DNA from: Macrostomum lignano
Lineage: Eukaryota
Direction: 5' to 3'
DNA length: 64,000 bases
Assembly: GCA_002269645.1 (NCBI GenBank)
Contig: NIVC01000042.1
Coordinates: 124,001 to 188,000, forward strand
Made by a program: the position numbers and the translations under genes. This document shows, piece by piece, positions 1-64,000 of the stretch. A model generated the notes under the pieces. That model had not been told where the DNA came from, made no database searches, and saw nothing but the letters and a program-made list of their open reading frames with translations. Each line of letters opens with the position of its first letter. Positions within the stretch are counted from its first letter, which is position 1.

Positions 1-415
<415 letters not shown>

Positions 416-2272
416 TCGCTGCCTGCAGCTCCCACACCAGCTTTCGTGACCAAGCATGCAAGCGTTTGCCACTTCTGCTCCGAACAGAACAAATCGGCAC
501 AGAATTCGACTGCGCATCTAAACTATAAAATCGCATGCCGAGCAGACACAGAGAACTGATAAAAGAGATACTGCAGCAGCAGCGGCAGCAGCAGCAGCAA
601 GGAGAGACAGAGAGAGCAGCCAAGATAGCGACTGAAACAAAAAATTGGCCACTTCCTCTTCCGCTGCAATCTTCTAGTCAAACGGCAGCCGGCAATTATT
701 TTATCTGGGCTATACGCTGTAATTAGCCTCTTCTTCCCTGCTTCCCCCTTTGCCCGCAGTCTCCTCGGTCCCCGGCTCTTTGCCTCGCTGCTCGACGGGC
801 GGTCCTGGCGGCGGGAGGGATGAAGAGGATTCTGCTTGGATATATCGACATCTACTCGTTCTCAAACTTCTCAACCTCCCTCCCTCCCCGCTGCGCGAGC
901 GATTTGTCAGACTCTTTGCCTTTTGCAGAGCTTCGAGCTTATCTAGCATGGAGACAGGGAGATAAACGACTCTTCAATATGTTCGCCTCCCGCATTCTTC
1001 GTGCGCACATGCAGCTTTCGTGCTCTGCTCTGCTCAAATTTTATGCATGCAACTGTCAAAAACTTCTTATATCTACTTGTTTGACAATGATCCGTGTCAA
1101 ATGGATGATCCATTAATTAGAAAAAAATAGAAGTTTTGCTAATTCCGAAAATTTGCATGCAACAAGTTGATGACCTAGGTGCATGGCATACAGGGGCCAT
1201 GGCATCTCAGAGTCATGTCAACGCCTCATGTCAACGGACGCTGTGCGGGAGCATGACTTGTGAGCTGCAGCATTTAAACATGTGCAGTCAAGTGAAACTC
1301 TCAGCATCTCCTACCCCTCATCTGTCCGTTTCCGCTATAATATCAGAGGCATTTTCATTTAAGATGGCTATACACAAAATCTTAATTGTGGGTTATCATT
1401 TTCGTGAGAAAATAAATGGTTTCTGATGACATTGTATAGCCTATAGAATTGAAAAACGAACAGGAGTGTTGAATATACTGCGCCACAGACGGTCAGTGGA
1501 GCAGAGAGTGAGGCTGTGCATATCTGCATTCTGCATGCTCTGCATCGCATATGGCTTCCAGCTGTGTGACAGTTCTGCCCATGTCTTTTGTCAAAGTGTT
1601 TTTAGCTTGCAAGAGCTGCTGCTGCACTCATAACTGTTAAAGAACTGCTACTACAGATCAACAGAGAGTTGAAAAAATAGCTGTCACAATACACTAGCTA
1701 TATACGAGTATATTACTGTATATAGTCGTACAATGGTATTCGAAATGTTGAAATCTCTTCACTTTACTGAGCGTGGGAGCATATACTCGTATATATTTGA
1801 GCACGGTCAGCACCCGCAGCTCTCATCATTTCATCGTTCTATCGCGTAAACGCATATCAAGTATAGTTATTCAACTAATGTATATGCATTACTTAATATA
1901 ATATTGCTTTTTCGAAGCCAATGGAGATATCAATGAGTTACTTTGGAAGGGAAAATTAAATTAACCCCAACTGCACCGGCGGGGAGGGGCAGCTGACTCC
2001 AATTGATAATCTCAATGTCGGGGTTAAGAGGGCCACTGACTGAACCCATCTTAATCAGTGCCAAGGGGGGGGGGGCAACTGCCCGCCTTTGTTCCCCCTG
2101 GTCCCTTGTTTTTGAATGCGCTTTGAATTTCATTCGAATTCGCGCAAGTTGATTCCTTTAAAATCCTTAATGAGTTTCATAGCTGCTCTGCTGGTGTTAC
2201 CCAATTCTCCGTGCTGGACTCATGGGAATATCCATTCTATATTAACTTCGTGTTCGTTAATCTTAACTAGTG

Positions 2273-3700
2273 AGAGATTTTAGCGCCGTACGGAGATTTT
2301 AGCGCCAATCTAGTGTCATATAGGGGAGATTTTAGCTCCAATTTAGCGGTGTAGGGGGAGATTTTAGCGCCAATTTAGCGGCGTAGGGGGAGATTTTAGC
2401 TCCAATTTAGCGGTGTAGGGGGAGATTTTAGCGCCAATTTAGCGGTGTAGGGGAGATTTTAGCTCCAATTTAGCGGTGTAGGGGGAGATTTTAGCGCCAA
2501 TTTAGCGGTGTAGGGGGAGATTTTAGCTCCAATTTAGCGGTGTAGGGGGAGATTTTAGCGCCAATTTAGCGGTGTAGGGGGAGATTTTAGCGCCAATTTA
2601 GCGGTGTAGGGGGAGATTTTAGCGCCAATTTAGCGGTGTAGGGGGAGATTTTAGCGCCAATTTAGCGGTGTAGGGGGAGATTTTAGCTCCAATTTAGCGG
2701 TGTAGGGGGAGATTTTAGCGCCAATTTAGCGGCGTAGGGGGAGATTTTAGCGCCAATTTAGCGGCGTAGGGGGAGATTTTAGCGCCAATTTAGCGGTGTA
2801 GGGGGAGATTTTAGCGCCAATTTAGCGGCGTAGGGGGAGATTTTAGCGCCAATTTAGCGGCGTAGGGGGAGATTTTAGCGCCAATTTAGCGGTGTAGGGG
2901 GAGATTTTAGCGCCAATCTAGTGTCATATAGGGGAGATTTTAGCTCCAATTTAGCGGTGTAGGGGGAGATTTTAGCGCCAATTTAGCGGCGTAGGGGGAG
3001 ATTTTAGCGCCAATTTAGCGGTGTAGGGGGAGATTTTAGCGCCAATTTAGCGGTGTAGGAGGAGATTTTAGCGCCAATCTAGTGTCATATAGGGGAGATT
3101 TTAGCTCCAATTTAGCGGTGTAGGGGGAGATTTTAGCGCCAATTTAGCGGCGTAGGGGGAGATTTTAGCGCCAATTTAGCGGTGTAGGGGGAGATTTTAG
3201 CGCCAATTTAGCGGCGTAGGGGGAGATTTTAGCGCCAATTTAGCGGCGTAGGGGGAGATTTTAGCGCCAATTTAGCGGCGTAGGGGGAGATTTTAGCGCC
3301 AATTTAGCGGCGTAGGGGGAGATTTTAGCGCCAATTTAGCGGCGTAGGGGGAGATTTTAGCGCTAATTTAGCGGCGCAAGGGGAGATTTTGGCGCCAATT
3401 TGCGATGTAGTGGAGGGGAGATTTTAGCTCCAATTTAGCGGTGTAGGGGGAGATTTTAGCGCCAATTTAGCGGCGTAGGGGGAGATTTTAGCGCCAATTT
3501 AGCGGTGTAGGGGGAGATTTTAGCGCCAATTTAGCGGCGTAGGGGGAGATTTTAGCGCCAATTTAGCGGCGTAGGGGGAGATTTTAGCGCCAATTTAGCG
3601 GTGTAGGGGGAGATTTTAGCGCCAATTTAGCGGCGTAGGGGGAGATTTTAGCGCCAATTTAGCGGTGTAGGGGGAGATTTTAGCGCCAATTTAGCGGCGC
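2273..3700 (+). repeat. 32-bp minisatellite (GTAGGGGGAGATTTTAGCGCCAATTTAGCGGT)
   Basis: About 40 tandem units with minor variants, ending ~600 bp upstream of the Dlx start. Confidence 0.97.
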
Positions 3701-4019
3701 CGGCTAAATGGTTAATTTCAGTTAGTTTGCTATTGCTCAGAGAGAGAGTGAGAGTAGTTTTGAAGTCAATGGAGTAAAATTTTGGTTTTGGTGCTCAATT
3801 TCCAATGAAACTCGATTATTTAAACTTGGTTTTGCTTTTGCAAAAAATTATGGAGATTTCGTGCAGACAGTGAGGCTAGCCTGGGTGCGCCCCATTTCTG
3901 GGGGTTCCCCGGAAGACCAAATTTGAATTCGGTGAGCTTTGGATTTGATTTGGGAGGCGGCTTCTCTGCCCCAGGCCCCCACCTCGTCCCGGCCAATGGC
4001 GCCACGCCCGGCTCTGCCA

Positions 4020-4062
4020 TCCGACCAATAAGCTCAGCGGGGCACTGGCGGCCCTATTAAAG
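4020..4062 (+). promoter_or_regulatory. Candidate Dlx core promoter (CCAAT box + TATA-like CTATTAAA)
   Basis: CCAAT at ~4025 and CTATTAAA at ~4054, about 230-260 bp before the first in-frame ATG. Motif match only. Confidence 0.35.
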
Positions 4063-4281
4063 GCCAACACTTATGATTAGGGGGGACAATTAAAGCATTG
4101 TCAATAGTAATCTTGGCCTGGCGGTAATTATTTGCCTTGCCCTGCCTCTCTATAATTTGTAATTTACTCACGCTAATCATTATAATACTTGCCTAATTAA
4201 CTCCCAGAGAGTTTCGACGGAAAGAGAACAAGCCTAGGGAAGAGAGAGAGAGAGAGAAAAAGAGAAAGAGAGTGCAAATTA

Positions 4282-5829
4282 ATGGAAACACTAAAAATGA
4301 CGGCCGGCCCTTTCCAGCCGGCAGAGCCGAGCCCTCCGCCAGCCGATTTTGGCGGCTCCCAGCAGCAGCAACAGCAGCAGCAGTCCGTGCCCGCCTACCC
4401 AGCTGGCATCGCGGCCTATTCCTCTGCCCTCCAGTCGCAGGGGGCATTTCCCAGGACACCTCTAGGCTCGGCCTACCCCCTGTCAGGCGGCTCCTACTCG
4501 GATCAGGCGGCTGCTCAGCATCCGTACTACGCCGGCCAGGGCTTCGGGCACGCGACAGTTGTCGGCCTCGGTGCTGTGAGAAATGATGGTGAGCTCAATT
4601 GCAATTTTATATGCTCTTTCTGTTTCTGTAATGGCAGTGGCGGATCCTGGGTAAAAGTCTGTCTACTCATATCTATCTTTGGATGTTAGACCGCCTCCTC
4701 CGCTTGGGGACCCTTTCTCCTCTGCTTGGGGACCCTTCTTCCTCCGCTTGGGGACCCTTCCTCCTCCGCTTGGGGACCCTTCCTCCTCCGCTTGGGGACC
4801 CTTTCTCCTCCGCTTGGGGACCCTTCCTCCTCCGCTTGGGGACCCTTCCTCCTCCGCTTGGGGACCCTTCCTCCTCCGCTTGGGGACCCTTCCTCCTCCG
4901 CTTGGGGACCCTTCCTCCTCCGCTTGGGACCCTTTCTCCTAATCAGCCATGCATTTTGACATTACAAATATGCAAGTTTTCATCCTATACACCGTTTGAA
5001 TCGGGCGGTAATTATACCATGCCATTCAACGGAATTTGTGGAGCTTTGCAAAAATTTAAATATGAAAATTTACCCCTGGGTTATAAAACGATGCGTGAAT
5101 TAAAGTTCTCGTCTCGTGTTCGCAATGCACTTTATTGTTTCCTATCTAAGAGTTTAGCACTTACACTTCTTATCGCAATAAAATAGAAAACCCAGCAGGC
5201 AATCAGACGCCTGTCTGTCTCACGGGAATATTTCAATTGGCTCCTCCTTTATCTGATTCAATTTAAATTTTATGGCTTAATTTGGCACCGCACCGCAAAA
5301 TCTAAGAGTTTATTTCGCTCTGAACGCTTTTTTATCTATCGATGTAATTGATTTGAACTTTAATTAACCGCGCGCGGATAATTTCTTGCACACGTTTTTT
5401 GAAGAACCGCCTAAAATTATTATTTTTCTAATTTCCTCTTGAGTTTAGTGAGTTAACGCTGGTTAAGGTAGCGGAAAGCATTAAAATTATAGGTAATAGG
5501 AGTTCACTTACAACATACATACACACAAACATCGCGTCAGTTTTAGTATTAGGAGAGGTCATATATATTTAAACCATTTTAATAAGCACACTGTTGGACA
5601 TTGTTCCACATTCAAACAATTCAGATGTTGTAACTGTAAAAACTAAAAATTAAATTGGTCGAGATACCCTTGCAGTGGCTGTAGTACAGCACCCAACTCC
5701 TATAGTCGATGCCTTTTTAAGTCACAGGGATTGGCAAACTTTTTTTACCTTAAGGGCCAAATAAAAACCAGCTTTCATTTGACTCTTGACTGGGTGCCAG
5801 ATGACTCGATGAGAGAGGAGAGGACAGAG

Positions 5830-5864
<35 letters not shown>

Positions 5865-8800
5865 AGAGGATATAGATAAAAGGAGGGAAGAGATGAGAAA
5901 GATGAGAGGAGAGTGAAGAGACATAGAGGTTAAGCCCGGGCCGGATTGTGCAGTCTTAAAAGACTCGAGGGCCAAATAGAAATGCTTATCGCGCCCTTCT
6001 GTAACAAAATCTATATGAAATAATTTTGGCCATAATTTTGAACAAAATATTTTAGCACCGCAAAAAAATGTTAGCTTTTCAAGTCACATTTCTATCAATA
6101 ATTTTGTTGAAGATTGTAAAAATTGAGATTAAAAACTTCAGATTCGAAAACAGCTTGGCTCCTAAGCTGTTTCTCACAATTGGCACGAGTTTCATTGTGC
6201 GGCAGGAAAATTCAAAGAAATAATTTTTAAGGTAAAAATCGACCTGGAAACAGTGGCGTAGGCAAGGGGGGATACGGGGATGTATACCCCCGTGGGCCTG
6301 GTCGGTGTAAGAAATTTGTTTATGGTTGTGCTTATTTTCTAGTGCTGAAAAATATATTCAGCTTTAAAACAACACCAAAATTGACCAAATCGGTTCTTGC
6401 TATTCCGGGAGCACGAGAATTTCCCGTAGGAAGTTTTCCCGCAGGAGGTTTGCCCGCAGGAGGTTTACCCGCAGGAGGTTTACCCGCAGGAGGTTTTCCC
6501 ACAGCAGGTTTACCCGCAGGAGGTTTTCCCACAGCAGGTTTACCCGCAGGAGGTTTTCCCACAGCAGGTTTACCCGCAGGAGGTTTTCCCACAGCAGGTT
6601 TACCCGCAGGAGGTTTTCCCACAGCAGGTTTACCCGCAGGAGGTTTTCCCACAGCAGGTTTACCCGCAGGAGGTTTTCCCACAGCAGGTTTACCCGCAGG
6701 AGGTTTTCCCACAGCAGGTTTACCCGCAGGAGGTTTTCCCACAGCAGGTTTACCCGCAGGAGGTTTTCCCACAGCAGGTTTACCCGCAGGAGGTTTTCCC
6801 ACAGCAGGTTTACCCGCAGGAGGTTTTCCCACAGCAGGTTTACCCGCAGGAGGTTTTCCCACAGCAGGTTTACCCGCAGGAGGTTTTCCCACAGCAGGTT
6901 TACCCGCAGGAGGTTTTCCCACAGCAGGTTTACCCGCAGGAGGTTTTCCGGCAAGAGATTTTCCCGCAGGGTTTTTACAGTCGGAATTTCAAGTCAAATC
7001 CAGTCTAAAGACAGTGCTAGACTAGATTAGAACTAGACTAGACTAGACTAGACTAGGCTAGACTAGACATAAACTAGACTAGCACATAAACTAGACTAGA
7101 TTAATAACTAGACTAGATTAGTTTTCAGATCCGATAGGATTTAACTTGAAATTCCGACAGGAAAAACCCTGCGGGAAAAACCCTGCGGGAAAACCTCGGC
7201 GGGAAAACTTCCTGCGGGAAATTCTCATAAGACCCGCTATTCCGAAATGATGAAGAATTTCCTGCAGACAGCAAGCTTTCTTGCCAAGCAAGAAAGCAAT
7301 CTTGCCAAGCAATCTTGCCAAGCTGTTCTTGGAAACGAACTGCATGGCTTGGGCTGGTCCGCCTGCATGGGAGTCACTTCCGTGACTGCAGTGGTCCCTG
7401 GCTTAGTGAAGCTTAATCCACCAGTTGGATTATGAGCTCAAAGTTCCCTATAAAAAGTATATATTCAGTCAACAAACAGTGGCTTTTTCTTCAGGTGTTT
7501 ACTGCTGCTTCATCGCCTCAATGTAGGACAAAAACAGGCCTCAAGCTCAAATTGACAGGTCGCAAAACTGCATCCTGCAGCACCATGATGTCCATAAATA
7601 AGCAGCTCAACTTTGCCCTGTGCAGGTGCGGAAATCGGATAAAAAGGAAGCCAGCCATTGCTGTCCAAGAAAAGACGCCAGTAAAAGAAAATGTTTTTTT
7701 TTGAGAAAAGAAACAGTTTTTCCAACCCCCAGAATCATTTATTTCTGGCTTCTCAAAGAGGACGCAAATCTTTAATCTGCTGTGTTTCTTCTTCCAAAAT
7801 TGATTCGATTTCGGGACAGCAGAGTCAAACGAGATGAAAAAATTGGCATTAGGGAAAAATAGATCAAACAAAGACCCTGCATGCTCGCAAAGAGATCTCT
7901 TTGGCTGGGATCGAGATTGAGAAAAAATTACAAGAAGTGTAGGCCGGAAAATTAAAGTTCTGTGCTTTACATCGCGGGCTGCAGGCCAATATTGCTGCTA
8001 AAATTGATCAATAATTGCTCCAAATTATGATCCTGTCTTGTTGAGAAGTTCGACTCTGACGACACGGGACTGACGCAGATTCGAAATTCGAAAATCTACC
8101 TATTTTTATTAATAATGTCACTCACTGAATTTGACTGACAAGATCTTTAATATGCTCGAGTCTTGATTGAGAATGCGACTCAAACCGCATTAGTCGCCAT
8201 CTTCTTGCACACCCGCAGACTCCCGCGGCGAAGAGCAGGCGCTGCACATTCGCACCGGCGTCAAAGGCAAGAAGATGCGCAAGCCGCGCACCATCTACTC
8301 CAGCCTGCAGCTGCAGCAGCTCAACAAGCGATTCCAGCGGACTCAGTACCTGTCGCTGCCTGAACGGGCCGAGCTGGCGGCTAGCCTGGGACTCACGCAG
8401 ACTCAGGTGAGGATCGACTGGCCCCAGTGATAGACAGGAGGGGTAGAATTAGGACAAGCTCCATGGCCAAGGGAGAGGGGAGAAGGACAACCTCCGTGGC
8501 CAAGGGAGAGGGGAGAAGGACAACCTCCGTGGCCAAGGGAGAGGGGAGAAGGACAACCTCCGTGGCCAAGGGAGATGGGAGAAGGACAACCTCCGTGGCC
8601 AAGGGAGAGGGGAGAAGGACAACCTCCGTGGCCAAGGGAGATGGGAGAAGGACAACCTCCGTGGCCAAGGGAGAGGGGAGAAGGACAACCTCCGTGGCCA
8701 AGGGAGATGGGAGAAGGACAACCTCCGTGGCCAAGGGAGAGGGGAGAAGGACAACCTCCGTGGCCAAGGGAGAGAGGAGAAGGCTGACCTTCACTACAGA

Positions 8801-11800
8801 TATGAAAAGAATTTGGTTTTACTTAACAGCACCATTCAGGAACAGAGCAAGTTTCTGCGTGACAAGTTTTCAAGTTGGATTATCAAAGCGCGCTTTTAAC
8901 CCTTATAAAAATTTTCTTAGAAATAAGTTTCACCAGCTTGAAGTATTGATAAAAATAGAATCTGGGAATAGATGTAAGATGCTCAGTTGTGGAATTGGAT
9001 CGCAAGCGATGCCCGAGGCCAGGAAGCCAGCCTCGCCACAACAATTGCTACAGTTGCTAATCTGGCAGTCCTGCACCTGCCCAAGGCACCTGAATTAGGT
9101 ATATATCGATGACGATTCAATATACGGGGAGAGAGAAGGCCAAGAACAAGGACCGAATGTTGTTGCAAAATGGAAAAGAAAGCCTACTCAGGAGCGCTGT
9201 TAGAGTCAGAGACGAACCACAGGCTGTTTACCCTGAAATTCTCTTTATGCAGATCTTAGTAGAGCAGGTGGGCAAAGGGTCGCATTGGTTCAGGACCCGC
9301 GCTTCTTTATTCCTTGATGTCGTCGAGTCCGAAATTATTGTTCCACAGAGTCGCTGCGCTGGATGCTTTAAAAAGAAAAAAACGAAGAAAAACTGAAAGG
9401 GCCGCAGGGGCACAGCGGCAGCTGCACGGGAGGATTCTGGGGCGCAGGTGAACACAGCGGAAAGTAGTAATTACAGGCAATCGGGGTGAGGACAGAGTTC
9501 CTTGGTCTTGCCGAATCTCAGCTCATCCTGTCGGTTTTTTAGCGCAAAAAGGAGAAAAAGGCAGCTGCGCTCAAGAGGCAAGTAAAAGAACCAAAGACCC
9601 GCCGTCCCCTGTTATTAAGCGCGCTCGACTTTCTCCAGTCAGCGTGTATGTGTATGACGTGAGCAGGCGCGCGGGGTTTTATGGAGACGCATTGAGCAGG
9701 GTTGAGTCCTGGCGGCTGCAGACACTATAGGCAGGTAAAGGTAGGGTTCGTACTCGCTCACCACATCGCCCTGTAAAGTAGGAAGACAGACAACAGTTCG
9801 GCAGGTGAAAAGGATTCATTGTCCTCAATGGAAACATACGCGCTTGTGTTATTTAACTTCTTAATCTCCCGTCATTGAAACATCCAATAGTCCCGACTCT
9901 CCATCGAGTCCCGCTCGAAGATCCTCAAATCCTATAATGAGTCTCACTTAACAATAGCAGGGGCCTAATGCTGAGCAGACACTGTACTCATAGATGAAGA
10001 CTCAATCCAAGAGCTCACATTTTCAAGGAAGAAATAATCTGTTAAATTGTGCTCATATAGCTAGCTAATATTCGCAAGCAGTCCTCCCCCGGAGACAGAA
10101 ATACTTGTCGGAGAGCAGCGCCTTCTCCAAGCTGGCTTGTGGGCAGCCCCGCCCCCCGCGGAGAGCCAGACAGAGCGGCGTCACCGGCTGCTGCTGCTGC
10201 TGCTGCACGCAAGCCTCAAAGGGAAGAATAAGCCAGACACAGAGATATAGATAGACAGACTTGTATAGGAGAGTCGCACAGCAACTGGACAAGTGCCGTG
10301 TAGAAGCAGCAGCCCTGAAGGGCCACCGAGGTGAATGGGCTTCTGTCAATCATGAGTAGGCGTGTAATTACCACCACCCAGCCGCCGGTTAGTGGCTAGC
10401 CACCTTAGTCAGCCAATGAATTTGCCCGCCCACCTGGGGCCCTAAGTGTAGTTGCTCGCTGAAGGCGGGCGGGAGGTAGTTCACGGCGACACAGTGTCAC
10501 CTGCATGTCGAGCTGGAGAGGAAACATTATTAGACCAATACGAGAGGCAACTCTTGTTTTAAGATACTGGAAATGAATTTCTACAAAACTAGCTCACCTG
10601 TGGAGGCTGAAGTGGGCGCCGAGCATTGTGTCACCAAAACTCTTCTTTTTTCAAGACCCTTCCGTCTGCTAGCAGAGATTTTGTGCTGAGTGCCGGTGCG
10701 ACAGGCAGAAATTATAGTTTCTCATTAATTCTGCTGTTGTAGCTGTCATCCCGGGCTAATTTGCGCACCCAGTTAGATGATAGAGCAGATTAGTTTGTTA
10801 ACTTCAATCGTGCATGGATAATTATAAAGCACATGGAACTTTCACTTTGCTGCGTCTGGTATCTCTATGCCTATTTTTATGCGTTTGCTTTTTCCAATTC
10901 GGGTTAAGAAAATTGGTCTCAGACAGGCTCGAATGACTGCCTTCTTGTCTCTTCTTTCTTTCTTTCCTTTTGCTATTTAGCTGGCTAGCCTGAGCCCTGA
11001 ATTGCTGGGAAACATGAAAAATTGCTATTCGACCGGCTTCGTAGAAAACAGCCCGCCCTCAAATACCGCCCCCAGACCGCCCTCAAATACCGCCCCCAGA
11101 ACCGCCCTCAAATACCGCCCTCAAATACCGCCCCCAGAACCGCCCTCAAATACCGCCCCCAGAACCGCCCTCAAATACCGCCCCCAGAACCGCCCTCAAA
11201 TACCGCCCCCAGAACCGCCCTCAAATACCGCCCCCAGAACCGCCCTCAAATACCGCCCCCAGAACCGCCCTCAAATACCGCCCCCAGAACCGCCCTCAAA
11301 TACCGCCCCCAGAACCGCCCTCAAATACCGCCCCAGAACCGCCCTCAAATACCGCCCCCAGAACCGCCCTCAAATACCGCCCCCAGAACCGCCCTCAAAT
11401 ACCGCCCCAGACCGCCCTCAAATACCGCCCCCAGAACCGCCCTCAAATACCGCCCCCTGAACCGCCCTCAAATACCGCCCCCAGACCGCCCTCAAATACC
11501 GCCCCCAGACCGCCCTCAAATACCGCCCCCAGACCGCCCTCAAATACCGCCCCCAGACCGCCCTCAAATACCGCCCCCAGACCGCCCTCAAATACCGCCC
11601 CCAGACCGCCCTCAAATACCGCCCCCAGACCGCCCTCAAATACCGCCCCCAGAACCGCCCTCAAATACCGCCCTCAAATACCGCCTCCAGAACCGCCCTC
11701 AAATACCGCCCCCAGAACCGCCCTCAAATACCGCCCCCTGAACCGCCCTCAAATACCGCCCCCAGACCGCCCTCAAATACCGCCCCCAGACCGCCCTCAA

Positions 11801-13030
11801 ATACCGCCCCCAGACCGCCCTCAAATACCGCCCCAGACCGCCCTCAAATACCGCCCCCAGAACCGCCCTCAAATACCGCCCCCAGAACCACCCTCAAACA
11901 TCCCCCCGAACCACCCCCAAATACCGCCTCCAGAACCACTCTCAAAAAACTATGCTACACAAAATATATATTACCCATAATTCTCAGGTAAAAATATGGT
12001 TCCAAAACCGCCGATCAAAGTACAAGAAGCTGCTCAAGCAAGGTCACGATCCTCAGCAGCTGGTCAGCGCCATGAACGCTGATGACGATGAAGAGGACGA
12101 GGAAGACAGAGAGGTGAGGCTGCGGATCGATTGTTCATTCAACTTACTGATCTCTCAGAGACCTTAGTCTCCCACCATCTATAAAAATATTGTGGGTTGT
12201 GGGTGGGCACCCTTCGCTTTCGGGGGGTCAGACGGATTTACCGCTGAGCTGCTCAAGGGTCAGATAAAGAACCCAGCTCATGGCTGCGGGTCAGATGAGA
12301 GGAAAGACGAGAGCTGAGAAGAGACACAAAACTTGAGCGGGCTAGTCAGGCAGCGGAAAAGACATTGATCAACCGAGCCATCCGGGATCCGCACTCCCCA
12401 ATCTTGCAGCCCGCCGGCCAAATGAAAGACGAAGCCGTCAGCCCGTCGGAGGCGGACTCCGCCGCGGCGGCCGCTCTGGAGGCGGCGTGCAACGCTGGCA
12501 TCGGGGCGCCCAGAGGTCACGGCCAGCACGGCTCTCCGGCGGGCGCCGGGCGTTGCCCCTCGACTGGAGTCACTGGACACGACAGCGACTCTCCCGGCGC
12601 TCATCATCACCAGCAGCAGCAACAGCATCATCAGCTTCATCAGCAGCTGCACCAGCATCATCAGTCGCAGCTGTTGCAACATCAGCAGATTCAGCAGCAA
12701 CAGCTACAGCAGCAGCAACAGCAGCACCCTGTTGACAGCCAGACGGCCGCGGCGGCTGCTGCCGCTGCAGCTGCGGCGGCCGCTGCCGCCTTCGGTTCCT
12801 GGAGCCCCGAGGAGATGGAAGCGGCCGCAGCCACAGCGCACGGCTATGGCCAGCCGCTGCCGCCGCACCACCAGCTGCAGCAGCCTCACCATCACCAGCA
12901 GCAGCAGCAGCAGCTCCAGCAGCAACAGCATCGCGCGGCAAATCCCAACAGCTACGGATATCCCAGCAACCCGTACTGGTACAACTACCAGGCCCAGATG
13001 CCGGGAATGTACAACTATCAGCAATGCTAG
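4282..13030 (+). CDS. Dlx: Distal-less/Dlx homeobox transcription factor, 4 exons (~413 aa)
   Basis: Exons 4282(or 4297)-4588, 8219-8406, 11988-12113 and 12410-13030, all GT-AG with matching phases (1,0,0). Homeodomain [45 protein letters not shown]|[14 protein letters not shown] is diagnostic Dlx, with the conserved intron before VKIWF. The C-terminus has polyQ/H and polyA tracts and a YWY motif. Confidence 0.96.
4690..4935 (+). repeat. 22-bp minisatellite (CCTCCTCCGCTTGGGGACCCTT) in Dlx intron 1
   Basis: About 11 tandem units starting ~100 bp after the exon 1 donor. Confidence 0.95.
5725..6000. mobile_element. hAT-like non-autonomous element (MITE) with internal GA-rich tract
   Basis: Begins CAGGGATTGGCAAACT, resembling hAT CAGGG termini. 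Segment 5929-5985 (TTAAGCCCGGGCCGGATTG...AAAAGACTCGAGGGCC) is homologous to 16495-16560. Confidence 0.5.
6404..7235. mobile_element. Fold-back element: 30-bp array in left arm, inverted short right arm, (GACTA)n spacer
   Basis: 30-bp unit TACCCGCAGGAGGTTTTCCCACAGCAGGTT runs ~6430-6960. 6972-7000 is the reverse complement of ~7137-7165, and 6410-6445 of ~7195-7228. (GACTA)n lies at 7015-7098. Confidence 0.75.
8455..8780 (+). repeat. 33-bp minisatellite (GGCCAAGGGAGAGGGGAGAAGGACAACCTCCGT) in Dlx intron 2
   Basis: About 10 tandem units starting ~50 bp after the exon 2 donor. Confidence 0.96.
11055..11940 (+). repeat. 24/25-bp minisatellite (CCGCCCTCAAATACCGCCCCCAGAA) in Dlx intron 2
   Basis: About 35 units ending ~45 bp before the exon 3 acceptor. 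Confidence 0.97.
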
Positions 13031-14027
13031 TCCACCGCCCCTCAGCGCGCCCAAGCCAAGCCCATGGGACCACTGCAGATATGGGAGTGGCTCCCCCAAA
13101 ACTGGGGTCCAGGCGGATACGAACTGGCCTGAGCTGGCCCGCCTCAGAGTTCTTACCATGACTGCAGTGGTCCCTGGCCAGCCCCATACAGTACATGCCC
13201 AGCTGCAGCAGCTGCGGAGGCTGCACCTAACTGACCAACTAACCAAAAACAATTGCTTTGTTTGTTTGTTTGTTTGTATTTTTTCTAACCTGGCGTCTGC
13301 AGCGTTTTGCAATGCCTCAACGGCCGATGCACGCACACCAAGCTAACAGCAACTTGAATGAATATAGCTTGACTTGGAAATGCTCTGCATGGCGAGAGTT
13401 GGAAAGCACTAATTTGATGGCATCTTAGCATTCTAAATACCATCTCGTCAATGCTTATAGAGTTAGGCTTTCAATTGAAAAACAAATGCTGGTTAAAACA
13501 TCTAAAACACAAGCATAGGAAGCTTTTAAGCTAACGCTTTCTACTTTAATAACAAGCAACGAGCCGTCATGATGCTCATATAAATAGATTTACAACCCGA
13601 TCACCAGCGTCCTGCACCGCTTCGCGATGTTTTATTGTCGTTTGCACCGGCAAAGTTTAAAAAATACGAGTGTTTTTTGTTATAATCTGTTGTTATAATC
13701 GGTGCGTCGTTTAAATTGTCGTATAGGGATATAACCTCCTATCTTGATTGAGTACCCCTTGCCTAGATAAACAGACTCAGCGTCTCTGATTGCACCGACT
13801 CTGCTGGAGTTTTTGGCCCATTGGCGCACCGCTAAATACGCTAGTAAGAAGTCTATTAGCTAAATAAGCAAGATTTTGATGCACAGCTGCATAAATGCAA
13901 TGCAATTTTTAAGCAAACCTGTATTGTTAAACTCTATTCTGATTAAATATTGTCGTATTTAAATTGCTTCTGTTTATTTCTGCTTTTATTTTCTTTGCGA
14001 CTTCCATACGACTGGAGTCAGGGGCGC

Positions 14028-14585
14028 CAAGCTCGAATCAGTGGCGCCAAATTAGAATCAGTGGCGTCAAATTAGAATCAGTGGCGCCAGATTAGAAACC
14101 AGTGGCGCCAAATAAGAAACCAGTGGCGCCAAATTAGAATCTGTGGCACCAAATTAGAATAATGGCGCCAAATTAGAAACCAGTTGCGTCAAATTAGAAT
14201 CAGTGCCGTAAAATTAGAATCAGTGCCGTCAAATTAGAAACAGTGCCGTCAAATTAGAATCAGTGCCGTCAAATTAGAATCAGTGCCGTCAAATTAGAAT
14301 CAGTGCCGTCAAATTAGAAACCATTGGTGCCAAATTAGAATCAGTGCCGTCAAATTAGAAACCATTGGTGCCAAATTAGAATCAGTGCCGTCAAATTAGA
14401 AACCATTGGTGCCAAATTAGAATCAGTGGCGTCAAAGAACAGTGGCGTCAAATTAGAATAGTGGCGCCAAATTAGAATCAGTGCCGTCAAATTAGAATCA
14501 GTGGCGCCAAATTAGAATCAGTGGCGTCAAATTAGAGAACAGTGGCGTCAAATTAGAGAACAGTGGCGCCAAATTAGAATCAGTG
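14028..14585 (+). repeat. ~20-bp minisatellite (CAGTGGCGCCAAATTAGAAT)
   Basis: Tandem units with GCGCC/GCCGTC/GCGTC variants. Confidence 0.95.
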
Positions 14586-15164
14586 GCCTAGACATCCATC
14601 GAAACGGTAAAAACTAAGCACGCCTAAGAACTTAAAGATTCGATCGGATAAGATTTTTTTATACAGCGAAGAAAGTGCATGGCTACTGTTCAGAGATTTT
14701 GAGAACACGTATATTACACTTCCAAAATCAATATCAGAATTGCATCCGGAGTTTGAAAGCAATTGGATACTTTTTGCCGATAGAGAGCATAAAAATTGAA
14801 GACAGAAAGCATGAAAGCTATCGATGAAAGGTGAGAAAGCTGATATTTTAATTGACGCCTTCAGTTCCCAAAAGCTGTGGGAATTCCATCAAAAAGATAT
14901 TTTTATACATTATTAAAGTCTCCGCTTACAGCCGTATGTTTCACAGTACACAATATTTCGTGCCGAGCCAAGCGACGCAACTTCCGCGATGTCGGCAGAT
15001 CGTCTACCTCGGCGGTCCTTTCGATCTGCGAGGGCAGTCCCGCAGTCCGAGGTCCTACCTGACCGCCAGAAGGCGACGTTGTTACAGACGGTGTTTGAGA
15101 CCGACCTGCATTATAATCCACAGATCTGGACGCTGACGCTTCCCGTCCAGTGACTTTTTAGTAG

Positions 15165-15390
15165 AGGCAGGGGGCTGTGTGCACCCTGGCGCACTTTAAG
15201 CGACATTGTCACACAACCGGCGAGAGGCATTGCTGCCCATTTTGCCGACTCCTCTGACCAGGCACACAAGCGCACGGATACGTACGCAGTTACGCACAGG
15301 CACGCACTCACACAGGAGTGTACAGCGGCCCTGAATTTCTCGTTAGGCATGTACACTTCACTGTGCATTGGGGGTTGGCCCCTGAAGGGC
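15165..15390 (+). repeat. Dispersed ~220-bp repeat family member
   Basis: Shares GCACGCACTCACACAGG(A/G)TGTACAGCGGCCCTGA..TTTCT..CGT.AG...TGTACACT...TGTGC..CTGAAGG with 60235-60451 (+) and 61228-61400 (-). Confidence 0.75.
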
Positions 15391-16419
15391 GTTAATTGCG
15401 CGAGCAGAGCCAAGCCGAGATTCCAATTCAGCCCCAAATTAATGTGACTGTTTAGGACATGGACATCGAGCCCGGGCCGCTGGCACTTCAGAGGGTTGCG
15501 CCAGACCACTGGGCTACGTTTCCCCATCGTGTCCTGCGACGCAGGTATTTTGTTTTCTTTTATGAACAGCCAACTGACAGCGAATTTCGGAGTCGATTAA
15601 TTCGTTCAGTTTTTAGCACAAAGGGGTATCAGTTTAAGCGCCGAAATCAATCCAATCAATGTACAGTTCATTTACATTCAGTTCAAATCAGCATTCATGC
15701 AACCCATTTCTAGTTGCAGCCTTTTGTCCAGGGTCGAAAAGTAGTAAAACAAATCCAGCCTTCATAATGTTTTTTTCGTTTTTATTTATTTTTTATTTAT
15801 TATAGTTTCAGAAGAAACAATCTTCAAAAGAATATTTTCGAAAAAAGCGATTATTCATTCGATGATTTCAGATAAAGAACGATGATTAACTGCGGTGCAA
15901 TTCCACTTTGATAGAAGAACAGCGATTTCGAGTATAGATAACTGAAAATCGATCCAGATAAAATTTCAACTTCTCCTAATCCCATTTGCTTGCTTGCTGC
16001 TGGTTATCTTTATCGAGCTCAAATACTATAGCTCGGACAATATGGAAATGGAGGGGGGAGGGGCTGCAGGATGACTTTGCCGCACAAAGAGGACCAACTG
16101 CATGAGATCGAGAATTCGAAAGCCCATTTCCGCTCCTCACACGGAAAGGCCGCTGTTGATATTTCATCATTCCAGCACCCCACACCGGGCCCTCCACACT
16201 TCACTTCCCCCATCCTCAGGACAGAGAGTGCTTAGTTAGCGAGTATCTGGATTGCATAACAGGCTCAATCCATAACTTCCCAATTTGCTGGCAAGAAAAC
16301 ATCAATTATATTATGATTTATTAAAGTCGAACATATTTTTTCGTATAGTAGAGAAAGTGTTGAGTAGTGGGAAAATTTTTAACTCCGACAAAGCTTCGTG
16401 GGGTAAAGAGGAGAAAGGA

Positions 16420-16590
16420 GAAGAGAGGAGAGGAGAGGGGAGAAAGAGAGAGGAGAGAAGATTAGAGAGAAGGGAGCTGAGAAGAGACAAAAACCTTAAG
16501 CGGGCCGGATTGCTATTTATTGTGAAGTTTAAAAAGACCCGAGGGCCGGATAGAGAGGCTTCGCGTGCCGGAGATTGGCGACCCCTGCTG
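16420..16590. mobile_element. hAT-like MITE end related to 5725-6000
   Basis: GA-rich tract, the shared TTAAGCGGGCCGGATTG...AAAAGACCCGAGGGCC block, and a terminus that reads CAGGGGTCGCCAATCT on the minus strand. Confidence 0.5.
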
Positions 16591-17828
16591 TACAAGGTCA
16601 AAACCTACATGCGCAGATTGCTAGTTCTCAGTGTGGCCAGCTCAGTGTGGAAATGGTCACTTCCAGACTCCTAACTTGAGGCGTCCCTGGCCCGGGGGGG
16701 GGGAGCCGCCAGCCATCGCAAAGTGACATAATTACAGCCTTGTTTTCAGGAAAGAGGGGAGCGGTGGGGAAGATTGGGGGAAGGGACACTGGCGCTGGCC
16801 ACCTTATCCTTTCCGACAGGATTTCGATCCTCATCTATTTCTCTCTCTCCCAACAGCAAGCCTCATCCGGTGACAGGATTTACAGCTCGAATATATAGCC
16901 CCGCCGAGCTAGCGGATCGGTCAAGCGGATAGGGAAAAAAATCCCCCACGCACAAAACTCACTGCATGGGCCGCATGCCCGCTTCCGGAGTGGAATTTTA
17001 AATTGGGGTGGCTGCGACGACGCACCAGAAGAGACGAGAGCTCGGGGATAATTCTCCTCCCACCACAAGCCGAAAACGAGCAACACACGGCCCAGTGAGT
17101 TCTCTGGGCTCAAGTTGAGCAGCGGGGGGGGCGCAGACTGAGGCTGACGATGAAGCTGATGCTGTCTCCAGTGCTGAGTTGAATATCTCGACGTTCTTGA
17201 ACGCACATCTCAGCCTGTGTCTACTCTTTTTGGGAGGAAAGTATAGACGTGAAGAAAAAGCTGACGGACAGACGGACGGACTGACCATGGAGTGTTAAAG
17301 GGAAACTTTATGTCCATCGCACACACTAAACACTACAATATTTAAACCTGAATATTTACAATGAAATTAGTGGCATTGAAAAATTAATAATTAATTCAAC
17401 TGTCCCTGTCTACTGTTTTATGGCCAAGCCAGGGGGTCAAGGTGGGCAGATGACCCCCCCCCGGGGAGAAATGCTACATACGCCCCCGCTAGTAGTAACC
17501 GTTCTCTTCAAGAATCTGGGATCCAGCAGTACTCAATAGTTTCCACTCCAGATTCTGATCAGCCCAGAAGACCCAGGCACCAGCATTCAAGATCCTCTTC
17601 TTGTCTTCTCTTCCCCTCTGCCGCTTTCTGCTGAGGACTCTAGCAGAGAGCCTCATTAGCAGCTCCTTGTTGTCAACCCACCCTCCAATGCAAGGCCATC
17701 CGGAACCACTTTTCCATCTCATCTGTAAGCTCTGGCTAATCGATTCGGCAGATCGAATAAATAAAATCCTGCATTAAGGATTAAACATGCAGGCACTGAT
17801 TGCTGCCCCAGTAGCCCTAGCATACACG

Positions 17829-17854
17829 GATAGATAGATGAATAGATAGATAGT

Positions 17855-17894
<40 letters not shown>

Positions 17895-17923
17895 CAGATA
17901 GATAGATAGATAGATAGATAGAC

Positions 17924-17990
<67 letters not shown>

Positions 17991-18007
17991 CAGATAGATA
18001 GATAGAC

Positions 18008-18070
<63 letters not shown>

Positions 18071-18071
18071 C

Positions 18072-18162
<91 letters not shown>

Positions 18163-18191
18163 CAGATAGATAGATAGATAGATAGATAGAC

Positions 18192-18257
<66 letters not shown>

Positions 18258-18443
18258 ACAGATAGATAGATAGACAGATAGACAGATAGACAGATAGATA
18301 GACAGATAGATAGATAGACAGATAGATAGACAGATAGATAGATAGATAGATAGATAGACAGATAGATAGATAGATAGACAGATAGATAGATAGACAGATA
18401 GATAGATAGATAGACAGATAGATAGACAGATAGATAGATAGAC

Positions 18444-18482
<39 letters not shown>

Positions 18483-18545
18483 CAGATAGATAGATAGATA
18501 GATAGACAGATAGATAGACAGATAGATAGATAAACAGATAGACAC
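17829..18545 (+). repeat. (GATA)n/(GACA) microsatellite
   Basis: About 715 bp of tetranucleotide repeat. Confidence 0.99.
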
Positions 18546-19189
18546 CAGACAAGCCTTGATTTCCCACACGCCCAGACGCGCTTCTTCCCTACTGAAATCA
18601 GCCCCAATTTCAGGCCAGCAGAAACAAAACCAACTTCATCCATCAGTTTCAACACCAAAGAATAAGAGTCAGGGCCGCGCGGGTCTCAGGTGGCCTAAGA
18701 AATCGTCTTTCCTTCACCCACAGAGAGTTTTCCGCAATCGGGCGGGCAAGCGCCAACCCCCTTCAAGTCCAGTTGCAGCTGTGAGAATCAGGCGTGCGAC
18801 TCGATCGGGAGCATTTATCAAAACTTGTCAAAAGGAACGAACAGGCCAGGCAAGGGAGGCTGGAAGTGACTCCCAGTTATGACCGGGAGGCGGTGGTGGA
18901 TGGCGGTCCGCAGCTGGGTCCACTCCGAGGGAGGATAAGTTTATAACAACAAGAATTCGAAGAGGAAAATTATATAGCGCAGGTAAGACCCAAGAGCTCA
19001 GGGTTTAAAGCGCAGTCTCAGCAGGTTGGACAAGACAGGAAAAGAATCCATCGTTCAGCTGAATTTATGGCTTTAATTACAGTAACACGATGCTTTGAAA
19101 TTCATCGAAATAGAATAAGCTGATTGCATGGAATAAGATCGCGGATACGCTACTCATACGCGCCGACAGTAGTACTGCATGCGAGTTTT

Positions 19190-20535
19190 TAGAGGGAAAA
19201 GTTATTGAAGGAAAAGCTACTAAGGAAAAAGCTACTGAGGGAAAAGCTACTAAGGGAAAGCTACTGAGGGAAAAGCTACTGAGGGAAAAGCTACTGAGGG
19301 AAAGCTACTGAGGGAAAAGCTACTAAAGGAAAGCTACTGAGGGAAAAACTACTGAGAGAAAAGCTACTGAGAGAAAAGCTACTGAGAGAAAGCTACTGAG
19401 GGAAAAGCTACTAAAGGAAAGCTACTGAGGGAAAAGCTACTGAGGGAAAAGCTACTGAGGGAAAAGCTACTAAAGGAAAGCTACTGAGGGAAAAGCTACT
19501 GAGGGAAAAGCTACTGAGGGAAAAGCTACTGAGGGAAAAGCTACTGAGGGAAAAGCTACTGAGGGAAAAGCTACTGAGGGAAAAGCTACTGAGGGAAAAG
19601 CTACTGAGGGAAAGGCTACTGAGGGAAAAGCTACTAAGGGAAAGCTACTGAGGGAAAAGCTACTAAGGGAAAGCTACTGAGGGAAAAGCTACTGAGGGAA
19701 AAGCTACTAAGGGAAAGCTACTGAGGGAAAAGCTACTGAAAGGAAAGCTACTGAGGGAAAAGCTACTGAGGGAAAAGCTACTAAGGGAAAGCTACTGAGG
19801 GAAAAGCTACTGAGGGAAAAGCTACTGAGGGAAAAGCTACTGAGGGAAAAGCTACTGAGGGAAAAGCTACTAAGGGAAAGCTACTGAGGGAAAAGCTACT
19901 AAGGGAAAGCTACTGAGGGAAAAGCTACTGAGGGAAAAGCTACTGAGGGAAAAGCTACTGAGGGAAAAGCTACTGAGGGAAAGCTACTGAGGGAAAAGCT
20001 ACTGAGGGAAAAGCTACTGAGGGAAAAGCTACTGAGGGAAAGCTACTGAGGGAAAAGCTACTGAGGGAAAAGCTACTGAGGAAAAAGCTACTGAGGGAAA
20101 AGCTACTAAGGGAAAGCTACTGAGGAAAAAGCTACTGAGGGAAAAGCTACTGAGGAAAAAGCTACTGAGGAAAAAGCTACTGAGGAAAAAGCTACTGAGG
20201 GAAAAGCTACTGAGGGAAAGCTACTAAGGGAAAGCTACTGAGGGAAAGGCTACTGAGGGAAAAGCTACTGAGGGAAAGGCTACTGAGGGAAAAGCTACTG
20301 AGGGAAAGGCTACTGAGGGAAAAGCTACTGAGGGAAAAGCTACTGAGGGAAAAGCTACTAAGGGAAAGCTACTGAGGGAAAAGCTACTGAGGAAAAACCT
20401 ACTGAGGGAAAAGCTACTGAGGGAAAAGCTACTAAGGGAAAGCTACTGAGGGGAAAGCTACTGAGGGAAAAGCTACTGAGGGAAGGCTACTGAGGGAAAA
20501 GCTACTGAGAGAAAAGCTACTGAAGGAAAAGCTAC
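19190..20535 (+). repeat. 14/15-bp minisatellite (GGGAAAAGCTACTGA)
   Basis: About 90 units ending ~220 bp from the TPMT stop codon. Confidence 0.98.
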
Positions 20536-20756
20536 TCAAAGAAGGGTTAGTGGACCCTAGAAAAGCTTCAGCTTATATTAGCACTGAAAGCAGAACGGAC
20601 TGTAGAATTAAAAGATTCAAAAGCAATTAATTAAACGCGACATGCTTTTAAAGGTGCAGCGAAATTGTCTATAATCAAGAAGCACGATTAGCACCGGATA
20701 GGTAAAATTTATGCATATTTATTTTGAGGCCCTCAGCAACAGAAAGCAGTCATAAA

Positions 20757-21659
20757 TCATTTAGCTGTCAACAGATAATAGTGATAGAAGAGTTCGGGCA
20801 AATTGTACAGCAGCCGACGCTCCTCGTCTCTGAACGCCTCCAGCAGCTGGATGTCGTACAGGTCGCTGTACAGCGCCTTCACCTGATCAGCATCGACGCA
20901 GAACGGGGGGCCGGGATGCAGCGCCCTGGGAAACACGGTGGTCTCCAGGAGGATCCGATGGCTAGGCCGGCACAGAGAGTGCAACAGTGCCACGTAGGCT
21001 CGCCTATCCGCCGAGTTGATCACCACCAGGGAGCCGCGGTCCCACACTAGGTCTGACTGGCCAGCTTCCAGCCGTCTCAGAGCCGGATGGAACAAATCCC
21101 CGCCGTACAGCTGGACAATGCCAGACCGGACCCGGTGCAGGCCCGGGCACAGGTCTGTGCGGCCAGGCGGAGGCTGCAGATGCAGACGGCGGAACACCGA
21201 CTCGCCGCCGAGGTCGACGCCAACAACGCCGGAGACGCCAGGCTGCTCCGAGAGCCAGGTTAGGTCTAGGCTGGCACCGCATAGCGGCACGAGCACCTGC
21301 TGCTGCTGCTCTGCCGCCTCATCCTTCGGCTTCAAGCCCGAACGCAGCGCTGCCCAGTGCCGCACTAGGAACGGATGCACCTGCGGCCGGTGCCAGCGAG
21401 GCCAAGCTGCCGCCCCGGGCCCGCCGTCAGCATCGGGCGGAGTCAGCGACTGCCACCGGTTCAACCAGTACTCGTGACTGAACTGCGGCTCGGGAGGCGT
21501 CGAGTTGTCATTGTTCTTCGGTGCCTGCTGGCCGATGCCGCCGCTGCGAATGCCGCGATGGCCATGGCGAAGGACTGATGGCGATAGAAATTGGCGGCAC
21601 TGCAACAGCCACTGCAGCCGCTGACGGGTGGCGGTGGCGGGACCGACTAGGGCTGGCAT
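20757..21659 (-). CDS. TPMT: Thiopurine S-methyltransferase family protein (300 aa, intronless)
   Basis: Motifs YWLNRW, WHRPQVHPFL, VLVPLCGASLDLTWL, GDLF, WDRGSLVVIN and HPGPPFCV match animal TPMT (PLCGK, WDRGALVAIN, HPGPPFYV). AATAAA on the minus strand at ~20718-20723. Confidence 0.9.
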   Translation of the reverse strand: MPALVGPATATRQRLQWLLQCRQFLSPSVLRHGHRGIRSGGIGQQAPKNNDNSTPPEPQFSHEYWLNRWQSLTPPDADGGPGAAAWPRWHRPQVHPFLVRHWAALRSGLKPKDEAAEQQQQVLVPLCGASLDLTWLSEQPGVSGVVGVDLGGESVFRRLHLQPPPGRTDLCPGLHRVRSGIVQLYGGDLFHPALRRLEAGQSDLVWDRGSLVVINSADRRAYVALLHSLCRPSHRILLETTVFPRALHPGPPFCVDADQVKALYSDLYDIQLLEAFRDEERRLLYNLPELFYHYYLLTAK

Positions 21660-21699
21660 TGGGCATTGTAGGGGATGCGCTAATAAAGTACATATGGTA

Positions 21700-22210
21700 C
21701 TATGACCCTCAGGCTGGCACTATGATCCTCAGATTGGCACTATGACCCTAATGCTGTCTCACTATGACCCTTAGACTGTCATTATGACCCTCAGATTGGC
21801 ATTATGACCCTCAGACTGGTATTGTGACCCTCAGATTGGCACTATGACCCTCATGATGGCACTATGACCCTAATGATGGCACTATGACCCTCATGCTGTC
21901 TCACTATGACCCTTAGACTGCCATTATGACCCTCAGATTGGCACTATGACCCTAATGATGGCACTATGAACCTCATCCAGGCCTTATGACCCTTAGACTG
22001 GCATTATGACCATAAGGCTGACACCAACAATATGCAATACTCAGACTGGCACTATGACCCTCGGACTGGCATTGTGACCCTCAGACTGGCATTATGACCC
22101 TCAAATTGGCACCATGACCCTCATGCTACCTTACTATGACCCTCATGCTACCTTACTATGACCCTCATGCTGTCTCACTATGACTTTTATGCTATCCTAC
22201 TATGACCCAA
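21700..22210 (+). repeat. ~19/20-bp degenerate minisatellite (TGGCACTATGACCCTCAGA)
   Basis: Tandem ATGACCCT-containing units starting ~40 bp upstream of the TPMT ATG. Confidence 0.92.
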
Positions 22211-22721
22211 GCAACATTTTTAATGCTTAAAATTGATAAAAGCAGAACAAACATGATACGTTAGAAGTAACAATTTTTATTGCTTTGCAATATTTCATTC
22301 ATGCTGTATTATAAAAACATTAAACACCATTAAGCACTCATACACAAATGAACCCCCCCCTTCAGTAGTTTAAACAATTAGGGCAAAATGAATTTTAACA
22401 TCAGGCGATAACTAAGCATACGTAGAGTAAGGACAAAGTGCATAATAAAAAACTGAAACGAACAGACAGGTATACAACAAGGTAGAGTAAGAGTACTTGG
22501 GGCGAAGGAACCGGGGTTTTAAGGAGCAGCAACAGTTATTATTGATAATTCATCAATGCGGGACAGGCGGACAGACAGGGAAGCAAGCAAAATAATAAGC
22601 AAATGCACTTGCGCAAATGTTTTGGAATCTGCAAACGCCTGCAGAGAGCGAAATCATTTTTTGGGGGGGGGGGGCTAATATAAAAATCCACTCACACGGG
22701 ATCTGCTTAGGATCTGGCCTT

Positions 22722-23418
22722 TAAACACCGAATCTACCCATTGAACATCAAATCTACCCATTAAACACCGAATCTACCCATTGAACATCAAATCTACCCA
22801 TTAAACACCAAATCTACCAATTAAACACCGAATCTACCAATTAAACACGGAATCTACCAATTAAACACCGAATCTACTCATTAAGCACCAAATCTACCAA
22901 TTAAACACGGAATCTACCCATTAAACACCGAATCTACCCATTAAACACCGAATCTACCCATTAAACACCGAATCTACCAATTAAACAACGAATCTACCAA
23001 TTAAACAACGAATCTACCCATTAAACACCGAATCTACCCATTAAACACGGAATCTACCAATTAAACACGGAATCTACCCATTAAACACCGAATCTACCAA
23101 TTAAACACCGAATCTACCCATTAAACACGGAATCTACCCATTAAACACCGAATCTACCAATTAAACACCGAATCTACCCATTAAACACCGAATCTACCCA
23201 TTAAACACCGAATCTACCAATTAAACACGGAATCTACCCATTAAACACCGAATCTACCCATTAAACACCGAATCTACCAATTAAACACGGAATCTACCCA
23301 TTAAACACCGAATCTACCCATTAAACACCGAATCTACCAATTAAACACGGAATCTACCCATTAAACACCGAATCTACCCATTAAACACCGAATCTACCCA
23401 TTAAACACGGAATCTACC
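22722..23418 (+). repeat. 20-bp minisatellite (AATCTACCCATTAAACACCG)
   Basis: About 35 tandem units between the RBM8A 3' end and TPMT. Confidence 0.97.
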
Positions 23419-23597
23419 TGGAATATATCATTTCAACCTAACTTATCAGATGACGTTGAAACTTGCAGATAATTTTATTAGAATACGACACGTGATAATT
23501 TCACTGATGAGACAAAGCTTCGTATTTAAAAAAGCAACAAGAAATGGAGTAATTAGTAATTAATAAACTACAAAGGCAAACAGGCAGACAGCTGAGC

Positions 23598-26500
23598 TTA
23601 TCGACTCCTGCTACGCTCGCTACGCTGCTGCGGCTTGGTGTCCCGCTGGCGTCGCGACTTGCGCCCGCCGCCGCCGCCGCCCGACGGGCCGCGCGTGAAA
23701 CCCCAGTCAACCTGAAATGTAGTTTCACAAATAGCAGAGGGTCAACAGCCAATAGACACTTTGGTTCTGACTGAATTGAAACTAGGGGTGTTTGGGTTTC
23801 CATTTTTCCGGGAACCCCGAACCCGAACTTTTCCTGAAAGGAGAATGCTTTATCTCAGGCTTTCCGTGATGATCTTTTTTCCCCAAGAGTGACGACTGAA
23901 GGGAGTTACTCGTCCTGAGGTACCTCTGGTAGTCTACTTCTTGTTCTCATTTGCAGTCCTGGCTCCTTAACTCCTATTTCTAGTCATCAGCTGGCAATCA
24001 CAAGTCCTCACTCCTCTTCTCCTTCCTATAATTTGACTCCTCATTCTTAAGATCTTAGCATTGACTTTAACATCCGCTTATCCAAATGTGTACCAACTTG
24101 GCTTTAAGTTGTCATTGTTAGTGCAACATCCGGGTTGTAGCTTAATAAAGAATTGTAAAATAAAGGTTAAACACCCTTACATCTTTAATTCATGTGTTTA
24201 ATAAAATGTTTGCAATTATAAATAAAGGGATTTTTTAAATCCACAAGCATAGTCCATCGGCTAGCCATAATCCATAGATTCATAGATTTCATCCGTAGAA
24301 CCTGTGGCGGCCCAATCAGCACGCAGCCAGCGATTGCGAGTACATCTGCACTGAAACCCCCTGCCCGCCAGGCTGGGGGTGGGTGTACTCGGACAGACAG
24401 TCAGTATGCTAAGTCGGGGGGGTTGGCCTTCAATCGTGCCACCTTTTTGGCGCACCTCCCCATGTGATCGCGTGCTTATTTATACTTACCGCGTAAAGCA
24501 AATAAACTTTCACTTTTCTCGCTTGCAACTTACTTCGTTTTCGCAAGCCGCTAAATTGGTGAGCCCGACATAGCTATTTCGTACAATGGCTTCCAACACA
24601 GAGGCAGCTGTCTCTCTCAAACTGCCCACGTTTTGGGCAGCTCAACCCCGCGCATGGTTCATTCAAGCCGAAGCCCAGTTTTCTCTGCGCGGAATCACGC
24701 AAGATGCGACCAAGTACAACTACTTGGTGGCAGCGCTCGACCAGCAAACGGCTGAACGCCTCCTCGACATTTTAGAGGCTCCCCCAGCAGAGGGCAAGTA
24801 CGAGACGCTGAAGCAACGTCTCAAAGGCACCTTCGACTTGACGAGGCAGCAGAGGGCCAGTCGCCTGCTCAACATGACCGGCCTCGGTGATCGGCGGCCC
24901 TCAGAACTCATGGATGAGATGCTCGCCCTGCTGGGAGACCACCCACCGTGCCTACTCTTCGAAGAGTTGTTCCGCCAGCAGCTGCCGCCGGACGTGCGCA
25001 TGGCCATGGCAACCGCCGACTTCGCGGAGCCTCGGCAAGCAGCGCGGCTCGCCGACAGGCTGTGGGCCAGCAGGCCGCAGTTCACCGCTGCCTCCGTCCA
25101 GCAGCCAGCGGTGGCGACCTCCCCACCGCCTGACCAGCCGGCGGTGGCTTCGGCCAGCAGGAGCAGCCGCCCGGCCCGGCAGCATCGGCCCCCACAGCGC
25201 GGTCAGGACAGCGGGCTGTGCTTTTATCATCGCCGGTTCGGCGCGAAGGCTCATCGCTGCGAGGCACCCTGCAGCTTCCAGGGAAACGGGCAGGCCGGCC
25301 GTCAGTGAACAGCTCGGCGGCCGGCAACAACAGCAACCTGTTGCTCATTCCCGATGTGCTGACGGGCCGGCGTTTTCTGGTCGACACGGGCGCCGAGGTC
25401 AGCATCTTCCCTGTCACTGGCACCGATGCACGCCTGCGGTCCACTGGCCCGCCGCTTTACGCAGCCAATGGCAGCCTGATACGCACCTTCGGCTCCCGGC
25501 AGCTCACGCTCGACCTCGGCATCAAGCGCTGCTCCTGGCCGTTCGTCTTGGCCGAAGTCTCGCGCCCGCTGATCGGCGCGGACTTCCTCCGCCACCACGG
25601 CCTGCTGGTGGACCTGCCGCACCGGCGGCTCCTGGACACTTGCTCGCTCGCCAGCGTGCACCTGCTGGACGGCATCGGGCCTGGTCTGCAGCTCGCCGCG
25701 GCTGCCACCGCGGACCCGTACAGCCAGCTGCTGGCCGAGTTCCCCGCTCTCACCGAGCCCAGTTTCCAGCGGGCTGCGCCACGGCACGGGGTGGAGCACC
25801 ACATCCCGACGCAGGGCCCGCCGGTCCACGCCCGCCCTCGCCGCCTGCCGCCGGACAAGCTGGCGGTGGCCAAGGAGGAGTTCCGGCTCCTGGAGCAGCT
25901 CGGCATCGTGCGCCGGTCCAACAGCCCGTGGTCCTCACCGCTGCACATGGTGCCCAAGGCCTCGGGCGGCTGGCGTCCCTGCGGCGATTTCAGGCGGCTC
26001 AACGACGCCACGGTGCCCGACCGCTACCCGGTGCCGCACATTCAGGACTTTTCAGCGCGCCTGGCCGGCTGCTCGGTCTTCTCCAAGATCGACCTGGTTC
26101 GCGGCTACCACCAAGTGCCCGTGGCTGCGGCCGATGTGCCCAAGACCGCCGTCATCACCCCGTTCGGCCTCTTCGAGTTCCTGCGAATGCCGTTCGGGCT
26201 CAAGAACGCCGCCCAGGCCTTCCAGCGGTTGGTGGACTCCGTCTGCCAGGATCTCGACTTCGTTTTCGCCTACATTGACGATTTCCTAGTCGCCAGCCGC
26301 AGCCCGCAGCAGCACCTGGAGCACCTGCGCACGCTGTTCCAGCGCCTGGCGGACAATGGTCTGATCATCAACCCGGCGAAGTGCGAGTTCGGCCGCAGTG
26401 AGATCGACTTCCTCGGCCACCGGATCAGCGCCCAGGGAGCCGTGCCGCTGCCCGCCAAAGTCGACGCCATCGCCAGGTTCGCGCCGCCAGCCACCGTCAA

Positions 26501-29500
26501 GGGCCTGCAGGAGTTCGCCGGCATGGTGAATTTCTACCACCGCTTCGTGCCGCGCGCCGCCCAGCTGCTGCGCCCCATCCATGCGGCCACTGCTGGCAAG
26601 GAGAAGCTCGTGAGGTGGACACCCGAGCTGACTGCCGCCTTCGAAAGAGCCAAGCGGGCACTGGCTTCCGCCGCACTGTTGGCGCACCCGCGGGCGGACG
26701 CGCCCATCGCCCTCACTGTCGACGCCTCGGACACCGCCGTCGGCGCAGCGCTCGAGCAGCGGGTGGGCGGCGCGTGGCAGCCGCTCGCTTTCTTCAGCCG
26801 GCAGCTCCGAGCGCCTGAGCAGAAGTACAGCGCGTTCGACCGTGAGCTGCTTGCCCTGTACCTGGCGGTCCGGCATTTCCGCTACGCGCTCGAGGGCCGC
26901 GCCTTCACCGCCTTCACGGACCACAAGCCACTCGTCGCGGCCATGTCTAAGATGTCGGACCCGTGGTCAGCACGACAGCAGCGGCATCTGGCGTACGTGT
27001 CTGAGTTCACCACCGATGTCCAGCATGTGGCGGGCAAGGACAACCCGGTGGCGGACGCGCTGTCCCGCTGCACGATCGCCTCGGTACAGCCCCGGCTGCT
27101 ACCCGGTGTGGACTTCGCGGCCATGGCGCAGGCGCAGACAGCAGACCCGACTGCCCAAGAGGACGCTAGCCTTCAGCTCGAGCCGCTGCAGCTCAGCCCT
27201 GGCGTCGCCCTGCTGTGCGACATCTCGACCGGCCGGCCGCGCCCGCTGGTGCCTCCGGATTTCCGCCGCGCCGTCTTCGACGCCATCCACGGCCTCGCCC
27301 ACCCGTCAGTCCGCAGCACGCGGCGCCTCGTGGCCGCCAAATTCGTGTGGGCTAGCATGAACCGGGACGTCAGCCGGTGGGCGCGCACTTGCGTAGCCTG
27401 CCAGACGGCCAAGGTGCATCGGCACGTCACCGCCCCGGTAGAGAGCATTCGCGTCCCAGACCAGCGCTTCGCCCACGTGCATGTCGACTTGGTGGGGCCG
27501 CTGCCGTCGTCTCAAGGCTTTACGCATCTGCTGACGATCGTTGACCGATTCACCAGGTGGCCGGAGGCGATCCCGATGACTGACACTTCCGCCGCAGCCT
27601 GTGCCTCCGCCTTCATCGCCCACTGGGTTGCCCGATTTGGCGTGCCGGGTGACCTCACCTCGGACCGCGGCTCGCAGTTCACGTCGCAGCTCTGGTCCAA
27701 CGTCTCCCGGCTGCTCGGCATGCAGCTGCACCGGACTACGGCCTTCCATCCGCAGGCGAACGGGCTGGTCGAGCGGTTCCATCGGCAGCTGAAGGCCGCC
27801 CTCAGGGCGCGGCTGACGGGACCGGCCTGGGTCAGCGAGCTGCCCTGGGTGCTGCTCGGCATCCGGACGGCGCCCAAGGAGGACCTGCCGGCATCGTCGG
27901 CTGAGCTGGTTTACGGAGCGCCCCTCTGCGTGCCCGGCGAGTGCCTGCAGCCCGGCCCGGCAACCGAAGGCCACGACCAGTTTGTCGTTCGGCTCCGCGA
28001 CGCAGTCCAGGCGTTCCGGCCGACACCCACGGCGCATCACGGCTGCCGCCCGACCGCCTGGCCCGCCGCACTCGATGCCTGCCCGTTCGTGTTCGTCCGG
28101 CGCGACGGTCACCGAGCCCCGCTGCAGAAGCCGTATGACGGCCCATTCAAGGTCCTCGAGCGGGACGCCAAGACTTTCCTGCTCGACCTGGGGACGCGCC
28201 AGGACCGCGTGACAGTCGACAGGTTGAAGCCGGCCATCATCGACTCGCGAGAGCCGGTCCCGCTGCCATCTGTACGACCGAGAGGCCGCCCGCCTAAGCG
28301 GCCTGTACCACCCTCGGCCGCCGCCGACAGCCAGCAACCCCAGGCCGCCCTCCCCAGCCGCCGGCAGCCGCCACGCCGGTGCCGCCGAACGGTTTTCGAC
28401 ACATAGCTCGGTGCTGGGGGGAGCTGTGTGGCGGCCCAATCAGCACGCAGCCAGCGATTGCGAGTACATCTGCACTGAAACCCCCTGCCCGCCAGGCTGG
28501 GGGTGGGTGTACTCGGACAGACAGTCAGTATGCTAAGTCGGGGGGGTTGGCCTTCAATCGTGCCACCTTTTTGGCGCACCTCCCCATGTGATCGCGTGCT
28601 TATTTATACTTACCGCGTAAAGCAAATAAACTTTCACTTTTCTCGCTTGCAACTTACTTCGTTTTTCGCAAGCCGCTAAAAACCCAACATATGTAATTGA
28701 AAACTCAAATTCAAGCATTATTTTCGGATTTTCGAAGTTTAAATATTCGCTTTTTTTACCGAGCGTATGCCTAAAAGCGTTACATAGCGGCTAGAAATCG
28801 ACTATTTTACAATTCTATGTAGAAATCTCCAAAATATATTATAAGCAGACTACTAGAAGTAGTAAGATAAAAATATGTAAAATACAAATTTTAAATACCA
28901 CCACCGGTTGTTTGAAAAACCGGTTCTCAACATCTATTTTAGAACTTGAAAATATGGTCAATGTTAACCTGAAAATGACCAAAATATCACCCCTTCCATT
29001 CAAAAACCCCACCTGTGCCAAGGTAGTCTCAAATTGTGTATAAATACAAGCCAAAAAGCCGAGCTGAAATCCCAGACTCGGAGCAGCCTCGGGAGAACTT
29101 GAAACTTATCAAGAACTGCTATCAAAACGAGGTTACATCTCTGAGAGAAGTGAATACCGATCAGTAAGCCTTTGTTGCAGTCTTTGTTATTTGATTAATT
29201 ATCGAGAGCTGAGTCATTGCCGGCCGTTACTGATCAGTTGATTTCTATTGAGTTCTTGAATTAGAGGCCTCCCTATTTCTAAATGATTGGATAGGATCCA
29301 TAGGATTGATTGACTTTGGTATCCTAGCGGCCTAGAGTAACAGATAGGGGCACACGACTCCGATTCCGTTATTTCTAGAAGACGCCCTTTCAGTGAACCT
29401 CGTTATTTAATTGATTTTTTATTACTAGGGCGCATCCCGGATATCTCGGATTACTGATCACAAGGAATGAATTAACCTCGACGGATTAAACTGTGTTACG

Positions 29501-30190
29501 TTCAATAAAGTGCTCTCCAACTCGACCGTCTTCAGAATTCAAGTGGAGAACCCCTTGGACCCCTTGAAGCGATTTTTGTCACGGTAACGTTTTCAATGGG
29601 TCAGGGGCCGGACTGTCTCATTGTAAGGCAGTGTACACGCACACTGTGTCTTGGAGCTTGGCCCTCATGGTGCTGCTACTTTGCCCACTCCAACCTCATG
29701 AAGAGGCACAGCGCATGATAAAACGCAACACTTTACACACCTGCATTCGCTGGCCATTGAGATCGGCGCCATTCAGCTTGTTCTGAGCTGTTGACGCCTC
29801 CTTGTAGTGCTCAAACTCAACCAGCGCGTAGCCTTTGATGTAGCCGGTTCGCCGGTTCAAATTTAAATGAAGGCTCTTCACCTCGCCGTACTCGTTGAAC
29901 TTGTCCATCAGATCGTCCTCGGTGGTCTCCTCGTGCAGGTTGCGCACGAACAGAATCCAGCCCTCCACTGAGCGCTGCGGACCGGCAGTGTCTCCGTCGT
30001 CAATGCCGACAGCGTCAAATTCCATCGTATCGTCGCGATCCTGCTCGGATTCGAAGCCGCGACCTTTGCGACTTTTGGCGCTCTCTTTAATCAAGCGGAC
30101 GCCTTCGTCGCCGCCGCCGCCGCCAACGACCTGTTCAAAATCATCTTCGGTGTCCTCCGTGATGCGAATTATGTCTCTGGTGTCGGCCAT
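23598..30190 (-). CDS. RBM8A: RNA-binding protein 8A / Y14 (exon junction complex core), 2 coding exons, 187 aa
   Basis: Exon 1 30190-29741 (MADT...RKGRGF...[13 protein letters not shown]...[20 protein letters not shown]...NGQRMQ, donor GTGTGT). Exon 2 23711-23598 (acceptor TTTCAG; VDWGFTRGP...RSRSR*, stop TAA). Phase 0 join completes the RRM. AATAAA on the minus strand at ~23474. Confidence 0.93.
24586..25308 (+). CDS. gag: Gag with CHCC zinc knuckle (240 aa)
   Basis: KLPTFW...[13 protein letters not shown]-terminus and [18 protein letters not shown] (CX2HX9CX3C), the motif characteristic of the CsRn1 clade. Confidence 0.93.
25281..28406 (+). CDS. pol: Pol (protease-RT-RNaseH-integrase), reached by -1 frameshift
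   Basis: [10 protein letters not shown] (PR), YIDD (RT), VDASD...FTDHKPL (RH), [24 protein letters not shown] (IN) and a GPF motif. No stops in the -1 frame relative to gag. Confidence 0.96.
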
Positions 30191-30241
30191 GCTAGCGATG
30201 CGGTCTGTTGAGCTTTAATAGGCAATAAGCGAGTGAGGTTC

Positions 30242-30450
30242 TGATTGGCTAAGAGAGGAGACTTCTGGATTGGATGCTTCCGATTGGCTGAGAGAGGGGC
30301 TACTAGATTGGATGCTTCTGATTGGCTGGGAGTGGAGACTACTAAATCGGGTGCTTCTGATTGGCTGAGAAAGGAGACTACTGGATTGGATGCTTCTGAT
30401 TGGTTGAGAGAGGAGACTATTGGATTGGATGCTTTTGATTGGCTGGGAGC
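30242..30450 (-). promoter_or_regulatory. 39-bp tandem array carrying ~10 CCAAT boxes immediately upstream of RBM8A
   Basis: About 5.3 units of TGATTGGCTGAGAGAGGAGACTACTGGATTGGATGCTTC, i.e. AGCCAATC/ATCCAATC on the gene's sense strand, 50-260 bp before the ATG. Confidence 0.55.
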
Positions 30451-31014
30451 GATGGCGTACATTATTGGATACTTATTAATTGAAAACTTTGTGTATGGTA
30501 CAGCTGAAGGAAGTTCAAATGCGTAAATGAAGAAAACATTGAACAAAACAACAGGCCTTTAACACAGATTTAAATTCATCAAAGTTTTCTAATGAAAGCA
30601 TAAAATTTAAGCAACCACGAATTTTTATTTAATACAGGCGGACAGAAATTTCGCGAAAGAGAATCCAATTAAATGAAAATAGTAGTAGTGTATGCACATC
30701 AAAGTGAAATCAAATTTGGAGTGGAGTTACATAATTTGAATTTACAATATAAGAATAATCGAAACCTCCAATACAATACTAAATATTTGAGTAGAATTGG
30801 ATCATCAATTAACAGGCAATATTGAGAGAAAAGTAAGACAAGAAATTCTCAATAGTAGTCTTAGAGAAGGTAATCATACACCTTTACTATGCCTGACCGG
30901 AATAAGTAAGCACATACTCGTATGTGACTTCATGACAACTCAGTCTGCGTATTACTGGTTGGCAGATATTTATTATTTACATTTAAGAAAACTTTCTAGA
31001 CTACCTGACGGATA

Positions 31015-32000
31015 ACTAAACTCTATCTGATACTCGTAGATTACTAGACTATCTGAGATTTCAAAACTCTATCTGACAGATTACTGAACTCTATCTGACA
31101 GATTACTGAACTCTATCTGACAGATTACTGAACTCTATCTGACAGATTACTGAACTCTATCTGACAGATTACTGAACTCTATCTGACAGATTACTGAACT
31201 CTATCTGACAGATTACTGAACTCAATCTGACAGATTACTGAACTCTATCTGACAGATTACTGAACTCAATCTGACAGATTACTGAACTCTATCTGACAGA
31301 TTACTGAACTCTATCTGACAGATTACTAAACTCTATCTGACAGATTACTAAACTCTATCTGACAGATTACTAAACTCTATCTGACAGATTACTGAACTCT
31401 ATCTGACAGATTACTAAACTCAATCTGACAGATTACTAGACTCTATCTGACAGATTACTGAACTCTATCTGACAGATTACTGAACTCAATCTGACAGATT
31501 ACTAAATTCTATCTGACAGATTACTGAACTCTATCTGACAGATTACTGAACTCAATCTGACAGATTACTGAACTCAATCTGACAGATTACTGAACTCAAT
31601 CTGACAGATTACTGAACTCTATCTGACAGATTACTAAACTCTATCTGACAGATTACTAAACTCTATCTGACAGATTACTAAACTCTATCTGACAGATTAC
31701 TAAACTCAATCTGACAGATTACTGAACTCTATCTGACAGATTACTAGACTCAATCTGACAGATTACTAAACTCTATCTGACAGATTACTGAACTCTATCT
31801 GACAGATTACTAAACTCAATCTGACAGATTACTAAACTCTATCTGACAGATTACTGAACTCTATCTGACAGATTACTAGACTCTATCTGACAGATTACTG
31901 AACTCTATCTGACAGATTACTAAACTCTATCTGACAGATTACTGAACTCAATCTGACAGATTACTGAACTCTATCTGACAGATTACTGAACTCAATCTGA
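31015..32000 (+). repeat. 22-bp minisatellite (ACTCTATCTGACAGATTACTGA)
   Basis: About 44 units starting ~70 bp downstream of the LAMTOR5 stop. Confidence 0.98.
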
Positions 32001-32068
32001 CACAGTAATACACTTACTTAATTACAGGCACCCATCAGAATCCAGACTGCAGTGCTATTAAAGCAGAC

Positions 32069-32374
32069 TCAAGTGTTAAATTTAAACACGGCAGTTGTAA
32101 CCCCGCTGCCAACATCAGGCGCCTGTGACACAAGCATGCACATGCTGTCCGTGTTAACAGACACAGCAGTAACCCGCGGCCCACTGCTAGAGCTGGATGC
32201 CTCCCTAGCCAGTGCCGTTGCATGGTCGGCCAAGCTTTTCACGGCGCCAGAAATATCGCCAGACACGGCGCCTTTACTAGCCAGAGGCAGGCCTCGAGAG
32301 TCCACTGCCAGTACGGCAACAACGCCTTCGGTGTTCATAACAGTGTCTAGCTGAGACTTCAGCTGCTTCTCCAT
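32069..32374 (-). CDS. LAMTOR5: Ragulator subunit LAMTOR5/HBXIP (101 aa, single coding exon)
   Basis: MEKQLKSQLDTVMNTEGVVAVLAVDSRGLPLASKG...VTTAVFK aligns by eye with human [35 protein letters not shown]...ITVAVHK (roadblock fold). Confidence 0.85.
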   Translation of the reverse strand: MEKQLKSQLDTVMNTEGVVAVLAVDSRGLPLASKGAVSGDISGAVKSLADHATALAREASSSSSGPRVTAVSVNTDSMCMLVSQAPDVGSGVTTAVFKFNT

Positions 32375-35300
32375 TGTCTGGGCTTGTTTAAAGATTCATG
32401 AGTGCATTGGCAGTTTATTTAACATCACCAGATGAAACTATTGCCACAAACTGTCTGGTCTAACAGACCCACATTACAGAAACTGCACTTCCCATAAAAA
32501 ATATCAAAATATTATAAAGGCACAAAGCTCAAAAGAAGCAGTGTATGAACATTTGCATTATAAAACTGTATAATATAATTTTTAGTATATATACAAATGA
32601 TTAATAGGGTCTTGTGGCAGTCAGACCAGTGCATGGCTAAGAATGGGACCTACTTGTATCCTATGCTCCTGTATACCTGGCTGCTAGATGGGTTTTTTCC
32701 TAGCCAGCTAGCTCAATAGCTGATGGTGTATATAGTCAGGAGGGCAGTAGAGTTTACCAAGTTTTCTGGTGCAAATACTCATAGGCTATTCCTCCAGCAC
32801 ACTTGGCACATTTGGTGCATGGCATAGATTCCTATGATCAGTAATTAATATAAGAATCTGCTTTTTGGAAGTTAATTTGTTATAATTGTATTAACTATAA
32901 CAACAATTATAATTTTATTATGAACATGAAAGACGGCTCAAAGATCAAACTTAATTTGCTATTTGCTATTTACTATTATTATACAAATAGCTTTTTTAAC
33001 ATTGTTTTTGAAATATGACAAACCCAAATGCTGGTGCAAAATAGTTTTGGTGCATGAAAAATTTTTGGGGAAATTTATTCTAGCACACATAGTGCATCTT
33101 CCTGACTATGGGTTGCATATAAAGACCTATGCTTAACAAATAAACTCTTTGCTTATTTGCTAAACTTCAATGACTACTGACAAGATGCTTCAGTTTATTC
33201 ATTTTTTTGAATAATAGTTACGAGTCATACTTTGGCAATAGTCAGTTTTGTGACAATCATTTTGAAGGACTTATCCATTTTGGTGAAAGGTTACTTTGGT
33301 GCTAAATGCATATAAAGCATTGAGTATTTGTTTATAATTGTTTATTTGTGGTTTTTAAAGGTTAATATTTAATCATCTTGCACTTGGAAATTGATGAGAT
33401 GACCAAGTTCAAAAGTTTATTGATTGGCCAATTGACAAAATGACCTGTGGGCAATGCTTCCTAGTTGACAAAACACCAGTTGACAATTTGACTAGGGTCT
33501 TAACTAAGTCTAAAATGCATTGTTAGCAAAATAATATTAATCACACTCATACATATGCAACTCTTGGCCGACCTGGCCACCATAAATTGTGGTGGACCAG
33601 GGTTAAGTCAAAAAATGCCTACCCAAAAAAACAGACAAGTACTAATTAGATGACAATGCATTCAGCCTTAATAAGACAATCAAGTTACTCCTGCCATTTA
33701 CCCAAAATTAAATTAATTTTTGCTTACAGGTAAAATACATCTTTGGTTAAAAAGTAAGTTGCATAGCCAGTGTAAATCAGGGAGGTTGCACAGGGAGGTA
33801 GCATATCTACTTCTCTATCTACTTCTATATTTTCCCTGAGGTGGGTCTCTCAGACTCTGAGTCTGGATTATCTACCCTTTGGTAGGTGTTCTACCTTCTA
33901 AGGCAATCTTCCTTAGACTACTGAGTAATTCCCACTTTTAGCGGTTCTCAATTCTCCCAATTTGGAATTTCTTAGTTCTCAATAAATAAATAAGCCAATT
34001 TGAACAATTGCTTAAAGATTTCAATTGCTTCCATAGGTGCACGCAGCAAGTCTAATGCTCGAGTTGCTCAAGTTGCCTTTTTTGGCCCACTCTGGGCTTC
34101 TATTTATATCATGTTTTGGAATGGTTTTAAACAAAAGTTAATATTTTCTTCAACAACATTCAAACAAAATTTGTGCAAATTTAAATGTGCATATTTTTAA
34201 GAAAGTGTAGCAAAAATGTAATGTATTAAATGTGTATACAAAAATAGGCTATTATTTCTTACTTTAAAAATACAAGCACTACCTCGATTTGGTTGATATA
34301 ATATATATTAATTAGGCCTAGACAAAATAGATTCTAATTATATGTTGTATCTTTTATCTTATGTCCCACTTATGTTATATACTATGACCTACATATATTA
34401 TACTATAATAATAGTGAAATTAGTCCTAGAATATGAGTATTTTAATAAATTGAGGCACTTGTTTGTATTTTCATGATATTGTATAAATATTACCATCATT
34501 ATTTATACGGTAACTAAAAAAACTAGTTTTATAGATTGTATAGCACTTATAAGGGGCTATGGCTATGTTCTAGTTACATTTGACAAAAATCCATCTTTTT
34601 TAAGGCAAATAAAGTGTATTTTAGTTCATTTCTTTTGAAACACCCTTTTACTTTGCATTTTTAACAGTACAAGCTAATAAAAAATGTTAGGCCTTAACAT
34701 AAACACATAAATCATACCTAAACTCCATTTACTGGCTTTAGTTAGTTTAATCTTGTTATAAAAATAAAAGATACAAGGACAAATAATGAGTAGTCCCTGG
34801 TTTATAAGATAATTATTTATAAGGGGCCCTATTTATTTTAGTTATTGTGTAAATAACACTAGCAATATTTATATAGTACCATGCAAATAATGACTGCTAC
34901 AAATGAAGACAAACTAATAATAAAATTAATATTAATAATAAGAATTAGGTCTGAGTTATTTAGACTAGGCCTTAGTTATACTTCTAAGTTCTAGTCTAAT
35001 CCAGGGGTCAGCCTAGACAAGAGTCCCCAGTCTAGCCCCCCTAAGCCTTCCAATCCAATCTGGCCACCAAGGCCCTTGATGATCTAACATTGCATCTAGC
35101 CAGGGACTCTTGGGCTCGCTTTGCTTAGGGGGACATGACACTCATTTCGGGGCTTGACAATTTGAGGTTAATCTCTTAAAAAAGGAAGAATGAGGAGGCT
35201 GGGAAAGATGGTTTATAGAAATGCTAGCTATAAACTATGCTGGTACAGCTATCTGTATATATATGTGCATTTGACTATTAATAATGGGAGGGGTCAAAGG

Positions 35301-35579
35301 AGGTAGATCTCACAAAGAGAAGAAATGCTGTGGAAGATAGGAAATGACATTAAGAAGCACACTGTACAAAAGGCTCACACTATATAAATGTGTGTGAATT
35401 TTTGGATGAATGAGTCAATCAGACTCATAATTAAAATTTAAAGAACATGCACAGCACAGATTTCAATCAGTAAATTAGGGGCCTAGAATTATTCAGACAG
35501 TTAGAAAATCTGCTTGTCAGCAACAAGAATAGACTTGAAGGTGGCTTCAATAGTCTTTCAGATAAAGATCATTTAGGTA

Positions 35580-36565
35580 TGGCTTATTATCATATCTAGG
35601 CTACAGTTAAACTTTGTGATGTCAATGAAAAGCAAAAGCACTTAGAATTTCTATTGGAGCAATTATACCTAGCTCTTAGAAAATCAAAGGAATACTCACA
35701 TTCAACTTTTACATTTGCCTGTTTGCTGCAAAGCCACAGCTTGTCAGCATACAAGTTGTTGCTGGACTTTTCCACTATTGAACTATTAAGCATTTGTCAT
35801 CTTTAGAGATTGGCATCTACCTTTAGCATAGAAAATTCTGCAGAATTGATAATAGGCTTAAAGTACCTGAGAACAAGGATGGAGTCCCTAAGCAAGATAA
35901 CAAAGCATGTTGTTTTAATGGTAGATGAGGTGTATGCTGCCAAAAAGATTGAATTTGTAGGAGGAAAGCTTTATACATAGTGTTGATAGAGTCAGATCAG
36001 TAGGCTAAAACTGTTCTAGCATTCATGATATGATCACTTCAATCAGGCTATCAAGACAGTCTAAATGATCCCTATTAGCTCTCTTAATGTCAAAAAGCTA
36101 AACTTGTCAACAGCTAGACTTAAATCAGTCTATTCTAGTGCTGACAACAACAATAGTCCCAATTGTAAGCTTTTTTGTAGGCTAGGGCCTATGCTCTATG
36201 GAGGATAGCAGATAAAGTCACACATTCTAAACCTAAAAACTAAGGAACCATTTTTTTTGCTAGTTGATCCAATACACAACTTTAGGAATATTTACTACAA
36301 CTAGATCAGTTGAGGCATCTTTGAGTTTCTAGATTTTTAGAGTATTGCCACCTTTGGCCCAAACAAATTGATCACAATCATAACTGATTTTTGTCATTTG
36401 TAGGCTGCACTCTGAAGGGAAATCCAGTAAGAATAGGCCTAGCCCATTGTTGAGCAAAATAGGCCCCCTAGTTCTTGATCCAACTGATATCAAAAAGACA
36501 AATGTAAGCCTTGCAGCTGCTATCTTCAATGAAAGCACTATTGCTACTTTGAAGTTTTATAATAG
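35580..36565 (+). pseudogene. Degraded P-element/THAP9-type transposase
   Basis: Broken frames give YSHSTFTFACLLQSHSLSAYKLL, HVVLMVDEVYAAKKIEFVGGK, KTVLAFMI, FLLVDPIHNFRNIYYN and KTNVSLAAAIFNESTIATLKFY, which are the ordered motifs of P-type transposases. Many stops. Confidence 0.75.
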
Positions 36566-38609
36566 GCTATGCACGCGGCGCATGACCAAGGTGGCCACAG
36601 CTCTAAGTGTCTAAATAGATAATAATAAGCATACATAAGCCTAGGTCTATATATTTCACTTATTTCCTATTGGTAATAATTAGAGAAATAGATGCTAAAA
36701 ATATATTATATTGGAATTATATTATATTAGGCCCTTATATTATAGTCATTCCTTTGGCTTTAGCTTTTATTATAGCTTGACCTATATATATTTATTCATT
36801 ACACCAAGCAAGTAGGCCTAGCCTAACACAAAATAAATACCTTGCCTTATTGTATATTTATCTTAATTTTGTATAGCATTACTAGTAGCAGTGGTTTCTT
36901 AATAAACAGATTATTGATAGATTTAATGATAGGTGATAGAAAATAAGTGATAGATTTGATAGATGTAATGATAGGGAATAAATTGGCATAAACACTGAAA
37001 AAGATTAAAGTTTTTGTATTAGGCCCTATAAGTAATTAGTTTAAAATCTATTAGGCCTATTGCATCAGTATTATGAATATGATTGATTAAACATAATAAT
37101 TAATATAACAATAGCTACTATGTTGCTAATTAATGATAAAAAGAGAGCAGAGCCAAAGAGATTCAATGTTGTGGCCATCTTGGTGTGTGGCCATCTTGGT
37201 CTTATACCATGCACGCTGGCACTATAATGTTTATTTCTTTAGCATCTAAGATGTGGAACATCTGGAATACCAAGATGATCAACAAAAGGGCAGAGAGAAA
37301 CTTCTTCTTTTGTTCACACTGACCATGATGCAGCGGTAGGCCCCTAGGCCTAGTTTTTACTTATTTATATTATTAGCCCCTGGACCCCTGAGCCCTTGAA
37401 AAAATTGGCTTTCAGGGGTTGCCGATTGCCCTGTGCCTATTCTAGCCAATATATTATAGGCCTAGAGTCTAGATTTACACTGATAAAAATAACAGACAGA
37501 AGTTACAAGTCCACTCCTAGACCTAAATAAGGTAGGTCGGACTCGTAGCTCCCTCGTAGGTGAACTATTGTCCAATATTTACAGAAAACTTGATTGAAAA
37601 AGTAACTTTAGATGGTCAAAGGCTGACAGTGACAGTGTAATTATCATAGAGGCCTAACCTAAAATCCGTCACCCATCCTAGGGTTACACCAAATTCGTCA
37701 ACATCTAATAATTCATCATCAACAGAGACCTATAATGTGAGAAATTTCGAGGAAATCGAATTCGTCAACAGTTAAAACAAGCTGAGCGAATTCGTCAACA
37801 AATAAGGCAGAGTACATGTATATCCAGAGTCTGCCGGGGTCTTGCAGCTTGTGTGCTGCATATGCTTTGTTACAATTACAATTGCACCCATGCACCACCC
37901 ATTGTATTGAAGTATTATGGGGCTGAGATGTATACCCCCCAATTTATAAACTGGGTGATTTGTTAATAACTTTTTGCTCTCGCACTTATCAGTATGGCTG
38001 ACTTGTGTGCCATCTGCAAAACAGTGGTACGACCTCGTAAACATGGGCTTCTCTGTGATGGTTGCTATCAATGGGTACATCGCGAGTTTGCCTAAAAGGT
38101 AACGACCAGCGCATGTACACATTTACATGTACATGGTATATGAATTGAATGTTTATTTAACGCTTTAACAAGACAGTAGTATTTGCATTTTAGGGCAGCA
38201 AAAATGTCACTCGAGACATACAGGAAGCTTCGGAAGAGGGAGACATTTGCCTGGAAGTGACTATAGCTACTACATGTACATGTACCTGCAATCCTGATGT
38301 TGCAGTCCAACCAGACGGTGTCCAACCAGATGGTGCAGTCCAGCCAGACGGTGTCCAACCAGGTGTCCAACCAGATGGTGCCCAGCATGAGATCAAACTC
38401 GAAGCGATTGAAATTTAGGTTTTTTGAGAGTGAGAGTATTGAGAGAGTATGAGAGTATTTTTAAAGGGTATGAATGAAAGGGTAGAAATGCTTTACACTT
38501 TTAGGGGGGTTTACGTTGATAAAGGGGACAGGGATAATTCATTCGAACTCCTTCCTGGCGCCAGCGAGAAGGGGAAGGACCTCCTTCAGCGTACTGGCCA
38601 AGGGGAGTA

Positions 38610-39942
38610 CGAGGGGATCGAAGTAAAAAAGTAATGATAATTTTGTTGTAACGGCTAATAGCTCGTAATATAAGAGGTATTGAACTGCAACTTGTTTCAT
38701 TTGAAAAAAAACATTTTTGTTCTTTATTTGACAGTTTTGGTTCTTCTAAAGTGATTGATTTCTGCATGGTGACACTGTAATCACAGTATACCCTTTGAGA
38801 AATAGAAAATTCAAAAAATCGAAGCTTGCACTAACATGAAGTTTCTTGTGAAACTTGGTTGGAAGCCGACCGAAATCATTGACGATTTGAAGAAGGTCTA
38901 CGGGGACATTGCTCCACCAGATCCGACCATTTACCGATGGATTCAGGCTTTTAAGGAAGGCCGAGAGTCTGTGGAAGACGCTCAGCAGTCTGGAAGGCCC
39001 ACAACATCGCGCACAGAGGAAAATGTGGCAGCTGTGCAGCAGGTACTTGAGCAGGATCGGCGCGTGACCATAGGCGATATTTCTGACCAAGTGAGCATCT
39101 CTCATGGCAGTGCTCACTCCATTGTGACGGACTGTCTTGGTCTGAGCAAGCTGAGTGCCCGCTGGGTCCCGCGGCTGTTGCGGCTTGCACACCGGGTTCG
39201 GCGCACTGAGTGCGCCATCAACCTGCTGAACCACTTGGACGCTGATTCAGAAAACTTTTACCTGCGCTTAGTAACCGGGGATGAAACATGGATATTTCAG
39301 TACAATTCCGAGTCCAAGGTCCAATTCAAGGAGTGGCTGCCACAAGGTCTGCAGCGAAGGTCTTGGCGACCATCTTCTGGGATGTTGAGGGAGTGGTGAT
39401 GGTGGACTTCTTGGAAAGCCAGAAGACCATCAATGCCACCTATTATATGAGTTGCTTCTGTGAAAGCTCCGCTCCGAACTGGTCAAAAAGCGACCTGGCA
39501 AGCTGCACCGTGGGATTCTCTTTTACTACGACAATGCACCAGCAAGGACTACTAGACTAAGTAATAACGAAGTGTTCCTAGTGGTCCTTGTGCACCAGCC
39601 CACACTTCTCGGCTCTGCCGTGAAGTCCTGCGAGATTTCCGCTGGGAAATCCTCCAGCATCCTCCATATAGCCCTGATTTGACTCCTTCGGACTTTTTTG
39701 TTTCCCAAGCTGAAGGAAGCAATCAAAGGAGTCCAACATGAGGACAAAGAGGCTGCCAAAAAGGCTACTGTACTGTGGCTTGCTGTACAGCCTCCTGAGT
39801 TCTACGCAAACGGCCTGGAGAGATGGCGATACCGCATGGAGAAGTGCCTGACCCTGGAGGGGGACTATGTAGAAAAGTAGATTCCCATTTGAAGTTTGAC
39901 ACTCGTGAGAACAAAATTATCATTACTTTTTACTTCCCCTCG
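38610..39942 (+). mobile_element. Mariner (DD34D, SETMAR/Mos1-like) DNA transposon with frameshifted transposase
   Basis: TA TSD (38608-09, 39943-44). TIRs CGAGGGGA(TCG)AAGTAAAAA(A)GTAATGATAATTTTGTT and its reverse complement. Transposase from 38836: SGRP, WVPR, VTGDETW, DNA..H, HPPYSPDLTPSDF and GDYVEK* spread across frameshifts. Confidence 0.93.
39543..39590. mobile_element. 48-bp hAT-type micro-element inserted in the mariner
   Basis: TIR CAAGGACTACTAG...CTAGTGGTCCTTG (12/13 match) flanked by 8-bp TSD TGCACCAG (39535-39542, 39591-39598). Interrupts the DNAPAH motif. Confidence 0.85.
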
Positions 39943-41180
39943 TATGTTTTGGGTCCAAACGTCACCCGACAAGATCGAACACACTGGCGCTGTGTGAAAC
40001 GGCCGGCGGGCCGTCCGTGTGCGAGGTCGGCAGTTGAAATATCCGGCGCCTTTAGTGCGCGGAGCGGCCACTCCTATGAATCACGACCAAACGTTGATGC
40101 GAAGAGGCGCATGCAGCAGGATGTCACTGAAGCAGCGCAAAAACCACAACAGCTAATTGACTTGGAATTCGACCTATATGAGGCCTACTATGAGGCCTAC
40201 TAAAGTTTGATCCAGCCCTGCAGTTGGTCGCTATTTCTTGGTGCTTAGTATAACCGACACTACGAAAAATGTTAGGATTACATTTAACATTCAAAATTAA
40301 TGAATTGAGTAAGAAGAAAGACTCAAAAGCCAAAGCCAAAGCCAAATTTCAATGCTGGTAATGATAATTGATAAAAAAGTACGATAAATTGAGAATTCAA
40401 CGTTAGAAAAAAACGATTTGCCATGCGCATCTTTCTATGAAGTCAGAAAATTTTTAGGCTATTTTGTGTAAAGAAACCAGCGGCGCAAATAAGGGGAAAC
40501 AGGTATATATCCACCAAGATTGTCAGAAAGTTTAAATTATACATTCACTACTAGCTATACCCCATTTGTACATAGTGTGTAGGGTACTATAAGTTTTGAA
40601 AAATAAGCACTATCGCCATTCCAGGATAATTCCTTGATTAAAGTTCCTGTGTACGCCACTGAAAAGAACATTAGGTCCATCATTAGTTTTTAGTCTTTCA
40701 ATACTTACTTACTAGTAGTACACTCGTCAGTTTAGCTAAAGAGCTGCCATGGGAGAAATAAAAGTTTATCTAATGAGGTAAAAAATATTTGTTCGGCCCA
40801 GTTTTCAGTCAGAATTTCTTGGTTCTAAAGCCGTTACGCGTCATTAGGCGAGTAATACAAAGCTAGTATCAATAATCATACCGATCATCGAGGAGGCGCT
40901 ATCAGAAAAAAATATCATTTGTTCCAGTAAATATTTCGAAGTAAAATTTTCCTGACGCTCTACTGTCAGTAGAGTACTGTACTACTCTAGAGTACTATTA
41001 TATAAGACACATTTTTAACGTTGAAGATGCCCATCCCTACATCTATCATTACGCTTGCATTTCTCCCGTATTATAGTGTACATGTATGAAAGAGCAACCT
41101 GTAAATATAAAGTAAACATTTAAATTCTTAATTCTTATACCATTTCGGCATTCGACAATTTATATTTTTATTACAGTCTA

Positions 41181-42250
41181 TTATAACTTCTCAACATAAT
41201 TTCCACCCAAATTGGAGCACTTCTGCAGGCGCTGGAACCATGCGTCGAAGCACCGCCTGAGATCAGCTTTGGTGAAGCTGTCCAGCTCAGCTTGCAGCGC
41301 AAAAACTAGCTCCTCCCTCGAGTCGAAGCGCTTCCCCTTTAGATTTTTTTCATCCTGGGAAAGAGGAAAAAGTCGGCAGGCACCTGGTCCGGCAAATATG
41401 CCGGAGGCGGCAGTTGGACGAGGTGGGTCGCCTGAAGAAACTCCTGGGTCACTCGTGCCCAGTGCGCCGGAGCGTTCTTCTGATGGAGGAAGATGCCTTT
41501 GTCGAGCGTCTTCGGCCGCTGCTGTGCAAGCGCCTGCAGAACCTGAGGCAAGCAGACGGTGCTGTACCATTCTGCCGTCACTGTGGCGCCTTGCTGCAGC
41601 AGCACTGGCGGCAGGATGCCGCTGCGTCGGAAGAAAATGGCCGCCATCACTTTGCCGACGCTGCGCTCGCGACGAAATTTGAGAGGAGCATCTTCCTCGT
41701 TGGTGACCCACTGCCGACTCTGCTCCTTGGTCTCTGGGTCGTAGAAGTAGACCCAGGTTTCGTCACCAGTGAGGATGTTATCCACCAACTTTGAGCGGCC
41801 TCCGTCAAACCTGGCCGCCATGAGGTCGGCGAGGTCGGCGAACGCATCTGGTCAACGCTGGTGGGGCACCCAGCGAGCGGACAGCTTCCTCATGCCGAGG
41901 TGCTGGTGCAGGATCATAATGATGGTGGAATTCGACACCCCGACGAGCTGCTCCAACCAGCGAATCTTCACTCACTGATCTTCGTCCACGTGGCGTCGAA
42001 CAGCAGCAACGATTCCGTCGGACACGGCCAAACTTGGCCGCCCCTTGCGAGGATCGTCGTCCTACTATGATGGCGCTTGATCCTGAAGAGCCTCACGCAG
42101 CTTCTGGAGGCAGGCGGCCGCAAAGCTGCCCAACCGAAACAGGACCAGGTTCGCCACTTGCCTGTCGCGGTCAGTCAGCTGTGGCAGGGGGGGAGGTACT
42201 TTTTCAGCCAAATTTTAGCCACTGCGGCGCATCATTACGACAGATTAAGC
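41181..42250 (-). pseudogene. Second, degraded mariner transposase
   Basis: DDDPRKGRP, HLGMRKLSARWVPH, ILTGDETWVYFYDPETKEQSRQW, HQKNAPAH (catalytic D lost), ADFFLFPRMK and GGNYVEKL. Frameshifts and stops. TIRs not securely seen. Confidence 0.88.
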
Positions 42251-43793
42251 TGAAATTTTACAAGCAAACGTAGAACATCCAACCCTAACTGCTGGTTAGG
42301 TTTCGTTTGATTTGCTCATTTTTAAGCTGCACTTTCCGGGAACTTAATAAGCATACGTAGCCAGCGTACGTGTGCTGGCTATGCACCGAAATGATAAAAG
42401 TATTTACAGACAAAGAGTTGCTTTGCTCCACTCCGATGAGGCCTGTCCATCCTTCAGTCAGTGCTCTCAACTGGACGGCATCGTTGTGCTTCATTCACTA
42501 AAAAACGCGTTCACTCAACGAGAGTTTTCCATATTCTCAATGCACACCAATACCTCTAGACCTTTCCTACATTTACGCTCGTAGCTATACATGTACAATC
42601 GGGGAGAAATGGAGTAGGAGTAGTTGTAAAGTACTAATTTGCATCTTCAGAAGCTTGCGTGTTTTATTTTCTAAGGGCTGCGGGGCCTCAGTCAAAACAC
42701 GCGAAACAGAAACTGCTTTAAAGAAATAAAGTACATTTTTGTAAGAAAAATGAATTACGGAGAAATATATACTGAGGTCAAGCGAAGCTCCTGTGCGATA
42801 CCAGTCTTTCATATGGTCTGATTCAAATCAAATCAAATTGAGGTGCAAAATAACAAAACAAGCGATTTATACCATTATTACAGTTGCTATGCTGTTATTA
42901 TCTTACAGTTTTGTGTGATTGCTATAGCTGCCACGGTAAAGAGCTAGACGACGCTAGATATTTGCAACTCTAATGACTATTGCAAAATTTACAGTGGCTC
43001 TCTAGCTAGGCTAAGCAAAACTGCTGTCCAAATTTACCCTGTGAGACAGAGCAGGCTGGCTTCAATAGTTTTTCTGTGCTAATTGAATGGTTTAGGTAAG
43101 ACAACGCTTTACAATAAAAAGTGACCAGGGTGGCGCCGTTTAGTAAGCTTGCGATGGGTCTGCGCGATTCTGCCTTCATTTTGGCCGTTTTCTGCAGTCC
43201 CTGACGAGTGAGTGATTCAGAATTTTTCTTTCTCACATAAACAGATGCAGCTTTATGTGAGACTCAATTGTCCAGCTGCATAAGAAATGGACAAACTCAA
43301 GTGAACTGAGGCGGAAAGTTATGCTAGCCCCAGGCAAAGAAAAAATTTGCAGTTCTATTTAGGCTTGTTGCAGACAATAAGGAATATAGTAGCAATGCCA
43401 GGCTACGAGCCAGCAGCTAGAATGCCAGAACTGTTTGGGTTGGTTTTGAACAGGAGGGCACAAAGCGCATCAAATTTTGCTAACTCAAATATGAGCTACT
43501 CAAAAGGCAAGGCTTAGTTTTTTTAAGTTCATACGTACGTAACAGCATAGTGTGCAGCTTCATTCAAGCTGAAAGGAGGTTTACAGTAGCCGCTGAAATG
43601 CCATAAACATTGCTTCTACCTCATACCTGACAGCCAACCAACCCCATCTCACTGTCCACCCAGCTTCATTTAGCTGGAGCAGCCATAAATAACACACCTG
43701 CCCGGCCTGCAGACCATTCTGCACGAGCTATACGCCACAGGTGACGATACGCCAGCATCTGATAGTCAGGTCAACTATAGCTATACTGACGCA

Positions 43794-45913
43794 ATGGAAG
43801 CCTTCAAGGAAGCCTGGTTCGCCATTGACACTCAGGGCAAGCTGCAAATCAGCGCAGAAGATCTGCAAGCCTACATGCAGAAGAACAACTACGATGAGAG
43901 CTTCGTGAATGTGAGTTGCTCGGGTGGCCTCAGGGTCCAATAGATGGCCAGAAACAGCCAAAGCCTATTACTAGAGCTGCTCATCGCACATTGCAGAAAT
44001 GGTTGAACCTGTTCGACGAAGACAAATCGGGCACCATTGAGCTGGAAGAGTTCTGCGATGTGCTCGGACTCAACTATAAGGAGACGTGAGAACTATAAGG
44101 ATACGGTCCACTTCTGGGGTTCAAACGGGTTAGAGGTCCTGGCTTCTTATTGGAGGTCAGGTGATCGGGTTCGAGGTCAGGTGATCGGTTCAAGGTCAGG
44201 TGATCGGGTTCAAGGTCAGGTGATCGGGTTCAAGGTCAGGTGATCGGGTTCAAGGTCAGGCATTCGAGTTCGAGGTCAGGTGATCGGTTCAAGGTCAGGT
44301 GATCGGGTTCAAGGTCAGGCATTCGGTTTCGAGGTCAGGTGATCCGGTTCGAGTTTACCTAGTGTTTCATGCCGGAATTAATTCTTTATTATCAGGTTTT
44401 AAGTTCGAGTCAAAACTTAAAATATATGTTGGAAAACTAGAAATCTAGAATATCAATAATAATAACCAAATATTGTTTCTCGTCCGGTTTTGTGTTCCCC
44501 GAAACCGAAAAAAGGAGTAAACCCAAACGAACCCGATTCCAGGATGAGTGAAGTCCGCGAGAAAGCGGCCAGCGGCGGCATGCCCAACGGCGTGGTTGTC
44601 GTCTACGCTGAGATGGAGCTCTCCTGGCAGATTAAGATCGCCCAGCTCTGCCTAGAAGGACTGCGCGTCAATAAAAAAACTAAGGTTCGTATTATAATTA
44701 CAGATTCGTAGAGTGGTAATGCGTCTAATTCTCGTAACTGAAGTTCCCGAGTTCGATTTTTTCGTAGCGGGTACATTGGATATGGGTCAGCCAACCCCTC
44801 AGGGCACTTAGGCAGGTTTACATGCCATCCTCTCTGGGTTTGGCCAAATTTGGCATGAAATCCCCATTTCATGATATCAAATCCAATCCATCTATCGGAT
44901 GTCAGGATTTCTAGTCAACTAGCCAGACAAGCTAGTGACTTCGTGACTCCATTTCGGTGCTAAATTAAGTGTACATCCACCATCCGGTTGGTTTCTTTTG
45001 AAACGTGAACTTTTAAAACTTCTCCAAAGTGAAGGCAGCCAGGCACCACGATTTCCGCATAGAACCAGAACTGCCTAGCGCAGCCCGATGTCAACTTCAG
45101 TTCTCGATCTCTTATAGGACTCTCTGAAAAGGAGACAGGAGACAGCCCAAGACCCGCTCTGAACCAGCCTGTCGAAACCAAATCGGCAGACCCAATCACC
45201 CTTTTCCCGCGTCCTCTTTAAATTTTCTCACTCGTCATGGTCCACAATAGCGAAAAAACCATCATTCTTACTTTTTGTCCTCCTCTCTGTGCTCCTCCGC
45301 AGAATTTTAACAAAAGCAGAAGTCACTATGGCCCTCTAACAAACTAAATATCAACTAGCTGGATCAATTGCAGGGCTAACTATGACCGATGTCCTATAGG
45401 TCGCAAAGAACCGTCATTTACTCAGCTTTTTCATTCCAGCATTCAAATTGTCTCTCATTTACACCAACCTTTTTTTACACTTTTACTGACTTCACTCTTA
45501 CCCAAATATTGAAAATTTTATCTTTTTTTTCTTTTTTAACCAAATCTTTTTACAATGCGTAGACAAAGCAGTAAAGCTGGTATCTAAATTCGTACTCCCT
45601 GTCCCTCTGTACGCATATGTCCGATATCTCTGTGAGGACCCAGTAGCCCAAAGCCCCCTGCGAACTATAACTGAACTTATAAACTACTAATCATATCAAA
45701 AATAGTTATGAAATCATAACAAATTTGTTTAAATCATTACAGGACGTCCCCATCTGGGTTAAGAAGAAGGCTGACGAAATGTACGGCCGCCTCTGGCACC
45801 TGGTGCTGCTGAATGGCCAATTCTGGTGCGACTTCGGCTACGCGCCCGGCCACGCGTTCATCTTCAAGTTTGAGAAGCACATCTTCCTGATCTGGAAGAC
45901 GCCCCTTCCCTAG
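43794..45913 (+). CDS. TAL-like protein A: EF-hand pair + dynein light chain-like domain (~172 aa; may have an extra 5' exon)
   Basis: Exons 43794-43910, 43997-44085, 44543-44684 and 45743-45913 (phases 0,2,0). EF2 loop DEDKSGTIELEE followed by FC..LGL. C-terminus YGRLWHLVLLNGQFWCDFGYAPGHAFIFKFEKHIFLIWKTP resembles the schistosome Sm22.6 C-terminus. The frame is open upstream to an acceptor at 43740. Confidence 0.88.
44155..44345 (+). repeat. 20-bp minisatellite (GGTCAGGTGATCGGGTTCAA) in TAL-A intron 2
   Basis: About 9 units starting ~70 bp after the donor. Confidence 0.93.
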
Positions 45914-46261
45914 CTGAACTAAGGAGGCCTGGTCCCGGACTCAACAGTAGAACTGTCATACTTAGAACAAAACTCAATAACAAATATTAAATGTTTTTCC
46001 AATAGGATTACTAATATAATTAGGTAATAGTCATAGATCTACCCAATCAAAATTATAGCTAGACCTATGATCAAATTTATAACAATTCCACCAAATACAA
46101 ACAACTGACAGCCATAAAACAATTAAATTTTTTGTTTAAATGCACAATCCGTTCATTTTATCCTTTTCTAAACTAGAACAACAAAGCGGCTTATTTGTAA
46201 GTGAAATTAATAAATAATATAATTTCAACTGAGGGGGACGCGGATTTTAGCGATAATAGTG

Positions 46262-46775
46262 GAGGCGCCATATTATACACGAGCGGGGCGCCCTAATGTA
46301 CATGAGAGGGGCGCCATAATATACACGAGCGGGGCGCCATAATATACACGAGCGGGGCGCCATAACATACACGAGCGGGGCGCCCTAATGTACACGAGAG
46401 GGGCGCCATAATATACACGAGCGGGGCGCCATAATATACACGAGCGGGGCGCCATAATATACACGAGTGGGGCGCCCTAATGTACACTAGAGGGGCGCCA
46501 TAATATACACGAGAGGGGCGCCATAATATACACGAGAGGGGCGCCATAAGATACACGAGAGGGGCGCCATAATATACACGAGCGGGGCGCCCTAATGTAC
46601 ACGAGAGGGCGCCATAATATACACGAGAGGGGCGCCATAATATACACGAGAGGGGCGCCATAATATACACGAGAGGGGCGCCATAAGATACACGAGAGGG
46701 GCGCCATAATATACACGAGAGGGGCGCCATAATATACACGAGAGGGGCGCCCTAATGTACACGAGAGGGGCGCCA
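46262..46775 (+). repeat. 23-bp minisatellite (GGGGCGCCATAATATACACGAGA)
   Basis: About 22 units. A C-rich CTCAAATCCGCCCCTG MITE-like end follows at ~46880-46896. Confidence 0.96.
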
Positions 46776-48494
46776 TACTGGGAAAACTGAGGGTGGTGAG
46801 GACCTTTTTTAGCCCAAAGGAAAAGGGGTAACATCATCGCCAGCTACAAAGGAAGAGGCGGCCGCCCCCCACCCCCCCCCCTCAAATCCGCCCCTGCTTT
46901 TGTCTAATCTTTGGTCTAAATCAGGTTTTTAGTGATCAGATGTTGCAACAAGTTACGATTAGTGGCAAGTCCAGACTATCTGTGAAATTTGTTGGTTCGT
47001 TAGCAAAGCTGGAAGAACACAAAGTAACTAGAGCTAAGAGTAATCAATCATGAAGTATCAAACACAAACAACATTGAAATCGATTATTAATAACAAAATA
47101 CAAAGTAAAGATCAAATCGTGCCATTTAGGCTCAAAACCTGCTAAATATAAAACGTGCGATTGCTTGCCTACTTACAGCAGTGCATGGCGAGAGAAAAAC
47201 GATAGCATACACAACAGAAATAAACGAAAGAGTTCAGTAAATAACGTTCGGGAACACACAAGGATCATCTGGTTGAATAGTTCATCAATAGTTAAATCTC
47301 TTTTTTTCCTTTTCTGTCAGTTGCCGCAGAAGCTCGGGCATCATTCAGAATGCTTGGATTGGACAATTCTGCGTCAATCAACTGTTGCTGTCTCTAGACC
47401 AGACCAGTCCACTGACTATCTGCCTCTAGTATTGATTCCGGAGTGAAACATGGTTAATTCCGATTAACCCATACCGATATGACGGTTCATAGGGCCTTTC
47501 GTTACAGTGGAATGGCCAAATGTCTATGGTCAAAGCTCACTGAAAAATGAAGCCTGAGAATTCAAAACCTGTGAACCGGTGAACAGGTCTCAGAAAGAGG
47601 CCTGAGGACAGAGCAAGAAGCGAAAAAGCGAAAAAATGTGTATTTTTTAAAACTGAACTGAAACTGAAACTGAGCATGAAAAATACAGTTTTAATGAATA
47701 CACTGAGAATACGCAACCGTGTTGTTCTCACCGTTTATGAACACCCGCATCTTTTCTTCGAAACTAATTGAGCGGCATTTTCTGCCTTTGCCTCTCCTCA
47801 AACTATGTTGTTAAACACCTTGATTGTCCATCGCAGCTTCTTGCGCGTTGACTCCGGCTCTAATTCGTTCCCGGAGACGATGTCAAATCTTGAGGGCTCA
47901 TGTTCTCTTACTCCTACTCATTGTTGTAGGTTGTGCAGCCAGTCCACTCGCTCTGTAACCTCTGCCTTATCCCTTCGTTTTGCTCCTATAAAATAGTATT
48001 GTCTTTGCCTCTTCTAATTCTGTGTCGATGGCAGAAAGGGCTGTCTGCCTACTCTTCGACTAGTAATACATTTTCCGTTCAATTCTAACAAACCTCGCAT
48101 TCAATTTTATCCCAACATTTTTCGGCGCGCTGTTTTTTAGTGTACTGTATGAATCATTAACAGCCCCCCTCAAGCTAACAGCCATATACTAAAAATGTTT
48201 ATGGCTCTCTATATCATCCCTCTTTAAACTGAGAGCACTCTTTGAAGTTCGCTTCCAGAAGACAAGTGTGATATCTTAATAACTGAGGCAGTAGTGTTGA
48301 ATGATAGGAGTGAGAAAAGTGCTCGCTTGAGAGCTTGGCTGACTTTTGTTTATTAGTTTAGCAATGAGGTGGTGCATGGGTGCAGACAGATACAAGCGCG
48401 CATGGTGTGGGGTTGAGTACAATTCACTAAGCCGGTAAATAACAATGACAGGCTTTTACTGCGGCCTCCAGGTCTTTGTCGATACTTGGGAACA

Positions 48495-49510
48495 AGACGG
48501 GGGCGCTTTCATTAGGCCGAAATTTCACTTCGCCGAAAAGCAGCCTCTTTCACTAGGCCGAAACTTCACTAGGCCGAAACTTCACTTTGCCGAAATGACT
48601 AGCATGCTCTTTCATATGGCCGAAACTTCACTAGGCCGAAACTTCACTTTGCCGAAAAATGATTTTAGCAGCCTCTTTCACTAGGCCGAAACTTCACTTT
48701 GCCGAAATGACTAGCATGCTCTTTCATATGGCCGAAACTTCACTAGGCCGAAACTTCACTTTGCCGAAAAATGATTTTAGCAGCCTCTTTCACTAGGCCG
48801 AAACTTCACTAGGCCGAAACTTCACTTTGCCGAAATGACTAGCATGCTCTTTCATAAGGCCGAAACTTCACTAGGCCGAAACTTCATAATGCCGAAAAAT
48901 CATTTTAGCAGCCTCTTTCACTAGGCCGAAACTTCACTTTGCCGAAAAATCATTTTAGCAGCCTCTTTCACTAGGCCGAAACTTCATTAGGCCGAAAAAT
49001 CATTTTAGCAGCATCCTTCTTACTAATGGTCGAAAGGGTATGTGCACTTTAAGACTCCAAAATGGAACCGCAAGCAAGCAGTGGCGATTTCTCTCCACCA
49101 GTTTCTTTATTTTGACCTAAGTGTTACTGCTACTAAAGTGGGAGCACGATATTGTCACTCAATATTGCACCGGCCTTCGCAAGGCGCAACCAGAGCCCAT
49201 CGGGTTAAAGCCCATTAAAGTGCCAATTTACACTTTTACATTTACGCTACCGTGAAATCCGCTGCTGATCTGGATCGTACACGTAGACTTAATCAAGTTA
49301 ATTAAATTAATTTTACTGTGGCGTAACATGTCGTACTCAATAAAAATTTTCGCTCTATATTTCTTATTTCTAAGACTCCATGTCAGTTTCGGCCTAGTGA
49401 AAGAGGCTGCTAAAATGATTTTTCGGCAAAGTGAAGTTTCGGCCTAGTGAAGTTTCGGCCTTGTGAAGGAAGATGCTTTCGGCAAAGTGAAATTTCGGCC
49501 TAGTGATACC
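48495..49510. mobile_element. Fold-back element with modular arms (CACTAGGCCGAAACTT / CACTTTGCCGAAA)
   Basis: Left arm 48495-49010 is an array of these modules. Right arm 49385-49510 carries their reverse complements and ends TTTCGGCCTAGTGATACCCC. Confidence 0.8.
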
Positions 49511-49514
49511 CCCC

Positions 49515-50680
49515 TACAAGACGTAGCTTCTCGCGAGGGCGCGCATGCGGCTGATGCCAGGGTGGGCTTGGTGCAGCTCGTTCAACACTTGTCGCAGGGC
49601 GGCTGGCATCACAACTTGAGCGCCCTACAGCACGCAGACCTGGTCAATGGACAGCTCGCTCTGGCGCCTGGCGAAGCCGGTCAGGTCGGCGCAGATGCTT
49701 GAACCCGTCTGCAGGCAGCGCAGCACGCGACCTAGCACCGCATTCGTCCTGGTGAGCCACGCTACCGTTGCTGCAGTGGCGGCCGAACCTGCACCCTCGT
49801 CGATCAGCAGCGAGTTAACCGCTGTCTCCTCCTCGGACTTCTGCGGCAATGGCAGCCGGGACAGCGAGGCGAGTCGCAGTTGGGTGCTTCTCCGTCGGCC
49901 GAAACTCAAGCGTGTAGTCATAGCTCACCAGCCGGATCATCCACCGCTGCATGCAGGCTGCAGCGTGTGCTGGGATCCCTTTCGCTCGCTTAGTAACCCG
50001 AGTAGCGGCAGGGGATCAGTTACCATGGTGAATCTCCGGTCGTAGAGGAATTGATGGAAGCGGTGCAGCCCGAACATTATGGCCAGCGCTTCCTTGTCGA
50101 GCTAGCGAAGCGGTTCAGGGTGCGGCTAGCAAATGCCACTGCGCAGTCTTTGTTGTCGATGCGATGGGACAAAACCGCTCCCACTCCGTAAGGTGAAGCG
50201 TCACACTCGAGTGGCAGCGGCAGATCCGGATTGTATAGTGCATCAGCACTGGTGAATGGAGCAGCAGACGCTTAGCCTCGCTGAAGGCGGTTTGCTGCGG
50301 CTTGTCCCACTTCCAGCGAACGTCCTTAGCCAGCAGCTGATTAAGCGGCGCCACTACGGTGGAATAGTTGGGCAGGAACCGGCCGTACTGGGTCAGTATG
50401 TCCTTCGGCGCTGGGGCGTCTTGAATTGCGGCCACCGGTTAGCAGGTTGAATCCACATGCGTCAATGCGATAGCCCAGATACTCGACTGAGTCCATGAAC
50501 AACTGGCTCTTTTGCTTGTTCAGTCTGACTCCCGACTCAAGGAGGCGCTGAAAAAACTTCTTCCAGGTTTTTCTTATGTTGCTGCATCGTCTTGCCGGTG
50601 ACCAGAATGTTATCGACAAACACCTGGACAGAGTCGAGATCTAGCAAGGTGACTAGCGTCCGTTGGAAGATCGCGTGTAA
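49515..50680 (-). pseudogene. Gypsy pol relic (RT-RNaseH-integrase zinc-finger region)
   Basis: Frameshifted FVDNIL, FQRLLESGVRLNKQK..FMDSVEYLGYRID, YGRFLPNYSTVVAPLNQLLAKDVRWKW, and ELH.AHPGI.RMRALARSYV. Truncated at the fold-back element. Confidence 0.85.
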
Positions 50681-50729
50681 GCAATGCATGCATTGGCGTT
50701 GCTTCTAGTCAATGGTTAAATAGTACATT

Positions 50730-51730
50730 AATACCCATGCTTTACGGGCGTTAATGGGAAAATCAGAGGGCGCCGTTAGGCGCCCGAAGAGTTCTCATTG
50801 TCATTAATTTTTGCGGGCTTAAGCGTCCCTTTTCCGGGCGTCAATGTGGCAATTCGTGCCTTGAATTGTCTATGGTATTTTCTATTTCAGTAATAGAGCG
50901 AAATAGAACAACAGTGTGAAACAGAGGCCAACAAATAACAGCAGAAGTTTATGCGCTTATAAGCATGCAAAGAGAGACGATCAGTTAGTTAAATTAAATT
51001 AGTCTTTCAGGCCGTGGAAATCGAACGTACAATTTTGAAATGTTCCAGAGAAATTCACACTGACCGATGGAGCTGGCGCAGCCTGCTCAACTTTCATTTC
51101 ATTTCTTCCAGAAAAGTCTTGAAGCGGCTCACATTGTCCTCCATCTGCCGGGCGGAGGAGTCCGGTATTCCATCTCGTTCAAGCTGATTTAACTCTTGCA
51201 TCACGTCCTCCGGAATGTCGAGAATCTCTTCTGATTCTATCTTGCGCGCAAATTCTTCGCTCAGTTCCTCCAAATATCGGCTGTTCGACTCGGATGATAC
51301 CCACGCCAGCTCTTCGGTCGACATACCGGAAACCATTTCTCCCGGCAGATTGGAATAATTAATTAAATGGTTGATCATTTTCAGAACTCAAGCACAGCTT
51401 AGTCCTGACAGATTTGAAAAAAATATATATTTAGCATTTTTCTAGCTCCTTCAGTTTTACTGTCCATCTCTAGACCTGGACCATCAAAACTTCGTCTATG
51501 GCCCCGAGCTCGCAAATCAAAAGAAAGAATGGCTATAGACATTTCAACTGCATTCTATGTAATAACACAGAGCCCGGAATTTTCGACATTGATGCCCGGA
51601 AATCTCTTGCATTAATGACAATAATATAAACATTACTTTTTGCGGGGCATCAATGTGCATCAATGTGCTACGCGCCCTCAAAATTCTACATTGATGCCCG
51701 CAAAAAGCAATATTAATGTTATAGTGTTGT
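50730..51730 (-). mobile_element. Possible internally deleted Crypton-like (DUF3504 tyrosine recombinase) element
   Basis: Imperfect inverted repeats 50796-50859 / 51572-51622 flank ORF 51094-51378 (…LERDGIPDSSARQMEDNVSRFKTFLEE) and an out-of-frame tail SVNFSGTFQNCTFDF*. Family assignment is recalled resemblance only. Confidence 0.4.
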
Positions 51731-52884
51731 TTGATTCATTCCTGCACAGAAAACGTATGGAACCCCACCATTGAATTTAGTTAGAGAGGATTGAACCATG
51801 GACAGAGTACTGAAGCGAAAATAGAAGACATGTCAATCCAGTCAAGATTCAAGAAGCTTGAGAGAAAGGAGTTGAGGGAAGAAGAACCGAGCAAAAAATG
51901 ACAAAAACTATCTATATCGACCGTTTTACTATAAATTAGGTAACAGTGCCTGGCCTTCCCTCGGATGCGCTGACTAATTTGTCAACGAAAAGCAAGCTGG
52001 ACAGCGAAGAAACTCTCGCATTGTCCCTGGATGTCTTACTGTCTTACAAGACAAACAATTGTACTGCCATTTGTCAAGTGAATGTGACTTGTTTCACAGT
52101 TTTCTTCCAGTTAAATATACCGATATTCGTTGTGTCATACAAGTGCAGAAAGTCTGCAAAGCTAGCATATAAAAATTGTGTTTTTCAACGTCAGACAACA
52201 ACTGCAGCAATTATATTAATTTCATTCAGCGTCTATTCAATAGCATTCATAAATGTTGCCAAGTTCAGGCATTTAGTGCATGGTCCGAGCAGCGTCTGAG
52301 TTCATCAAGTGCCCCCGCGCGGGCGACTCAACCCACCCTCACCCCCTCTCTAAAACTTCAGACGCAGCCAGGGGTCACTGGGTGCGTCCAAAAATTAGCC
52401 GCCGCCCTCATTGTATTGGAGTCGCACAATGAACCCCGGGAGTTGTCTGCTTACAGGTTGCGCGTCTCTAGTCGAGGCCAGAACTTCCATTGCTACGTGA
52501 ATGCATCAGTAGCTTTTCTGTGCGTTACTGCCTATAGATCCTCAGATTCCAGAGGAATTTCGGCCAACTTGAATAGCCCCCTCCCCCCTGGATAGCAGAC
52601 CTGTTCGGACTCAGGCCGCTGCTGGCTTTTCTTGCATTTTACGCGACAATAAGCGACCAAGGGTGGGTGGGGCTTGAGGCCAGGTCTCAACCCTTAGAAA
52701 AATGCCTGCGTTTGCTAACCTTTGGCAGCCTCTGAAAAGTCTGGCTGTTTCTAGGTAGGGCATTCAAATATTCAGCCTAGACTGAGCTGCAGCACAATTC
52801 CAGGTAGTAGGTAAGGTGCTGCTAGCAACAACAGAAAGAATACGCAAATTTGCTGATAGTTAGAGATACATGTAGAAGGTAGAT

Positions 52885-53141
<257 letters not shown>

Positions 53142-53461
53142 ATCTCACTTGGACAATGAGCTTCAGAAGCCGCTACTAACTGAGCTGGTTAGTCTCAGTG
53201 CATATTTTGCATTCGGGCAGACAATTCGTATAGCTGCATAAAACTCACAATAAGTCTGGAAACCAGATAGAGTGTAGCTGGTGCAGGCAGTCTGAAGGAG
53301 GGAGGGAGTGGCGGAATGCACTCGAATTCCCACTGGTCAGACGTGGCAACAGTAAAACCAACTGCTAGGGCCCCTCTGTTTATAAATCAAGCCGGGCCCA
53401 ACCGGGTGCCCTCGCACGCGCCTAAAAACAACCCCCCCCCTCAATGCGGCGCCGACGTCCC

Positions 53462-53470
53462 TATAAATAA
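53462..53470 (+). promoter_or_regulatory. TATA box candidate for TAL-B (TATAAATAA)
   Basis: Consensus TATAAA ~100 bp upstream of ATG 53564 in a GC-rich context. A second TTTATAAAT lies at ~53380. Confidence 0.45.
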
Positions 53471-53563
53471 ACCCCCTTGGGGCGGCGGCCTGCTCGCCTC
53501 TCCACCGCTCCAGCGCGCAGCTCAGTTTAAATCCTTTTTTTTGTCATCCAACGCCCGAACAAA

Positions 53564-54369
53564 ATGGATAGGCGAGACCTGGAACTGTTCAAGAATGTCT
53601 TCGTGGATCTGGACCCTCTAGGCACCGGCCAAATCAGCATCCAGCAGATGTGGCCCTACTTCAAGCGCAACAGGATCCCGGACGCCAAGATCAACGTAAG
53701 CTCAGCTTATTACTAGCAGCCCGTGCCTGTTTCTTACAGCTTTGCAAAAAATCCATAACTTACCATTTGCAGCTGTTCATGAACACCTTCGACCACGACA
53801 ATGACGGCTACATCACCCTGGACGAGTTCTGCCGGGTTTTCAGCGTGTCCAGGGCCGAAGTGTGAGTAACCCGCAGTGGCGACCGAGGTTTAACTGATGA
53901 TGGCTTTTATTCACCCAATTGATCAATCACACTCTTCTTTTCTGTTGTGCTTCCAGCCTGGGCCAGACCGTGACCTACGAGACCCGCAGCCGGGTGGCCA
54001 GCGGCCTGCCGGCAGGAGTGACGTACATATCCGGTGACATGGACATCGCCTGGCAGATCAAGATCGCCCAGCTGTGCATCGAGACGCTGCGCTCCACTAG
54101 CGTCCTGAAAGTTAGTGGAACTGCAGTTCTGATGCATTGCAACGGTCCTGTCTCTGTGTACCTAGTTATTGAACTAGTTTAACCTATTGAATTTTCAGGA
54201 GGTGCCCAGGAACATCAAGACCTCGGCTGATCGCATGTTCAACAATCTGTGGCACATTGTCATGGTGAACGGCCAGTTCTGGTGCTACTACGGTCACGAG
54301 CCCGGCTATTCATTCGTGTTCAGCTTCGAGAAGTATATCTTCGTGGTGTGGAAGACGCCAGCCATGTGA
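53564..54369 (+). CDS. TAL-like protein B: EF-hand pair + dynein light chain-like domain (181 aa)
   Basis: Exons 53564-53695, 53773-53861, 53957-54110 and 54199-54369 (phases 0,2,0). EF2 loop DHDNDGYITLDE-FC. C-terminus FNNLWHIVMVNGQFWCYYGHEPGYSFVFSFEKYIFVVWKTP. Confidence 0.92.
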
Positions 54370-54889
54370 ATGCCTAACATGGGAATGCCGCGGCGAAATT
54401 TACATATAATTAAGTACTTAGGGAATAATGTTTATTATTAGATACAAATCCAAATCAAATCCATTTATAGATTCTATAAAAACCTATTAGATTTTAATAC
54501 TGTCGCATCTTGGGAAGTAATTTTTTCTTTTGAAAATACGTCACTGTTTAGGAATATTTATTTCAAATATATTTGAAGTATATCAACATTCAACAAGATC
54601 ACAATTTACTTATCTGAAATTTGCTGTCTGTCTGTCTATTTTCGCTCGTACTTACTCAAGCTACAGCGGTGCAGAAATTTTTCTTGGGCAACGGATTGCT
54701 CAGCTCTTACTTCTTGGAAAGTACTTGTGGCTTGACTACAAAGACTGAGGGTAGCTGACCATATTGTGTTATATTGAGAAGGCCCAAAGCGAGTTAAAAC
54801 GAGTTTGAAATGAACATCAGGCCCATGAGGATGTCTATGGCTAAAATGATATTGATTTGCTGCGTCTGCAACACTCGTCTGGGTAGCCT

Positions 54890-55553
54890 GCCTGGGGGGT
54901 CTTTCTCGAAAGCAACTTACGATCGACCATAGACGTAAGTTGGATAAGCTACACTTACGGGTTGCTCGAAAGGCTCGCAATTTAGCTATGCGTAAGATTG
55001 ATCGCAACTTTACGAGTTCGTAACTTTGCGCAAAAGTTACGAACTTTTGAACGAGTGAACGTGAAGGAATTCCATTGTCGGATGATTCGTCGTGCAGGAA
55101 TGCACAAAACCGTGCAGGAATGAATTTCTGCGCCTAATGCTTCTTCAGTGAGATTTTACCATAGACATTTTCTCGAAATGTTCGTATGTCTATGGTCTTT
55201 CGTAAGGTTGATCTTAACCCTACGACTGCTCGGTATCAATCGTAAGACGCACTTAAGCACTAATCGCATAGTGCGTGAAGCTTTAGTCAAGCCAAGTCAA
55301 GTTAAACTTTATCGAAGGTGGGTCTTTCTCGAAAGCAACTTACGATAGACTAAGTAAAGATATTTGCAGATTTATGACCATAGACATGCAACTTTTCGTT
55401 TCAGATACGACTTACGAACAGCGTAAGCCACGCAAAGTCTAAGTGAGTTTTGAGAAAGCGTCTTACGAGCAAACTTACGCTACACGTAAATTTCTTTCTT
55501 ACGATCTAACTTACCATAGAACTTACGTGAGTTTCGAGAAACACCCCCCTGGT
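54890..55553. mobile_element. Non-autonomous TIR element (possibly PIF/Harbinger-like)
   Basis: CCTGGGGGGTCTTTCTCGAAA at the left end and TTTCGAGAAACACCCCCCTGG at the right end. Internal CTTACG/CGTAAG and CCATAGAC motifs. Confidence 0.55.
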
Positions 55554-55821
55554 TGGATCCGAGCCGAAACGCGTGATATTTTACGTTTAGCTGGGTTCAG
55601 TCCTCTACTGCCGATTAATAAGCCTATTCCCGTATAGCAATCAAACGTCCCTAACGTCCATCGATGTCGCTAAAAAGAATTTACCGCACGCATGGACTAT
55701 AAGAGGGATAAGAGGGCTTTATAATTTATTTTAATTAAGTGACAACAGCAATGGAAAATATTTTTGCCTGCGAACATGTAAGTTTCAGTCCTAAATTTCG
55801 GTACCTCGGCTGATAGAATTA

Positions 55822-56270
55822 GTTCAGTAGCTTAGGTAGAATTGGGTCAGTAGCTCAGGTAGAATTGGTTCAGTAGCTCAGGCAGAATTGGTTCAGTAGC
55901 TCAGGCAGAATTGGTTCAGTAGCTCAGGCAGAATTGGTTCAGTAGCTCAGGCAGAATTGGTTCAGTAGCTCAGGTAGAATTGGTTCAGTAGCTCAGGTAG
56001 AATTGGGTCAGTAGCTCAGGTAGAATTGGGTCAGTAGCTCAGGTAGAATTGGGTCAGTAGCTCAGGTAGAATTGGTTCAGTAGCTCAGGTAGAATTGGGT
56101 CAGTAGCTCAGGTAGAATTGGTTCAGTAGCTCAGGTAGAATTGGTTCACTAGCTCAGGTAGAATTGGGTCAGTAGCTCAGGTAGAATTGGGTCAGTAGCT
56201 CAGGTACTGAGACAGTAGCTTAGGCAGGAATAGCTCATTAGCTCAGGTAGAATTAGACCAGTAGCTCAGG
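55822..56270 (+). repeat. 23-bp minisatellite (CAGTAGCTCAGGTAGAATTGGTT)
   Basis: About 17 near-perfect units plus a degenerate tail. Confidence 0.96.
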
Positions 56271-58472
56271 TAGACCTAAATAAATTTAATAAGTTGAATA
56301 CGTGCGGGAATTTACAGCACGGTGGTTGGAATTTACAGCACGGATTGGGATTTACTGCACAGTCGCGTTATTGGTGAAGGATTGCTTTTTGGCCATAGAC
56401 AATGAATAGTGTCAGCAATTTAAGAATGCTTGGCCATATGTCAATGATATATTCCTGCACGGTCACGAGTGCACGATGTCCTTCACGCACGAGTGAACGT
56501 GAAGGAATTCCATTGTCGGATGATTCATCGTGCAGGAATGCACAATACCGTGCAGGAATGCATTTCTGCGCCTAATGCTTTTTCAGTGAGATTTTACCAT
56601 AGACATCCATTCCTGCACGCAACAGAGTGCAAGAATGCCATTCTTGCATGGAAAATCAGCCGACAATGAAGGCAGTCGTGCAGGAATTAAATAATCTATG
56701 GCCAAATCTCCACTGTTTTACACATGGACATCGTGCAGGAATGACACTCTCCGTTCCTGCACGCAAACAATTTATTTAAAATTGTACGCAAATGTATGGG
56801 GAGGAGAGAGAATGTACACAGAGAGTGTGGAGGGAGGAAAAAGTGCAGTAATCATTCATTGCTATGCGATTTCGTCTAATGACATTGACGAAGGAAGGAA
56901 TCGAGGTGGGGGGAGAGTATCCAGCTTAGCAGTGGATATTTACATCCGATATTGAAAAGTTACAAGGGACAGTTCTCACAAGTAATGGAAGCCTAATATA
57001 AAGTGCAATATGTGATCTGAAGATTGTGCGACACACCATGACCGACGCATGTCCATCACTGGTTGAACATTTGAAACGACGGCACCCCGGTAGCTTACAA
57101 AGCGCCGCGGGATCGCTCACAATTGTCACGGCTAGTCGCCAGTGACAAGTTGCATAGAATCCGTTTACACTGCGTTCGGACTTGTGAATTGCTATTGTCC
57201 CAAATTCATGACGTCACTATTGACTTGCTTCCCACCATGCTCTACAAAGAGTCGCACGATGAGAATTCTAGAAATTATTTGAATGCATCTGTAAGAGTCA
57301 TCTTAGAACCCCAAAAGTTAACGCCAGTGAAAGAAGAGAGCTAAGCCTTTTTATTTATAGACACTGTAAAACAGGCCTACAGTCGATTCTGAGTCCAGAG
57401 TGGCCATAGACAACAATTTTTGCTATCCGTGACTTGTAACTTGTCGAGTAAATACACAAGTGCGATCCTTGCAATGCGAACTAGTCACTTGTATACAACA
57501 GACCCAGAGCGCAATGCTTTAGTGAGCCTGTAAGTAATGGATTTAGTTTTGTTCTCTTATTCATAAATGCTAAAATTGATCCTAAAAAACTAATTCTCAA
57601 AGTTAGCAGAGAAAATCACTTGGTCGACGCTCTCTGAGTCTGGGTTCCTCTCTGAGTAGCTCCTCCTACGACTGAAATTCCTAGGTGGTATGCAATGGCA
57701 TTGATCGACTTTTTATAACCGCTCGAAGTCTCGCTCTAAGGCTTGCTTTAATTGGAAGAGAGTACTGGCGAGGCCATAGAGATGCTCTTTTACTGTCTCA
57801 CTGTTGGAAGTTGGCAGAAAGTTGGAGCATGAAAAAGTTTTGTCACGTTTAAAACGTTATGGAATGCCTACGCTTGAGGTTGGAAATTCACCTGATGCAG
57901 AATTGCATTCGCAGCGGCCCAGATCAAAAAGCACTGTCTCAATCGACCAAATAAAATGAAAACTAGTTTTCTGTCTGTCGGTTCAGTGAGTGCAGCTGGG
58001 GCGTGTTAAGGCAGTGCTCAGACTCAGAAAATAGCAACTTACCAAACCGAACTTCCCCACCTCTCCTTTCTAGGGGTCAGTAAAGTTGCAATCTATGCTT
58101 CGCATTGTGCAGGATTCTCAGCTAAAGCAGTACCAGCCACGTCTGAGCGAGGAATACTGCGAGTACTGCGAGGAATGAGAATCTGACAATCCTAAGCAGT
58201 ATCAGGGTAAAGGAGCGGAGAGGTGGTGTTTGGCGTAGCTGATCTGGCTATTCAAGCCCTGCATTTTACTTTTTAGTCTAAGCTGAGGTTGCTGCTTACA
58301 GTTGTTTGTGGCAGGCAACACCATCAAGGCAAGCTGCAGCAGCCCCAAGCCCATTTTTTCGTCTACACAGGAAACACTATAAAAACTTTCTTAGAAATTG
58401 CTACAGTCATCGCTCAGCTTTCGTATTCAGAATCTTTTCTACACTGTCCCTAAGTGTGCAGTCGACGAGATC

Positions 58473-59299
58473 ATGTCTGCCATTGACCGGGAAGATATGA
58501 ACATCTTCAAGGAGGCCTGGATGAGCCTGGATCCAAATGGAACTGAACGTAGAGTGAGAGCTCAGGAACTAGGGGTCTACTTGAAAAAGATAGGCATCCA
58601 AGATAGGAAATTCGATGTAAGTCCGATGCCATTTTTATTCACAGTGTATATTTTTCCGTTCAATCAACTTGATGCCCTCGACGCTCAATTTGGCAGCTCT
58701 ACATGAACGCGTTTGATAAAGACAACGACGGCTGCATCACTCTAGAGGAGTTCTGCCGGGTGCTACGGATGACCGAAATTGAAGTGTGAGTACATGTGCA
58801 TAATACATGTACATCTGAACCAATCTGTATTACATGTAGCTAAGCAATTTAATTAGTGACAACAACTCTTAACTTTCAGCGTGTCCACCGTTGTGTTTGA
58901 ACAGCGCGTGAACGTCGAGGGCGGCAGCGGTCTGCCGCAGGGTGTCCAGATACTGTTCGGAGCTCAGACATCCGAACTCGAGTGGCAAGCGAGGGTGGCG
59001 CGGCTCTGTCTTGAAGGACTTCGGTTCGATGCGGACTTGAATGTGAGAACAGAAGTCATTCCTAGTTTAAATTTCTTCCGTTTTCGAGCACATGTTTACA
59101 TAAACATCTGTCGTCCATTGCATTGCAGAAAGTGGTGAAGTGGATCAAGGAGACTGCTGACGAGCGCTTCACCCGACTGTGGCACTGCGTCATCGTGAAG
59201 GGCCAGCACTGGTGCTTCTTCAGCTACGAGCCCGGCTATGCCTTCGTGCTCCGCTATGACAAGTACGTCTTCATCATCTGGAAGACGCCAATGATCTAA
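58473..59299 (+). CDS. TAL-like protein C: EF-hand pair + dynein light chain-like domain (188 aa)
   Basis: Exons 58473-58616, 58697-58785, 58880-59042 and 59129-59299 (phases 0,2,0). EF2 loop DKDNDGCITLEE-FC. C-terminus FTRLWHCVIVKGQHWCFFSYEPGYAFVLRYDKYVFIIWKTP. Confidence 0.92.
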
Positions 59300-60467
59300 C
59301 GAGGCCCGCTGAATAATGATTGGATAGCTCTGAAATCGCCAGGTTTAGCACTAAACAATTCGCTATGCTTCCTGTTTGTCATTGACGCGCTAAATTAGGC
59401 TTCCTTAAATTAATAGGTAATTAAAAAATAATATCTTATCTAAATCTGCACTGATTTCAACTAATAGTTTAAAAAGCTATAGTCCAACCTGGAGCACGAT
59501 AAAGCATTATTTGTTAAATGTTTGTTAGTATTGTTTCTCTCAGTGCGAATGTTGCGTCACCTCTATAACGACCATTTTAAATATAAATAAATTTAAATAT
59601 TAGAAAATATATATCAGAAACTTTGTTTTGCTATTTTACATTAGGAATTTTTAGAGAATTTCGCAACTAGCTCGTGTTATACGTGCTTGTGCATAAATGA
59701 GTAAACTTAGAGATTTCCCCTCCCCCCCCCCGGGTTGGCTTGGCTAATTTTCGTTGCACTCTACACTGAGGCCAAGTTGGAGTGAGCAGCCCAAACAATC
59801 TGCAAAAAAGAATGCCTATACTCTAATAAAGACACGAACCAGAAGCGAACGAGTAGAGACCGAGACAGACACTGTAAAAGAGAGTTATAAAAGATTCGGT
59901 AAAAAATGAGGCTCGTGAGAGACCCTCTTTGGCGACAAAAATCTGACTGAAAATCTAAGCGTGGGCTGAAATTTTATCCATTGTACTTGCAGCCTTCTCG
60001 CGCTGAAAAGATGAATAGGATTCTTTGACTGGCTATCGTTGCTGCAGCAGAATGCCCCTCGGCAATTTCCAGCCTCTCTCTGTCCACCTGATGCCCGAGG
60101 CACTGAGAAGTTCGAATTGCTGTATGGCGCCATGCAGAGGTAGCACCCAACGATTGTGTTGAGCTAGTGGATAGCTTGATCTGTTTTACAACACCATTGA
60201 TGATTTTCCCTGAGTAATAATAGGGGCTACTTTTTCAGGAGGGCTGCGGGCACCCTGGTGGCAACGCGACATGGTTCCACAACCCGTGCTGACGGCGATT
60301 CTGCCCATTCCACTGACTCCTGAGCGCATGCAGTAGTCTTGAGCGCGACAATACTGTACTCAGGCACGCAATCATGCTCATGCTCACACAGGGTGTACAG
60401 CGGCCCTGATTTTCTAATCGTCAGTTATTGTACACTCTCTGTGCCTGAAGGCAAGGGAAATCATGGG

Positions 60468-60540
60468 GGGTAGTGCAGCTCAGCGGTGAACGCGTCGGAC
60501 TCTAGCGCCGCGAACTCTGGTTCGATTCCGCGCACAGTCA
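60468..60540 (+). ncRNA. tRNA-derived sequence (SINE head or tRNA pseudogene)
   Basis: A-box-like GCAGCTCAGCGGTGAA and B-box GGTTCGATTCC with a poorly pairing anticodon arm. A truncated second copy lies at 61155-61195. Confidence 0.5.
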
Positions 60541-60574
60541 CGTTCATTTGGGGCTTATATCCCTTCTCAGGTCT

Positions 60575-61070
60575 CTTCTCTCCCCTCTTCTCTCCCCTCT
60601 CATCTTCTCTCCTCTCCCCCGTCATCCGCTCTCCCCTCTTATTTCCTCTCCTCTCTCCTCTACCCTCTCATCTCCTCTACCTTCCCATCTCCTCTCCTCT
60701 CTCATCTCCTCCCCTCTCATCTCCTCTCCTCTCTTCTCTCCCTCTCATCTCCTCACCTCTATTTTCTCTCCCCTCTCATCTTCTCTACCTTCCCATCTCC
60801 TCTCCTCTCTCATCTCCTCTACTGTCTTCCCTTCCTCCCATCTCCTCTCCTCTCTTCTCTCCCTCTTATCTCCTCTCCTCTCTTTTCTCTCCCAGCTCTC
60901 ATCTCCTCTACCTTCCCATCTCCTCTCCTCTCTCATCTCTTCCTCTCATCTCCTCTCCTCTCTTTTCTTCCTCCCATCTCCTCTCCTCTCTTCTCTTCCT
61001 CCCATCTCCTCTCCTCTCTTCTCTCCCTCTCATCTCCTCTCCTCTACTCCTTCTCCTTTCCTCTCTCATC
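60575..61070 (+). repeat. Polypyrimidine (TCTCC)-type low-complexity tract
   Basis: About 500 bp almost exclusively C/T. Confidence 0.97.
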
Positions 61071-61686
61071 TGACCATGAGCTGGATTCTTCATCTGGCAC
61101 TTGAGGTAAAAAGTTTGCCGACACTGAGCTCTCTCAGGGGGAGTTGGTGGCCAGAGCAGCTCAGCGGTAGACGCGTCTGACTCTGCTTCGATTCCTTCCA
61201 CAGCCTCATTTACCTATGAGAGCCAGCCCTTCAGGCACAGAGAGTGTACATGCCTGACGATTAGAAAGTCAGGGCCGCTGTACACCCTGTGTGAGCGTGT
61301 GTGTGAGTGCGTGCCTGCGTACAGTATTGGCGAGCTCAGGAGTCAGCGGTATAGTTGCGGGACGATGTCGCCAAAGGCGTTGCGCCATGGGTGTCCGCAT
61401 CTTTCCTGTGATGAATAGTATTTTATTATTATTCTAAATAATCCTTTAATCACAGCTTCTTTAGGAACTTGGGGTGAACATTATCCCTGCAGAAGGCAAT
61501 TTCTTATAAAGTTGACACTGCCGGAATGGCTTGGACCATAGATCTTATATTCCTGCTTGATTTTGCGGGCAAGACTGCTTAAGAAATGGCCCATTCTCTG
61601 CCCGATATCGGGCTGGGCCATAGACGAAGCCGAAACGATTGTATATAAACTACGATTGCTTATTTAATCGTTAAAAATTTGTACTA

Positions 61687-63317
61687 CACCATTTTACCCT
61701 CGATTTTGAACAAGGAGAACTTCGAAACTGACAAACTCCTCTTCAATATTGACACTCTATGGTCGGGCACTCAAAATCTACAATCAATATTGACAGATCA
61801 AGCTTCATTTTTGACAAACTCTGGTTCAATTTTGACAATGCACGTTTAGTCAACTTCTCCTGGGAGAATTCGGTAACAAAGTAATCCAATGAAAGCCTGA
61901 ACGGGGCTGAAGTGAGCTGTGCAAAATCAGCTTATTCTGACTTTGCTTTTTGGATCTACAAGTATTGATAAAATTTATTTTTCTCCATCCTTTAGACACA
62001 CAGACTAAAATAGCCTGACTGGTTGGGCTGCAAAGTCCGATTCTATTTTGACAGAGTTGCTTCAAAACTGACACTCTATGGTTTGTGTACCCAAAAAGTC
62101 CGCTTCATTTTTGACAACTCCGAATCAATATTGAACAGTTAACAATCAATTTTGACTAAGACATTTTTTGAAATAGATTTTGACAATTTTTACTAAGATT
62201 TCTCTCTTGAGGGGGGGGTACTTGCTATTTGGGAGAAGGGGTACTGGCTGCATGTATCTACGAGTACATGTATGGGAATATTTCTATTTAGGGATGCTTG
62301 CTAGAGTCCCTGCTCTCTCAAGGGACTCTAGCAAAAGGCCGGTCATTTAACATCCCAAGACAGCAAGCATCCACCCAGATAGCAAGCATCCACCCAGATA
62401 GCAAGCATCCACCCAGATAGCAAGCATCCCCCAGATAGCAAGCATACACCCAGATAGCAAGCATACACCCAGATAGCAAGCATCCCTCAGATAGAAGCAT
62501 CCACCCAGATAGCAAACATCCACCCAGATAGCAAACATCCACCCAGATAGCAAGCATCCACCCAGATAGCAAACATCCACCCAGATAGCAAGCATCCACC
62601 CAGATAGCAAACATCCACCCAGATAGCAAGCATCCACCCAGATAGCAAACATCCACCCAGATAGCAAGCATCCACCCAGATAGCAAACATCCACCCAGAT
62701 AGCAAGCATCCCTGGATAAAAATATTCCCATACATGTACTCGTAGATACATGCAGCCAGTACCCCTTCTCCCAAATAGCAAGTACCCCCCCCCTCAAGAG
62801 AGAAATCTTAGTAAAAATTGTCAAAATCTATTTCAAAAAATGTCTTAGTCAAAATTGATTGCTAACTGTTCAATATTGATTCGGAGTTGTCAAAAACGAA
62901 GCGGACTTTTTGGGTACACAAACCATAGAGTGTCAGTTTTGAAGCAACTCTGTCAAAATAGAATCAGACTTTGCAGCCCAACCAGTCAGGCTATTTTAGT
63001 CTGTGTGTCTAAAGGATGGAGAAAAATAAATTTTATCAATACTTGTAGATCCAAAAAGCAAAGTCAGAATAAGCTGATTTTGCACAGCTCACTTCAGCCC
63101 CGTTCAGGCTTTCATTGGATTACTTTGTTACCGAATTCTCCCAGGAGAAGTTGACTAAACGTGCATTGTCAAAATTGAACCAGAGTTTGTCAAAAATGAA
63201 GCTTGATCTGTCAATATTGATTGTAGATTTTGAGTGCCCGACCATAGAGTGTCAATATTGAAGAGGAGTTTGTCAGTTTCGAAGTTCTCCTTGTTCAAAA
63301 TCGAGGGTAAAATGGTG
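61687..63317. mobile_element. 1.6-kb fold-back element with ~600-bp near-perfect inverted arms and TA flanks
   Basis: 61687-62283 is the reverse complement of ~62720-63317 with only a few substitutions. Ends CACCATTTTACCCTCG/CGAGGGTAAAATGGTG, each flanked by TA. No transposase ORF. Confidence 0.88.
62360..62712 (+). repeat. 19-bp minisatellite (CACCCAGATAGCAAGCATC) in the fold-back spacer
   Basis: About 18 tandem units. Confidence 0.96.
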
Positions 63318-64000
63318 TAATAATAAGTTAGACTAATTATACGAGCGTATTACTTTGTCAGTCGCTCTTTTTAGGCTCAGAGCTAAAATGAAATACAGTT
63401 TGCATTTTGTGCCATAGACAAATTCCATTTTCTTGCGGGCCGAGAATCAGGACTTGCACTGAACTTAGACTGAAGCAAATGCAGTTTGACTCGCGGGCCG
63501 AAGAATGTCGTTTCTCGGCCCGCCCGCAAAATCAAGAAGGAATACAAATCCAGCAGGCTATCTAGGGCAAAAAGTCGGAAATCCTCGTGCCGCTTCGCGG
63601 CCCTCGGATTCTCCTCCTTTCTGCCCTAGAAAGCCTGAAGGATTTATATATTCCCTAGATAGGCCAGTTTGTATTGCGGCTGTAGGGAAGTGCGACCGCT
63701 GTTTTTCGTCACTTGTGTGAAAAAAGCCGACATGGGTTGCTTACATTTTGAGTTCAGTAGCTTAGGGACATTGACGCCTTTTTGAGAATTTGATAGAACT
63801 TCTCATCAATTGAATAAAAAGCTACTCAATCAAACTAAGAATGATGCATTCACTGCAGAGACTCCTGTCACGAATTGCACATTTTTTACATTAGCTTCTA
63901 TGGCCACAAGAGGTTAATGAGTGGCCTATCTTGTGTACATGTATACATGATCTTCAGCTTGGGCGCATCCTCAGACGGGCATCCGTCTAAATAAAATTTT

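Follow-up and report, generated by a model that had tools for sequence, protein, structure and literature searches.

Tandem EF-hand/dynein-light-chain genes of the free-living flatworm Macrostomum lignano as probable members of the TAL/CaBP family

Introduction

Three EF-hand/dynein-light-chain (DLC) genes lie in tandem in the genome of Macrostomum lignano, a free-living flatworm. Do they belong to the TAL/CaBP family, i.e. the tegument-allergen-like proteins or, in Fasciola, CaBPs, and, if so, how old are the family and this cluster? TAL/CaBP proteins are major antigens of schistosomes and liver flukes and have been proposed as drug or vaccine targets, which recent structural papers justify partly by describing their domain fusion as parasite- or trematode-specific. 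As stated in the original prediction for this locus, the literature describes the family as restricted to parasites, e.g. as 'found only in trematodes' (PMC12347358, 2025). In an EST comparison of 2012 (PMC3510090 Table 3), the pan-platyhelminth sequences already included a 'tegumental protein' of schistosomes, which had matches in Schmidtea and in M. lignano. Here, we analyse a stretch of 64,000 nucleotides (the window) and conclude, with a probability of roughly 85%, that its three genes, g1, g2 and g3, are members of an M. lignano tandem array in the flatworm TAL/CaBP family that was duplicated within the Macrostomum lineage and whose products would act as Ca2+ sensors.

Results

Three intact genes and their duplicate

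The window corresponds to positions 124,001-188,000 of contig NIVC01000042.1 in the M. lignano assembly GCA_002269645.1 (L001, 100% over 22,120 bp) and the g1 protein is identical to BOX15_Mlig022705g1 (P0004), confirming Macrostomum, which had been guessed as the source. The region 43794-59299, for which three spliced EF-hand/DLC genes had been claimed, indeed comprises three intact four-exon genes (Table 1), and its bounds are exact, i.e. it starts with the ATG of g1 and ends with the last base of the g3 stop codon. All nine introns are of the GT-AG type, and the three genes agree in their intron phases (0, 2, 0) and in the lengths of exon 2 (89 nt) and exon 4 (171 nt). The g2 protein is 99% identical to Mlig010873g2, which is located on a duplicate contig. 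For g3, UniProt entry A0A1I8HKM1 gives a model of 167 residues, lacking 21 residues of exon 1; use of an upstream GT (GTGAGA, ~58554), read by eye, would explain the shorter version, and our longer model fits both the paralogues and what NCBI predicts for the duplicate contig. A tblastn search of the whole window with the three proteins as queries found no further copies.

Table 1. Features of the TAL/CaBP-type cluster and its surroundings (positions in the window)
Feature	Position	Strand	Remarks
TATA-like element ATAAATAA	43685..43692	+	putative core promoter, by reading sequence; ~109 bp upstream of g1 ATG
g1, TAL/CaBP-type gene	43794-43910, 43997-44085, 44543-44684, 45743-45913	+	4 exons, 172 aa
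20-bp minisatellite	44153..44350		within g1 intron 2
Intergenic DNA between g1 and g2	47418..51748		~4.3 kb, missing from collinear duplicate contig
Minisatellite	48508-49019		inside the 4.3-kb g1-g2 intergenic segment
Degenerate reverse-transcriptase remnant	~49.6-50.7 kb	-	inside the 4.3-kb g1-g2 segment
TATAAATAA box	53462..53470	+	putative core promoter, by reading sequence; ~102 bp upstream of g2 ATG
g2, TAL/CaBP-type gene	53564-53695, 53773-53861, 53957-54110, 54199-54369	+	4 exons, 181 aa
TATAAAAA box	58378..58385	+	putative core promoter, by reading sequence; ~95 bp upstream of g3 ATG
g3, TAL/CaBP-type gene	58473-58616, 58697-58785, 58880-59042, 59129-59299	+	4 exons, 188 aa

The array extends beyond the window, with P0002 as its fourth gene and a fifth gene that is apparently unannotated, both on the minus strand 6-13 kb past the window end, and it is present as a collinear duplicate on NIVC01000459.1 with 94-98% nucleotide identity. 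The intergenic segment missing from the duplicate lies outside the genes and is either a transposon insertion in the present copy or a deletion in the other one. The duplicate contig also carries a TAL exon-4 fragment (L005 18739-18891).

Duplication is extensive in the M. lignano genome, repeats and transposons are abundant in the region, and together with the exon-4 fragment this might suggest pseudogenes left by decay of duplicates, or else a product of misassembly or contamination, rather than functional M. lignano genes. We regard this as very unlikely, as each copy of the cluster has three intact reading frames and nine intact introns with canonical splice sites. The copies differ by 16 synonymous versus five nonsynonymous codon changes over 1632 nt, whereas divergence in introns and flanks reaches 10%. 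Moreover, the two copies are embedded in M. lignano contigs of 700 kb and 318 kb, and at least 13 distinct TAL paralogues are found in the species.

Domains and Ca2+ site

Profile searches with the spliced proteins, using the Pfam gathering thresholds as cut-offs, bore out the predicted combination of EF-hand and Dynein_light in 3/3 proteins: EF-hand_7 scores 31.6-39.4 bits (cut-off 30), EF-hand_1 and EF-hand_6 also exceed their cut-offs, and Dynein_light (PF01221) scores 39.7-46.9 bits (cut-off 29.1) over the C-terminal 75-85 residues, values that are far beyond chance. The EF-hand pair is N-terminal and is followed by the LC8-type DLC domain (aa 86-169 in g1). EF-hand 1 is degenerate in all three proteins. 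EF-hand 2 has loops, DEDKSGTIELEE in g1 (aa 46-57), DHDNDGYITLDE in g2 (aa 51-62) and DKDNDGCITLEE in g3 (aa 55-66), which match the canonical 12-residue consensus and are predicted Ca2+ sites. The C-terminal motif had originally been written in a form that, taken literally, matches none of the three proteins; it is schematic, and the true spacing is W-H-x5-G-x2-W-x6-P-x12-F-x2-W-K-T-P, and the residue following the conserved Trp is always His, not Gln. The proteins have ~20 kDa; a hydrophobic N-terminal signal-like segment is not visible by eye, which makes them probably cytosolic.

Membership in the TAL/CaBP family

According to Fitzsimmons et al. 2012 (PMC3317908) a TAL/CaBP protein is characterized by an EF-hand pair, a DLC type 1 domain and similarity to SmTAL1-3, the latter originally with E < 1e-16 in database searches. 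In g1-g3 the N-terminal EF-hand pair and the C-terminal DLC type 1 domain reside in the same polypeptide, and g2 aligns over its full length with S. mansoni Sm21.7 (SmTAL2) at 23% identity and E 7e-23, a value from a pairwise search space and as such not strictly comparable to the original threshold. g1 matches a Clonorchis 'Tegument antigen' even more closely (36% identity, full length, E 4e-42). Among proteins of known structure the top sequence match of g2 is full-length FhCaBP4 (9voa; E 4.5e-17, residues 5-180 versus 10-190), followed by the CsTAL 20.8-kDa protein and FhCaBP2. In an AlphaFold2 model of g2 (pLDDT 84.7) the secondary structure elements form an EF-hand pair and a subsequent DLC-like domain, and in a Foldseek search FhCaBP4 again ranks first (E 1e-13, 186 columns), ahead of the DLC-like domains of CsTAL3 and FhCaBP2 and then LC8 proteins (TMt 0.8-0.86, ~2 Å rmsd); the model does not give a reliable orientation of the two domains to each other (pTM 0.53; TM to 9voa 0.45 over the whole chain). 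Both domain content and the ranking of FhCaBP4 by sequence and fold, together with the full-length matches to Sm21.7 and Clonorchis, therefore uphold the architecture that had been claimed.

Assignment to other families fits less well. Canonical LC8/DYNLL proteins are stand-alone DLC domains, whereas g1-g3 have 172-188 residues including an EF-hand pair, and in both the PDB sequence search and Foldseek, TAL DLC-like domains are nearer to them than LC8 is. Calmodulin and troponin C have four EF-hands in two lobes, as opposed to one pair with a single canonical loop in g1-g3.

Shared intron positions

Gene structure, which we use as supporting evidence and which is not a published criterion of the family, points in the same direction. 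The M. lignano pattern of x/89/x/171 nt with phases 0, 2, 0 recurs, phases included, in the monogenean Cichlidogyrus (120/89/166/171 nt). Introns 1 and 2, but not intron 3, occur in the genes of two trematodes, Opisthorchis felineus (117/89/322) and, for Sm21.7, S. mansoni (129/89/337). Hence, intron 1 (phase 0), intron 2 (phase 2) and the 89-nt exon 2 are common to all these genes, and intron 3 with the 171-nt last exon is, among the genes compared, shared only by M. lignano and the monogenean.

This pattern bears on the question whether EF-hand pair and LC8-type domain were joined independently in Macrostomum, so that the likeness to TALs would be mere analogy. Both domains are common, such fusions may recur, and the identity to Sm21.7 is just 23%. 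Nevertheless, the similarity spans both domains and the linker, the top matches are TAL/CaBP proteins and not stand-alone LC8 proteins or calmodulins, and the intron positions that are conserved speak so strongly against convergence that this explanation is close to refuted.

Age of the family and of the cluster

As the family occurs in free-living M. lignano with TAL architecture and conserved introns, it is older than Neodermata and parasitism. The original prediction had gone further in claiming that a diversified cluster predates parasitism, and here the part on family age stands and the part on the cluster does not: in the proposed phylogeny with neodermatan TALs (neighbour-joining, 177 columns, deep nodes below 50% support) g1, g2, g3 and the neighbouring P0002 are co-paralogues in one Macrostomum-only clade (94% bootstrap), with g2 and g3 as sisters (91%), instead of separate ancient lineages. 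This makes the cluster a tandem expansion specific to the Macrostomum lineage, in which it diversified locally, and not an ancient set of SmTAL orthologues. An older, family-level diversification is suggested solely by the divergent M. lignano paralogues P0014, P0031 and P0200, which are located elsewhere in the genome and fall outside the main clade, P0031 joining a cestode sequence at 64%.

These divergent lineages, along with the presence of the family and its shared gene structure in both Macrostomorpha and Neodermata, might also be explained by an ancient, diversified array with members orthologous to different neodermatan subgroups, i.e. an ancestral epidermal or ciliary Ca2+-sensing dynein adaptor system later co-opted by the neodermis. 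LC8-fold proteins are axonemal components, as reflected by Foldseek matches in doublet-microtubule structures, and the stages at which SmTAL6 peaks are the miracidium, which is ciliated, and the sporocysts (PMC3317908). On the other hand, the Macrostomum-only clade dates the diversification of the cluster after the split, the resemblance to the LC8 fold is uninformative about cilia specifically, and a motif scan of the window revealed no X-box (RFX) motif upstream of g1, g2 or g3, the 10 matches in the window versus 9.2 expected being at chance level. Altogether, we consider an ancient array of this kind unlikely.

Discussion

The reading we favour, a lineage-specific array of genuine TAL/CaBP genes, implies that the distribution 'parasites/trematodes only' does not apply, the source of g1-g3 being a free-living worm. 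The M. lignano TALs thereby correct the circumscription of the family in the literature, and this circumscription does not exclude them from the family. That a free-living flatworm has a full TAL family with the same gene structure, which is maintained by selection and is expanding locally, means that the fusion of EF-hand pair and DLC domain arose before parasitism and is not a host adaptation, and it opens the family to study in a tractable free-living model. The selectivity of TAL/CaBP targets against mammalian hosts is not weakened. The correction is modest: the three proteins are already public in NCBI or UniProt as uncharacterised entries, and homologues across the Platyhelminthes had been hinted at by the EST survey of 2012.

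Trematode CaBPs bind Ca2+ through EF-hand 2: the D58A substitution in FhCaBP2 abolishes binding and mutations in loop 1 are without effect. The dimer is made by the DLC-like domain (PMC12347358). If they behave like FhCaBP2, FhCaBP4 and the SmTALs, the M. lignano proteins may each be a single-site Ca2+ sensor, in which the canonical loop of EF-hand 2 would bind Ca2+ and EF-hand 1 would be mainly structural. Ca2+ binding might open the EF-hand pair and expose a hydrophobic surface, and the LC8-like domain would form a homodimer via strand-swap as in DLC domains and might bind partner peptides or proteins associated with dynein. Work of the Timson group is said to have found that SmTAL3 binds no cation and that FhCaBPs dimerise under differing Ca2+ conditions. 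Since trematode paralogues differ among themselves, the behaviour of one member is not safely transferable to another.

The epidermis of M. lignano is ciliated and cellular rather than a neodermal tegument, and candidate roles in the free-living worm are epidermal microtubule or vesicle traffic, or cilia. We may speculate, tentatively and with more doubt than conviction, that the TAL/CaBP fusion goes back to an ancestor of the rhabditophorans, possibly of all flatworms, as a cytosolic Ca2+ sensor that originally served the ciliated epidermis or other microtubule-rich cells of free-living worms and was inherited and expanded by the syncytial tegument of the parasites. M. lignano can be made transgenic and, if this speculation is true, would become the first genetic model for the in vivo function of TAL/CaBP vaccine or allergen candidates.

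Among known systems, the Fasciola CaBPs FhCaBP4 (9voa) and FhCaBP2 (5fwz, 5fx0) share with the M. lignano proteins domain order and size, the combination of a canonical EF-hand 2 loop with a degenerate loop 1, and a C-terminal W-x-T/K-P ending, FhCaBP4 being the closest to g2 in both searches described above. They differ in that identity is ~23% and the M. lignano linker is shorter; moreover, M. lignano lacks a neodermal tegument. At the conserved Trp M. lignano has WH, like 'WHCIV' of canonical LC8, whereas FhCaBP4 and Sm21.7 have WQ.

The SmTAL family (Sm22.6/SmTAL1, Sm21.7/SmTAL2, Sm20.8/SmTAL3; 13 members) likewise combines an EF-hand pair and a DLC domain in ~170-190 residues, and it resembles the M. 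lignano family in size, but the cluster genes are not 1:1 orthologues of individual SmTALs. The Sm21.7 gene lacks the third intron that M. lignano keeps, and tegumental location and status as IgE antigens are inapplicable to a free-living worm. The closest named neodermatan relative tested is the Clonorchis/Opisthorchis 'tegument antigen' (G7YAJ7; CsTAL3 DLC-like domain, 5x2d), which keeps both WH and WKTP as in M. lignano. The O. felineus gene in its 90% cluster (P0019) has exons 1 and 2 of the same lengths as g1, but differs by the loss of intron 3, a 6-kb intron 2 and its parasite source. Finally, canonical LC8/DYNLL shares its fold with the C-terminal half of the M. lignano proteins, and in a manual alignment the DLC-like domain requires a single one-residue insertion, with the WH motif aligned; yet LC8 stands alone with ~89 residues and ~20% identity, whereas in M. 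lignano an EF-hand pair precedes the domain in the same protein.

Three complete genes with a common structure

Exons picked from the list of open reading frames and from the raw sequence were joined at canonical GT-AG sites, giving three complete reading frames, g1, g2 and g3, which have in common intron phases 0, 2 and 0, an 89-nt exon 2 and a 171-nt last exon. The original prediction of three spliced genes, each encoding an EF-hand pair and a dynein light chain (DLC) domain, is confirmed by the gene models and by Pfam, and the interval proposed for them, 43794-59299, begins precisely at the ATG of g1 and finishes with the stop codon of g3. As to the predicted C-terminal motif, comparison of the three proteins bears out the conserved residues, but not their literal spacing. 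The proteins show pairwise identities of 44-47%, and tblastn with all three found no further copies in the whole window.

The g1 protein is identical to M. lignano BOX15_Mlig022705g1, i.e. the source species had been guessed correctly, and the g2 protein is 99% identical to Mlig010873g2. On contig NIVC01000042.1 (700 kb) of assembly GCA_002269645.1, the locus around g1 matches 33794-55913 of the window with 100% identity, which puts the window at contig positions 124,001-188,000. UniProt entry A0A1I8HKM1 (167 aa) corresponds to g3 minus 21 residues of exon 1 (58473-58616), a gap that takes away the exiting helix of EF-hand 1, and otherwise matches; an upstream GT (GTGAGA, ~58554), as read from the sequence, would explain this shorter model. 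All paralogues can be aligned with the 188-aa g3 model, which is identical to the one given by NCBI for the duplicate contig, NIVC01000459.1; the 188-aa annotation there supports it. A pseudogene reading of g1-g3 was rejected in view of the intact frames and canonical splice sites, and a contamination reading was likewise rejected.

A TATA-like element, recognized from sequence only, lies 95-109 bp upstream of each ATG and may represent the core promoter. RFX X-boxes are typical of ciliary genes, and an epidermal or ciliary role had been proposed for the ancestral system. A scan of the window, which is a weak test, yielded 10 one-mismatch matches versus 9.2 expected, i.e. chance level, and none upstream of g1, g2 or g3; therefore, the sequence gives no support for ciliary regulation.

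Features of the window and of the array beyond it (window positions unless a contig or locus is named; L003, L004 and L005 are genomic loci)
Feature	Position	Strand	Details
g1	43794-43910, 43997-44085, 44543-44684, 45743-45913	+	172 aa
g2	53564-53695, 53773-53861, 53957-54110, 54199-54369	+	181 aa
g3	58473-58616, 58697-58785, 58880-59042, 59129-59299	+	188 aa
Fifth TAL-type gene	NIVC01000042.1 ~194,217-195,001 (L004 16511-17295)	-	~6.2 kb past window end
P0002 (Mlig027993g1)	NIVC01000042.1 200,748-201,511	-	past window end, opposite strand to g1-g3
Fifth TAL-type gene, further locus	L003 15176-16276
Lone TAL exon 4-like fragment	L005 18739-18891 (NIVC01000459.1)	-	45% identity to g3 residues 138-188
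Copy-specific insertion	47418-51748		~4.3 kb extra versus duplicate copy; minisatellite and degenerate reverse-transcriptase remnant
Acidic ORF, 94 aa	51094-51378	-	between g1 and g2, near 3' edge of the insertion; no Pfam match
Thiopurine S-methyltransferase-like single-exon ORF	20757-21659	-	PF05724, E 8e-33
Retrotransposon	24586-28406	+	long open gag-like (DUF7041) and pol (RT, RNase H, integrase zinc-binding and core) frames
RRM single-exon ORF, RBM8A/Y14-like by eye	29696-30190	-	PF00076, E 1e-19
Mariner/Mos1-type transposase fragment	38836-39399	+	together with 41339-41821: HTH_48 and HTH_32; partial DDE domain
Mariner/Mos1-type transposase fragment	41339-41821	-	together with 38836-39399: HTH_48 and HTH_32; partial DDE domain
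Satellite arrays (examples)	1-414, 2292-3697, 6423-6970, 11053-11881, 17829-18542, 19192-20536, 31065-32002, 46264-46777, 55814-56274

Micro- and minisatellite arrays are unusually dense across the window (45 TRF rows, periods 4 to 240 bp), and several of them yield long spurious ORFs in its ORF list. The retrotransposon has a GC content of 60-68%, compared with 38-50% in its surroundings.

Domains, fold and family identity

In g1, g2 and g3 an EF-hand pair (EF-hand_7) and a type-1 DLC domain (PF01221) score above the curated Pfam cut-offs; inspected by eye, none of the three proteins shows a hydrophobic, signal-like stretch at its N-terminus. When all solved structures were searched by sequence, the top match of g2 was full-length Fasciola hepatica FhCaBP4 (9voa; E 4.5e-17; 5-180 versus 10-190), followed by the Clonorchis 20.8-kDa tegumental protein and FhCaBP2, with stand-alone LC8 and calmodulin-type proteins scoring far lower. 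In the AlphaFold2 model of g2 (mean pLDDT 84.7), four helices and two short strand pairs form the EF-hand pair, residues 79-87 are a disordered linker, and the domain that follows has the order strand-helix-helix-strand-strand-strand. In Foldseek, too, FhCaBP4 is the top match (E 1e-13, 186 columns); the DLC-like domains of CsTAL3 and FhCaBP2 come next, and below these dozens of LC8 chains (TMt 0.8-0.86, ~2 A rmsd). Over the whole chain the TM-score is low, at 0.45, as the model does not fix how the two domains are oriented to each other. Full-length alignments are also obtained for g2 with S. mansoni Sm21.7/SmTAL2 (23% identity, E 7e-23) and for g1 with a Clonorchis "Tegument antigen" (36% identity, E 4e-42). 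Domains, best sequence matches and best fold matches all being those of tegument-allergen-like (TAL)/CaBP proteins, the predicted family assignment is right.

This similarity could in principle reflect a convergent EF-hand/DLC fusion in Macrostomum. Exact exon structures were reconstructed for three neodermatan genes. The gene of the monogenean Cichlidogyrus (exons of 120, 89, 166 and 171 nt, phases 0, 2, 0) has the M. lignano pattern, whereas those of O. felineus (117, 89 and 322 nt) and S. mansoni Sm21.7 (129, 89 and 337 nt) lack intron 3, but carry introns 1 and 2 at the M. lignano codon positions and in the same phases. Common intron positions and phases together with full-length similarity to neodermatan TALs make an independent fusion very unlikely, and convergence was rejected.

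Distribution of the family

A profile built from five M. lignano sequences was scanned with HMMER against 1.84 billion representative proteins and gave 2516 matches at E <= 1e-3, of which 248 reach <= 1e-10 and 27 reach <= 1e-30. Proteins of 160-210 residues, aligned end to end, are numerous among the top matches. This full scan was needed to find the neodermatan TALs, as word-indexed homologue searches went no further than M. lignano and a handful of environmental sequences. With one exception, all organism-named top matches are flatworms, i.e. trematodes (Paragonimus, Opisthorchis and Clonorchis, Schistosoma including Sm21.7, Fasciola, Trichobilharzia), monogeneans (Cichlidogyrus, Protopolystoma), cestodes (Spirometra, Schistocephalus) and additional M. 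lignano paralogues (P0014, P0031, P0200), with at least 13 distinct types of TAL paralogue counted in M. lignano.

The exception, P0011 (EukProt EP01003), is a complete TAL-like protein from a single-cell transcriptome, filed under the phagotrophic euglenid Olkasia polycarbonata. Among proteins with an organism name, M. lignano Mlig034129g1 comes closest to it (52% identity); P0012 (L002, ENA ERZ3792527) is considered alongside it. The simplest reading is that the entry is probably contamination by a small flatworm; if it were genuine, the EF-hand/DLC fusion would occur outside animals. Several near relatives are short environmental or transcript contigs (JGI, ENA, Logan) with intact TAL-like ORFs, at whose 5' ends neither a euglenid spliced leader nor that of M. 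lignano is recognizable. Five further near relatives are found in UniParc only (UPI0006095EEE, UPI00060C604D, UPI0005FF6A5F, UPI00060000BE and UPI000602DCA0). One JGI/IMG contig of 1274 bp encodes P0018, a TAL-like protein of 281 aa that is extended at its N-terminus by an N-rich stretch; its source name, "DNA-binding transcriptional MerR regulator", reflects a misannotated eukaryotic transcript in a metagenome.

A 2025 structural paper describes the fusion as "found only in trematodes" and "parasite-specific" (PMC12347358), and the broader claim that the family is limited to parasites has been published, with Fitzsimmons et al. discussed (PMC3317908). The named monogenean, cestode and M. lignano matches contradict the trematode-only statement, and M. 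lignano contradicts the broader one. In the literature searched we found no published description of TALs in a free-living flatworm (Macrostomum or planarians, Schmidtea included). One partial precedent is Parkinson et al. 2012, who list an E. granulosus cluster, "Tegumental protein (S. mansoni)", with matches in Schmidtea and M. lignano ESTs, among pan-platyhelminth genes (PMC3510090 Table 3). Moreover, NCBI and UniProt have listed the M. lignano TAL proteins, together with their Pfam domains, ever since publication of the genome. Given this EST listing and these public entries, our result consists of uncharacterised members of a known family and a corrected distribution, not of a new type of system.

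The array, its duplicate copy and its age

The array extends past the window end; it spans ~34 kb and holds five genes or more, of which three lie on the plus and two on the minus strand. The fifth TAL gene, located between g3 and P0002, has the four-exon layout of g1-g3 and looks intact (protein sequence MDAFKNAWLAIDTQGKGK... ...FIFIVWKTPVE), and is absent from the list of called genes at its locus. NIVC01000459.1 carries a second copy, collinear with 41-61.5 kb of the window at 94-98% nucleotide identity, with 172-aa, 181-aa (P0001) and 188-aa genes followed by the fifth-gene equivalent and a copy of P0002. Coding differences between the copies amount to 22 positions in 1632 bases (of the codon changes, 16 are synonymous and 5 nonsynonymous) and some introns diverge by 5-10%; therefore, both copies are under purifying selection. 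The exon 4-like fragment on the duplicate contig, downstream of the g3 homologue, is missing from the window and probably represents what is left of a pseudogene.

In a neighbour-joining tree (71 sequences, 177 columns, 200 bootstraps) g1, g2, g3 and P0001-P0009, all from M. lignano, form one group with 94% bootstrap, within which g2 and g3 are each other's sister (91%); none of the deeper nodes is supported. Thus, the array members, including P0002, are duplicates of the Macrostomum lineage and not orthologues of separate SmTAL subgroups, and the idea of a cluster already diversified before parasitism is not supported; the cluster is a recent lineage-specific expansion. The family itself predates the cluster, being present on both sides of the Macrostomorpha-Neodermata split, and in this respect the proposed origin before parasitism holds. 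Three divergent M. lignano lineages (P0014, P0031, P0200) fall outside the main clade, and one of them, P0031, clusters with a protein from a cestode at weak support (64%).

Predicted calcium site and comparison with known systems

Each protein contains one canonical EF-hand loop, the second (DEDKSGTIELEE in g1, DHDNDGYITLDE in g2, DKDNDGCITLEE in g3), and a degenerate loop 1 (DTQGKLQISAED in g1, DPLGTGQISIQQ in g2 and, with one extra residue, DPNGTERRVRAQE in g3), which is the same pattern as in trematode CaBPs. In trematode CaBPs the working Ca2+ site is EF-hand 2: FhCaBP2 loses binding when D58 is changed to A, and is unaffected by mutations in loop 1. In these proteins helices alpha2 and alpha3 are opened by Ca2+, and the homodimer is made by the DLC-like domain (PMC12347358). 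By analogy, the g1-g3 proteins may be expected to act as dimeric, single-site Ca2+ switches. In the DLC domain, g1, g2 and g3 have retained a His after the conserved Trp, as has canonical LC8, whereas FhCaBP4 and Sm21.7 have a Gln at this position.
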